Source: Methylorubrum extorquens
Lineage (GTDB): Bacteria; Pseudomonadota; Alphaproteobacteria; Rhizobiales; Beijerinckiaceae
Direction of reading: 5' to 3'
NCBI GenBank assembly: GCA_900234795.1
Contig: LT962688.1
Span: forward strand, 3,420,001 to 3,452,000
DNA length: 32,000 nucleotides
Below are positions 1 through 32,000 of this stretch, piece by piece (within the stretch, counting starts at the first letter, position 1; each line of letters opens with the position of its first letter). The notes beneath the pieces are model-generated. The model searched no databases. It saw only the letters and a list, made by a program, of their open reading frames with translations, and was not told the origin of the DNA. The translations under genes were made by a program, and so were the position numbers.

Positions 1-318
1 GGCGGTACCGCCTTCGCGATCCCGCTCGCTCTGATCGCCGGTGAGACGCATCTGAGCCCGAGCCTGCCCCTCGGCCTCGGCATGGCGTGGTCGGTCCTCG
101 TCAACTCGGTCGGCGGCATCCTGCTGCTGCTGGCGCTGATCCGGCGCGGCGCAGTGGCCGGCGTCGCCTCGCTGCTCTTCCTCGTGCCGCCGGTTTCGGC
201 GGCAATCGCCTACGTGATGTTCGGCGAGGCGCTGACCCCGGTGCAGATCGCCGGCATGGTGGTGGCGGCCGCCGGAGTCGGCTTGGCGAGCGGACCCCAG
301 GGACGCGCAACACGGTGA
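1..318 (+). CDS. EamA/DMT-family transporter, C-terminal fragment (5' end outside window)
   Basis: Frame 1 is open from base 1 to the TGA at 316-318. Translation GGTAFAIPLALIAG...VLVNSVGGILLLLALIRRGAVAGVASLLFLVPPVSAAIAYVMFGEALTPVQIAGMVVAAAGVGLA is a series of hydrophobic helices typical of the second EamA repeat. Confidence 0.7.
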   Translation, partial: GGTAFAIPLALIAGETHLSPSLPLGLGMAWSVLVNSVGGILLLLALIRRGAVAGVASLLFLVPPVSAAIAYVMFGEALTPVQIAGMVVAAAGVGLASGPQGRATR

Positions 319-480
319 ACTGTATGATGAATTCAGCCTAAAGACGGGGGATGCGGCGATGAGAAACCACTATTGTGCCGGCGATCGGGGCTATAAAGGA
401 AGCATCTAACCGGTTTCCTGAGAACCGCGCTCCGTCACGCCAGCCACTTCGGCGCGGAGCGCCTGAGAAGAGAGTCGCAC

Positions 481-2169
481 ATGGCCGCTTCCCCCGCCGT
501 CCAGCCCGCCAACGACCCGACCGATTTCGTCGCCCTGGCCAAGGACGCCGCCGCGGGCGCCAAGGCCCTCATCGCCGAGGCGACCGCCCGCGTGAAGGCG
601 CGGGTGACGGGCCCCGAGGGCAAGCTCGACGCGGGCGCGCTGGAGCGCGAGCAGCACGCCGCCCACGGCCTGTCCTGGCTCGCCACCTACGGCGAAGCGG
701 TGCGCGAACTCGCCGATTACGCCGAGCGGCTTCAGGGCGAGGGCAGCTTCGGCGAGACCGAAGCGCTGCTCGTGAAGATCGGCGTCGGCGAATATCTCGA
801 CCAGATGTTCGGCGGCATCCCGATGAGCCAGGGCGAGATGGTCCGCCCGACCGCGCTCGGCTTCACCGCCGCCGAACTCGCTGGCCTGCGGACGCCGGCC
901 ATCGACGCCATGGTGGCCGAGGGCAACACGCCCGCCAACCGCGCCGCGCTGGTGGCCAAGATCCGCGAGGCTACGAGCGCGGGTGCGGCGACCATCGGCG
1001 CTTCGGGCCTCGACGAGGACATGGAGGCGATCCGCTCCGAGATGCGCCGCTTCGGCAAGGCCGAGGTGGTGGAGCAGGCCCACGAGTGGCACCTGAAGAA
1101 CGCCTACATCCCGATGTCGATCATCGAGAAGATGGCCGAACTCGGCGTGTTCGGCCTCACCATTCCCGAGGAATACGGCGGCATGGGCATGCCGAAGGCC
1201 GCGATGTGCGTGGTCTCGGAGGAGCTGTCGCGCGCCTATATCGGCGTCGGCTCGCTCGGCACCCGCTCGGAGATCGCCGCCGAGCTGATCCTGTGCGGGG
1301 GCACCGAGGAGCAGAAGCAGCGCTTCCTGCCGGGCATCGCCAGCGGCGACATCCTGCCGACCGCCGTCTTCACCGAGCCGAATACCGGCTCCGACCTCGC
1401 GAGCTTGCGCACCAAGGCCGTCAAGGACGGCGACCAGTGGAAGATCTCGGGCAACAAGACCTGGATCACCCACCCCGTGCGCGCCGACATCATGACCGTG
1501 CTCGTGCGGACCAAGCCCGAGGAGAAGGGCCATCGCGGCCTCTCGATGCTCATCGCCGAGAAGCCCCGTGGCACGGACGAGGAGCCCTTCCCGGTCGAGG
1601 GCCTGTCGGGCGGCGAGATCGAGGTGCTCGGCTACCGCGGCATGAAGGAGTACGAACTCTCCTTCGAAGACTTCGCGGTGCCGGCCAACAATCTGCTCGG
1701 CGAGATCGAGGGCAAGGGCTTCGCCCAGCTCATGCAGACCTTCGAGTCGGCCCGCATCCAGACCGCGGCCCGCGCCATCGGCGTGGCGCAGTCGGCCCTC
1801 GATATCGGCCTGCGCTACGCCGAGGAGCGGGTGCAGTTCGGCAAGGCGCTGGTCGAGTTCCCGCGGGTGGCCGACAAGCTCGCGATGATGGCGGTGGAGA
1901 TCAACATCGCCCGCCAGCTCACCTACTTCTCCGCCCGCGAGAAGGACGAGGGCAAGCGCTGCGATCTCGAGGCCGGCATGGCCAAGCTGCTCGGCGCCCG
2001 CGTCGCCTGGGCGGCGGCCGACAACGCCCTGCAGATCCACGGCGGCAACGGCTTCGCGCTGGAATACAAGATCAGCCGCGTGCTCTGCGACGCGCGCATC
2101 CTCTCGATCTTCGAGGGTGCCGCCGAGATCCAGGCCCAGGTCATCGCCCGGCGCCTGCTGGAGCAGTAG
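481..2169 (+). CDS. acyl-CoA dehydrogenase family protein (long form, ~170-aa N-terminal extension)
   Basis: 562-aa ORF with an ATG start. Typical ACAD blocks are present: GLTIPEEYGGMG, AVFTEPNTGSDLASLRTKA, WKISGNKTWITH, FGKALVEFPRVADKLAMM, ALQIHGGNGFALEYKISRVLCDARILSIFEGAAEIQ. The other long ORFs here (375..2243 +, 406..2040 -) are Arg/Gly/Pro-rich shadows. Confidence 0.9.
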   Translation: MAASPAVQPANDPTDFVALAKDAAAGAKALIAEATARVKARVTGPEGKLDAGALEREQHAAHGLSWLATYGEAVRELADYAERLQGEGSFGETEALLVKIGVGEYLDQMFGGIPMSQGEMVRPTALGFTAAELAGLRTPAIDAMVAEGNTPANRAALVAKIREATSAGAATIGASGLDEDMEAIRSEMRRFGKAEVVEQAHEWHLKNAYIPMSIIEKMAELGVFGLTIPEEYGGMGMPKAAMCVVSEELSRAYIGVGSLGTRSEIAAELILCGGTEEQKQRFLPGIASGDILPTAVFTEPNTGSDLASLRTKAVKDGDQWKISGNKTWITHPVRADIMTVLVRTKPEEKGHRGLSMLIAEKPRGTDEEPFPVEGLSGGEIEVLGYRGMKEYELSFEDFAVPANNLLGEIEGKGFAQLMQTFESARIQTAARAIGVAQSALDIGLRYAEERVQFGKALVEFPRVADKLAMMAVEINIARQLTYFSAREKDEGKRCDLEAGMAKLLGARVAWAAADNALQIHGGNGFALEYKISRVLCDARILSIFEGAAEIQAQVIARRLLEQ

Positions 2170-2315
2170 TCAAGGCACAACTCGCCCTCGGCCGGCCCTA
2201 TACTGGTCGAGGGCGATCCATCCTTCAGATCCGGCCTGAATAGCCGGCTCATATACTCCCCCTCAACGAATGATCGCTAGGCCGTGATCCGATCCTCCCG
2301 GAGCACGGCTTTCGC

Positions 2316-4727
2316 TTGCCCATCCCGACCTCAGACGCGTCCGCCGCCGCGCTGGTCCAGCACTGGCGCAGTTGCCGGTCCCGCCCCGGGGCGATGCCGG
2401 GCTACGATGCCGTCGTCCTGGGCAGGCTCGGCCGTCTGGCCGACCGCTGCGCCCTGGTCGCCACCCGCGAAGGCCGGGCCGAACGCATCCTCTGGGGTGG
2501 CATGGGATTTCGCGATTGGTTCGAGGACGAGATCCGCGACCGGCCGCTCGTGCAGATGCCCGATGAGATCCGCCGGCCGATCGAGGAGATCGGGATCGCC
2601 GCCCTGCGCACCGGCGAGCCGGCCGGGGCCCGATGCGACCGAATCACCGACGGCGTCGTCACCACCTGGAATCTCGTCGGCGTCCCGCTCGCCAACGGCA
2701 GTGGAACGCCGCTCCTCCTCGTCCACGTCGCCAGCGAGGGCGTGCGCACCGAGCTGATGCAGGCGATGTTCGGCGCGACCGGCCAGGGCCTGATGGCGCT
2801 CGGCGCGATCCGCGAGGCATCGGGTGCGGTCGCGGACTTCAAGATCGTCGCCCTCAATCAGGGCGCCGCGGAGATTCTCGGGCGGCCGGTCGCGAGCCTG
2901 CAATGGCAGCGGCTGGGCGATCTCGTACCCGTTCGGCTCGGCGTGACGCAGCGGCTGTCGGGCGTCCTGGGATGCGCCGACCGGGCGACGTTCGAACTCG
3001 CCGTGCCGCGCGCCGACCGGACGACGCTGCACCTGAAGGTGGAGGCGCAGGCCATCGGCGATCTCGTCGCCGTCGCCATGACCGATGTCGGGGACATCAA
3101 GGCGCGCGAGGCCTCGTTCCGGTTCCTGTTCGAGAGCAATCCGCTGCCGATGTGGCTGGTCGATCAGGATTCGGCCCGCTTCGTCGCCGTGAACGAGGCG
3201 GCGGTCGCCCATTACGGCTACAGCCGCGAAGCCTTCCTGGCCCGGGGCCTGCAGGATCTGTCGGAAGCCGTCGCATTCAGTTTTGCCCGCAATGGTCGCC
3301 TGCACCGCCATCGTCGGGCCGACGGCTCGTTGATCGACGTGACGCTGTTCGAGCGCAGCCTCGCCTTCGAAGGTCGCCCGGCCGTGCTCGGCGCAGCCAT
3401 CGACGTCACCGAACAGCGCCGCGCCGAGGCGCGCATCACCCACATGGCCCACCACGATGCGCTGACGGGCCTGCCGAACCGGGCGCTGTTCACGACCCGC
3501 CTCGCGGCGGCGATTACCGAGCATGCCCGCACCGGCGCGGGCGCCGCCCTGCTCTGCCTCGACCTCGACAAGTTCAAGCTCGTCAACGACACCCTCGGCC
3601 ATCCGGCGGGCGACACCCTGCTCCGATCGGTGGCGGAGCGGATCACGGCATGCCTGCACGGGGAGGATCTGGTCGCGCGCCTCGGCGGCGACGAGTTCGC
3701 GGTTCTGCTGCGTACCCCCGACGCCGGGACCGTGTCCGCCGTCGCCGGCCGGATCATCGAGGCGTTGTCACACCCCGTCAGGCTCGGCGACCGGGAATGC
3801 CAGATCGGCGTGAGCATCGGCATCGCCTGCCTGCCCGAACACGGAACCGATTCCGATACCCTGCTGCGCCATGCCGACCTCGCTCTCTACCGGGCCAAGG
3901 CGGATGGCGGCAGCATCGCCCATTGTTTCGAGGCGGCGATGGACAGTTGGGACCGGTCCCGGCGCCGACGGGAGGCCGACCTGCACGAGGCCTTCGCCCG
4001 GGGCGATCTCGCGCTCGCCTACCAGCCGGTCGTGGGCGTCCGCTCGCGGGCGATCGTCGGGTTCGAGGCGCTGCTGCGCTGGCACCACCCGGTCGAAGGA
4101 GCGATCCCGCCGTCCGAATTCGTGCCGCTCGCCGAGGAAACGGGCCTGATCGTGCCGATCGGCGCCTGGGTGCTGCGACAAGCCTGCGCCGAGGCGAGCC
4201 TGTGGGCCGATCCGGTTCGGATCGCGGTGAACCTCTCGCCGGTGCAGTTCCGCGATCCCGGCCTCGTTGCGACGGTGCGCGAGGCGCTCGCCTTTTCCGG
4301 GCTCGCCCCGCACCGGCTCGAACTGGAGGTCACCGAATCGGTGCTGCTGGCCGCGAGCGAGGCCAACGTCGCGACGCTGCATGCCCTGCGGGATCTCGGC
4401 GTACGGATTGCGATGGACGATTTCGGAACGGGCTATTGCTCGTTGAGCTACCTGCAGAAGTTTCCCTTCGACAAGATCAAGATCGACCGCTCGTTCGTAA
4501 GCCGGCTCGGCGAGGATCCGCACTCGACCGCGATCGTGCAGGCGGTGATCGGCCTCGGCGCAAGCCTCGGCATCGTCACCGTGGCCGAGGGTGTCGAGAC
4601 CGAAGTCCAGTTCGCCCATCTGCGGGCCGAGGGCTGCGAGGAGGTGCAGGGCTACCTGTTCGGTCGGCCGATCCCCGCCCCGCAGGCCGTCGGGCCGATT
4701 CGGCGGGAGCCGGACGTCGCCGCGTGA
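2316..4727 (+). CDS. PAS-containing diguanylate cyclase/phosphodiesterase (GGDEF + EAL)
   Basis: 803-aa ORF. GGDEF domain: [33 protein letters not shown] domain: [48 protein letters not shown]-like segment: [16 protein letters not shown]...[13 protein letters not shown]. The start is uncertain; the track start is TTG at 2316, with an alternative ATG at 2394. Confidence 0.9.
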
Positions 4728-4734
4728 GGCGGAA

Positions 4735-4755
4735 GGGCGGGCGGGTCGCCCGCCC
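4735..4755. terminator. GC-rich hairpin between convergent genes (putative bidirectional terminator)
   Basis: GGGCGGGCG-GGT-CGCCCGCCC is a perfect 9-bp stem. It lies 8 nt after the GGDEF-EAL stop and 7 nt before the stop of the minus-strand small gene. There is no clear U-tract. Confidence 0.5.
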
Positions 4756-4761
4756 GACCCC

Positions 4762-4953
4762 TTACTTCGTGATCTTCACCGAGACCGGATCGCTCGACGG
4801 GAAGGTCTCCTCCAGCGCCTCGTCGAGGCGCTCGTCCTTATGGTCCTTCTGGTTCTCGGCCAGCGACTTGTCGCCTTTGCCGTCCCGCTGGCCGTCCTGC
4901 TGGAAGCCTTTGGGCTTGGTCTCGTCGGTCGGCTGCTTGGTGGTCTCGGACAT
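4762..4953 (-). CDS. small hydrophilic conserved hypothetical protein (63 aa)
   Basis: ATG start with GGAGA 9-13 nt upstream. The product is charged and lysine-rich and ends LDEALEETFPSSDPVSVKITK. I recall this C-terminal FP(A/S)SDP-type motif from small alphaproteobacterial proteins; this is from memory and not verified. Confidence 0.6.
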   Translation of the reverse strand: MSETTKQPTDETKPKGFQQDGQRDGKGDKSLAENQKDHKDERLDEALEETFPSSDPVSVKITK

Positions 4954-5040
4954 GGGGATCGGTCTCCGTTGTCGGGCGCGCCGCGTGTCGCGGCCTTCAT
5001 GCGCACCAACGCGAGGCGGGCGTTCCTGTTGCGTCGCGGC

Positions 5041-6312
5041 TCACAGGCCGGCGGATGCCGCGCCGCGCAAGCCCGGCCCCTCGACCGGGCGAAGAGCGGG
5101 CGCCTCGCGCATCACGAGGCCGTAGACCTGCTCCAGCCGGTCGAGATGCGCGTCCACGCTGAGCGGCGCCGCCCAGTAGCGCTCGTAGGCGCGCTCGGCC
5201 ATGCGGGCGGCGAGCGCGTCGTCCGACAGCCGGGTGAGGTGGGCGGCGAGCGCGCCGGCATCGCCGGAGCGGAACCAGAACCCGTTCTCGCCGTCTTCCA
5301 CCGCCTCGCGCCCGGCACAGGCATCGGAGACGATGACCGGGCAGCCGCAGGCGAGCGCCTCGTAGACGGTGAGCGGCTGGCCCTCGTACCAGATGCTCGG
5401 GAACACCAGGGCGCGGGCGCGCCGCATCAGCGCCTGCACCTCGGGCCCGGACTTCCAGCCGAGCATCACCGCCTCGGGATAGCGCGCCTTCAGCTCCGCC
5501 GCGTTCGGACCGTCGCCGACAAAGACCGGGCGGATTCCGGCCCGCCGCGCCGCCTCGGCGAAGACCGGCGCGCCCTTCTCCGTCGAGATGCGGCCGACGA
5601 ACAGGACATCACTGCGGCCTTCGTGCGCGGGCGGCTGCCGCTCGACCGAGATCGGATTGTCGATCCGGTGGAACACCGTGCGCGGGGGCAGGAGCGGCGC
5701 GATCACCCGCTCTTGGAGCGCGCTGATCGTGACCACGTGGCGGAACAGGGTGGGCAGGCCGGCGACGTGTTCCAGACCGAGATGGCGCACCACCCGCAGG
5801 AGCTTGCGCGGGTAGGAGCGCGCGTCGCAATTCGTGGTGAGGCAAGCCGCCGACATCGGGGTGCGGTGACAGATCCGGTCGGCCGGATATTCGTAGAAGC
5901 CGCCATTGGGGCAGACGAGGAAGAACTCGTGCATGGTGTAGAGGCACGGGAGGCCCGAGCGCCGGATCGCCGTGCCGATCGAGGGCGAGAGCGCCTTGGC
6001 GAAGGCGTGGACATGCACCAGCGTGTCGCGCGGATCGCACAGCGTCAGTTCCGCGGCGAGGCGGGCGGTGGCGCGGCGGTTCCAGATCGCCTGGGCGGCA
6101 AAAGCGAGCTTGTTCGTGGTCGAGGCGATGTCGTCCTGCCCGAGGCAGACCACCCGCGCCCCGCTCTCGGCGAGCCGGGGATCGAGCGGACCGACCGCGG
6201 CGAACACCGTGACACGGTGGCCGCGCTGGCGCAGGCCCACGGCGGAGTCGAGGGCGACCTTGGCTTGGCCGCCATTGATATGGGCATGGTCGAGAACGAG
6301 GACGACGTGCAC
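5041..6312 (-). CDS. glycosyltransferase family 4 (GT-B, group 1)
   Basis: GT4 C-terminal signature: FVGRISTEKG...VFPSIWYEGQPLTVYEALACGCPVIVSD...ENGFWF. The likely start is GTG at 6312 (VHVVLVLDHAHINGGQ), preceded by GAGGGAG. The track ORF begins 18 codons further upstream at 6366. Confidence 0.85.
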   Translation of the reverse strand: MHVVLVLDHAHINGGQAKVALDSAVGLRQRGHRVTVFAAVGPLDPRLAESGARVVCLGQDDIASTTNKLAFAAQAIWNRRATARLAAELTLCDPRDTLVHVHAFAKALSPSIGTAIRRSGLPCLYTMHEFFLVCPNGGFYEYPADRICHRTPMSAACLTTNCDARSYPRKLLRVVRHLGLEHVAGLPTLFRHVVTISALQERVIAPLLPPRTVFHRIDNPISVERQPPAHEGRSDVLFVGRISTEKGAPVFAEAARRAGIRPVFVGDGPNAAELKARYPEAVMLGWKSGPEVQALMRRARALVFPSIWYEGQPLTVYEALACGCPVIVSDACAGREAVEDGENGFWFRSGDAGALAAHLTRLSDDALAARMAERAYERYWAAPLSVDAHLDRLEQVYGLVMREAPALRPVEGPGLRGAASAGL

Positions 6313-6526
6313 GGCGATTCCCGCTCCCTCGCCACCTCGTGACACGCCCGACGCACGGTGCCTCACGGAGGATCGGTGTTTCGCCGACGTTTACCAGCCG
6401 GCAGTTGATCTCCCGTAAACCCTGAGCGGACACGCGCCGCGCCAGGGCGGCCACACCGCGAGAGCATCGTTTCGTCCGGGAATCGCTTTCCGGGACGGTG
6501 CCCGCGCTTCTGGACGGGGCGCCTCC

Positions 6527-7831
6527 ATGCACGTCGTGATCGTCGCCGAATTCGCCGCCGCGAGCGGGGGTGCCGAGAAGGTCGCGGTGGAATCCGCCCG
6601 CGGGCTCGCGGAGGCCGGCGCGACGGTGACCTACATCCAGGCGATCACCGGACCCGTCGATTCGCTGCTCGACCATCCGCGCCTGCACCGCATGGACCTC
6701 GCTCTGCCGGATGTGTGGTCGCTGCCGGCATGGCGCGGCGCGGCGTCGGGGATCTGGAACGGCGAGGCCGCCGCGCGGCTTGCCAGCGCGCTCGACAGCT
6801 TGCCGGTGCCGCCCGACTGTCTTCACCTGCACCAGTGGACCCGCGCGCTCTCGCCGGCCGTGCTGCCGGTGCTGCTCGGCCGCGGCGTTCCCCTGGTGCT
6901 GACGCTGCACGACTACGCTCTGACCTGTCCGAACGGTGTCGATTACCGCTTCGATCGGGCCGAGCCCTGCGCGCTCGTCCCGCTCTCCGGCGCCTGCCTC
7001 GCCGCCGCCTGCGATCCGAAGAGCCGGCTGCACAAGCTGGTGCGGGTCGGTCGCGCCGCCGCCCTGCGGGTCGCCGCGCGAGGGGCCGATCTCGACGTCG
7101 TCCATGTCTGCGACGGCAGCCTTGCGCGGGTGGCGGGACGGTCCGGGGCCCTGCGCCTGCGCCATCACCGCATCGACAACCCGGTGCGGGTGGAGAAGCG
7201 GGCGCCGGCCATGCCGGCTTCGGGCGATGCGATCGTCTATGTCGGGCGCCTGACGCCGGAGAAGGGCGCGGATCTCGTCACCGAGGCCGCGCGAAAGGCC
7301 GGACTGCCCGCGCTCTTCATTGGGGCCGGCCCGCTCGAAGCACGTCTGCGGGCGGAGGGCGCCGAGGTGCTCGGATGGCGAAGCCCGGAGGCGGTCGAGG
7401 CGATCCTACATCGCCGCGCGCGTGCGCTCTGCGCACCCTCGCGCTGGGTCGAGACCGGGCCGCTCACCGTCTACGAGGCGCTGGCCCAGGGGATTCCCGT
7501 CGTGGCGTCGCGGCGCTCCGGCGCGGCGGAGAAGGTGGCGGAAGGGGAGACCGGCTTCGTCGTCGAGCCGGAGGTGGCGGCGCTGGCCGATGCCTTCGCA
7601 GCGCTCAAGACCGACGCGCTCACCGCCCGCCTCGGCCGGGAGGCCTATGACCGGTACTGGCAGGCCCCGCTGACGCTCGCTGCCCACGCGCTTTCCCTGC
7701 TGGCGCTGTATCGGCGGATTGGGGATGAATACAAAATGCGGCAGTGCGATATGAGCCAGGCTGCCGCCGAGCCTGCTGTTGCCCATTCCATGGGCAGCAC
7801 CCTTGGCAAAGGGCGCCTTCCGACATTATAG
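6527..7831 (+). CDS. glycosyltransferase family 4, paralogue of the divergent neighbour
   Basis: MHVVIVAEFAAASGGAEKVAVESA...YVGRLTPEKG...CAPSRWVETGPLTVYEALAQGIPVVASRRSGAAEKVAEGETGFVV. Collinear similarity to the 5041..6312 product, including the H(D/E)(Y/F)...CPNG block. Confidence 0.85.
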   Translation: MHVVIVAEFAAASGGAEKVAVESARGLAEAGATVTYIQAITGPVDSLLDHPRLHRMDLALPDVWSLPAWRGAASGIWNGEAAARLASALDSLPVPPDCLHLHQWTRALSPAVLPVLLGRGVPLVLTLHDYALTCPNGVDYRFDRAEPCALVPLSGACLAAACDPKSRLHKLVRVGRAAALRVAARGADLDVVHVCDGSLARVAGRSGALRLRHHRIDNPVRVEKRAPAMPASGDAIVYVGRLTPEKGADLVTEAARKAGLPALFIGAGPLEARLRAEGAEVLGWRSPEAVEAILHRRARALCAPSRWVETGPLTVYEALAQGIPVVASRRSGAAEKVAEGETGFVVEPEVAALADAFAALKTDALTARLGREAYDRYWQAPLTLAAHALSLLALYRRIGDEYKMRQCDMSQAAAEPAVAHSMGSTLGKGRLPTL

Positions 7832-7958
7832 TGCCGATCGCCGCGTCGACCCACGAGACCGTTTCATAGCTAAACCGCGATTTATAACAAAAGCTTAGTT
7901 CGAGATATTCCATAGTTGGATATTGCCGGTCGATGGCTCGAAACTGTCCTTGACTTTT

Positions 7959-7975
7959 ATGTTGCACCGCAACAT
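7959..7975. promoter_or_regulatory. perfect palindrome ATGTTGC-ACC-GCAACAT upstream of the phasin gene (putative PhaR-type operator)
   Basis: 17-bp inverted repeat 85 nt upstream of the phasin ATG, immediately downstream of a TTGACT -35-like hexamer (7950-7955). The TGC-N3-GCA core resembles published PhaR sites (CTGC-N3-GCAG in Rhodobacter; recalled, not verified). Confidence 0.45.
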
Positions 7976-8059
7976 AGGAGGTGCGGGCCGGTTAGCCGCG
8001 GGGACGCTCTGTACGCTCCCCGACACCGAATTCTCCCGGTCCGTCTGCAGGAGAGACAG

Positions 8060-8416
8060 ATGAGCACCCAGAGCTTCGAGATCCCCGCCGAGTTCCGTGA
8101 GTTCGCCGACAAGAGCGTCGATCAGGCTCGCAACGCCTTCGGCACCTTCCTGAACGGTGCGGTGAAGACCTCCGAGCAGCTCCGGAACTCGGCCACGACC
8201 GTCCAGTCGACGCTGAACGCCGCGGTGCTCAAGAGCCTCGACCACACCAAGACCAACGCTGACGCTGCCTTCGACTACGTGCAGCGCGTCGTGCGCGCGA
8301 AGGACCCGCGCGAGGCCTTCGAGATCCAGTCCGAGTTCCTGAAGACCCAGTTCGCCGCGTTCCAGGCCCAGGCCAAGGAATACGGTGCCCTCGCTCAGAG
8401 CGCCGCCGGCCGCTAA
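8060..8416 (+). CDS. phaP: phasin family protein (PHA granule-associated)
   Basis: ATG at 8060 preceded by GCAGGAGAG. The product MSTQSFEIPAEFREFADKSVDQARNAFGTFLNG...AFEIQSEFLKTQFAAFQAQAKEYGALAQ is a typical alphaproteobacterial phasin_2 sequence. The track ORF start at 7916 is an upstream extension without similarity. Confidence 0.85.
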   Translation: MSTQSFEIPAEFREFADKSVDQARNAFGTFLNGAVKTSEQLRNSATTVQSTLNAAVLKSLDHTKTNADAAFDYVQRVVRAKDPREAFEIQSEFLKTQFAAFQAQAKEYGALAQSAAGR

Positions 8417-8580
8417 TCCGGTCCGGCTACGGGCTCCGGCCCGTCTGAGGAGCATGAGAGGCCGAATCCGCGATGAGCGGGCTCGGCACACTCGTGCTCC
8501 GACGCTATGCTCCGTCGCAGCGCTCCGGGCTCGGCTCGGACCCGCGCTGAGGCAGAGGGTTTCGAACGAGGAGAAGGCCC

Positions 8581-9333
8581 ATGTCGTCGAGCCGCCGCAG
8601 GGGACGCCCACCCGGAGCGTCCGCCACTACCCAGCCGCCGACCGTCACCGCGACGCCGGCCGAGGTCGCCGACGCGCTGTTGGCCGAGACGCCGGCCGAC
8701 AAGGGCCCGGAGCCGGAGACGGACGAGCCTGAGACCGCCGAGGTCCAGGCCGTGGAGGCGGCAGAGCAACCCGCAGACGACGCTGCGGCCGAGGCCGTCG
8801 AAGCATCCGGCGAGCCTGCTCCCGCCGAGACGCAGTCCGCTGCGGACGACCAGCCGGCTGATTCTCCCGAGGAGACGGTTACCGCCGCGTCGGAAGAGGC
8901 GCCCCCTCTGTCCGCCGAACCGGAAATCGTTGCATCCGAGGCGGCCGCAACCGTCGAGACGGCGACCGAGACGCTGACTGAGACGCTTGCCCAGACCGCG
9001 CCGCTGCCGGCGCTGGCCGAGGCCAACCCTGAGTCCAAGCCGTCCGACGACGCGCGGTCCAAGACACACAGCGTCCGCTTCGGCGCGAACTTCGCTTTCG
9101 CGCCCACCCTCGCGCCGCTCACCGAGATCAACGCGAAGCTGTTCGCCTTCGCGCGCGGCGAGGGCGAGGCGGTGCTGGCCCATTTCCAGGCGCTGGCTCA
9201 GGCCAAGTCCCCGGCGGAAGCGATTCGCCTCCAGGTCACGGAGATGCAGCGCGCCGCCGACGCCTCGTTGAGCTGCTTCAGCGAGATCGTCCGCAGCGCC
9301 AACCGCCTGCACGACACCGCCCGCCGGCACTGA
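8581..9333 (+). CDS. phasin-domain protein with long acidic Ala/Glu/Pro/Thr-rich N-terminal low-complexity region
   Basis: ATG preceded by GAGGAGAAGG. The C-terminal ~90 aa (APLTEINAKLFAFARGEGEAVLAHFQALAQAKSPAEAIRLQVTEMQRAADASLSCFSEIV) resemble a phasin_2 domain. Residues ~15-160 are an acidic low-complexity stretch. Confidence 0.7.
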   Translation: MSSSRRRGRPPGASATTQPPTVTATPAEVADALLAETPADKGPEPETDEPETAEVQAVEAAEQPADDAAAEAVEASGEPAPAETQSAADDQPADSPEETVTAASEEAPPLSAEPEIVASEAAATVETATETLTETLAQTAPLPALAEANPESKPSDDARSKTHSVRFGANFAFAPTLAPLTEINAKLFAFARGEGEAVLAHFQALAQAKSPAEAIRLQVTEMQRAADASLSCFSEIVRSANRLHDTARRH

Positions 9334-9360
9334 AATCAGCACCGGCCGGGACACGAGATC

Positions 9361-9393
9361 GGGGCAGTCGCCATCGGGCGGCTGCCCCTTTTT
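9361..9393 (+). terminator. rho-independent terminator
   Basis: GGGGCAGTCGCC-ATC-GGGCGGCTGCCCC (12-bp stem with one mismatch) followed by TTTTT, 28 nt after the stop at 9333. Confidence 0.7.
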
Positions 9394-9653
9394 CGTCAGT
9401 CCGCTTCGTCAGTCCCCTTGCAGCCATCCGGGGGTGAAAAGCGCCCGGCATCCTGACCCGCGGCTGCGCCCGAGCAGAGCCGACACCGACCGAGGACAAG
9501 GCCTCCCCTGGGGCGGGTCTGACAGCAGGCACTCGCAGTCACCATCGCATCGGCGGCCGACGCCGCATGACGCGGATGCGGCGAGCCTCTCGCGCGCTGC
9601 GGTCCCACGGTCTACATAGCCCGCCCCGCTCCAGCGACCTTCGGAGACCTCGC

Positions 9654-11120
9654 ATGCCCTCCTCGCCGCTCCTGCCGGCCTGCCTCGTATCCGTGCTTCT
9701 CGCCGCCGCACCCGCGAGCGCGCAGATGGCGAACACGCCCGGAAAGCCCGCCGCGGAGAAGGCCTCCCCGGACAAGGCGGTGCCCCTGTCGAAGGGCGAG
9801 ATCCAGCTCTCCTTCGCCCCCGTGGTGAAGCGGGCGGCGCCCTCCGTGGTCAACGTCTATGCCTCTCATGTCGAGAAGCGCTCCGCACGCTCCAACGCCA
9901 TGGAGGAGTTCATGCGCCGCTTCTTCGGCGAGGACCGTCCGGGCCGCGGCCCCAGCGGCCTGCCCGGCGAGCGGGCACAGCGCTCCCTGGGTTCGGGCGT
10001 GATCGTCGATGGCTCGGGCCTCGTCATCACCAACAACCACGTCATCGAGAACATGAACGAGGTGAAGGTGGCGCTCGCCGACAAGCGCGAGTTCGAGGCG
10101 CAGATCGTGCTGCGCGACCCCCGCACCGACCTCGCCGTGCTCAAGATCAAGGGCCCGGCCGACATCGCCTCGATGCCGATCGGCGATTCCGACCACTTGG
10201 AGGTCGGCGACTTCGTGATGGCGATCGGCAACCCGTTCGGCGTCGGGCAGACCGTGACGCAGGGCATCGTCTCGGCGCTCGCCCGCACCCAGGTCGGATC
10301 CTCGGACTACCAGTTCTTCATCCAGACCGATGCGGCGATCAATCCGGGCAATTCCGGCGGCGCGCTGGTGGACCTGAAGGGGCATCTCGTCGGCATCAAC
10401 ACCGCGATCTATTCGCAGTCAGGCGGCAGCCACGGCATCGGCTTCGCCATTCCCGCGAGCATGGTCCGCGCCGTGGTGGAGACCGCCAAGAGCGGCGGCA
10501 GCCTCGTGCGCCGGCCCTGGCTCGGGGCGCGGGTGCAGGGCGTAACCCCGGATATCGCCGAGAGCGTCGGGCTCGACCGGCCGACCGGTGTGCTGGTGGC
10601 GAGCATGCAGGCCAAGAGCCCGGCCGAGGAAGCCGGCCTCAAGCGCGGCGACGTGATCCTCACGGTCGATGGACAGACCGTCGAAGATCCGGAAGCCTTC
10701 GGCTACCGCTACGCCCTCAAGGGCATTTCCGGCACGGCCGATTTCGGCATCCTGCGCGGCACCAAGCGGCAGACGGTCCAGATCAAGCTCGGACCGGCGC
10801 CGGAGACGCGGCCCCGCGACAGCCTCAAGGTCCGCACCCGCACGCCGTTCGCGGGCGCGACCTTCGTCAACACCTCGCCCGCGGTGGGCGAGGAGCTTCA
10901 GGCGGACCTGCCGGACGAGGGCGTGGCGGTGACCACCGTCGAAGACGGCTCGCTCGCCGGCCGGGCGGGTTTCCGCAAGGGTGACGTGATCGTGGCGATC
11001 AACGGCATGCCCATCGCCTCGACCAAGGATCTGGAGCGGGTGACGCAGCGCAATCTCGGCCTGTGGGAGGTCGCGATCAACCGTGGCGGCGAGGTTCTGA
11101 CCTCGGTGTTCGGCGGGTAG
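9654..11120 (+). CDS. degP: DegP/HtrA (Do) family periplasmic serine endoprotease with two PDZ domains
   Basis: Signal peptide MPSSPLLPACLVSVLLAAAPASAQ. Catalytic blocks: GSGVIVDGSGLVITNNHV (His), RTDLAVLKI (Asp), AINPGNSGGALVD (Ser). Two PDZ-like segments: AEEAGLKRGDVILTVDG and AGRAGFRKGDVIVAING. ATG at 9654 with GGAG about 10 nt upstream; the track start at 9567 adds an Arg-rich extension. Confidence 0.9.
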   Translation: MPSSPLLPACLVSVLLAAAPASAQMANTPGKPAAEKASPDKAVPLSKGEIQLSFAPVVKRAAPSVVNVYASHVEKRSARSNAMEEFMRRFFGEDRPGRGPSGLPGERAQRSLGSGVIVDGSGLVITNNHVIENMNEVKVALADKREFEAQIVLRDPRTDLAVLKIKGPADIASMPIGDSDHLEVGDFVMAIGNPFGVGQTVTQGIVSALARTQVGSSDYQFFIQTDAAINPGNSGGALVDLKGHLVGINTAIYSQSGGSHGIGFAIPASMVRAVVETAKSGGSLVRRPWLGARVQGVTPDIAESVGLDRPTGVLVASMQAKSPAEEAGLKRGDVILTVDGQTVEDPEAFGYRYALKGISGTADFGILRGTKRQTVQIKLGPAPETRPRDSLKVRTRTPFAGATFVNTSPAVGEELQADLPDEGVAVTTVEDGSLAGRAGFRKGDVIVAINGMPIASTKDLERVTQRNLGLWEVAINRGGEVLTSVFGG

Positions 11121-11403
11121 GCCCCGGCTTCCGCCCAACCGTCTCCTTCGGAGCTTTGGCAAGCGCCTCTCCACCTCTGCGGGTGCGGAGAGCGCGAGGC
11201 CGGGTGCGCTGGCGCTCATTCACAGGCGCGTTCCGGCCCTAAGGTCGCGCTTGAGCTGGCGGGCCGAATGTTCCGTTTCCAATGTTTCGTCGATCACGCG
11301 CGACGCAATCCGGTAACCGTACGAGGCAATCCGCCGGCAACCGGGGGTGGGTAGAACCGCCCCACACGAGAGCCGAAGGCTCCGGTCTGGAGGGGCGGAC
11401 ATC

Positions 11404-11655
11404 ATGCGGGACCTGATCAAGATCGCGGCGGCCGGAACGGTGATGGCAGCCTATGCCCTACTCGCGCCGTCCCTCGTCGAAGCAGTGCCGAGCCCGGCTG
11501 GCTCGGCCAAGGCCTTCACCCAGCGCCTGCCGCAAGCGGGTGGCATGGTTCCGGTGAGTGCCCGGATCGACGACGGGGCGCCGGTTCCGGGGCAGTTCGT
11601 GGTGACCCGCCGGCCGCTTCTGGTCGGCATCTCGGCGGGCCAAGCCTCCCGATGA
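11404..11655 (+). CDS. small secreted hypothetical protein (83 aa)
   Basis: ATG at 11404 preceded by GGAGGGGCGG. Signal-peptide-like N-terminus MRDLIKIAAAGTVMAAYALLAPSLVEA. No recognisable domain. Confidence 0.45.
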   Translation: MRDLIKIAAAGTVMAAYALLAPSLVEAVPSPAGSAKAFTQRLPQAGGMVPVSARIDDGAPVPGQFVVTRRPLLVGISAGQASR

Positions 11656-11777
11656 CCACCGCGGACACATCGCTGCTCGCGGCGGCATTCGTGCTCGGCC
11701 TCGGAGCGGCCGTTCTCCTCAACGCCCTGCTGACCTGAGTGACTTTATCGGGCCCCGGCGGGCGTCGCGGAGGCGCC

Positions 11778-12008
11778 TCAGGCGGCCACGCTGGCCAGGG
11801 CGTGGCGGTTGCCGTTCAGGCCCGCGCAGAGATCGTCGATCTCGGTCACGTCGAGGGCCTCGCCGCTGCTGGCGGCGATGGTGTCGATCAGGTCGTCCTT
11901 GCGAGGGTCGAACGGGTGGCCCTGCATCCGGTAGAATTGATAGTAGCGCAACGCCGCCAGAAGCGTGTCGCGTTCGCGGGCGGTCACGTTGAGGTTCTGC
12001 GTGGTCAT
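11778..12008 (-). CDS. hypothetical protein (76 aa)
   Basis: ATG at 12008 with AAGGGGAAG just upstream. The composition is balanced and unlike a shadow ORF (MTTQNLNVTARERDTLLAALRYYQFYRMQGHPFDPRKDDLIDTI...). No family recognised. Confidence 0.5.
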   Translation of the reverse strand: MTTQNLNVTARERDTLLAALRYYQFYRMQGHPFDPRKDDLIDTIAASSGEALDVTEIDDLCAGLNGNRHALASVAA

Positions 12009-12099
12009 GGGCTTCCCCTTGGCTTGCAACGAACGCCGAGGCGAGACCGCGCGAGACTCGCCTAGCTTGACCGTTGTAGCCGCTGAGTCGCAGCCCCGT

Positions 12100-15000
12100 C
12101 TATGACATCTGGGGGGATGGCGCGGAGCGCAGCCCGTCCCGGTGATCGACCGGCGCAGCCCCTGCCCTCCCCGTCTCGGGCGAGACGTTCGACAGGGCGG
12201 CCGCGTCGAGCCCGTAATAATCTTCCAGAATCCGCGGGTAGATGGTCGGCTGGAACGGCTCGCGGGCGGCCCAGAGCGCGTCGATGGGAAGCGCGAGCAG
12301 GGCCGCGTTCAGCCGCTGCGGGTCATCGGCCAGCGCCGGGTCGAGGCGGTGCCCGGCCCCGCTTTCGCGCAGCCGCTCGGCCTGGGCACCGAGATCGAAC
12401 ACCACCGGCGGCACCCCCGCGGCCAGCGCCAGCGAGAGCGTGTAGCAGTAGGTCTCCGGCCAGATCGAGGGGAGGAGGACCAGGTCCGGATCGAGCCGGG
12501 CGATCTCGGCGAGCGCCGCCGCGTCGCTGCCGTAGAGACCGGTCTCGCGCACGCCCGCCGCCTCCATCGCGCGCGGCTCGGCGGAGTGGCCGATGATCGT
12601 GAACACGATCGGCAATTGCCGCAGCCGGGCGTCGAGGGCGAGGTTGTGGACGACGTCGTAGCCCTTGTGCGCGCCGATCGATCCGATCACCGCAACCCGC
12701 AGCGGCCCCTCTCGGCGCTGGCGCGCCTTGAGTTCGACGCCGGCCAGCGTCTCTTCGTGCGGGCGCACCGCGATGCGGTCGAGGTGCAGCGTGCTGCCGA
12801 TGCGATCCGCGAGATCGGCCGAGGGGGCGAACACCGTCCGGGCGCGGTCGAGGAACCCGGCCCAGTCCCGCCGCCGCTCAGCGGGATCGGGCAGCACGAT
12901 CCCGTCGGCGTCGCGATCGAGGCGGATGCAGTCGCGGCAGACGGCGGGTTCTGCCAACCCGCAATAGACGCCGTCGGATCGCACGAGATTGTTGCGGTGG
13001 CAGACCGAGGCGTAGTCGTGAAGCGTGACGTCGTAGCCGGTGCCGGCCTCCTCGATCAGCCCCATCGCCACGCGGGTCGAGGGGGCATCGAGCCCCGCCA
13101 GCGAGTGCACATGCACCATTGCCGGGCCGAGCCAGCCGATCAGCTCGGCCAGGAGATCGGCGTCGCGGTCGAGGGAGAGCGGATCGAGGATCGAGACGGG
13201 GAAGTCGATCCCGCCCGATCCGGGCAGGCCGAGCCTGAACCCGCCGGGCTCGTCGGTGCGCAGATAGACGACGGCGAGACCGGCCTCGGCGAGCCGGAGG
13301 CTCAGCGCCTCGATATGGGTCTCGACCCCGCCGCCGAAATCGTGGGTCACGATCAGGGCGATGCCGCGCTCGGCGCTGGCCGTGGCGCGCTTGGCGAAGC
13401 GGTAGAGGTCGAGGCGGCGCCGGGCGAAGCGCGCGGGATCGACCTCGATGTGGTTGTGGACCCGTCGCTGGTAATCGGGGTGCTTGGTCAGGATCGCGCG
13501 GAAGATGTCCGCGCCCTTGGTCGCGAGCAGCGCGCCGAAGGAGACGCTGCCGGAGTGGAACACGAAAATGTCGTGGGCCAGCACGTTGGTGAAGCCCGCC
13601 TTGAGGGCGCGCATGCAGAAGTCGTTCTCTTCGCCGTAGCCGCGCCCGAAGGTCTCGGCGTCGAGGAGCCCCACCGCCGCGATCGCTTCCCGGCGCATCG
13701 CCATGCAGAAGCCGACGCCCGTCGGCACCGGCGAACTCGTGCGGGCGTTGCAGGCGCGGGTGAAGGCGTCGATCTCGGCGGGCATGATCTCGAGCCGGGC
13801 CTGATTGTCGACGTTGGGCCGCGGATAGCTGCAGATCGTGGCGTTGTTCGAAAACGGCGTGACCGTCGCGACGCGGGGGTCGGCGTCGAGGTGCCAGAGC
13901 AGGCGGTCGAGCCAATCGCCGTAGACGACGACGTCGGCATTGAGGAGCACGACATCCTTGCCTGCGGCGAGTTCGAGGCCGCGGTTGCAGGTCCGTACGA
14001 AGCCGAGATTCGCCTCGTTGACGAGGTGAGTGAAGAGGCCGCGGCCGCCGAGGTCGGCCAGAGCCGCGCTCAGGCGCGGATCGGGGCTGCAATCGTCGAT
14101 GACGAGGAGGGCGAAGGGCGTGGCCTGCTTCTCGCTCAGCACCGAGTGGATCGCCCGCAGGGTGTCGTCGTAGCCCTTGTAGACGGGCATGATCAGCACG
14201 ACCCGCGCCGCTGCGATGTCGGCGGCAGGCTGCGCCTGCTCCCACTCGGCCGGGGTCGGCGCGACCTGCGCGGGCCAGGTTCCGAGACCGAACGGTGTCG
14301 GCCGGAAGCCGCGCGCCCGGCCCACCGCGAGGTAGTGGAAGAACGGGTTCACCCCGGCCCCGATCTCCCGCCGGTAATGCTTGCGGTAGAAGCGCACCGA
14401 GAAGTCGGGGCTCGGGTCGCGATCCTCGCGGGCGCCGAAATCGAGGAAATGGCGGACCGGATCGATGCCGGAGCGGCGGATGTCGGGATTGGAGTCGAGG
14501 TAGTGCTCCCGGTCGAAGGCCGCCGCCACCGTCTCGTAGATCTGCGCGTCGGAGGCTTCGGCCGGGTCGGCGGGAAGCAGTGCTGCCTGCGGCTTGGTGC
14601 GCCGCGCGGGCGGGGCGGCGGCCTCCGAGGCCTGAAGCCGTCGCGTGGCGGCAAAATGATAGAGCGGGCTGACGCCGAGGCGCCGCATATGCGCGTGGCG
14701 CTGGAGGTAGGCGTCGCCCGAGAAGGCGTCGTTCGGGTCGAGCCCGCGCCGCCAGCCCTTGGTCAGGTAGTGGGAGAGCGGGTCCTCGCCTCCCTCGAGG
14801 CCGGCGAGGCGGGCATAATACGGCGCATCGAAATAGGGCTCGACCACGCCGGCCTGGAGCGACGGAAAATCCGGACCCGGCTGCGTCGCGACCCGCAGCC
14901 GCTCGGTCGGCGAGAGCGCCGCATAGTGGAGAAGCGGGTTGATCGCCGCCCGGTCGGCGAAGTGGCGGTCGGCGTAGAACAGCGTCGAGAACACCGCGGA

Positions 15001-15168
15001 CGGGTCGCGGCCCTCCAGCCAGCCATGGTCGAGGTAGTGCCGAAGCGGGTCGCCGCCGCCCGCAGCCACATCGGGATAGGCCGAGCGGTAGAAGGCGGGA
15101 TCGAAGAAGGGGGCGGCCATCGCGGCATCGCGGCGCCTGGGCCGAAACAGCTTCGGCAGCTTGATCAC
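12100..15168 (-). CDS. large multidomain glycosyltransferase: N-terminal ~60-aa repeats + GT2 domain + GT4-like domain
   Basis: GT2 block: VVLIMPVYKGYDDTLRAIHSVLSE...LLVIDDCSPD...NLGFVRTCNRG...DVVLLNADV...GFCMAMRRE. C-terminal GT-B/GT4-like part: ALIVTHDFGGGVETH...LHDYASVCHRNN...VIGSIGAHKG...LLPSIWPETYCYTLSLALAAGVPPVVFDLG. Probable GTG start at 15168 (VIKLPKLFRPRR) with GAGGAA 7 nt upstream; the track ORF starts at 15279. Confidence 0.85.
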   Translation of the reverse strand: MIKLPKLFRPRRRDAAMAAPFFDPAFYRSAYPDVAAGGGDPLRHYLDHGWLEGRDPSAVFSTLFYADRHFADRAAINPLLHYAALSPTERLRVATQPGPDFPSLQAGVVEPYFDAPYYARLAGLEGGEDPLSHYLTKGWRRGLDPNDAFSGDAYLQRHAHMRRLGVSPLYHFAATRRLQASEAAAPPARRTKPQAALLPADPAEASDAQIYETVAAAFDREHYLDSNPDIRRSGIDPVRHFLDFGAREDRDPSPDFSVRFYRKHYRREIGAGVNPFFHYLAVGRARGFRPTPFGLGTWPAQVAPTPAEWEQAQPAADIAAARVVLIMPVYKGYDDTLRAIHSVLSEKQATPFALLVIDDCSPDPRLSAALADLGGRGLFTHLVNEANLGFVRTCNRGLELAAGKDVVLLNADVVVYGDWLDRLLWHLDADPRVATVTPFSNNATICSYPRPNVDNQARLEIMPAEIDAFTRACNARTSSPVPTGVGFCMAMRREAIAAVGLLDAETFGRGYGEENDFCMRALKAGFTNVLAHDIFVFHSGSVSFGALLATKGADIFRAILTKHPDYQRRVHNHIEVDPARFARRRLDLYRFAKRATASAERGIALIVTHDFGGGVETHIEALSLRLAEAGLAVVYLRTDEPGGFRLGLPGSGGIDFPVSILDPLSLDRDADLLAELIGWLGPAMVHVHSLAGLDAPSTRVAMGLIEEAGTGYDVTLHDYASVCHRNNLVRSDGVYCGLAEPAVCRDCIRLDRDADGIVLPDPAERRRDWAGFLDRARTVFAPSADLADRIGSTLHLDRIAVRPHEETLAGVELKARQRREGPLRVAVIGSIGAHKGYDVVHNLALDARLRQLPIVFTIIGHSAEPRAMEAAGVRETGLYGSDAAALAEIARLDPDLVLLPSIWPETYCYTLSLALAAGVPPVVFDLGAQAERLRESGAGHRLDPALADDPQRLNAALLALPIDALWAAREPFQPTIYPRILEDYYGLDAAALSNVSPETGRAGAAPVDHRDGLRSAPSPQMS

Positions 15169-15400
15169 GGCCACATTCCTCGACAACGCCAATACCGGGC
15201 CCCGCGCCGGGATCGGCCCTTCGACTTGCATGGAAAGGAAGTGTGGCGCGGCCGGGGCGACGCCCTTCCCATACAGCATCGTCCCGAAGGGTGGCGGCCG
15301 GCTTCCACGAAAATGACGATGCGCGCGCCGATCGGGTGACGCAAGCGCGGTCGCCCACGCGAGAATGCGCCCGAACCTCTTCCCCCATAGCGGAGTTCGG

Positions 15401-15493
15401 CTCTAAGAGTGCCTCACAAAACTCCCGATCACCGTACGGTTGCTTTCCGGGTGCGACGGCGCAGCGGGAGTTTTGTGAGAGACACTCAGCATC
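15401..15493 (+). promoter_or_regulatory. conserved hairpin leader element, copy A (perfect 15-bp stem 15413-15427 / 15465-15479 plus conserved 3' box)
   Basis: CTCACAAAACTCCCG pairs perfectly with CGGGAGTTTTGTGAG. The 3' box GTTTTGTGAGAGACACTCAGCATC matches 22 of 24 nt with 20497-20520. It lies in the divergent intergenic region upstream of the DUF21-CBS gene. Confidence 0.45.
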
Positions 15494-15544
15494 GGTGCCG
15501 CCTCAGGGGCGGTCAGCAGTGCGGCTTGGCCCCGGGAGGGCACG

Positions 15545-16861
15545 ATTTCGGACGGTCTCTGGTCTTCGGCGGTTGGCCTCGTCGCGGTCATCGCGCTCGT
15601 CTTCGCCAACGGCTTCTTCGTCGCGGCGGAATTCTCCCTCGTCGCGGTGCGGCGCAGCCGGGTCGCCGAACTGGTCAACGAGGGCCGGCTCAATGCCAAG
15701 GCGCTTCAGCGCGCCACCGACCGGCTCGACGCGCATCTCGCCGCGACGCAGCTCGGCATCACGTTGTCCTCGCTGGCGCTCGGCTGGGTCGGCGAGCCGG
15801 CCCTGGCCCACCTGATCGAGCCACTGCTCTACTGGCTGCCGGAGAAAGCCGCTGGCCTCAGCGCCCATACGCTGGCCGTGGCTTTGGCCTTTGCCGTCAT
15901 CACCACGCTGCACATCGTGCTGGGTGAGCTGGCGCCGAAAAGCCTCGCGCTCCAGCGCAGCGAGCGCACGGCGCTGGTGATCGTGCGGCCGCTGACGCTG
16001 TTCCTGCTGGTGTTCGGCCCGGCGATCCATCTCCTCAACAGCCTCGGCAACGGGGTGTTGCGGCTCCTCGGCCTCAGGCCGGGCGAGGGCGAGGGAAACC
16101 TCCCCTTCCCCAAGGAACTCAGCCTGCTCGTCACCGCGAGCCACGAGGCGGGCCTGCTGCACGAGGCGCAGGAGGATGCGGTGGCGCGCATCCTCGCCAT
16201 CGGCGAGCGGCGCATCCGCGAGATTATGACCCCGCGCAACGAGGTGGACTGGGTCGATCTCGACGATTCGCAGGAGGAGATCATCGAGGCGGTGCGCACC
16301 TGCCGCCACGAGCAGCTCGTCGTGAGCCGGGCGCAGATCGACGATGTCGTCGGCGTGCTGCGCAAGCAGGATCTGCTCGACCAGTTCCTCGACGGCAAGC
16401 CGCTCGATGTGAAGGGGGCGACCCGCGAGCCCATCGTCGTCCACGAGGGTCTGGCGATCCTCAAGGTGCTGGAGATGTTCCAGACCAAGCCGGTGCGCAT
16501 GGCGATCGTCGTCGACGAGTACGGCAGCCTGGAGGGCATCGTCACCCAGACCGACCTGCTGGAGGCGATGGCCGGCGAGATCCCCGAGCCCGGCGAGGAG
16601 CGGATGGTGGTCGAGCGCGAGGACGGCTCGCTGCTCATCGACGGCATGATCTCGGCGACCGACGCGTTCGACCGCCTCGGCTTTCCGGAGCGACCGCGCT
16701 CGGACGACTTTTCCACGCTCGCCGGCTTCTTCATCGTCCAGCTCGGACGCATTCCGACGGAGGGCGATGCGATCGAGACTCAGGGCTGGCGGATCGAGGT
16801 CGTCGATATGGACGGGCGGCGCATCGACAAGGTGCTCGCCACGCGCCTGCCGGACGCTTGA
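15545..16861 (+). CDS. hemolysin/CNNM (TlyC/CorC) family protein: DUF21 + CBS pair + CorC_HlyC domain
   Basis: DUF21: ANGFFVAAEFSLVAVRRSRV...LGITLSSLALGWVGE...LGELAPKSLALQ. CBS pair: IREIMTPRNEV...VVSRAQIDDVVGVL...MAIVVDEYGSLEGIVTQTDLLEAM. C-terminal transporter-associated domain: GWRIEVVDMDGRRIDKV. The first ATG/GTG/TTG in frame is GTG 15647, which would delete the first TM helix. I place the start at in-frame ATT 15545, behind GGGAGGG (15534-15540). The 5' end is uncertain. Confidence 0.85.
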   Translation: MSDGLWSSAVGLVAVIALVFANGFFVAAEFSLVAVRRSRVAELVNEGRLNAKALQRATDRLDAHLAATQLGITLSSLALGWVGEPALAHLIEPLLYWLPEKAAGLSAHTLAVALAFAVITTLHIVLGELAPKSLALQRSERTALVIVRPLTLFLLVFGPAIHLLNSLGNGVLRLLGLRPGEGEGNLPFPKELSLLVTASHEAGLLHEAQEDAVARILAIGERRIREIMTPRNEVDWVDLDDSQEEIIEAVRTCRHEQLVVSRAQIDDVVGVLRKQDLLDQFLDGKPLDVKGATREPIVVHEGLAILKVLEMFQTKPVRMAIVVDEYGSLEGIVTQTDLLEAMAGEIPEPGEERMVVEREDGSLLIDGMISATDAFDRLGFPERPRSDDFSTLAGFFIVQLGRIPTEGDAIETQGWRIEVVDMDGRRIDKVLATRLPDA

Positions 16862-16869
16862 GGCGCGCG

Positions 16870-17577
16870 ATGACCAACATCTTCGTTCTGACGGGTGCCG
16901 GAATCTCCGCCGAGAGCGGGCTCGGCACGTTCCGCGACACGGACGGCGCCTGGGCCCGGTTCGACCCGATGCGCCTTGCGACGCCCGAAGGCTTCGCCGC
17001 CGATCCGGTGCTGGTCCACGACTTCTACAATCATCGCCGCCGCGACGCCCGCGCCGCCGCACCGAACCCTGCCCATGCGGCGCTGGCCCGGCTGGAAGCG
17101 GGCTTGGCGGCGCGCGGCGGCCGGCTATTCCTGTGCACGCAAAACATCGACGATCTGCACGAGCGGGCCGGCTCGCGCCACGTCGTGCACATGCACGGCG
17201 CGTTGCTGAAGGCCCGCTGCACCGCCTGCGTAAGGGACACCGTCTGGCACGAGGATCTCACCGTCGAGACCGCCTGCCCGCATTGCGGTCACAGCGGCGA
17301 GATGCGGCCCGACGTGGTTTGGTTCGGCGAGATGCCGCATCACCTCGAAGCGATCGACGAGGCGCTCGCCGAGGCCGACCTGTTCGTGGCGATCGGCACC
17401 TCCGGCGCGGTCTATCCGGCGGCGGGCTACGTGGCGCAGGCCCGTGCCTTCGGCATCCCGACGCTCGCCCTCACGCTCGAGGCCGCCGACAATGCCGGTC
17501 TGTTCGAGGCGACCCGGCTGGGGCGCGCGAGCGAAACCGTGCCGGCCTTCGTCGAAGAGGTCTTGAACGGCGCCTAA
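16870..17577 (+). CDS. cobB: NAD-dependent protein deacylase, Sir2 family (CobB)
   Basis: MTNIFVLTGAGISAESGLGTFRD, TQNIDDLHERAG, HMHG, a Zn-ribbon with CTAC...CPHC, RPDVVWFGE, and VAIGTSGAVYPAAG. Confidence 0.9.
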   Translation: MTNIFVLTGAGISAESGLGTFRDTDGAWARFDPMRLATPEGFAADPVLVHDFYNHRRRDARAAAPNPAHAALARLEAGLAARGGRLFLCTQNIDDLHERAGSRHVVHMHGALLKARCTACVRDTVWHEDLTVETACPHCGHSGEMRPDVVWFGEMPHHLEAIDEALAEADLFVAIGTSGAVYPAAGYVAQARAFGIPTLALTLEAADNAGLFEATRLGRASETVPAFVEEVLNGA

Positions 17578-17658
17578 TGCGTCTGCGCCGAGAGCCGTAC
17601 CCGACCCCATTGCATCAGGCCGGCGCCTCTCGGCCCTTGTTGTGACGCGCCTTCTTTC

Positions 17659-17683
17659 GACGAAGCGGCGTCCCCTTCGTCGG
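17659..17683. terminator. hairpin between convergent cobB and Anbu genes (possible terminator, no U-tract)
   Basis: CGACGAAG-N9-CTTCGTCG, an 8-bp perfect stem. Confidence 0.3.
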
Positions 17684-17691
17684 GATGCGCT

Positions 17692-18438
17692 CTACCGCTG
17701 CGGCCCGTAGGGCGGGCGCGGAATCGCGCGATGAGCCGCGCGCAAAGCCGCCGACCAGCGCTCGCGCAGATCGTGAAAATAGCTCTCGCCGGCCTCGATG
17801 CGATGGCTCACTTCGAGGTCGAGGGCGCCGCGGCGCTGCACGGCGATGTCGATCGGCAGGCCGACGCCGAGATTCGAGCGCATGGTCGAATCCATCGAGA
17901 CGAGGCCCACCTTCAGCGCGTCGTAGAGGTCGGTCTCGAAGGTCACGGCCCGGTCGAGGATCGGCTTGCCGTATTTGTGCTCGCCGATCTGGAGGAACGG
18001 CGCCTCGCGGCTGCACTCGATGAAATTGCCGGCCGAGTAGATCATGAACAGCCGCATCGGCTCGGTGCCGATCTGCCCGCCGAACAGGAACGAGACCTCC
18101 ATGCGCAGGTTGGCCGCCTCGAACCCGGCCGCCTCGATCTCGCGCACCCGGCGAATCGCCCGGCCGACGAGCTGGGCCGCCTTGAACATCGTCGCCGCGT
18201 CCTTGAGCTTGGCTGGCGTCTCGCCCTCGATGTCGTCCACGCCCTCGCGGAGCATGCTGAGCACCGACTGCGTCATGGACAGGTTGCCGGCCGAGGCGAG
18301 CATCATCACGCGCTCATTGGGCGTGTTGAACATGTGCAGCTTGCGGAAGGTCGAGATGTTGTCGAGCCCCGCATTGGTGCGGGTGTCGGCGATCATCACC
18401 AGCCCGTCCTCGACGAGCACTCCGACGCAGTAGGTCAT
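17692..18438 (-). CDS. proteasome-type protease, Anbu (ancestral beta-subunit) family
   Basis: N-terminus MTYCVGVLVEDGLVMIADTRTNAG has the Thr2 nucleophile context typical of Anbu. It is 248 aa and lies directly downstream of a transglutaminase gene on the same strand, as in the known ATP-grasp/alpha-E/TGase/Anbu gene set. Confidence 0.85.
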   Translation of the reverse strand: MTYCVGVLVEDGLVMIADTRTNAGLDNISTFRKLHMFNTPNERVMMLASAGNLSMTQSVLSMLREGVDDIEGETPAKLKDAATMFKAAQLVGRAIRRVREIEAAGFEAANLRMEVSFLFGGQIGTEPMRLFMIYSAGNFIECSREAPFLQIGEHKYGKPILDRAVTFETDLYDALKVGLVSMDSTMRSNLGVGLPIDIAVQRRGALDLEVSHRIEAGESYFHDLRERWSAALRAAHRAIPRPPYGPQR

Positions 18439-18567
18439 GGCGGTCGCCGCCTCAGGCAGGGGCCCGTGCGCCGGGCAGGTTCAGGCGGCCCGCATCGCAC
18501 GCTGCGAGCCAGCCCGGCAAGACAACTTTTTTAAAAGCCGGGTCCAAGGCCCGATGCCGGCTCAGCC

Positions 18568-19452
18568 TTAGCCCAAGCTCTGGCCAAGACTCTGGCTTTG
18601 ACTCTGGCTCTGCTGACCGTGGCCCTGAGACTGCGATTGGGAGTGCAACTGCTCGACGCGCAGGGCCACGTCGAGGGTTTCGGTGCCTCCGCCGACGCGG
18701 CTGCCGCGGATCGGCGCGGCGCCGAGATAGTCGAGGCCGACGGCGACGCGCACATGCGCCTCGGTCGCGGAGATGCCGTTGGCTGGGTCGAACCCGATCC
18801 AGCCGAGGCCCGGCACCAGTGACTCCGCCCAGGCATGCCCCGCCTTCTGGTCGTCGGCGCCGTCGTCGCGGCGGAAATAGCCAGAGACGTAGCGCGACGG
18901 GATCTCCAAGTGCCGGGCCGCGGCGAGGAAGATGTGGGTGAGATCCTGGCACACGCCCTTCCCGACCTCGAAGGCTTGGGCGGCACTGGTGCTGGCGCTG
19001 GTTGGGCCCGGTTCGAAAGTCACGGCGTCGTGGACGGCGGCGAGCAAGCGGTGCAGCATCGGCAGCGCATCACGCTCCCCCTTGCCCGCGACCTTCTCCG
19101 CGAAGGCTTTGAGTTCCGCGCTCGCCTCGGTCAGCTGGGTGTCGCGCAGGTAGAACAGGTCGGGCAGGCGCTCCACCGCGCCGCGCACGACGCCGCTGGT
19201 CTCGAAGGTCTCGATCTCGCCGGTCACCCGCACGGTGAGTGCGTCGGTGGGATCGTCGGCGGTGAACCAGTGGACGAGATTGCCGAACCCGTCCTCGCGG
19301 GCGGTGAGCCGTCCGTTGACCGAGGGCTCGATCCGCCACTCGCGCACGTGCTGACCGTCATGGTCACGCGGCGTCAGCCGCAGGATCTGTATCAGGCCCC
19401 GCGCGGGCTGCTGATAGGTATAGACCGTATCGTGGACGATCCGGATGCGCAT
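18568..19452 (-). CDS. transglutaminase family protein (Bact_transglu_N + transglutaminase core) with C-terminal Ser/Gln repeat tail
   Basis: MRIRIVHDTVYTYQQPARGLIQILRLTPR is a typical N-terminal domain. Catalytic Cys, His and Asp contexts: GKGVCQDLTHIFLAAARHLEIPSRYVSGY, GHAWAE, GWIGFDPANG. ATG at 19452; the 88-codon extension in the track has shadow-like composition. Confidence 0.85.
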   Translation of the reverse strand: MRIRIVHDTVYTYQQPARGLIQILRLTPRDHDGQHVREWRIEPSVNGRLTAREDGFGNLVHWFTADDPTDALTVRVTGEIETFETSGVVRGAVERLPDLFYLRDTQLTEASAELKAFAEKVAGKGERDALPMLHRLLAAVHDAVTFEPGPTSASTSAAQAFEVGKGVCQDLTHIFLAAARHLEIPSRYVSGYFRRDDGADDQKAGHAWAESLVPGLGWIGFDPANGISATEAHVRVAVGLDYLGAAPIRGSRVGGGTETLDVALRVEQLHSQSQSQGHGQQSQSQSQSLGQSLG

Positions 19453-19915
19453 GCCTTGATCCTGCCGGGACGACTTGCGGCAAGCTAGGGCAAGGACGGC
19501 GCTTTGGAAATCGGGCGGCTTGCTCAAACCTTTGGCAGAACGCGTTTTCTTGGCGGCCTCCGTCATGAAACCGGCCCGGAGCGGCGCCGCGAGACGCTTG
19601 TTCGGAGACGCTCCGGGCGGGGGACGCCGGGCGCGAACCTTCCCGCGAGCGGCGGAGGACAGGACTGAGCGGGATGTGCGGCCGGCAAAGACCCGGAACG
19701 ATATGACCGGGCGCACCGTTTCTGGCGCCCGAGCCGACAGCTCACGCCGCCGAGAGACGTTTCGACCCTACACCGCGATCACGCATCCCGAAATTTGCAC
19801 TCCGCTCTCGTCGCCCACTTACGACGAAGCGGAAAATTTTTGCCTTTTCCAATAACTCGCCGTGTTAATCTGCCGTTCATTGCAGCGTTTTGTTCGATTT
19901 CGATGCATATTTCTT

Positions 19916-19941
19916 GGAACGGTATTCCGGACCTCTCCGTT
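19916..19941 (+). promoter_or_regulatory. EcfG-type (general stress response ECF sigma) promoter-like motif GGAAC-N17-CGTT
   Basis: GGAAC at 19916-19920, a 17-nt spacer, then CGTT at 19938-19941, 38 nt upstream of the ATG at 19979. It matches the published alphaproteobacterial EcfG consensus GGAAC-N16-17-CGTT. Confidence 0.5.
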
Positions 19942-19978
19942 CTTGGTCCCGCAACAACCGAAACACTTGGAGGAATAC

Positions 19979-20383
19979 ATGCTCAAGCATATTCGCCTTG
20001 CCGCTCTCGCCAGCACCTTCGTCATCGGCAGCGCCGCACTCGCGTATGCCCAGTCGTCCTCGACGACCGGTACCGGCGGCTCGTCGGCGGGCGGCGGCAC
20101 CAGCTCCTCGACGGTTGGGACCGGTGGTTCTTCCGCTGGCTCGGGCAGCGGCTCGGGCTCGACGCTCGGCACCGGTGGCTCGTCGGCCGGCGGCGGCACC
20201 AGCTCCTCGACGGTCGGGACGGGCGGATCCTCGGCCAGCAAGAGCGGCAGCGGCTCGTCGACGGGCACGGGCGGCTCCACGTCCGGCACGTCCGATAGCG
20301 CGGGCAAGTCGGGCAGCGCTCCGGGTCATGACAAGAGCGGCCCCGGAAACTCCGAGAACGCTCCGGGCCACAACAAGCGCTAA
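19979..20383 (+). CDS. secreted Gly/Ser/Thr-rich low-complexity repeat protein (134 aa)
   Basis: GGAGGAA lies 5 nt before the ATG. Sec signal MLKHIRLAALASTFVIGSAALAYA|Q. The mature part is almost only G/S/T, with an internal 33-aa duplication (GSSAGGGTSSSTVGTGG twice). Confidence 0.7.
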   Translation: MLKHIRLAALASTFVIGSAALAYAQSSSTTGTGGSSAGGGTSSSTVGTGGSSAGSGSGSGSTLGTGGSSAGGGTSSSTVGTGGSSASKSGSGSSTGTGGSTSGTSDSAGKSGSAPGHDKSGPGNSENAPGHNKR

Positions 20384-20403
20384 GCCTCGGCCGGCGTAAT
20401 TGC

Positions 20404-20429
20404 GGGCGCGGTTCGGACGAACCGCGCCC
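20404..20429 (+). terminator. hairpin terminator after the Gly/Ser-rich gene
   Basis: GGGCGCGGTTC-GGAC-GAACCGCGCCC, an 11-bp perfect stem 21 nt after the stop, followed by GTCTC (weak U-tract). Confidence 0.55.
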
Positions 20430-20430
20430 G

Positions 20431-20520
20431 TCTCAGAGCACCTCGCAGAACGTCCGGGCGCCGACCATCGCCGCTCCGGCTGCGGGGTGCATGGGGGTTT
20501 TGTGAGAAACACTCATCATC
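20431..20520 (+). promoter_or_regulatory. conserved hairpin leader element, copy B (stem 20442-20456 / 20492-20506 plus conserved 3' box)
   Basis: Homologous to 15401-15493. The stem keeps 14 of 15 pairs, 4 of them as G-U wobbles that only pair on the plus-strand RNA. The 3' box GTTTTGTGAGAAACACTCATCATC ends 16 nt before the ATG at 20537. Confidence 0.45.
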
Positions 20521-20536
20521 TGAGGAGAGACGCACC

Positions 20537-20914
20537 ATGGCACGTGTGATCCGACCGCTTCTCGGCGCCACACTCGTTCTGGCCGGCATCGCCGCGAGTC
20601 AGGCCCAGACCAGCACCGTCAAAACGGGCCCGAACGGTGTCGCCGGCAGCACGACCGTCACGACCGGGCCCAACGGCAAGCCGTGCCGGCTCGTCCAATC
20701 CGACGATGCCAACACCTCCGGCACGCTGTCGAGTTCGGTCACGGCCGGCCCCGACGGGGTGAAGAGTTCCACCACCGGCGGCCCGTCGGTGACGACGCGA
20801 TCGGGCAGCGGCACGACCAGCAGTTCCGCCTCCAGTTCGAGCACCGGCAGCGGCAGCACGATGACGACAACCGGTGACGGCAACTGCGTGGTCACCGTAC
20901 CGAGCAAGAAGTGA
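20537..20914 (+). CDS. secreted Ser/Thr/Gly-rich low-complexity protein (125 aa)
   Basis: GAGGAGAGA precedes the ATG. Signal peptide MARVIRPLLGATLVLAGIAASQAQ. Repeated TGPNG/GPDG units and an S/T-rich tail, with two Cys. Confidence 0.65.
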   Translation: MARVIRPLLGATLVLAGIAASQAQTSTVKTGPNGVAGSTTVTTGPNGKPCRLVQSDDANTSGTLSSSVTAGPDGVKSSTTGGPSVTTRSGSGTTSSSASSSSTGSGSTMTTTGDGNCVVTVPSKK

Positions 20915-20921
20915 GGGTCCG

Positions 20922-21371
20922 ATGAGCATTGCCAAGACGAACACACGTGCGGCGACGGCGCTTGCCGTCCTCGGCCTCGTCCTCGCCCCGGCTTTCGCGC
21001 AGGCGCAGGGCAGTGCCACGGCGGGCAGCGCCGGCTCGGCGGCATCCGGCGGCACCTCCGCCTCGACCGTCGGCACCGGCGGCACCTCGACGGGCGCGAA
21101 CGGCGGCACGGGCTCCTCGCTGGCGACCGGCGGCGCTGCGGCCGGCGGCAAGACCATGGACCGCTCGCATGTGAACGAGACCGGAAATGGCGGCCTCAAC
21201 GGCCAGTCCAAGTCCATGGCCCATGATGGCGGCACGTTCTCGAAATCGCAGACCAAGACCAAGGTCCGCGACGGTGAGAGCGTCGAGTCGCGCACCAAGA
21301 CCATGTCGCACGAGCCCGGCTCGAAACCCGTGAAATCGACGACCACCACGGGCGCGACCACCGGCCAGTGA
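20922..21371 (+). CDS. secreted Gly/Ser/Thr/Ala-rich protein (149 aa), partly paralogous to the 19979 gene product
   Basis: ATG at 20922, 8 nt after the previous stop, with GAGGG upstream. Signal peptide MSIAKTNTRAATALAVLGLVLAPAFAQA. It shares the GGTSASTVGTGGTS motif with the 19979 product. The C-terminal half is lysine/threonine-rich. Confidence 0.65.
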   Translation: MSIAKTNTRAATALAVLGLVLAPAFAQAQGSATAGSAGSAASGGTSASTVGTGGTSTGANGGTGSSLATGGAAAGGKTMDRSHVNETGNGGLNGQSKSMAHDGGTFSKSQTKTKVRDGESVESRTKTMSHEPGSKPVKSTTTTGATTGQ

Positions 21372-21411
21372 GGCCGAACCGATTGTCTCTCACCTGACCG
21401 CAGGAGGCCCG

Positions 21412-21666
21412 ATGCTGCGCAAACCGACCCTGACCCTACTTTCCGTGCTGGCGTTTGCCGGCGGCATCCTCGGCACCACCTCGGCCGCCATGGCCGATCC
21501 GCCCTGGGCGCGCGGCGGAGGACGCGGCTTCCATCACGGCGGTCCGCCGCCCTGGGCGCCCGCCCATGGATGGCGGCGCAAGCATGATTTCGGCGGCTAT
21601 GGAGGCCGGTCGTATCGCAGCTCTCGGTATGACGACGGACGGCGATACGACCGGTACGGTTACTGA
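21412..21666 (+). CDS. small secreted Arg/Gly/Tyr/Pro-rich basic protein (84 aa)
   Basis: GCAGGAGG precedes the ATG. Signal peptide MLRKPTLTLLSVLAFAGGILGTTSAAMA. Mature part: DPPWARGGGRGFHHGGPPPWAPAHGWRRKHDFGGYGGRSYRSSRYDDGRRYDRYGY. Confidence 0.6.
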   Translation: MLRKPTLTLLSVLAFAGGILGTTSAAMADPPWARGGGRGFHHGGPPPWAPAHGWRRKHDFGGYGGRSYRSSRYDDGRRYDRYGY

Positions 21667-21719
21667 CCCGCACGGCGCTTCGCTTCAAGCGGCGCTGAGG
21701 CTTCACCCCACCGGCTCTG

Positions 21720-21750
21720 ACGGCGTCCGCTTGATCGAAGCGGACGCCGT
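21720..21750. terminator. bidirectional hairpin terminator between convergent genes
   Basis: ACGGCGTCCGC-TTGATCGAA-GCGGACGCCGT, an 11-bp perfect stem followed by TTCAGTT. It lies between the stop at 21666 (+) and the stop at 21766 (-). Confidence 0.6.
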
Positions 21751-21765
21751 TTCAGTTGGTCGCTC

Positions 21766-22710
21766 TCACACCAGATACTGGTCGCTGATGGCCGCGCCGA
21801 GACTGTTGTTCTCGACGATGAAGCCCTGGATGAACTCGTGGAGGCCGGAGGCGAAGACACGCTCGATGTCGGCGCTGCGAAGCTTCGCCCGCAGATTGCT
21901 CGCCAGACGCTGACTCTCGCCGCGGCGGCCGTAGGCGTCGGCGATCAGATCGAGATGCTCCACCAGCATCCGGTAGCAGCTCGCGAGCGAGCGCGGCATC
22001 TCGGGGTTGAGGATCAGCAGGTCGGCCACGAGCACCGGCTTGATGCTCTCACGGTAGACCCAGTGATAGGCGTTGAAGGCCGAGACCTCGCGCAGGATCG
22101 TCGTCCACTGGAAGTAGTCGAGCGAGCCGCCGACCCGCTCCGAAGCCGGCAGCAGAATCTGGTACTTCACGTCGAGGATGCGCGCCGTGTTGTCCGCCCG
22201 CTCGATCGCCGTACCGGCGCGGGTGAACCAGTAGGCGTCGTTGCGCAGCATCGTCCGGTAGGCCGAGCCGTCGAAGGTCAGCGAGACGCGCTTCACCCAG
22301 TCGAGGAATTGCGTGAACTCGTCGCGCGAGAGGTCGCGGCCCTCGTAGGACCGCAGTTCGAGATAGGCGCCGTTGATCGTGTCCCACATCTCCGTGGTGA
22401 GCGCCGTGCGGATCGAGCGGGCGTTCTCCCGCGCCGTGGCGATGCAGGAGCGGATTGAGGACGGGTTGTGGGGCGAGAAAGCGAGGAAGTTGCAGACCGT
22501 GTGCTCGTTGACCGAATCGTAGAGCGTCTTGAATAGCTCGGGATCGCCCGCCGAGGACAGGGCCGAGGCCCACTCGTTCGAGGTGCGCCCGCCATAGCTC
22601 GACGGAAGGGCGGCCAGCCGCAGGGCCGCGTCGAGGATGCGGGCCAGAAAATCCGCGCGCTCGGCGTAGCGCGAGAGCCAGTAGAGGTTGTCGGCAGTCC
22701 GGGACAGCAT
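21766..22710 (-). CDS. alpha-E domain-containing protein (DUF403 family)
   Basis: The N-terminus MLSRTADNLYWLSRYAERADFLARILD is the hallmark start of alpha-E proteins. It is 314 aa and lies directly downstream of the circularly permuted ATP-grasp gene. Confidence 0.9.
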   Translation of the reverse strand: MLSRTADNLYWLSRYAERADFLARILDAALRLAALPSSYGGRTSNEWASALSSAGDPELFKTLYDSVNEHTVCNFLAFSPHNPSSIRSCIATARENARSIRTALTTEMWDTINGAYLELRSYEGRDLSRDEFTQFLDWVKRVSLTFDGSAYRTMLRNDAYWFTRAGTAIERADNTARILDVKYQILLPASERVGGSLDYFQWTTILREVSAFNAYHWVYRESIKPVLVADLLILNPEMPRSLASCYRMLVEHLDLIADAYGRRGESQRLASNLRAKLRSADIERVFASGLHEFIQGFIVENNSLGAAISDQYLV

Positions 22711-22817
22711 GGCGTCAGCTCGCGGGCGCGTTGGCGACCAGGGCGGCAGATGCGCGGTGTTTCATCACCGACGCTGCCCGGCCTGCCTGAAGATTGCGAA
22801 AGAATCGGGCGAAGCGC

Positions 22818-24257
22818 TCAAGCATCGAGCACCCAGGTATCCTTGGTACCGCCACCCTGGCTCGAATTGACCACCAGCGAACCCTCTTTCAGCGCGACCC
22901 GCGTCAGGCCGCCGGGCACGATGCGGATCTCGTCGGCGCCGGCCAGCACGAAGGGGCGCAGATCGACGTGGCGGGGGGCAACGCCCGAGGCGACGAAGGT
23001 TGGGCAGGTGGAGAGCGAGAGCGTCGGCTGGGCGATGAAGTTGTCCGGCGCGTGGCGCAGCTTCTTCGCGAACTCGTCGATCTCGCGCCGCGTCGCGTGC
23101 GGGCCCACCAGCATGCCGTAGCCGCCCGAGCCGTTGACCTCCTTCACCACGAGGTCCTTGAGGTTGTCCATCACGTAGGAAAAGGCGTCCTTTTCCCGGC
23201 AGCGATGCGTCGGCACGTTGTGCAGGATCGGGTCTTCGCCGGTGAAGAACTTCACGATTTCCGGCATGTAGCTGTAGACGGCCTTGTCGTCCGAGATGCC
23301 GGTGCCGACCGCGTTCGACAGGGTGACGTTGCCCCGCTCGTAGGCGTTCATCAGTCCCGGCACGCCGAGCACCGAATCCGGCCGGAACACCAGCGGATCG
23401 AGGAAATCGTCGTCGAGGCGGCGGTAGATCACGTCGACGCGGCGCGGACCTTCGGTCGTGCGCATGTAGACGACCTCGTCCTTGGTGAAGAGGTCGCCCG
23501 CCTCCACCAGCTCGACGCCGAGTTTATCGGCCAGGAACGAGTGTTCGTAGAAGGCCGAGTTGTAGCGGCCGGGGGTCAGCAGCACCACGGTCGGGTCGCG
23601 GGTGGCGGAAGCCGGGGCGAGGCTGCGCAGGGTCGCGAGCAGGGCGTCGGGATAATTCTCGACCGGGGCGACGCGGTGGCGCGAGAACAGCTCGGGGAAG
23701 AGCCGCATCATCACCTCGCGGTTCTCCAGCATGTAGGAGACGCCGGACGGGGTGCGAGCGTTGTCCTCCAGCACGAAGAAGTCCTTCTCGCCGGTCCGCA
23801 CGATGTCGATGCCGGCGATGTGGACGTAGAGGTCGTGCGGCACGTCGAAGGCGCGCATCTCCATGCGGTAATGCGGGTTGCGGTAGACGAGGTCGGGCGG
23901 GATGATCCCCGCCTTGATGCACTCCTCGGCGCCGTAGATGTCGTTGATGAAGGCGTTCAGCGCGGTGACCCGCTGCTTGAGGCCGCGCTCCAGGAAATCC
24001 CATTCGGGCTTGGTCAGCACCCGCGGGATGATGTCGAAGGGGATCAGCCGCTCGGTCGATTCGTTGGCGCCGTAGACCGCGAAGGTGATGCCGATGCGCC
24101 GGAACAGCATTTCGGCCTGACTGCGGCGGGTGTTGAAATGCTCCGGCGGCGTCTTGTCGAGCCAAGACTTGAGGATGTCATAGGCCTCGCGCACGGCCGC
24201 CGGTTCGAGCTGCCCCGCCCCGCCCCCATTCATCTCGTCGAACGCCGTGTGCGCCAT
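22818..24257 (-). CDS. circularly permuted type 2 ATP-grasp protein (DUF404/DUF407 family)
   Basis: The 479-aa product from ATG 24257 (GGGGGAA upstream) begins MAHTAFDEMNGG...AVREAYDILKSWL and continues FAVYG...ERLIPFDIIPRVL...WDFLERGLKQRVTALNAFINDIYG...YVHIAGIDIVR...FVLEDNARTPSGVSYMLENR. This is typical of the family and it is paired with an alpha-E gene. The upstream 88 codons in the track look like a shadow. Confidence 0.9.
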   Translation of the reverse strand: MAHTAFDEMNGGGAGQLEPAAVREAYDILKSWLDKTPPEHFNTRRSQAEMLFRRIGITFAVYGANESTERLIPFDIIPRVLTKPEWDFLERGLKQRVTALNAFINDIYGAEECIKAGIIPPDLVYRNPHYRMEMRAFDVPHDLYVHIAGIDIVRTGEKDFFVLEDNARTPSGVSYMLENREVMMRLFPELFSRHRVAPVENYPDALLATLRSLAPASATRDPTVVLLTPGRYNSAFYEHSFLADKLGVELVEAGDLFTKDEVVYMRTTEGPRRVDVIYRRLDDDFLDPLVFRPDSVLGVPGLMNAYERGNVTLSNAVGTGISDDKAVYSYMPEIVKFFTGEDPILHNVPTHRCREKDAFSYVMDNLKDLVVKEVNGSGGYGMLVGPHATRREIDEFAKKLRHAPDNFIAQPTLSLSTCPTFVASGVAPRHVDLRPFVLAGADEIRIVPGGLTRVALKEGSLVVNSSQGGGTKDTWVLDA

Positions 24258-24572
24258 TCGCGCGATTCCCCCTGATGTCTCGCGTTGCCGGAGCAAGAGG
24301 CAGGCCACCCGGAAGGTTTCCTGCCAGTCCTGAAACCGTCTCCACCCCGGCTGCCGCGGCACGAGGCGCCGCCGGCAGGAGATCGCCACACGCCCTCGTC
24401 GATGCGAGCGACACGGGACGACCCTCCGGTCGATGTAGCGGACGCCCCGCGCAAGCCTATCCCTGGCAGCGACGCTCCGCTGCAAGTTTGCGCAACCTGT
24501 CAGCGAAATGTCTCCGGACACACTCAGCCCTGTGGGTCCCGGCCGGCGTGCACACCCGGACGGCCGGACGCA

Positions 24573-25313
24573 TCAGATCAGCTTGAGCCCTTTCAGGCTC
24601 GCATGTCCGTCACGGCCGAGGATGACGTGGTCGTGCACCACGATGCCGAGGGGATCGAGCACCGAGACGATCTCCCGCGTCATGCGGATGTCGGCCCCCG
24701 AGGGGGCCGGGTCGCCGGACGGGTGGTTGTGGGCGAGGATGATCGCGGTGGAGGCGAGTTCGAGCGCGCGTCTGGCCACCTCGCGGGGATAGACCGGGGT
24801 GTGATCGACGGTGCCGCGGCCCTGCACCTCGTCGGCGATCAGGTGGTTGCGCCGGTCGAGGAACAGCACCCGGAACTCTTCGCGGCCCGAGAAGGCCATG
24901 GTGGCGCGAAGATACTCGATAAGGGCGCTCCAAGACGAGAGCAGCGGACGGGCGGCGATGGCACCGCGGGCCAGCCGCCGGCCGGCGGCCTCGACGAGCT
25001 TCAGGTCGGCGGCGACGCCGGCACTGACGCCCTCCACTTCCATGAGCCGGGCGGGCTCGGCGCTGACAACCTCGGCGAACGAGCCGAACCGGTGGATCAG
25101 CGCCTTGGCGAGCGGCTTCACGTCCCGCCGCGGAATCGACCGGAACAGGGTGAGTTCGAGCAGTTCATAATCGGCCAGCGCCTCGGCGCCGGCTTGCGCG
25201 AAGCGGGCGCGCAGGCGCTCGCGGTGGCCGTGATAGTGCGGCGTCTCCTCGGCGGGCGCGGCCGCCTCGGCAAGGCCCGGCCGAGCGGGCGGTTCGGCCG
25301 GCCGGCGGGCCAT
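24573..25313 (-). CDS. radC: RadC-family JAB/MPN domain protein
   Basis: N-terminal HhH-like part: [13 protein letters not shown]...[13 protein letters not shown]-terminal JAMM motif: [26 protein letters not shown]...HDHVILG. Confidence 0.9.
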
Positions 25314-25327
25314 CTCCCGGCGGGCCG

Positions 25328-26181
25328 TCAGTCGGCCTGCGCGCCGTGCGCCTCAAGACCATGCGGCTTGGGCTGGTCGAGGCCCTTGGGCGAGAGCGTG
25401 AAGATCTCGTAGCCGTCTTCCGTCACCGCCACGGTGTGCTCGAACTGCGCCGAGAGCGAGCGGTCGCGGGTCACGGCGGTCCAGCCGTCGGAGAGCACCT
25501 TCACCGCGGGCCGGCCGAGATTGATCATCGGCTCGATGGTGAAGAACTGGCCGGCCTTGAGCGGGACGTCGTAGCTCGCCTCGACGTAGTGCAGGATGGT
25601 CGGCGCGTCGTGGTAGACGCGACCGAGCCCGTGGCCGCAGAAATCGCGCACCACCGAGCAGCGCTCGGATTCCGCATAAGTCTGGATCGCCCGGCCGATA
25701 TCGTTGGTGGAGCCGCCGGGCCGCACCGCGCGGATGCCGCGCATCAGCGCCTCGTAGGTGATCTCGCACAGGCGCTGCGCCTTCCGCGGCACCTCGCCGA
25801 TATAGGCCATGCGGCTCGAATCCCCGTGCCAGCCGTCGAGGATCAGGCAGCAATCGAGGTTGACGATGTCGCCGTCGCGCAGGGGCTTGTCGTTGGGAAT
25901 GCCGTGGCAAACGACGTGGTTGATCGAGGTGCAGATCGACTTGCGGTAGCCGCGGTAGAACAGCGAGGCCGGATAGGCGCCGTGATCCATCCCGAACTCG
26001 AAGGCGAGCTTGTCGAGATATTCCGTGGTCACGCCGGGCTGGGCGGCCTCAACCAGGAGATCGAGCGCCTCCGCGGTCAGGCGGCCGGCACGGCGCATCC
26101 CCTCGAACCCCTCCGGTCCGTGGATCGGCGGTTCCGGGGCGCGGCGCCCGCCTTCGGCGACGGCTTGCTCTTCACGGCTCA
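25328..26181 (-). CDS. map: type I methionyl aminopeptidase
   Basis: [76 protein letters not shown] and [13 protein letters not shown] carry the full metal-ligand pattern (D, D, H, E, E). ATG at 26181; the 260 codons further upstream in the track ORF lack similarity. Confidence 0.9.
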
Positions 26182-26398
26182 TGGGGATCGGGCGCTTAGC
26201 GAGGGACGTTCGAGGCGGACGCCCTCGTCTTACGCCGCCCCAGGGCCGGCGCCAACCCGAGCGCGCATCTCCTGTTTGCCAGGCGTCTCGACCGGCGCAG
26301 GAAGCAGTGCATGAAGAGCGACAGCAGGATCCGAGGCTTGCGTCTAGGCGTGCGGCCGCGAACGCGCTAGACCACGGCCTCCGTTTCAGGGACGTGCG

Positions 26399-26665
26399 AT
26401 GGCTGACAAGGCGGTTCCCCACTTCCACAATCAGGCCGGCGTGACCGTGATCGCGGTGGGCTCGAAGGAGTTCATGTGCATCGGGGCGCTGCCGCCCTTC
26501 GATCATCCGCACGTCTTCCTCGACATGGGCAGCGAGACCGAGATCATCTGCCAGTACTGCTCGACCCTGTTCCGCTACGACCCGAAGCTGAAGTCTGGCA
26601 CGGCGGAACCGGCCGGGTGCGTGTGGCACGACGAGACGCCCGACAAGACCGCCAAGGCGGCCTGA
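26399..26665 (+). CDS. zinc-finger (zf-CHCC, NDUFS6-like) domain protein
   Basis: 88 aa. The core CIGALPPFDHPHVFLDMGSETEIICQYCSTLFRY is the CHCC zinc-ribbon common in alphaproteobacteria. Confidence 0.75.
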   Translation: MADKAVPHFHNQAGVTVIAVGSKEFMCIGALPPFDHPHVFLDMGSETEIICQYCSTLFRYDPKLKSGTAEPAGCVWHDETPDKTAKAA

Positions 26666-26681
26666 CCGGACCGGGCCGTCC

Positions 26682-27869
26682 GTGGCGGCGCTCTCCATCG
26701 TCATCGTCGGCGCCGGGATCGGCGGCCTCACCGCCGCGCTTTCGCTCGCCGGGGCCGGCCATTCCGTCACGCTGATCGAGCGTCGCACCGGGTTCTCCGA
26801 GGTCGGCGCCGGCCTCCAGCTCTCGCCGAACGCCAGCGCGGTGCTAATCGGCCTCGGGCTCGGCGGGGCCCTGCACCGGGCGGGCGACGAGCCGCCGGGC
26901 GTCACCGTGCGCGCGCTGACCACCGGCCGCGTCGTCGGCGGCATCCGCCTGGGCGCGAGCATCCGCGAGCGTCACGGCGCGCCCTACTACGTTCTGCATC
27001 GCGCCGACCTGCAAACGATCCTGCTCGATGCCGTGCGCGGGCGCCCCGGCATCCGCCTCTGCGTCGGGCGCGAGGTCTCGGGTCTCGGCGAGACCGAGGA
27101 CGGCGTCAGCCTGACGGTGCGCAGCATCGATGGCGACCGCACCAAGACCCTCAACGCCGACCTCGTCATCGGCGCCGACGGCGTGCGCTCGAGCCTGCGA
27201 CAGCATTTCGACACGCGCCCACTGCGGCTCCATCGTCAAGCGGCGTGGCGGGCGGTGATCCCGCGCGAGGCGGCGCCCGAAGCGCTTCAGGGAGCCGAAA
27301 CGGGGCTCTGGCTGGGGCACCGGCGGCACGTCGTCCATTACCCGATCAACGGCGGCAAACGGCTCAACGTCGTGGCGATCGTCCCCGAGCGCGAGGGCGA
27401 CGAGGATTGGGGCCGGATCGGCGACCCGATGGTCCTGCGCGACCATTTTCCCGATGCGGCCCCGCCGCTGACGGAGCTGCTGACCCTTCCCGATAGCTGG
27501 ATGGTGTGGTCGCTGGTGGACCGGCCGGCGGTGCGGCCGATGGCACGGGGCCGGATCGCGCTTCTGGGCGATGCCGCTCATCCGGTGCTGCCGTTTCTGG
27601 CTCAGGGCGCGGCGCTCGCCATCGAGGACGCTGCGGTGCTGACGGCGAGCCTGTCGGCCCAGGCGAGCGTGCCCGAGGCGCTGGCTGCCTACGCCGCGGC
27701 GCGCCAGTCCCGCGTGCGGGCGGTGCAGCGGGCCGCCCGCCGCAACGGGCGCTTCTACCATGCCGGCCGGCTGATCAGCTTTGCCCGGGATACGGTGATG
27801 CGCCGCGCCGGCCCCGAAGGCATGAGCGCGCGCTACGCCTGGGTCTACGGCTGGCGCCCACCCGCTTGA
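26682..27869 (+). CDS. FAD-dependent monooxygenase (salicylate hydroxylase/UbiH-like)
   Basis: GTG start. Dinucleotide-binding fold: IVIVGAGIGGLTAALSLAGAGHSVTLIER. Also DLVIGADGVRSSLR and the GD motif RIALLGDAAHPVLPFLAQGAALAIEDA. Confidence 0.85.
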   Translation: MAALSIVIVGAGIGGLTAALSLAGAGHSVTLIERRTGFSEVGAGLQLSPNASAVLIGLGLGGALHRAGDEPPGVTVRALTTGRVVGGIRLGASIRERHGAPYYVLHRADLQTILLDAVRGRPGIRLCVGREVSGLGETEDGVSLTVRSIDGDRTKTLNADLVIGADGVRSSLRQHFDTRPLRLHRQAAWRAVIPREAAPEALQGAETGLWLGHRRHVVHYPINGGKRLNVVAIVPEREGDEDWGRIGDPMVLRDHFPDAAPPLTELLTLPDSWMVWSLVDRPAVRPMARGRIALLGDAAHPVLPFLAQGAALAIEDAAVLTASLSAQASVPEALAAYAAARQSRVRAVQRAARRNGRFYHAGRLISFARDTVMRRAGPEGMSARYAWVYGWRPPA

Positions 27870-27903
27870 TCTGGCCTCACCGGACCGCTACCGCTGCGCC
27901 GAT

Positions 27904-27990
27904 GCGGACGTGGCGAAACCGGTAGACGCACGAGACTTAAAATCTTGCGGCCGCAAGGCTGTGCGGGTTCGAGTCCCGCCGTCCGCACCA
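27904..27990 (+). tRNA. tRNA-Leu (anticodon TAA), type II with long variable arm, CCA encoded
   Basis: Hand-folded. Acceptor stem GCGGACG/CGTCCGC. D arm GCG-AAACCGGTAGA-CGC. Anticodon stem CGAGA/TCTTG with loop CTTAAAA. Variable arm CGGCCGCAAGGCTGT. T arm GCGGG-TTCGAGT-CCCGC. Discriminator A followed by CCA. Confidence 0.85.
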
Positions 27991-28133
27991 ACACTTAGCT
28001 CGGTTTGTGGTTCAGGTTAGATCGCGTCGGGGTAACGCTGAGGGTAACAGCGACACGACCTCTAGCAAGCCGACCGGACCGGTGATTTGCCGCCGGGCGC
28101 GACAATGGACCGCTGGAGGCACCAGCGAAAAGG

Positions 28134-28304
28134 TCAGGCGCTGGCGACGCCGGCACGCTCAGCGAGGGCGCGTGCTCGGTTCATCTGCCTGACGGAGGCG
28201 TGCCACAGCGCCTCGCCGATCCAGCCCAGCACGAGGGCGAGGTGGAGCAGCGCGACGGCGAACCGGACGCGGCTCCTGGCTCGATAGACGAGGATCAAGC
28301 GCAT
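28134..28304 (-). CDS. small hydrophobic hypothetical protein (56 aa)
   Basis: ATG at 28304 overlaps the end of the upstream ORF. The product MRLILVYRARSRVRFAVALLHLALVLGWIGEALW contains one predicted TM helix. Weak evidence. Confidence 0.35.
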   Translation of the reverse strand: MRLILVYRARSRVRFAVALLHLALVLGWIGEALWHASVRQMNRARALAERAGVASA

Positions 28305-28534
28305 GACCGGCCCTCGCACTCAGCCGCGACCTTCAGGGCAGCTTCCCACTGAGCAGCCAGCTTCCGCCCCCGTTCCCTGAGAAGGTCCGCCATCAGGTGC
28401 AGCTCTGCACCTTCGACAACCACGTCAGACGAAGCCATGTGAGAGAGGACGGCGCCGATCCGCTCAATGTCCTTCACGTCGCCTTCCATGTCGGCGATTT
28501 CGGTCCAAGCCCCTCGGGCGGGAGACGGCCTCAT
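28295..28534 (-). CDS. hypothetical protein (79 aa)
   Basis: ATG at 28534 overlaps the upstream TGA (TGATG). Acidic helical product with normal composition and no recognised domain. Confidence 0.45.
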   Translation of the reverse strand: MRPSPARGAWTEIADMEGDVKDIERIGAVLSHMASSDVVVEGAELHLMADLLRERGRKLAAQWEAALKVAAECEGRSCA

Positions 28535-28929
28535 CACCACTCCTCCCGCCAGTTGCAGCCCACAGCGCTCAAGACGAGAGCGGCGCGGGTGGAGGCCAGC
28601 GCCTCACCGCCATGATGATACTGCGCGCCGGGATTAGCCGCCGGGATGTAGTCGCCTGCCGTGGCCGGGCCCTTCGGCCTGCCCTCGCGGTCGTACATCT
28701 GCATCACGAAGGGCTGATGCAGGCGGTAATTCATCTCCGTGTTGCGGTAGCGCTCCCATTGGAGAAAGCGCCGCTCGAATTCGAGCCAAGCATCGTAGCT
28801 GTCGAGCAGGCTTTCCGTGATGGGGGCGGCAACCGCAGTCGGGCTGCCGATGAGCGTCACGCCGCCGCCGATCAGCGGAAGCGTGGCGAGGTCGCGGAGG
28901 AAGCCGCGACGGGATGCAGGGGCGCTCAC
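28534..28929 (-). CDS. hypothetical protein with twin-arginine (Tat) signal (131 aa)
   Basis: GTG at 28929 overlaps the upstream stop (GTGA). N-terminus VSAPASRRGFLRDLATLPLIGGGVTLIGSPTAVAA fits S/T-R-R-x-F-L plus an h-region and AxA. Confidence 0.55.
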   Translation of the reverse strand: MSAPASRRGFLRDLATLPLIGGGVTLIGSPTAVAAPITESLLDSYDAWLEFERRFLQWERYRNTEMNYRLHQPFVMQMYDREGRPKGPATAGDYIPAANPGAQYHHGGEALASTRAALVLSAVGCNWREEW

Positions 28930-29246
28930 CGGAGGCCAGCCAGCAATTCGGCGTGGCGGGTCAGTTGCTCGTCCATGCCGTCCCAATCGCCGAGACCGTT
29001 ATCGTCGGTTAGGCCCTCGGCGTCTGGCTCGCCCTCAAGATCGCAGTCAGGCGTCAGCGCGTCGAGCAAGGCGATGCCCGCCTCGATCCGGTCGGCGATG
29101 GCGCGGCGCAGATCACGGATGCGGGGCTGGTCCGGATCTGCTGCCAGCATGACCCGCAGGGCATGCGTAACGGGCCCGATCTGTGGCTTGGGCGAGCGAG
29201 ACCGTTCACCGGCTCGTGCCGGTGCTGTAGGGTGGTGGATAGCCAT
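28926..29246 (-). CDS. acidic hypothetical protein (106 aa), first gene of a four-ORF minus-strand operon
   Basis: ATG at 29246, divergent from the RHH gene. The product is rich in Asp/Glu/Leu (DCDLEGEPDAEGLTDDNGLGDWDGMDEQL). No recognised domain. Confidence 0.5.
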   Translation of the reverse strand: MAIHHPTAPARAGERSRSPKPQIGPVTHALRVMLAADPDQPRIRDLRRAIADRIEAGIALLDALTPDCDLEGEPDAEGLTDDNGLGDWDGMDEQLTRHAELLAGLR

Positions 29247-29312
29247 GGGACGTCCTCAACTGACGTTGCTGGTCAGGGCTGAGACGGAAGTTGCACCTTC
29301 CCCTCAGTCCGC

Positions 29313-29364
29313 TTTTCGGTTAAACCAAAAAGCATGCTGATGTCAATTCCGGTTGAACCGAAAA
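29313..29364. promoter_or_regulatory. two 19-bp imperfect palindromes TTTTCGGTT-N-AACCGAAAA (putative operators of the adjacent RHH repressor)
   Basis: Site 1 is TTTTCGGTTAAACCAAAAA (29313-29331). Site 2 is TTCCGGTTGAACCGAAAA (29347-29364). The outer half-sites TTTTCGGTT and AACCGAAAA are exact reverse complements. The centres are 33 bp apart and straddle the RHH start codon. Confidence 0.5.
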
Positions 29365-29525
29365 GGCGAGGCCGTCCGGCCACAGGGCGCGACCCGCTCG
29401 TTGGGTTTCGTGCGCCTGCTGACCTTCTGGCGCAGCTGGATGCCTATGCGGCCAGGGAAGGGCTAAAGCGCTCAGAGGCTATTCGCCGTCTCGTCGAGGA
29501 GGCGTTGAGGGCGAGGCAGTCCTAA
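29334..29525 (+). CDS. ribbon-helix-helix (CopG/Arc-like) DNA-binding protein
   Basis: 63 aa. The product ...RGRPATGRDPLVGFRAPADLLAQLDAYAAREGLKRSEAIRRLVEEAL shows the beta-strand/helix/helix pattern of RHH regulators and antitoxins. Confidence 0.75.
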   Translation: MLMSIPVEPKRRGRPATGRDPLVGFRAPADLLAQLDAYAAREGLKRSEAIRRLVEEALRARQS

Positions 29526-29581
29526 GCAGCTCTATTGAGGAGGCGCCATGAAAGATGTTGATAACGCCGGGAGAATGAGGC

Positions 29582-29872
29582 TTAAGCCGCCTCCCGAGCA
29601 GCCTCTCTTGTAAGTCTCATTTTGATCATGTCATTTATTTGCTTTGTTGAATTGACGATTTTTAAGTTCGTTTTAATTTCTTCAAGCGCCATAATCTGAA
29701 GAAGCGGCACAAATGCAGCATTAACGAATGCTGAAGTCGCAATATCTATGCCCGCAAACGAGATCGTGACGTTTCTGCCACCCTTCAGATGGCCTGAAAG
29801 CATGTCATAAACAACTTGGCCTTGCTCCCCCGTGTATGCGCCAGGGAGAATGTCGATCAGATTGATCACCAT
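29582..29872 (-). CDS. STAS-like small protein (DUF4325-like), 96 aa
   Basis: AT-rich ORF. The product MVINLIDILPGAYTGEQGQVVYDMLSGHLKGGRNVTISFAGIDIATSAFVNAAFVPLLQ resembles DUF4325/anti-sigma-antagonist-like proteins. Its start overlaps the upstream GHKL gene by 7 nt. Confidence 0.7.
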   Translation of the reverse strand: MVINLIDILPGAYTGEQGQVVYDMLSGHLKGGRNVTISFAGIDIATSAFVNAAFVPLLQIMALEEIKTNLKIVNSTKQINDMIKMRLTREAAREAA

Positions 29873-30756
29873 GCTAGATCCTCCGGCTCGTCATCTACGA
29901 AGGTTATTGTATCAGTTCTTAGAACTATGTCGATTGTAGTTCCTGGGCAGAAACCTGGAACCTGACTGGGTATGATCTGGTATCCGCCCTCCCAGGGAGA
30001 GAAACGGACCATACCATTGAAAGATGATATAGTCACTTCTCCGCCATTCATACATACGACGGTTTGAAGCAGGAAATCCAAGCCAATCCCTCTATTCCGC
30101 GGGGTACTGCGCGTAGAGAAATCGACTTCAACGGCTTTCGCTATTGCTTGGTTGTCGGTCAGTCCTCTTACGACCTTTTCTACATTAGATGGAATTCCTA
30201 CTCCAAAGTCAGCAATAGCAATCTTCACGCGCTTTAAGTTTGGAAAATGTTGAGCGAAAATGCTGCCGTTTTCTCTCGATGAGTGATCTTGTATGTTGAT
30301 AAATATCTCGGACAGGCACGCTTGGAAGGGGTGCAGTGATGCTTTGCTTATCCCCAGAGTTGACGCAAGCCATGGTGTCAACTTCATCTGTATGAAGCTG
30401 TGGCTTTCAGAATGCTCAACCCGTCGAAGGTGCTGAGTCGTTCCCCGAGGAGAGCTATATGGATAGACCTTCTTGCCCAGATGCTGTTCAAAGAACAAGG
30501 AGTCATCAAGAAAGGCAATGCAGGCGGCTGGTCTATTGTAGTTGACAAAGCCGCACTTGATGCTTTTGTGATGCAGCCAATACACAAAATTACTGAGAAA
30601 GGTGATGCCTGCCGGCTCAATAAAACCTAAAAAATGAAAATCAAGTATAACCTGGGCGGGAAGGGTTTCCCCGCATCTATTTATGAAATCTTGCACTACG
30701 CCGCGTAGGGTATCGGTGTTCAGGCTGTAGGGAAGAGCAATTGTTATTTCTGACAT
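29866..30756 (-). CDS. STAS-like N-terminal domain + GHKL (HATPase_c, RsbW/SpoIIAB-type) ATP-binding protein, 296 aa
   Basis: AT-rich ORF. N box LSEIFINIQDHS, G1 box IADFGVGIP, G2 box RNRGIGLDFL, then GGEVTISS...GTTIDIVL. The N-terminal VILDFHFLGFIEPAGITFLSNFVYWL is STAS-like. Confidence 0.75.
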   Translation of the reverse strand: MSEITIALPYSLNTDTLRGVVQDFINRCGETLPAQVILDFHFLGFIEPAGITFLSNFVYWLHHKSIKCGFVNYNRPAACIAFLDDSLFFEQHLGKKVYPYSSPRGTTQHLRRVEHSESHSFIQMKLTPWLASTLGISKASLHPFQACLSEIFINIQDHSSRENGSIFAQHFPNLKRVKIAIADFGVGIPSNVEKVVRGLTDNQAIAKAVEVDFSTRSTPRNRGIGLDFLLQTVVCMNGGEVTISSFNGMVRFSPWEGGYQIIPSQVPGFCPGTTIDIVLRTDTITFVDDEPEDLAW

Positions 30757-30896
30757 TTGGCGCCCCGTGTCGACGGGACGCTTATAGTGCTATGGGTCTA
30801 CATGCTAGTGTTTCGTGGCAACATGGCTCTAAACCCTTTGCACGCACGGTCCGATCCGGTGATGCGAGCTGCCGTGTGGTGACTTCTTTGGAGTGT

Positions 30897-31499
30897 TCAG
30901 CCCCGGTAGTCGGCCGTCCGCCGGAACCATATCAGCGGCGCGTCCCGGTGCATTCCCGGCAACGCTACGAGGTCAACGAGCTGCCCGTGCTGAACGTCGT
31001 CGGCGTCGCGTACCAGCTTCTCGGGGGGCGCAAGCCAAGGCGCATCAGCCGGCCGGCCAGGATTGGCAGCCTTGATCTGCTCGTTGCAGGCCATCACCCG
31101 CTGTAGGATCTCAGTGATCGCAGCGGCGTGCTTCGGGTACTCCTCACGAATGAGAGCCGCGCAAGCGTCCCGCTCCTTCACTGCCGCCTCATAAGCTAGG
31201 CGCCCTCGCTCCGCCGCCTCTGCCCGCTCCACTTCAGCGAGCTTCATGTTGAGCCGCGCGATGGATGAGGTCGTCCGCTCTTCCTCGAAGCCTAGCCGGT
31301 GATGCGCCTCACGGGCTCGATCGGCCTCTTCCAGGCTGGTGAGGGGATCGACCGCCGTCGCTTTGGCGGCGATCAGGTCGGCGCGGATGCGCTCCAGGTC
31401 GAGCTTGAGGTCGGAAATCAGCGCCGTGATCTGGCCGGATGTGCGGGACTCCGTGAGCGCCGCACGAACCTGATCCGTGAGGGGAAGAACCTGCTGCAT
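30897..31499 (-). CDS. coiled-coil hypothetical protein (200 aa)
   Basis: ATG at 31499 overlaps the upstream TGA (TGATG). The central region is heptad-like (LISDLKLDLERIRADLIAAKA...IARLNMKLAEVERAEAAERGRLAYEAAVKERD). No family recognised. Confidence 0.55.
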   Translation of the reverse strand: MQQVLPLTDQVRAALTESRTSGQITALISDLKLDLERIRADLIAAKATAVDPLTSLEEADRAREAHHRLGFEEERTTSSIARLNMKLAEVERAEAAERGRLAYEAAVKERDACAALIREEYPKHAAAITEILQRVMACNEQIKAANPGRPADAPWLAPPEKLVRDADDVQHGQLVDLVALPGMHRDAPLIWFRRTADYRG

Positions 31500-32000
31500 C
31501 ACTTGCCCTCCTGCCAAGCGTTGCGCTGCCGCTCGCACATGCGCTCGTACTCGGTCGCGGCATCGCCAAGCGGCTGAGCGTCATGGGTCTGAGGCATTGC
31601 CGCTGCGCCGGGTGCGGTACCCAGCGGTGTCCTCCAGGCGTTCGCCTGTTGCTCGTTCATCTCCGCTCGGGCACGGGCGCCAGCATCCCGATCGATGCCC
31701 GTGCTCACGCTGGTGTCGCCCTGCGCCCAGCGACCGAGAAGCGTCGCCTCAATGGCCGGGGCTTGGTCCGCAAGCGCCGTGAGGAAGTCGAAGCCGATCT
31801 TGGGAAGCCGAGCATCGCCCATGGTCGTGCGGCCCATCTGAGCGCCGTATTGCCACGACAGGTCGCGGGCACGCTGTCCGGCCTGCCGAACCCGGAATGT
31901 CTCGTTGGACTGAAGGTCGGCAATGATGGAGGCCACCTGCGCCGCCTCGGGTGATGGGATCGCGTCCATGAAGCCCATCGGGGGCGTGATGTTGTTGGCC
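31499..32000 (-). CDS. hypothetical protein, C-terminal part (frame open to the window edge)
   Basis: The frame stays open from 32000 down to the TGA at 31499-31501, and the composition is normal. The M at 31978 may be internal. No family recognised. Confidence 0.45.
   Translation of the reverse strand, partial: ANNITPPMGFMDAIPSPEAAQVASIIADLQSNETFRVRQAGQRARDLSWQYGAQMGRTTMGDARLPKIGFDFLTALADQAPAIEATLLGRWAQGDTSVSTGIDRDAGARARAEMNEQQANAWRTPLGTAPGAAAMPQTHDAQPLGDAATEYERMCERQRNAWQEGK

Follow-up and report, generated by a model that had tools for sequence, protein, structure and literature searches.

A long hairpin occurs twice in the window, by which we mean the whole stretch of 32,000 nucleotides that was analysed, and the question is whether it works as a structured RNA in the transcripts of neighbouring genes or is simply inserted DNA. 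The sequence of the window places it in the Methylorubrum extorquens group. The original prediction favoured a genus-specific structured RNA, a processing or stability element, or a small mobile repeat. The results reported here show that the two hairpins, termed copies A and B, are very probably copies of an IS5/IS1031-type MITE, that is, ordinary mobile-DNA insertions. The element is designated a MITE because it is short and non-coding, ends in inverted repeats, is flanked by a target-site duplication, occurs in many dispersed copies and is polymorphic for insertion. Of the favoured options, the small mobile repeat is thus borne out by the duplications and the empty sites, and the genus-specific structured RNA has to be given up.

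The two hairpins and their boundaries

Copy A has a perfect 15-bp stem, in which positions 15413-15427 (CTCACAAAACTCCCG) are the exact reverse complement of positions 15465-15479 (CGGGAGTTTTGTGAG). The corresponding arms of copy B (20442-20456, CTCGCAGAACGTCCG, and 20492-20506, TGGGGGTTTTGTGAG) pair at 14 of 15 positions, four of these pairs being G-T/T-G wobbles, with a single G-G mismatch. The 24-nt 3' boxes of the two copies are identical at 22 positions, and all of these features had been described correctly. The window contains the 19-nt core of the box, GTTTTGTGAGARACACTCA, at just two places, 15470 and 20497, in each case on the plus strand, where the chance expectation is zero (100 shuffles). 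The proposed length of about 90 nt held only in part: the hairpins are where they had been placed, but the element proper is shorter (79 and 77 bp), and the former end of the box takes in the duplication TCA plus five nucleotides of unrelated host flank (GCATC in copy A, TCATC in copy B). The features are as follows.

15404-15406, plus strand: 5' target-site duplication of copy A (TAA), matching the single TAA in the empty site of loci L143/L144
15407-15485, plus strand: copy A of the probable MITE, element proper, 79 bp; full-length match to covariance model R1 (98.6 bits) and match to the family HMM
15407-15427, plus strand: 5' terminal inverted repeat of copy A (GAGTGCCTCACAAAACTCCCG), sequence as in the 98-copy consensus; the inner 15 nt are fully paired with 15465-15479
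15465-15485, plus strand: 3' terminal inverted repeat of copy A (CGGGAGTTTTGTGAGAGACAC); read in reverse complement (GTGTCTCTCACAAAACTCCCG), it agrees with the 5' repeat in 18 of 21 nucleotides
15486-15488, plus strand: 3' target-site duplication of copy A (now TCA), placed by the pattern of duplications in the family and by the empty site
20433-20435, plus strand: 5' target-site duplication of copy B (TCA), identical to 20513-20515
20436-20512, plus strand: copy B of the probable MITE, element proper, 77 bp, diverged; 58.3 bits with covariance model R1
20513-20515, plus strand: 3' target-site duplication of copy B (TCA), identical to 20433-20435

Both elements lack coding capacity and are hairpin throughout, with a TGA inside the 3' repeat, and two bases of the outer GAGTG/CACTC helix come from the target-site duplication. 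Copy B belongs to a subfamily with a changed 5' terminus, in which GAGCACC, GCGCACC or GTGCACC stands in place of GAGTGCC (window positions 20436-20442 and loci L026, L034, L012 and L002); the copies in L026 and L034 obtain nearly equal covariance-model scores on both strands. The predicted fold of copy A reaches -46.4 kcal/mol on the plus strand (z = -3.6) and -47.3 kcal/mol on the minus strand (z = -5.0), so that folding is no weaker on the minus strand. The region of copy B is also more stable than shuffled sequences (z = -3.1), and the minimum-free-energy fold of its 106-nt region is formed without the long hairpin.

Searches against known RNA families returned no candidate for either hairpin. 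When the window was scanned with cmscan against Rfam 15 at gathering thresholds, the sole match was a tRNA gene (27904-27987), and a relaxed scan of both element regions at E<=10 gave nothing above noise, the best scores being 17.6-17.8 bits against thresholds of 52-60. The Methylobacterium-1 motif, which had been put forward as a candidate, had no cmscan match and is excluded as far as the Rfam model can tell; it has the genus alone in common with the MITE. The tRNA gene has a long variable arm and scores 59.5 bits against the Rfam tRNA model; judging from its anticodon loop, CUUAAAA, it is probably a tRNA-Leu(UAA). Consensus scans for EcfG-type and sigma-70 promoters and for intrinsic terminators found none inside or beside the elements, and the idea of a GGAAC-N16-CGTT promoter failed on inspection of the sequence.

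A dispersed family with target-site duplications and empty sites

An exact scan for the 3' box across 185,579 species genomes, one per bacterial or archaeal species, yielded 45 loci. All but two of them come from Methylobacterium/Methylorubrum or from metagenome-assembled genomes of that family, and the remaining two (L004 and L038) are chance matches without the rest of the element. Several genomes contain three to six exact matches to the box, all with unrelated flanks, and the copies align across about 85 nt with sharp edges beyond which the flanks are likewise unrelated. A covariance model built from 44 copies detected additional, more diverged copies in the recovered loci and, in the window, just the two known ones. 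Scanning metagenomes for the 5' arm AGTGCCTCACAAAACTCCCG, a query that leaves both flanks free, added 74 loci, and an HMM search of 1 Mb of recovered loci gave 150 copies, 101 of them non-redundant. The element proper so defined runs from GAGTGCC to GAGACAC and measures 79 bp, with terminal inverted repeats of 21 nt that match at 18 of 21 positions and are more than 90% conserved among 98 copies. Decayed members were also seen (L102:5340-5374, L136:8261-8295 and L094:1494-1553), among them a 5' half on its own beside an unrelated coding fragment and a copy that has lost its interior. The family is confined to Methylobacterium/Methylorubrum. Full-text search found the box sequence in no paper, and literature searches for MITE or REP elements of Methylobacterium led to MiniMdi3 only; as far as this search reaches, the family is previously undescribed.

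The first sample had been ascertained on sequence ending in CACTCA, which fixes the 3' flank, and the metagenome sample collected by the 5' arm was used for that reason. In this sample, which is blind to the flanks, 29 of 65 copies have the same trinucleotide on the 5' and the 3' side, as compared with a mean of 10.2 (sd 2.7, maximum 22) when flanks are paired at random in 10,000 shuffles. As a control, the next trinucleotides outward match in only one of the 65. Matched duplications include TTA/TTA, TAA/TAA, TCA/TCA, TGA/TGA and CAA/CAA. The flanks read TNA on both sides in 36 copies, the middle base being the same in 28 of these, and TAA or TTA accounts for 20 of 28 perfect duplication pairs; the duplication is still perfect in only about 45% of copies. 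A duplication of 2 bp (TA) or 4 bp (TCAG/YTAR) does not fit the TCA, TGA and CAA pairs. The target context is palindromic, with G(-3) n C(-1) before TNA and G(+1) n C(+3) after it. Members of the IS1031 group of the IS5 family prefer TNA targets and produce an exclusive 3-bp repeat (PMC12016507; PMC2516522). We assign the family to this type because an exclusive 3-bp TNA duplication is the hallmark of that group.

Empty sites were found for both window copies. The counterpart of copy A in L143/L144, from a related species with the same gene order and a 92% identical CNNM protein, reads GGCTC (or GGCTT)-TAA-GCATCGG with a single TAA (...GGTTCGGCTT-TAA-GCATCGGTGCC...). Once positions 15407-15488 are removed, the window aligns to these loci without a gap across the junction, and copy A is therefore an insertion of 82 bp (79 bp plus the duplication) at TAA. 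Its 3' duplicate, TCA, is one base off the 5' duplicate TAA and, by comparison with the empty site, has changed after insertion; the GCATC that had been counted into the box is host sequence. Synteny anchored on the peptidase gene, which was also tried in the search for this site, breaks outside the M. extorquens group, and anchoring on the CNNM protein succeeded. Copy A is present in all 11 M. extorquens-group strains examined.

Copy B is present in those strains of the group that retain the neighbouring gene cluster and is absent from the orthologous spacer of L057/L058, in which the terminator-like hairpin on the upstream side and the start region on the downstream side are both retained. 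A third filled/empty pair is formed by L003, with the element, and L104, without it. In the metagenomic relative L072, the copy-B spacer (6979-7063) holds a family member in the opposite orientation and with different flanking trinucleotides; either the site is a hot spot that was hit independently, or the element was inverted in situ. The low-complexity, S/G/T-rich secreted-protein gene cluster around copy B (19862-21371) is replaced by an MFS transporter gene in the otherwise syntenic loci L049, L051 and L053, from which copy B is gone together with the cluster.

Position beside genes and substitutions in the hairpin

Copy A is located 56 nt before the ATT start of a CNNM/CorC gene, in the spacer that separates this gene from a divergently oriented glycosyltransferase gene (12100-15279, minus strand). 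Copy B has the terminator-like hairpin of the preceding gene on one side and, on the other, the ribosome-binding site of a gene that encodes a small secreted protein rich in S and T, whose ATG follows 21 nt after the element. The assignment of the element to 5' leaders is thus accurate for the two window copies, which both stand upstream of plus-strand genes, but it does not extend to the family, most copies of which are downstream of genes, at their 3' ends. Gene positions were obtained with a finder based on codon log-likelihood and trained on the recovered loci, replacing a GC3-based finder that had missed genes. Among the 101 non-redundant copies, stops outnumber starts by 67 to 26 at one end of the element and by 56 to 37 at the other. 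Each end faces a gene stop about 70% of the time in an unbiased sample of 60 copies, and in 31 of these (52%) the adjoining gene uses a duplicated TNA as its stop codon, 17 times at the 3' end and 14 times at the 5' end. The orientation of the element relative to genes is random; the bias of the first sample (22 of 50 at the box end) arose because it was ascertained on TCA. The association with stop codons is explained by the target, since a last codon ending in C followed by TGA or TAA fits GnC|TNA|GnC, and the duplication restores the stop.

The genes and spacers next to the two copies have some features of their own. In the start region of the CNNM/CorC gene (15545-16861; start region 15476-15647), none of the codons ATG, GTG and TTG occurs from the in-frame TGA (15476-15478) up to the first transmembrane helix; a strong Shine-Dalgarno sequence, GGGAGGG (15534-15540), precedes the ATT at 15545-15547, an arrangement that other Methylobacterium species have conserved (L143-L146). 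The protein is annotated differently in public records (404, 423 or 438 aa). Sequence comparison suggests what looks like a conserved non-canonical ATT start codon. The leader of about 55 nt between copy A and the ATT (15489-15544) has no segregating site in 11 strains and one when L072 is included, and the variation beside it amounts to 12-14% in the MITE, 6-18% in the upstream spacer and 4-11% in the coding sequence. It can form a small hairpin (GCCGCC-TCAG-GGGCGG), has no Rfam match and is less conserved in L143. Near copy B, positions 20402-20430 form a G+C-rich hairpin (GCGGGCGCGGTTC...GAACCGCGCCCG) just past the stop codon of the preceding gene; its conservation in the element-free orthologue L057 shows it to be host sequence, and it was not called by the terminator scan because it has no T-run.

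If transcribed, copies A and B could alter the expression of their neighbours, copy A that of the CNNM/CorC gene and copy B that of the small secreted-protein gene. This raises the alternative that the family originated as a MITE and that some copies were later co-opted as RNA hairpins, which would stabilise or terminate the upstream transcript or damp translation of the adjacent gene. We regard co-option as unlikely. It would agree with a hairpin that begins directly at the stop codon in about half of the unbiased copies and is very stable (about -46 kcal/mol), and with the persistence of copy A throughout the M. extorquens group, close to an apparent ATT start and beside an invariant leader. 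The stop association, however, follows from the GnC|TNA|GnC target together with the purging of harmful insertions, and the stem is followed by no U-run and makes no terminator-like site. Species without copy A keep the same leader and the same ATT. Moreover, stem-breaking changes in orthologous copies accumulate at least as fast as changes in the adjacent spacer: among 11 M. extorquens-group strains, segregating sites number 10 of 85 in copy A and 8 of 124 in the upstream spacer, with 0 of 55 in the leader adjoining the gene and 14 of 357 in the coding sequence. Selection for a regulatory role is unlikely because the stems decay, and there is no indication of selection for an effect on neighbouring genes. 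Stop-proximal REP elements in E. coli have been reported to affect translation termination or mRNA 3'-end stability, and by analogy there is a small chance that stop-adjacent copies have been co-opted to modulate these processes, and that copy A could tune CNNM/CorC expression.

The argument for function as a plus-strand RNA was based on G-U-compatible substitutions in copy B. The 5' arm (CTCACAAAAC) consists of C and A only, and the 3' arm of G and T only. Because of this composition, any A>G or C>T transition in the 5' arm produces a plus-strand wobble, and transitions in the 3' arm (G>A, T>C) produce C·A or A·C on the plus strand and a minus-strand wobble. For a hairpin arm that is purely C/A, substitutions compatible with wobble pairing are therefore uninformative. 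We used reciprocal sampling, in which one arm is fixed by ascertainment and substitutions are counted in the other. In the 41 copies selected by their 3' arm, transitions per site amounted to 3.7% and transversions to 1.5% in the 5' arm; the corresponding values for the 3' arm, from the 65 copies selected by their 5' arm, were 4.0% and 1.4%. The substitution spectra of the two arms are indistinguishable. Such reciprocal sampling is a cheap way to settle arguments from wobble pairs.

Orthologous copies do not favour wobbles either. The fourth pair of copy B is A-T in three strains, G·T in the window and three others, and A·C in PA1 and a relative, where the 3' arm reads GTTTTGCGAG, and copy A carries mismatches in three strains (CTCACAACAC, C·T, and CGGGAATTTT, C·A). 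Across 98 non-redundant copies, 95.3% of stem cells are paired, as compared with 94.9% in column shuffles, and 82 cells are unpaired, 37 have become wobbles through a change on one side and 6 are changed on both sides; no covariation beyond that of shuffles was detected in this set. The hairpin is not maintained by selection.

The reading as a genus-specific, cis-acting structured RNA, whose hairpin would be selected in the plus-strand transcript through G-U-compatible changes, is consequently very improbable. It is consistent with the placement of both window copies before plus-strand genes, with the 14 pairs of copy B (four of them wobbles), with folding energies below those of shuffles for both regions and with the retention of copy A in 11 of 11 strains. 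Against it stand the equal arm spectra, the A·C, C·U and C·A mismatches in orthologues, covariation at the level of shuffles, the even split of stop overlaps (17 vs 14 in 60 unbiased copies), the folding of the minus strand of copy A and the hairpin-free fold of copy B, the lack of an Rfam match, and target-site duplications and empty sites that mark inserted DNA. Random orientation without covariation, as found here, is the pattern of a simple REP- or MITE-like repeat, and the original prediction had itself named this pattern as evidence against an RNA function. The earlier argument against a ligand-specific riboswitch was right.

Least probable of all, and in our view scarcely credible, is a REP/REPIN or IS200/IS605-derived palindrome that a Y1 (HUH) transposase, for instance a RAYT, would move in single-stranded form and insert without duplication on the 3' side of a short target: it would suit the long imperfect hairpin of REPIN-like size, the strong enrichment beside gene ends and an element end that always abutted TCA/TGA in the first, biased sample, but the flanking trinucleotide is duplicated and variable between copies, which is not a product of Y1 transposition, single arms are not palindromes, the conserved GTAG-type tetranucleotide is absent and insertion is orientation-neutral. 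An IS200/IS605- or REPIN-like insertion 3' of TGA was ruled out by the variable, matched duplications of the unbiased sample.

Related elements and a model of mobilisation

Comparison with known systems sets the IS1031-type MITE apart from other small repeats. REP sequences and REPINs make no duplication and depend on RAYT, and Correia elements duplicate TA; both resemble the window family in being small, dispersed, hairpin-forming, extragenic, near gene ends and often co-transcribed, and both differ from it in that it duplicates TNA. Tourist-type MITEs of plants belong to the PIF/Harbinger superfamily, which is eukaryotic and distantly related to IS5, and are mobilised by PIF/Harbinger transposases. 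They share with the window family a 3-bp, mostly TAA/TTA duplication and short hairpin-forming inverted repeats, and there is no sequence relationship. MITEs of the IS1031 group are likewise short and non-coding, with terminal inverted repeats and an exclusive 3-bp TNA duplication, and the palindromic target context also agrees; the window MITE differs in that each repeat takes up 21 of 79 bp, so that nearly the whole element is one hairpin. MiniMdi3, a MITE of 382-416 bp from M. extorquens AM1/DM4 that is related to ISMdi3, was found by genome comparison (PMC2680597). It is also non-autonomous and comes from the same species group, whereas the window MITE has 79 bp and unrelated ends and is not mentioned in the MiniMdi3 paper or its supplement (PMC2680597).

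An autonomous partner would be expected to show two inverted matches to GAGTGCCTCACAAAAC around a DDE_Tnp_1/DUF4096 transposase gene. Searches of 72,556 plasmids by blastn with the whole element and with the terminal repeat, for an autonomous IS with matching ends, returned only MITE copies. A search for solo repeats in 1 Mb of recovered loci gave only truncated copies (L102/L136) and no parent IS, and neither did an all-against-all search of these loci for repeated segments. A tblastn search with an IS5 transposase as query then led to the inspection of three Methylobacterium IS5 elements. Two of them, of IS1031 type and located on plasmids (L140:12129-13047 and L141, about 314-1229), have GAG ends, the same 5' end as the window MITE, and 3-bp duplications of TCA or TAA. 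That of pLVM1 reads TCA-GACCCCGTTTCATAATGG...CCGTTATGAAACGGGCTC-TCA, and that of NZ_CP099613 reads TAA-GAGCCCGTCCGATAA...TTATCGGACGGACTC-TAA. These two elements share with the ends of the MITE only the GAG and about 10 of the 15-16 terminal bases; the 3' end of the MITE reads GTG, not GAG, in reverse complement. A copy of ISMpo7 (L140:16682-17531) was rejected as a parent because it has a TA duplication instead.

In the proposed mechanism, the DDE transposase of an IS5-family, IS1031-group-type IS would bind both terminal repeats of the MITE in trans. Insertion would proceed through a staggered 3-nt cut, and gap repair would then create the duplication. Copies would accumulate at gene ends, where TGA or TAA after a C-ending codon fits the target and duplication regenerates the stop codon, while insertions within genes or promoters would be purged. 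The hairpin would be the pairing of the two terminal repeats and no more.

The finding brings no new class of regulatory RNA; rather, the family is now delimited for masking and annotation in Methylobacterium and Methylorubrum genomes, where elements at gene boundaries can mislead the calling of starts and stops as well as motif discovery. It also illustrates how a TNA-targeting transposon fares in a genome of 70% G+C, with a duplication that doubles as a stop codon in about half of the surviving copies.

Follow-up and report, generated by a model that had tools for sequence, protein, structure and literature searches.

Insertions specific to a lineage, which split operons at permissive intergenic sites, are a general feature of bacterial genome evolution. 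The operon of the proteasome homologue Anbu has a conserved gene order and an unsolved function (PMC5666114, PMC6376114), and both papers cite Iyer et al. 2009 and Valas & Bourne 2008 for it. The catalytic residues of Anbu have been named, peptidase activity was not detected for a characterised Anbu homologue, and the ATP-grasp protein hydrolyses ATP (PMC6376114). A second described system is that of the sigma-EcfG (PhyR-NepR-EcfG) regulons. In M. extorquens AM1, the EcfG consensus is GAAC-N16,17-C/GGTT (PMC4814048), and in Sphingomonas melonis, the 100 bp next to the CDS start are enriched in EcfG motifs, and the EcfG targets include, besides many hypothetical proteins, a “predicted small secreted protein” (PMC6599016).

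We analyzed a window of 32,000 nt from Methylorubrum extorquens (contig LT962688.1, positions 3,420,001 to 3,452,000), in which a sequence-only reading had recognized a split Anbu gene set on the minus strand. Pfam and PDB matches bear out both the identity of the set and the position of its four genes, which are the following:

22818..24257, minus strand: cpATP-grasp gene, first gene of the Anbu operon, 479 aa (Pfam CP_ATPgrasp_2, CP_ATPgrasp_1)
21766..22710, minus strand: Alpha-E gene, 314 aa (Pfam Alpha-E)
18568..19452, minus strand: transglutaminase-like gene (cysteine peptidase fold), 294 aa (Pfam Bact_transglu_N and Transglut_core)
17692..18438, minus strand: Anbu (ancestral beta-subunit, proteasome homologue), 248 aa (Pfam and PDB matches)

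The cpATP-grasp protein matches CP_ATPgrasp_2 over its full length (E 1e-163) as well as CP_ATPgrasp_1 (E 1e-149), and the 479-aa product is identical across 16 extorquens-group loci. The Pfam Alpha-E match (E 4e-96) likewise covers the full length of its protein, whose gene lies directly downstream on the same strand after a gap of 107 nt. This tight adjacency of the ligase pair is shared with the known operon, the spacing being at most 250 nt in 79 of 80 species loci. The transglutaminase-like protein (Bact_transglu_N, E 9e-23; Transglut_core, E 2e-20) aligns with PDB 3ISR (E 2e-9) at the Cys (GVCQD), His (GHAW) and Asp (FDP) positions, and ends in a variable Ser-Gln tail, the length ranging from 286 to 296 aa among strains. 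Anbu gives a Pfam Proteasome match (E 2.5e-5), and matches the solved Anbu structures 5NYJ, 5NYF, 5LOX and 5NYW with E values of 1e-60 to 1e-68 and the designed Anbu 5LOY with E 6e-78. Read from the sequence, it starts with MTYCVG, placing Thr right after the initiator Met; D18 and K33 (initiator Met counted) are the equivalents of the Asp17 and Lys32 named in PMC6376114. The locus thus has the same four protein families, order and strand as the Anbu operon, together with Thr1/Asp17/Lys32 and the Cys-His-Asp motif, and it belongs to the Anbu gene set.

It differs from the known operon in that 2.2 kb of opposite-strand genes lie between Alpha-E and the transglutaminase gene. The gap between these two genes measures 2.3 kb and contains a strong hairpin in addition to the four opposite-strand genes, so the four core genes cannot share one transcript, and the single-operon architecture has been lost. 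The whole gap, 19453-21765, had been taken for the insert. However, homology with M. populi locus L007 covers window positions 19301-19560 and 21756-21900 only, which makes 19561-21755 the actual insert and 19453-19560 an ancestral spacer. None of the 80 species loci has a DNA homologue of 19561-21755 at this locus; in Methylorubrum sp. R2-1 (locus L101), the block is colinear, with 80.6% identity. It comprises:

19561..21755, no strand assigned: inserted block of ~2.2 kb, absent from unsplit relatives (homology with M. populi L007)
19979..20383, plus strand: ins1, 134 aa, exported, Ser/Gly-rich, with 99-nt internal tandem repeats (Shine-Dalgarno GGAGG)
20537..20914, plus strand: ins2, 125 aa, exported, Thr/Ser/Gly-rich, with two Cys (Shine-Dalgarno, GC3 0.84)
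20922..21371, plus strand: ins3, 149 aa, exported (Shine-Dalgarno and homologues)
21412..21666, plus strand: ins4, 84 aa, exported, Gly/Arg/Tyr/Pro-rich (Shine-Dalgarno AGGAGG)

Each of the four has a Shine-Dalgarno sequence, a hydrophobic N terminus that, as read from the sequence, ends in an AXA-type site, and homologues in other species. The description of the gap as holding four plus-strand ORFs for secreted low-complexity proteins stands, but not their description as Gly/Ser/Gln/Lys-rich, since they are Gly/Ser/Thr/Ala-rich, or Gly/Arg/Tyr/Pro-rich for ins4. None matched a Pfam, NCBIfam or PADLOC family. In L097, L099, L101 and L103, all Methylobacterium loci, ins1 homologues take the corresponding place in the cluster (74-82% identity), as do ins2 homologues in the Methylobacterium loci (66-81%), and identity to Chelatococcus L100 is 60% and 40%, respectively. 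The exact ins2 protein occurs at the same locus in at least six places, among those listed (23 contigs read). For ins3, we found 262 homologues at E<=1e-3, from named sources that include Methylobacterium, Bradyrhizobium and Chelatococcus; an ins3 alignment has 41 invariant columns, and both the N-terminal Gly/Thr/Ser half and the C-terminal beta-rich half are conserved, the AlphaFold2 model reaching a mean pLDDT of 69-89 for 10-residue blocks from residue 81 on. Homologues of ins4 adjoin the cluster in L097 (upstream), L099 (downstream, on the opposite strand) and L101. Across 17 extorquens-group loci, the eight genes are all intact. The ins3 protein is identical in these 17, and cpATP-grasp, Alpha-E and ins3 are identical across all extorquens-group loci that hold them complete.

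Such a discrete 2.2-kb block, missing in close relatives, could be a horizontally acquired mobile element or genomic islet, and the fall in GC to 0.64 at its left edge, as well as an IS5-type element between the transglutaminase gene and Anbu in M. aquaticum L046, would fit this. We consider it quite unlikely, given that the block holds no integrase or transposase ORF, that its ends at 19561 and 21755 show neither terminal inverted repeats nor a target-site duplication, and that the GC and GC3 of the ins genes (GC3 0.74-0.88; 0.84 for ins1) are host-typical. Moreover, chromosomes of other Methylobacterium carry orthologues with 66-82% identity, and more remote homologues extend to Chelatococcus and to an assembly with the label Bradyrhizobium. 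This distribution points to a vertical family history with intragenomic relocation, or to homologous exchange between close species.

To place the split among relatives, we used a comparison set of 80 species-level loci, in 79 of which the gap between the Alpha-E and transglutaminase genes was measured. In this synteny comparison, of the kind proposed earlier, the genes are near-contiguous elsewhere: the gap is at most 250 nt in 76 of the 79 (median 48), and wider gaps occur in Methylorubrum loci only. The split by the ins cluster is confined to the Methylorubrum extorquens group and sp. R2-1. The junction is empty in M. populi (111 nt) and M. suomiense (227 nt), holds a PAP2 phosphatase gene in sp. 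B4 and sp. NPDC097213 and an MFS transporter gene in M. rhodinum, and carries an MFS gene plus the ins cluster in sp. R2-1 as against the ins cluster alone in the extorquens group. The next junction, between the transglutaminase gene and Anbu, holds an IS element or unknown ORFs in other Methylobacterium lineages. Splits with unrelated inserts are thus found in other lineages within Methylorubrum and Methylobacterium, an observation which the sequence-only reading had said would indicate a mere insertion hotspot. Our species tree, a neighbour-joining tree on three genes without support values, is too weak for ordering these gains and losses. With other operons split at permissive sites, the locus shares differing cargo at one junction in sister species and an IS element or unknown ORFs at the next. 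Nothing about it is unusual in this respect, and the insert has no associated mobility genes in the window.

The ins cluster itself is a conserved Methylobacteriaceae cluster rather than novel cargo. M. komagatae (L097), M. adhaesivum (L099) and Methylobacterium L103 each carry ins1-ins2-ins3, with ins4 nearby, at a locus unrelated to this one. Chelatococcus (L100), likewise at an unrelated locus, has homologues of no more than ins1-ins3. These locations and the variable junction bear directly on the suggestion that the inserted proteins are functionally linked to the Anbu set, either as substrates cross-linked by the transglutaminase or as proteins tagged by the ATP-grasp enzyme and degraded by Anbu. 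Physical adjacency speaks for such a link, as does an arrangement that is stable in all extorquens-group loci examined and common to sp. R2-1, and the substrate of the operon is unsettled in the literature (PMC6376114). Yet only one small clade shows this adjacency, 76 of 79 species have an uninterrupted operon, and the same junction carries PAP2 or MFS genes, or nothing, in sister species. The ins proteins contain few of the residues to be cross-linked (Gln counts of 1, 3, 5 and 0 and Lys counts of 5, 5, 9 and 2 for ins1 to ins4), and the two groups are predicted to reside in different compartments, because the ins proteins have signal-peptide-like N termini, and the transglutaminase-like protein and Anbu have no signal peptide. 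With the opposite orientation and a separate predicted stress-type promoter added, we regard a functional link as extremely improbable, and the alternative that had been offered, that of unrelated passengers, as borne out: there is no sign of the ins set and the Anbu set working together, and the arrangement is a quirk of one bacterial lineage.

How the split locus may be transcribed is suggested by the following elements:

19453..19560, minus strand: ancestral Alpha-E/transglutaminase spacer, transglutaminase side, candidate internal promoter and 5′ UTR for transglutaminase-Anbu
19695..19720, plus strand: distal sigma-EcfG-type motif, ~220 nt upstream of the proximal motif
19916..19941, plus strand: proximal sigma-EcfG-type motif GGAAC-N17-CGTT, 37 nt upstream of the ins1 ATG
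20403..20430, plus strand: hairpin just after ins1, inside the cluster, with a 13-bp perfect stem
21720..21750, no strand assigned: strong hairpin between the convergent ins4 and Alpha-E genes, with a 13-nt perfect inverted repeat

The strict motif GGAAC-N17-CGTT has two matches in the window, against 0.44 expected. In each of the five Methylobacterium-type loci (the window, L097, L099, L101 and L103), it precedes the ins1 start by 36-38 nt, and alignment shows that it has been kept amid otherwise diverged upstream sequence; the distal motif is conserved in L101 (5688-5712) and L103 (5793-5817). As in sigma-EcfG regulons, the motif lies less than 40 nt from the first start codon, and the M. 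adhaesivum cluster adjoins CsbD, PRC-barrel and DUF1236 genes and a sigma-factor gene (Sigma70_r2/PhyR_sigma2/Sigma70_r4_2). Unlike membership in the AM1 and S. melonis regulons, that of the ins cluster is a prediction from the motif, which suggests EcfG-dependent expression. In Chelatococcus L100, the sequence upstream of the ins1-like gene gave no match to the strict motif, and neither did two more distant loci, L106 (from an assembly with the label Bradyrhizobium sp. MAG) and L108, so EcfG control may be limited to Methylobacteriaceae.

At 19917-19942, both strands fit GAAC-N16,17-SGTT, the relaxed AM1 consensus, and the minus-strand match faces the transglutaminase gene at a distance of 465 nt. 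The proximal motif, palindromic in the extorquens clade, could on this basis also drive transglutaminase-Anbu and bring it under general-stress control. We hold this to be highly unlikely: at its −35 position, the minus-strand match reads AGAAC in place of GGAAC, the orthologous R2-1 locus lacks this match, ~2.3 matches to the relaxed pattern are expected per window by chance, and a simpler candidate for the promoter is the conserved spacer, which lies closer to the transglutaminase gene. The ~95 nt before the transglutaminase ATG (19453-19545) are conserved in all Methylorubrum, including the unsplit M. populi, and alignment places three minus-strand blocks, CTGCCAAAGGTTTGAGCA (19538-19521), CCGATTTCCAA (19515-19505) and GCCCTAGCTTG (19492-19482), in seven of seven Methylorubrum loci whatever their cargo. 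An E. coli-type sigma-70 scan, not tuned to alphaproteobacterial promoters, returned nothing in the region. This conservation regardless of cargo, and the hairpin at 21720-21750 that lies between Alpha-E and the transglutaminase gene, make the separate promoter postulated earlier for the transglutaminase/Anbu half plausible, with the spacer 19453-19560 as its probable site.

A promoterless, silent transglutaminase/Anbu half on its way to becoming a pseudogene is, by comparison, a very improbable account. The transglutaminase is indeed the least conserved of the four proteins (87% versus 95-99% identity to the nearest species), but it is likewise less conserved in unsplit species. Both genes are full-length with their catalytic residues in R2-1 as well as in 17 of 17 extorquens-group loci, Anbu shares 95% identity with that of sister species, and the upstream spacer and Shine-Dalgarno sequence are retained.

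On the other side of the block, the hairpin at 21720-21750, which falls within the inserted DNA, has a plus-strand stem of 14 bp followed by UUUCAGUU, and the 99-nt sequence from the ins4 stop to the Alpha-E stop (21667-21765) folds with −52.4 kcal/mol (z −4.18). It likely terminates the ins transcript and stands as a barrier that separates Alpha-E from the transglutaminase gene. The hairpin at 20403-20430 (62-nt fold of 20384-20445, −32.7 kcal/mol, z −2.87) is a possible attenuator or terminator within the cluster. The notion of an insert flanked by terminator hairpins hence applies to the right side, while the left flank is the promoter region and the second hairpin is internal.

Taken together, these results are best explained, with a probability that we put at about 0.8, by an Anbu operon cut by the relocation of a self-contained ins cluster, in a rearrangement accident at a permissive site that did not create a functional module. 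According to this model, 2.2 kb (19561-21755) would have cut the operon between Alpha-E and the transglutaminase gene in the extorquens-group lineage, the inserted DNA being an older Methylobacteriaceae cluster for four small, Sec-exported, low-complexity proteins. Along with its own terminator hairpins, the cluster would have brought one or two promoters of the sigma-EcfG type, the type of the general stress response in Alphaproteobacteria. Its transcription would run away from the transglutaminase gene and converge on Alpha-E, so cpATP-grasp and Alpha-E would form one transcription unit ending at or near the hairpin 21720-21750. Transglutaminase and Anbu would form a second unit, most likely driven from the ~100-nt conserved spacer 19453-19560, which, as judged from the unsplit Methylorubrum relatives, predated the split and probably made the site insertion-tolerant.

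A wider reading, which we consider unlikely, is that the ins cluster represents an uncharacterised, widely conserved, general-stress-induced family of periplasmic or exported proteins of Hyphomicrobiales, and that its insertion may also have rewired the Anbu operon in M. extorquens. A short EcfG-driven transcript from the distal promoter may be part of the cluster. If the operon was rewired, expression of transglutaminase and Anbu, the hydrolase half, would be uncoupled from that of the ligase half and might come under stress control via the palindromic promoter, and M. extorquens would offer a natural separation of function in which to study what the Anbu system does.

Pfam searches placed all four genes of the Anbu operon on the minus strand, as the sequence-only reading of this DNA had it:

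17692-18438, minus strand: Anbu, with a proteasome fold (Pfam; Anbu matches in the PDB)
18568-19452, minus strand: transglutaminase-like protein (Pfam Bact_transglu_N and Transglut_core)
21766-22710, minus strand: Alpha-E (Pfam Alpha-E, E 4e-96)
22818-24257, minus strand: cpATP-grasp (Pfam CP_ATPgrasp_2, E 1e-163)

The Anbu product matched the solved Anbu structures 5NYJ, 5NYF, 5LOX and 5NYW with E values of 1e-60 to 1e-68, and the designed Anbu 5LOY with an E value of 6e-78. It carries a threonine right after the initiator methionine, as well as the equivalents of Asp17 and Lys32, two Anbu residues named in PMC6376114, while the transglutaminase-like protein, aligned to PDB 3ISR, keeps the Cys, His and Asp residues. 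The background given for the four genes in the same reading is correct, since PMC5666114 and PMC6376114 describe exactly such an “Anbu operon,” with a conserved gene order and an unknown physiological role; our search found no newer literature on its function. The gene set in the window is a further instance of this known system. The window matches extorquens-group chromosomes of Methylorubrum: CP021054.1, AP025942.1, CP073633.1 and numerous further assemblies encode, at the same locus, the exact ins2 and ins3 proteins, which lie between the two gene pairs. All eight genes (four core and four ins) are full-length in 17 extorquens-group loci, so that neither half is decaying. Public assemblies of the same locus (L081-L090) annotate Anbu with a length of 248 or 267 aa. 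At its C-terminus, the transglutaminase-like protein has a low-complexity Ser-Gln/Gly tail, QSQSQGHGQQSQSQSQSLGQSLG (18568-18650, minus strand), encoded by a 12-nt tandem repeat; this tail varies among extorquens-group strains, giving total lengths of 286, 290, 294 or 296 aa, and similar Q/S/A-rich tails occur in other Methylobacterium species.

To survey the arrangement, we scanned one genome per species for the Alpha-E protein, which yielded at least 80 loci covering Methylobacterium, Methylorubrum, Microvirga, Enterovirga, Salinarimonas, Alsobacter, Bosea and other Hyphomicrobiales, and measured gaps on the listed loci by tblastn with the four core proteins; extorquens-group loci were gathered by exact-protein look-up. 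Among the loci listed, the nearest species-level relatives of the window are Methylorubrum and Methylobacterium, and the window's own arrangement is absent from all 80. The gap between Alpha-E and the transglutaminase gene is at most 250 nt in 76 of 79 listed loci (median 48), and that between cpATP-grasp and Alpha-E at most 250 nt in 79 of 80, while a gap above 1 kb between the transglutaminase and Anbu genes occurs in only three. For 19561-21755, none of the 80 listed loci gave a DNA homologue at this position. Aligned to the unsplit M. populi locus, the window is homologous over 19301-19560 and again from 21756, which therefore defines an insertion of about 2.2 kb starting within ~10 nt of the Alpha-E stop codon, with the ancestral spacer (~108 nt) left on the transglutaminase side. 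The ends of the insert show neither terminal repeats nor a target duplication. In four loci from Alsobacter and from a MAG labelled Beijerinckiaceae (L060, L064, L066 and L068, the MAG being L064), tblastn matches to cpATP-grasp and Alpha-E share 5 nt (e.g., 8596-10005 and 10001-10939), suggesting that the two genes of the ligase pair overlap and may be translationally coupled.

The content of the Alpha-E/transglutaminase junction differs between sister species. It holds no gene in M. populi (111 nt) or M. suomiense (227 nt), an opposite-strand PAP2 phosphatase gene in sp. B4 and sp. NPDC097213 (925-nt gap), and a same-strand MFS transporter gene in M. rhodinum (2.0 kb). Sp. R2-1 combines an MFS gene orthologous to that of M. 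rhodinum (83% DNA identity) with all four ins genes, which are colinear with those of the window (80.6% identity), and the extorquens group has the ins genes alone. In a rough neighbour-joining tree, the extorquens group stands beside B4/NPDC097213, followed by R2-1, then populi, then suomiense and rhodinum; with this order, the junction pattern requires several gains, losses or exchanges. The transglutaminase/Anbu junction is also occupied in some species, by an IS5-type transposase in M. aquaticum (L046, 11919-12703) and by ORFs that match no Pfam family in M. nigriterrae (L028, 313 aa, 12993-13934) and M. rhodinum (L004, a Trp/Gly-repeat ORF of 314 aa, 13952-14896). An insertion hotspot with unrelated passengers, the outcome that the sequence-only reading had set against its own proposal, is thus what we find, as junction cargo varies within Methylorubrum. 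As a rearrangement, the split is an ordinary one, specific to this lineage and located at a permissive intergenic site.

In 7/7 Methylorubrum loci, the unsplit M. populi included, the ~95 nt preceding the transglutaminase ATG are conserved whatever lies beyond them. Invariant blocks occupy 19538-19521, 19515-19505 and 19492-19482, before the Shine-Dalgarno sequence; in other Methylobacterium species, the corresponding stretch is only ~30-50 nt long. From this conservation we infer a separate promoter for the transglutaminase/Anbu half, as had been proposed. The alignment further suggests that this candidate promoter is older than the insertion, and this would account for the site's tolerance of cargo.

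The inserted block contains four genes, each preceded by a Shine-Dalgarno sequence, each with homologues and each with a hydrophobic N-terminus that ends at a predicted AXA-type signal-peptidase site:

19979-20383, plus strand: ins1
20537-20914, plus strand: ins2
20922-21371, plus strand: ins3
21412-21666, plus strand: ins4

Their GC3 is 0.74-0.88, in a window with a G+C content of 66-72% over most of its length, and their reading frames are kept in homologues from other species. Public gene calls over ins1 and ins2 are inconsistent (L081-L090), some containing antisense ORFs (149-162 aa and 100-102 aa) that replace the plus-strand genes or stand alongside them, depending on the assembly; we favour the plus-strand frames because of their conservation and signal peptides. 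ARAGORN called a 92-nt tRNA-Pro(GGG) inside ins2 (20615-20706, minus strand), probably a false positive, as no Rfam tRNA was found there even at E<=1. The ins1-ins3 proteins are rich in Gly, Ser, Thr and Ala, and ins4 in Gly, Arg, Tyr and Pro; the Gln/Lys-rich composition initially ascribed to them was not borne out, with few residues of either kind.

No family in Pfam, NCBIfam or PADLOC matched the four proteins. For ins3, we found 262 homologues at E<=1e-3, with named sources including Methylobacterium, Bradyrhizobium and Chelatococcus. An alignment of 22 of these 262 has 41 invariant columns, covering most of the Gly/Thr/Ser-rich segment and a C-terminal motif, AHDGGTFSKSQTKTKV...TKTMSHEPGSKPVKS, a pattern that marks ins3 as a real, constrained protein family. 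An AlphaFold2 model of ins3 built from the alignment is confident only in a predicted C-terminal beta-meander (mean pLDDT 69-89 per 10-residue block from residue 81 onward), and a Foldseek search of the model against the PDB gave nothing significant (best E 0.15); we therefore assign no fold. Tandem repeats of 48 and 99 nt in ins1 (20057-20290, plus strand) encode GGTSSSTVGTGGSSAG units and are partly common to ins3 (21018-21156, 72% identity), which makes ins1 and ins3 partial paralogues. Among strains, ins1 is 134 or 136 aa long, the difference being one SG dipeptide.

Genes resembling ins1, ins2 and ins3 occur together and in the same order on contigs with divergent members, and the Methylobacterium loci other than L103 have an ins4-like gene close by; we detected no such gene in L103 or Chelatococcus (L100). 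Outside the extorquens/R2-1 lineage, the genomic positions of these clusters are unrelated: beside AI-2E transporter and GAF-PAS histidine kinase genes in M. komagatae (L097), beside sigma-factor (Sigma70_r2, PhyR_sigma2, Sigma70_r4_2), CsbD, PRC-barrel and DUF1236 genes in M. adhaesivum (L099), between PG_binding_1 and DUF1491 genes in Methylobacterium L103, and at a further, unrelated position in Chelatococcus. The Anbu operon is uninterrupted in all three named Methylobacterium species checked, e.g., M. adhaesivum (L021). Operon and ins cluster are thus independent units, neighbours only in the extorquens/R2-1 lineage. The idea that the inserted genes are functionally linked to the Anbu set, as transglutaminase substrates, therefore finds the evidence pointing against it: the two occur side by side in a single clade only, the cluster is found in at least four other genomic contexts, the junction carries different cargo in sister species, the ins genes run opposite to the Anbu genes with a separate predicted promoter, the ins proteins contain few Gln or Lys residues, and their predicted signal peptides have no counterpart in the transglutaminase-like protein or Anbu. 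The inserted genes are unrelated passengers, and probably stress-regulated.

This regulation is predicted from a GGAAC-N17-CGTT motif at 19916-19941, which precedes the ins1 ATG by 37 nt and is one of two matches in the window (0.44 expected). It lies at the same offset in L097, L099, L101 (sp. R2-1) and L103, and in the alignment its two boxes are invariant while the spacer and flanks vary. The motif fits the consensus GAAC-N16,17-C/GGTT of EcfG, the general stress response sigma factor, in M. extorquens AM1 (PMC4814048), as well as the Sphingomonas melonis EcfG motif GGAAC-N17-20-GTT, enriched within 100 bp of start codons (PMC6599016). On the basis of this conservation and fit, the insert is predicted to be part of the general stress response. 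The S. melonis EcfG targets include a “predicted small secreted protein” (PMC6599016), and the ins genes likewise appear to encode small exported proteins. No strict match to the motif precedes the ins1-like gene of Chelatococcus, and none occurs in the two more distant loci L106 (from an assembly with the label Bradyrhizobium sp. MAG) and L108. The proximal motif is palindromic (19917-19942, GAACGG...CCGTTC), and in the extorquens clade the relaxed consensus also fits the minus strand, toward the transglutaminase gene, as would be expected if it placed transglutaminase-Anbu under divergent stress control; we give this a low probability because the minus-strand match is not kept in the R2-1 orthologue. 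A 17-nt element, GTTAATCTGCCGTTCAT, at 19864-19880 (plus strand), ~35 nt upstream of the proximal GGAAC box, is nearly invariant in five Methylobacterium-type loci (alignments A2 and A4, A2 being that of ins1 upstream regions) and may be a regulator binding site.

The distal motif copy (19695-19720, plus strand) is kept in R2-1 and L103. A hairpin (~19801-19833) and a U-run, to ~19845, come after it in the window; this terminator-like arrangement is also present in R2-1 and not clear in L103. It could produce a short (~110 nt) stress-induced transcript or a leader upstream of ins1, and 19695-19850 has no Rfam match. Two strong hairpins lie further on, one after ins1 (20403-20430) and one between the ins4 and Alpha-E stop codons (21720-21750), with a perfect stem of 13-14 bp; the 99-nt fold around the latter (21667-21765) has a z of -4.2. 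Rfam searches, of the whole window at the gathering threshold and of 19400-21800 at E<=1, found no RNA family in the insert. An E. coli-type promoter scan found no promoter, and an E. coli-type terminator scan found terminator-like sites only at chance level.

Elsewhere in the window, a tRNA-Leu(TAA) gene (27904-27990) is followed by a drop in G+C to 0.47-0.56 (29000-31000). Overlapping genes on the minus strand of this region code for a protein of 296 aa, weakly similar to HATPase_c, and a STAS-like DUF4325 protein of 96 aa; PADLOC returned nothing beyond a weak match to a DrmA fragment, and the region looks like a small tRNA-linked genomic island. A 1059-aa multidomain glycosyltransferase (12100-15279, minus strand) combines GT2 and GT4/GT1 domains, with repeated “DP..HY...GW.EGR.P”-like motifs in its N-terminal region.

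For the biology of the Anbu system, the insert has little bearing, being a lineage-specific split whose neighbour genes are not candidate substrates. The ins1-ins4 genes form a conserved cluster for predicted small exported proteins, a candidate addition to the EcfG regulon in Methylobacterium. Natural splits fall between Alpha-E and the transglutaminase gene in the window and between the transglutaminase and Anbu genes in M. rhodinum, M. nigriterrae and M. aquaticum, while cpATP-grasp and Alpha-E are essentially never apart (79/80 listed loci). This distribution suggests an operon composed of a tightly coupled ligase pair and separable hydrolase genes, for which co-transcription of all four would not be required, such that the Anbu gene set appears to tolerate transcriptional uncoupling except between cpATP-grasp and Alpha-E.

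Follow-up and report, generated by a model that had tools for sequence, protein, structure and literature searches.

A two-gene STAS–GHKL cassette of the CapK/CapS–VapK/VapS superfamily in a prophage-like element of Methylorubrum extorquens

What is the role of two overlapping, AT-rich genes at the end of a prophage-like element, and do they protect the cell that carries them? The initial annotation of this locus, which lies in a stretch of 32,000 nt from Methylorubrum extorquens (the window), took the pair for an unrecognizable orphan that operates by classical partner switching and is a candidate defence system. Our analysis indicates otherwise on the first two points. The pair is a self-contained, horizontally mobile module of the CapK/CapS–VapK/VapS superfamily, published in 2026, and membership of this superfamily makes a switch in which ssDNA triggers phosphorylation of a substrate likelier than classical partner switching.

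Layout and setting of the cassette

The two predicted minus-strand open reading frames are present as first described, both with an ATG start, and encode products of 296 aa and 96 aa, hereafter K and S (Table 1). Their 7-nt overlap is consistent with translational coupling of K and S. The abrupt passage from GC-rich to AT-rich DNA was likewise recovered, the three 60-nt G+C counts being reproduced exactly (49/60 at 12301–12360, 19/60 at 29641–29700 and 27/60 at 30601–30660). Overall the cassette has a G+C content of 46.1%, against 69.0% for positions 1–29500 of the window and 66.8% for 30900–32000. The cassette's own promoter is presumed to lie in the intergenic region upstream of K; a promoter consensus scan of that region found none, and a promoter and terminator scan of 29300–31000 gave no excess over shuffled controls.

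The view of the locus as foreign, tRNA-linked DNA has held up, as the cassette is GC-discordant and occupies the end of a prophage-like element, next to tRNA-Leu. A host FAD-monooxygenase gene lies on one side of the tRNA gene and element genes on the other, and in public contigs the same element carries terminase-like, head-protease, tape-measure, TAC, resolvase and AAA_25 genes. The cassette is a moron at the tRNA-Leu-proximal end of this element. The longer public contigs, which stop short of the far end of the element, contain no second att copy of the 3' end of tRNA-Leu. The RHH regulator said to adjoin the pair is indeed its neighbour, but we rejected it as a part of the cassette: the gene, with a G+C content of 0.59–0.67, belongs to the GC-rich backbone, is convergent and is not conserved beside homologous pairs.

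Table 1. Positions of the cassette, its parts and its surroundings within the window
Feature	Position	Strand	Basis or remark
tRNA-Leu(taa), boundary of host genes and prophage-like element	27904..27990	+	ARAGORN; context only
Terminal ~4 kb of prophage-like element, extending past the window end	27991..32000	.	Public contigs, PHROG; context only
RHH (CopG/Arc-like) repressor gene, convergent with S	29334..29525	+	Pfam RHH_1 29.7 bits; PHROG transcriptional-repressor matches
GC-discordant block delimiting the cassette	~29550..30900	.	32–56% GC against 61–72% in the prophage backbone (100-nt windows)
S gene: DUF4325 STAS-like, VapS homologue without C-terminal helix	29582..29872	-	Pfam, PDB match, BLASTP, PHROG
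Ser47 codon of S, candidate phospho-acceptor	29732-29734	-	Alignment to VapS S48
Overlap of K stop codon and S start codon	29866..29872	-	7 nt, ATGGTGA; from sequence
K gene: STAS-like plus GHKL kinase, VapK homologue	29866..30756	-	ORF, family alignment, hhalign, PHROG, AF2
K residues 283–296, disordered acidic C-terminal tail ending in Trp296	29869..29910	-	AF2 pLDDT, conservation
K residues 107–280, GHKL (Bergerat-fold) kinase domain	29917..30438	-	Invariant motifs, Foldseek, profiles
K G2 box	30070-30099	-	GHKL domain motif
K G1 box	30190-30216	-	GHKL domain motif
K N box	30280-30315	-	GHKL domain motif
K residues 1–95, N-terminal STAS-like domain	30472..30756	-	Model topology, weak profile matches
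Intergenic region upstream of K, inside the low-GC block	30757..30896	-	140 nt; composition

The two proteins and their relatives

The GHKL signature attributed to the 296-aa product could be located, its N box, G1 and G2 motifs starting at K residues 148, 181 and 220. Six key residues (E150, N154, D183, G185, G223 and G225) are invariant in 127/127 family representatives. A profile check had been proposed for both proteins and its outcome is divided: DUF4325 on S exceeds its Pfam cut-off, whereas HATPase_c on K, over residues 145–247, stays below (22.1 bits against 26.4), although matches to PF02518/PF13581 are precomputed for many members of the K family. The AF2 model of K has a pLDDT of 88. 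Its significant PDB matches are GHKL domains throughout, including Hsp90-N and GyrB, in a Foldseek search whose TM-scores are low because the query has two domains and which cannot tell a kinase from an ATPase. Profile matches of K in the PDB include CheA P4 and SpoIIAB (E 0.014). We base the GHKL assignment on the invariant residues, the family Pfam matches, Foldseek and the full-length alignment with VapK, and the ATP site of K is intact.

The STAS-like stretch announced at the N-terminus of K exists, but it spans approximately residues 1–95 rather than ~130 aa. In the AF2 model it has a beta-alpha-beta-alpha-beta topology, residues 3–7 forming the first strand, and it gives weak profile matches to prestin STAS, RsbS and SpoIIAA (E ~0.5 for the last two) and to the slr1659 superfamily. 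The position of the SpoIIAA phospho-serine is occupied by Pro48, retained in 100/127 family representatives, which argues that this domain is non-phosphorylatable; position 45 is F or W in 113/127. At the opposite end of K, the tail falls below a pLDDT of 50 at residues 293–296 of the model; W296 is kept in 124/127 and E292 in 105/127 family representatives. Of 190 sequences 141 end in tryptophan, and the C-terminal hallmark of the family reads E-[DE]-[FL]-x-W-COOH.

The 96-aa product was described as DUF4325/STAS-like and this is confirmed by Pfam, PF14213 matching S residues 17–78 with 40 bits over a cut-off of 23 (E 3.2e-10). The top PDB match of S is 9z7o_A, Escherichia VapS. S is a STAS domain alone, ending four residues past the aligned domain, most S proteins of the family measure 92–105 aa, and neither S nor K contains an HTH or wHTH. 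Position 47 of S is Ser or Thr in 77/78 family members. These homologues of S were taken from genome loci, as a word-index homologue search returned two proteins only, the query being too short.

Which known systems do these proteins belong with? VapKSC is an ssDNA-activated anti-phage toxin–antitoxin system, related to the CapK/CapS regulators, and its anti-phage activity has been shown by experiment (Chambers et al., EMBO J 2026; PMC13373217). In hhalign K aligns to VapK over residues 3–283 and 271 columns, with a probability of 99.5% (E 3.7e-22), and BLASTP aligns residues 24–282 at 25% identity (E 1e-13). The VapK sequence used here derives from an OCR'd table and was offset by five residues from the paper, which was corrected by means of N160 and K180/K181. 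The hhalign match of K to CapK reaches 85% over the N-box/G1 region only, approximately 54 columns. BLASTP pairs S with VapS (E 3e-9) and places S47 opposite S48. By these alignments K is a full-length homologue of VapK, and S a homologue of VapS over the STAS domain. The K and VapK families separate by similarity: the best cross-family score has a median of 75 bits, and the lowest of the best within-family scores is 189 bits.

VapKSC defence was lost on mutation of three residues, all of which have counterparts in the cassette or in most members of the K–S family, and a further counterpart exists for VapK Asn160. VapK Phe54 corresponds to K Phe45, VapK Asn160 to K Asn154 and VapS Ser48 to S Ser47. 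VapK Asn160, in the N box, was only modelled at the active site, and the asparagine that was mutated is N218 of CapK; the ssDNA contacts of VapK use the basic residues K180 and K181 (PMC13373217). The counterparts of these two lysines are variable in the K family, in which positions 173–176 are variably basic.

Distribution of the pair in other genomes

The description of the pair as self-contained is borne out by other genomes. In 77 of the 80 S is the next gene after K, and the two genes overlap by 7 nt in 48 of the 77 homologous loci and by 10 nt in 17. As the same pair and overlap recur in 77/80 unrelated genomes, the pairing is not due to chance. The 80 loci share no conserved third gene. 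The gene downstream of the pair is not conserved and is co-oriented with it in 35 loci but on the other strand in 41; a phmmer search with VapC against every ORF found a VapC/PIN gene in 0/80. The two-gene form is thus stable. Its carriers span at least four phyla, comprising Alpha-, Beta-, Gamma- and Deltaproteobacteria, Bacillota and Leptospira, and ~350 clusters at 50% identity match at E<=1e-30. The pair has a patchy occurrence, being present in 158 of 185,579 species genomes (~0.1%), and of 72,556 plasmid records nine carry it, mostly as fragments. The pair is lower in GC than its flanks in 75/79 loci, with a median difference of -11.5 GC points. K is disrupted with S intact in 5/79 loci; S is absent once, and K is truncated there too. 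This decay of K with persistence of S (five loci versus one) is an asymmetry of the toxin–antitoxin type.

Could the cassette be what is left of a VapKSC or CapKS system after decay and loss of the effector, persisting as functionless cargo? An absent effector and an S shorter than VapS would be expected of such a remnant. Decay is hard to reconcile, however, with a uniform two-gene form that extends over 77/80 loci and a wide taxonomic span, with the large number of clusters, with invariant catalytic residues and a conserved family-specific tail, and with K and VapK families that separate at 75 versus 189 bits. Random decay is not expected to generate uniformity, invariance and separate groups, and we consider this origin very improbable.

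The island of the window contains neither a sigma factor nor a PP2C phosphatase gene, as had been noted, and no PIN gene is present in cis either. Around 37 representative loci neither sigma factor nor PP2C recurs among the best 25 families listed, and Sigma70_r2 matches two of the 284 neighbouring ORFs. These observations bear on the idea that K is a housekeeping anti-sigma kinase of the RsbW/SpoIIAB type which, with S as its antagonist, governs a stress sigma factor. A GHKL plus STAS pair does resemble SpoIIAB/SpoIIAA, and several family members bear the JGI label 'anti-sigma regulatory factor (Ser/Thr protein kinase)'. But such a role sits poorly with the lack of a sigma factor or PP2C gene in cis, with a K that is double RsbW in size and bears a STAS domain fused at its N-terminus, with phage carriage and a patchy presence in ~0.1% of species, and with a SpoIIAB match that is marginal at E 0.014. 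We give it hardly any credence.

The pair is found in accessory slots of sequenced temperate phages. In prophages of Bacillus cereus and B. thuringiensis it lies between the integrase and cI/AimR, in Streptococcus phages it is flanked by lysin and integrase, and in Burkholderia phage vB_E188 by the integrase on one side and BrnTA/portal on the other. In Francisella phage KIRK the region between cI and integrase encodes a hypothetical protein of 293 aa and, next to it, a DUF4325 protein in second place (PMC7924643); among the tblastn matches, there is no Francisella phage record that would mark this pair as a homologue. In Bradyrhizobium the pair shares its island with gop-beta-cII-type, SNase, SRAP and Schlafen/AlbA_2 genes, and at other loci it forms AT-rich islets amid housekeeping genes. 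Several genera of Rhodobacterales hold it at a fixed chromosomal site beside pncB, a pattern that resembles a resident gene more than a mobile defence gene. A tRNA or tmRNA gene within 2 kb is a feature of a minority of loci (7/60). The association with defence genes suggested by the initial annotation proved weak: a clear defence-island signal was expected and not found in Pfam and PADLOC annotation of 37 representative loci, where most genes within 5 kb of the pair have housekeeping roles, integrases are few and PADLOC matches are scattered.

In a rival, regulatory interpretation K–S would be no defence system but a sensor of ssDNA or DNA damage that adjusts prophage or host expression, for instance induction or maintenance of lysogeny, and S or phospho-S would bind an unlinked transcription, sigma or anti-sigma factor. 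The Bacillus prophage pairs adjoin a cI-like repressor and the AimR arbitrium module, and the fixed site in Rhodobacterales is among core genes. STAS proteins with several partners are known, HsbA being one example. The sister system CapK/CapS has a purely regulatory role and is triggered by DNA damage (PMC13373217). On the other side, S is a 96-aa STAS protein devoid of a DNA-binding domain, no neighbouring operon or regulator is conserved, with downstream genes oriented at random (35 versus 41), and Sigma70_r2 matches only two of 284 neighbouring ORFs, in a family listing that extends to the best 25. Moreover, the phage slots vary (after tail genes, after lysin or beside the integrase), a pattern that is moron-like and not the mark of core regulatory circuitry. 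We regard a purely regulatory sensor as unlikely, though it merits consideration.

Proposed function and comparison with known systems

We favour a conflict module of the CapK/CapS–VapK/VapS superfamily, carried by phages and islets and serving superinfection exclusion, abortive infection or addiction, and we assign this reading a probability of about 0.55. A defence role for K–S is plausible; kinase activity of K, activation by ssDNA, toxicity and protection against phage are extrapolated from relatives that are ~25–29% identical. In the conflict module that we envisage, K would be inactive until bound by ssDNA arising from phage replication or DNA damage. Activated K would then phosphorylate S on Ser47, at the start of STAS helix 2, and phosphorylated S would be switched off or released from its binding partner. 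The output could take either of two forms. K may itself be the effector, with S as inhibitor or phosphate buffer in a toxin–antitoxin-like arrangement, or S may control a protein encoded elsewhere. The module has neither the VapC toxin nor a DNA-binding domain to serve as output, which leaves the mechanism incomplete.

A simpler scheme dispenses with sensing altogether: the toxin would be K, as kinase or ATPase, S would be a labile antitoxin, and the pair a pure addiction module that stabilizes its carrier element. Small, overlapping, AT-rich genes with a patchy occurrence on prophages and as islets would fit this scheme, as would the more frequent decay of K than of S (five loci versus one) and the toxin–antitoxin-like nature of the relative VapKSC. 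In VapKSC, however, the toxin is VapC and not the kinase, VapK being reported as insoluble and not toxic (PMC13373217). The kinase-first gene order and the conserved phospho-acceptor of S point instead to an enzyme–substrate relation, and the pair is nearly absent from plasmids (nine records). Addiction without sensing is in our estimate decidedly unlikely.

Returning to the conflict module, we speculate on a more specific version, with rather low confidence. K–S may constitute an undescribed and possibly large branch of CapK/VapK in which the kinase is the effector, that is, a minimal, phage-carried sensor–effector of two proteins whose ssDNA-triggered K would phosphorylate phage or host proteins while S acts as stoichiometric inhibitor or phosphate buffer. 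The tail, being conserved, disordered and acidic with an aromatic end (E-[DE]-[FL]-x-W-COOH in K, and -D-E-P-P-F in many VapK relatives), resembles the C-terminal tip of SSB. It could be an ssDNA-mimicking autoinhibitor that is displaced by real ssDNA, or a means of anchoring K to the SSB interactome at the replication fork.

What are the implications of such a pair? In CapK/CapS and VapKSC, described in 2026, a signal of ssDNA or DNA damage leads either to transcription of immune operons or to toxin release. The same sensor pair circulates widely without either output, including in temperate phages of Streptococcus, Bacillus and Burkholderia. K or S may have an overlooked target, or the pair may plug into partners elsewhere in the genome; each outcome would broaden the modular view of immunity in bacteria and give a function to two PHROG families of unknown function and to much of DUF4325. 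The SSB-tip-like tail is a concrete clue to the way in which ssDNA is read by these kinases. Should the pair be inert cargo or a simple addiction module, its interest is modest.

How does the pair compare with entries in databases and with characterized systems? K matches phrog_3364 over its full length (E 5e-35) and S matches phrog_9989 (E 5e-23), and both proteins are therefore already catalogued as phage proteins; the two families are annotated as 'unknown function', and the databases record no pairing, mechanism or name. Among viral models Foldseek found one clear homologue, J7KH07, the other matches being generic GHKL and RIIA proteins. The suggested PADLOC check yielded no system-model match for either protein in PADLOC-DB v2.0.0, K having only a 16-bit local match to DrmA, in the GHKL part, and S none. 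In NCBIfam nothing rose above any cut-off.

With SpoIIAB/SpoIIAA and RsbW/RsbV the pair would share its chemistry, phosphorylation by a GHKL serine kinase of a STAS serine at the start of helix 2. It differs from them in lacking a sigma factor and PP2C phosphatase in cis, in the non-phosphorylatable STAS domain fused to K, and in being a mobile, phage-borne module where the others belong to core operons for stress response or sporulation. In CapK/CapS an ssDNA-activated kinase acts with a STAS-wHTH repressor to control the immune operons next to them (Chambers et al., EMBO J 2026; PMC13373217). K–S has in common with it a GHKL kinase with an internal STAS domain, a separate STAS substrate with a conserved serine, and the kinase gene in first place. 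In contrast, K has no N-terminal HTH and measures 296 aa against ~362, and S has no wHTH and therefore cannot be a DNA-binding repressor like CapS. Nor does a conserved operon follow the pair, which in the window has the convergent RHH gene downstream.

VapKSC is set apart by its third gene, as a PIN gene is present in VapK-family control loci and VapC/PIN is missing from the K–S loci. The C-terminal helix of VapS (residues 94–116) reaches the active site of VapC and is required for antitoxin activity (PMC13373217). S, at ~96 aa, is without this VapC-blocking helix, whereas the DUF4325 proteins of the VapK family have 116–119 aa. Identity between the two sets of proteins is only ~25–29%, and K has its own tail, E-[DE]-[FL]-x-W. 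The two systems are nonetheless alike in their core: VapK too is a STAS–GHKL protein of 296 aa, VapS too is a DUF4325 STAS protein with an aligned Ser/Thr, the kinase gene directly precedes the STAS gene, and integrases often adjoin both.

The cassette and the prophage-like element

Two overlapping minus-strand ORFs had been described in an AT-rich block of the window, and both are present as described: they encode K, the 296-aa STAS-GHKL protein, and S, the 96-aa DUF4325 STAS-like protein, and share the heptamer ATGGTGA. The G+C counts of the initial annotation were exact on recount. The cassette has a GC content of 46.1%, against 69.0% in positions 1-29500 of the window and 66.8% in 30900-32000; in 100-nt windows the low-GC block extends from ~29550 to 30900 and contains nothing beyond the two genes and the 140 nt upstream of them. 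A protein of Methylorubrum extorquens has a sequence 100% identical to S. In public contigs that carry the identical pair, the sequence beyond the window end encodes AAA_25, a resolvase (small serine recombinase) and a terminase-like 470-aa protein; further genes of these contigs encode a tail assembly chaperone (TAC) and a 635-aa tape-measure protein, and before K lie genes for a 352-aa head-maturation protease (Pa193_gp24) and a 200-aa protein. At its end the element runs through K, S and four small genes to tRNA-Leu and host genes. Given the phage genes beyond the window and the low GC of the pair, the cassette is an insertion of discordant GC in the terminal part of a prophage-like element beside tRNA-Leu, which bears out its earlier description as foreign DNA. 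The far end of the element and an att repeat were not found in the window or in the sequence of L001 and L094, which extend past the window end. The RHH gene is GC-rich and convergent with the K-S pair and is therefore part of the surrounding element, outside the cassette; no public assembly carrying the identical region has a gene call for this ORF. Elsewhere in the window, the segment 19500-20914 has a local GC dip (0.59) ahead of two repeat-containing ORFs, and ARAGORN calls a 92-nt tRNA-Pro(ggg) at 20615-20706 (minus strand) that may be a false positive, since it is unusually long and sits inside overlapping long ORFs.

Coordinates of features in the window
Feature	Position	Strand	Size	Remarks
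K ORF	29866-30756	-	296 aa	
Acidic tail of K, residues 283-296	29869-29910			Consensus E-[DE]-[FL]-x-W-COOH
S ORF	29582-29872	-	96 aa	
RHH (CopG/Arc-like) ORF	29334-29525	+	63 aa	RHH_1 Pfam match above threshold; phage-repressor PHROG matches
Compact prophage-like element	27991-32000			Beside tRNA-Leu(taa); continues in L001/L094 beyond the window end
tRNA-Leu(taa)	27904-27990			
Gly/Ser/Thr-rich repeat-containing ORF	19862-20383		173 aa	Hydrophobic N-terminus
Gly/Ser/Thr-rich repeat-containing ORF	20537-20914		125 aa	Hydrophobic N-terminus

Domains of K and S

S matches the DUF4325 STAS-like family of Pfam with 40 bits, against a cut-off of 23. The HATPase_c match of K is sub-threshold (22.1 bits versus 26.4), and the GHKL assignment is nonetheless secure, because several lines of evidence support it. 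Residues E150, N154, D183, G185, G223 and G225 are invariant in 127 full-length representatives, one per 50%-identity cluster, and many K relatives carry precomputed PF02518 or PF13581 matches. An AlphaFold2 model computed from 23 aligned sequences has high confidence (pLDDT 88, pTM 0.86), its significant PDB matches are all GHKL domains, and the family profile weakly matches CheA P4 (E 0.0015) and SpoIIAB (E 0.014). In the model, residues 1-95 form a beta-alpha-beta-alpha-beta domain with the typical sequence landmarks of STAS, F-I-x-P-x-G standing at the SpoIIAA motif F-M-D-S-S-G and L-D-D-S-L-F-F at F-D-M-S-G-L-F; profile matches to prestin STAS, RsbS and SpoIIAA, all sub-significant, agree with a STAS identity. 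Pro48, kept in 100 of the 127 representatives, occupies the phospho-serine position, so this internal STAS domain is not phosphorylatable at the canonical site. Both PHROG families, phrog_3364 for K and phrog_9989 for S, are annotated as 'unknown function'.

Distribution and genomic neighbourhood

A scan of one genome per species with two peptide patterns identified carriers in 158 of 185,579 species, which is a lower bound. The 80 loci recovered in this way represent Alpha-, Beta-, Gamma- and Deltaproteobacteria, Bacillota and Leptospira; an S homologue directly follows K in 77 of them, and the other three are two contig ends and one degenerate locus. The overlap measures 7 nt in 48 loci and 10 nt in 17. 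When every ORF within 10 kb was compared all-against-all, K and S were the only clusters common to most loci, the next real cluster occurring in at most nine, and a VapC-like ORF was present in none of the 80. The gene downstream of the pair shares its strand in 35 loci and is on the opposite one in 41. The pair is self-contained, as the initial annotation had proposed. An exhaustive profile search recovered 350 clusters (50% identity) at E<=1e-30 and 2,956 at E<=1e-10.

In phages and islands the pair occupies classical accessory slots. Bacillus cereus-group and B. thuringiensis prophages have it flanked by the integrase and the cI-like repressor/AimR, Streptococcus phages LYGO9, JX01 and the Javan series by lysin and integrase, and Burkholderia phage vB_E188 by the integrase and a BrnTA pair/portal. 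In another Methylobacterium it borders a Prim-Pol element, lying at its edge, and in a Bradyrhizobium sp. island (L097) it accompanies Beta_protein, P4 cII-like genes, SNase, SRAP and Schlafen/AlbA_2. The Beta_protein and P4 cII-like genes of this island resemble the gop-beta-cII system. In the B. cereus group prophages (L005-L010, L096) an AimR/arbitrium module follows the cI-like repressor, and two different chromosomal integration sites are used. Within the 5-kb flanks of 37 representative loci, Pfam-annotatable neighbours are mostly housekeeping genes; Phage_integrase accounts for 3 of the 142 ORFs of one batch, and the other batch, in which the family is not among the matches listed, has one at most. 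In five Rhodobacterales genera pncB is the gene immediately upstream of the pair, and in two more the pair is located downstream of a MiaB-like gene; plasmids are almost devoid of it. The evidence from the neighbourhood for a defence role is mixed. Of the association with defence genes, prophages and tRNAs raised earlier, the temperate-phage slots are in favour; against it, the PADLOC matches, which comprise one DISARM locus, a few MADS components, PD-Lambda-2_B and capP, are scattered, and only 7 of 60 loci have a tRNA or tmRNA within 2 kb of the pair. The pair is more than 3 GC points below its flanks in 75 of 79 loci (L014-L093; median -11.5). Its low GC persists at the conserved chromosomal sites next to pncB and the MiaB-like gene. 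This persistent AT-richness is not explained by recent transfer alone.

Proposed mechanism and relation to VapKSC and CapKS

A full-text literature search on STAS, GHKL and anti-phage yielded one relevant study (Chambers et al., EMBO J 2026, PMC13373217). CapK is an ssDNA-activated HTH-STAS-GHKL kinase that targets Ser54 of CapS, a STAS-wHTH repressor whose phosphorylation de-represses adjacent immune operons. VapK is a STAS-GHKL kinase proposed to phosphorylate Ser48 of VapS, the STAS antitoxin whose C-terminal helix is needed to block VapC, and so to release this PIN toxin. In E. coli, VapKSC confers ~100-fold protection against one phage, which is lost in each of VapK F54A, VapS S48A and VapC D28A; phosphorylation was demonstrated directly for CapK/CapS and is based on mutants and a model for VapK/VapS (PMC13373217).

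Comparison with the protein sequences in the appendix of that study overturns the view of the pair as an orphan kind. The alignment of K with VapK spans nearly the whole protein (BLASTP, 25% identity across residues 24-282, E 1e-13; family profile by hhalign, probability 99.5%, E 3.7e-22, 271 columns), S matches VapS with E 3e-9, and the best PDB match of S is the VapS chain of 9Z7O. Residue numbers in the appendix VapK sequence differ by 5 from those used in the paper; after correction via N160 and K180/K181, the equivalent residues are K Phe45 and VapK Phe54, K Asn154 and VapK Asn160, and S Ser47 and VapS Ser48. Of 127 representatives of K, 113 have F or W at position 45; of 78 S proteins, 71 have Ser and 6 have Thr at position 47. 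Similarity between K and CapK is confined to the N-box/G1 region. Homology to VapK/VapS and the two-gene architecture are near certain.

The K and S genes are strictly co-inherited and overlapping. Judged by their sequences, the ATP site of K is intact, the canonical STAS phospho-site of S is still Ser or Thr, and both proteins are homologous to a kinase-substrate pair. By homology, ssDNA would bind between the STAS and GHKL domains of K, near Phe45, and activate the kinase, although the odds that ssDNA is the trigger are about even; K would then phosphorylate S at Ser47, which is probable, and this modification would alter the binding partners of S. The acidic tail of K is disordered in the AlphaFold2 model (pLDDT <50) and ends in an aromatic residue. 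Among 127 representatives, 124 retain W296 and 105 retain E292; Trp is the last residue of 141 of 190 K members, whose last ten residues include a mean of 4.4 acidic ones. The W296 codon of the window protein, TGG, contributes nucleotides to the S start codon, but this overlap alone does not explain the conservation, because Bacillota members keep the Trp even where it is not the last residue. Of 120 sampled proteins of the VapK family, 38 end in -PF (e.g. DEPPF, DDVPF, EDLPF), and -[DE]-x-P-F is a common ending in this family. The C-terminal tip of SSB is DDDIPF, which the tails of both families resemble. On a putative ssDNA-sensing kinase, such a tail might mimic ssDNA and autoinhibit the kinase, or might link it to the SSB interactome, a testable lead.

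What does a sensor pair without an output do? Herein lies the interest of the system. K itself may be the effector and S its inhibitor or phosphate sink, or S may control a protein encoded elsewhere. K is frameshifted or interrupted with S intact in five of 79 loci (L034, where the K fragments are ~2.9 kb apart, L046, L064, L066 and L085), and L022 alone lacks S, K there being without its C-terminal tail; this pattern weakly favours K as the effector. The pair is not a sigma-control operon, as initially recognized. Its role is likely that of a conflict module of mobile elements, acting in superinfection exclusion, abortive infection or addiction; defence is a plausible function, to which we give odds of roughly one in two.

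How does the pair differ from its relatives? Two VapK-family genes, from E. coli and Paraburkholderia, served as controls; behind each lie a gene for a longer DUF4325 protein (116-119 aa) and a PIN gene. S proteins of the K-S family are mostly 92-105 aa and stop just past the STAS domain, and hence do not have the VapC-blocking C-terminal helix. Sequences of the K and VapK families form separate similarity groups. The uniform gene order, the absence of VapC, the shorter S, the separate groups and the many clusters therefore define the two-gene form as a stable, widespread architecture and not a decayed remnant. Unlike VapKSC, K-S loci have neither VapC nor the VapS helix; unlike CapKS, they have no HTH or wHTH and no regulated operon. 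On these defining features the pair is a member of neither system. The K-S pair is an effector-less variant of the VapK/VapS-CapK/CapS superfamily.
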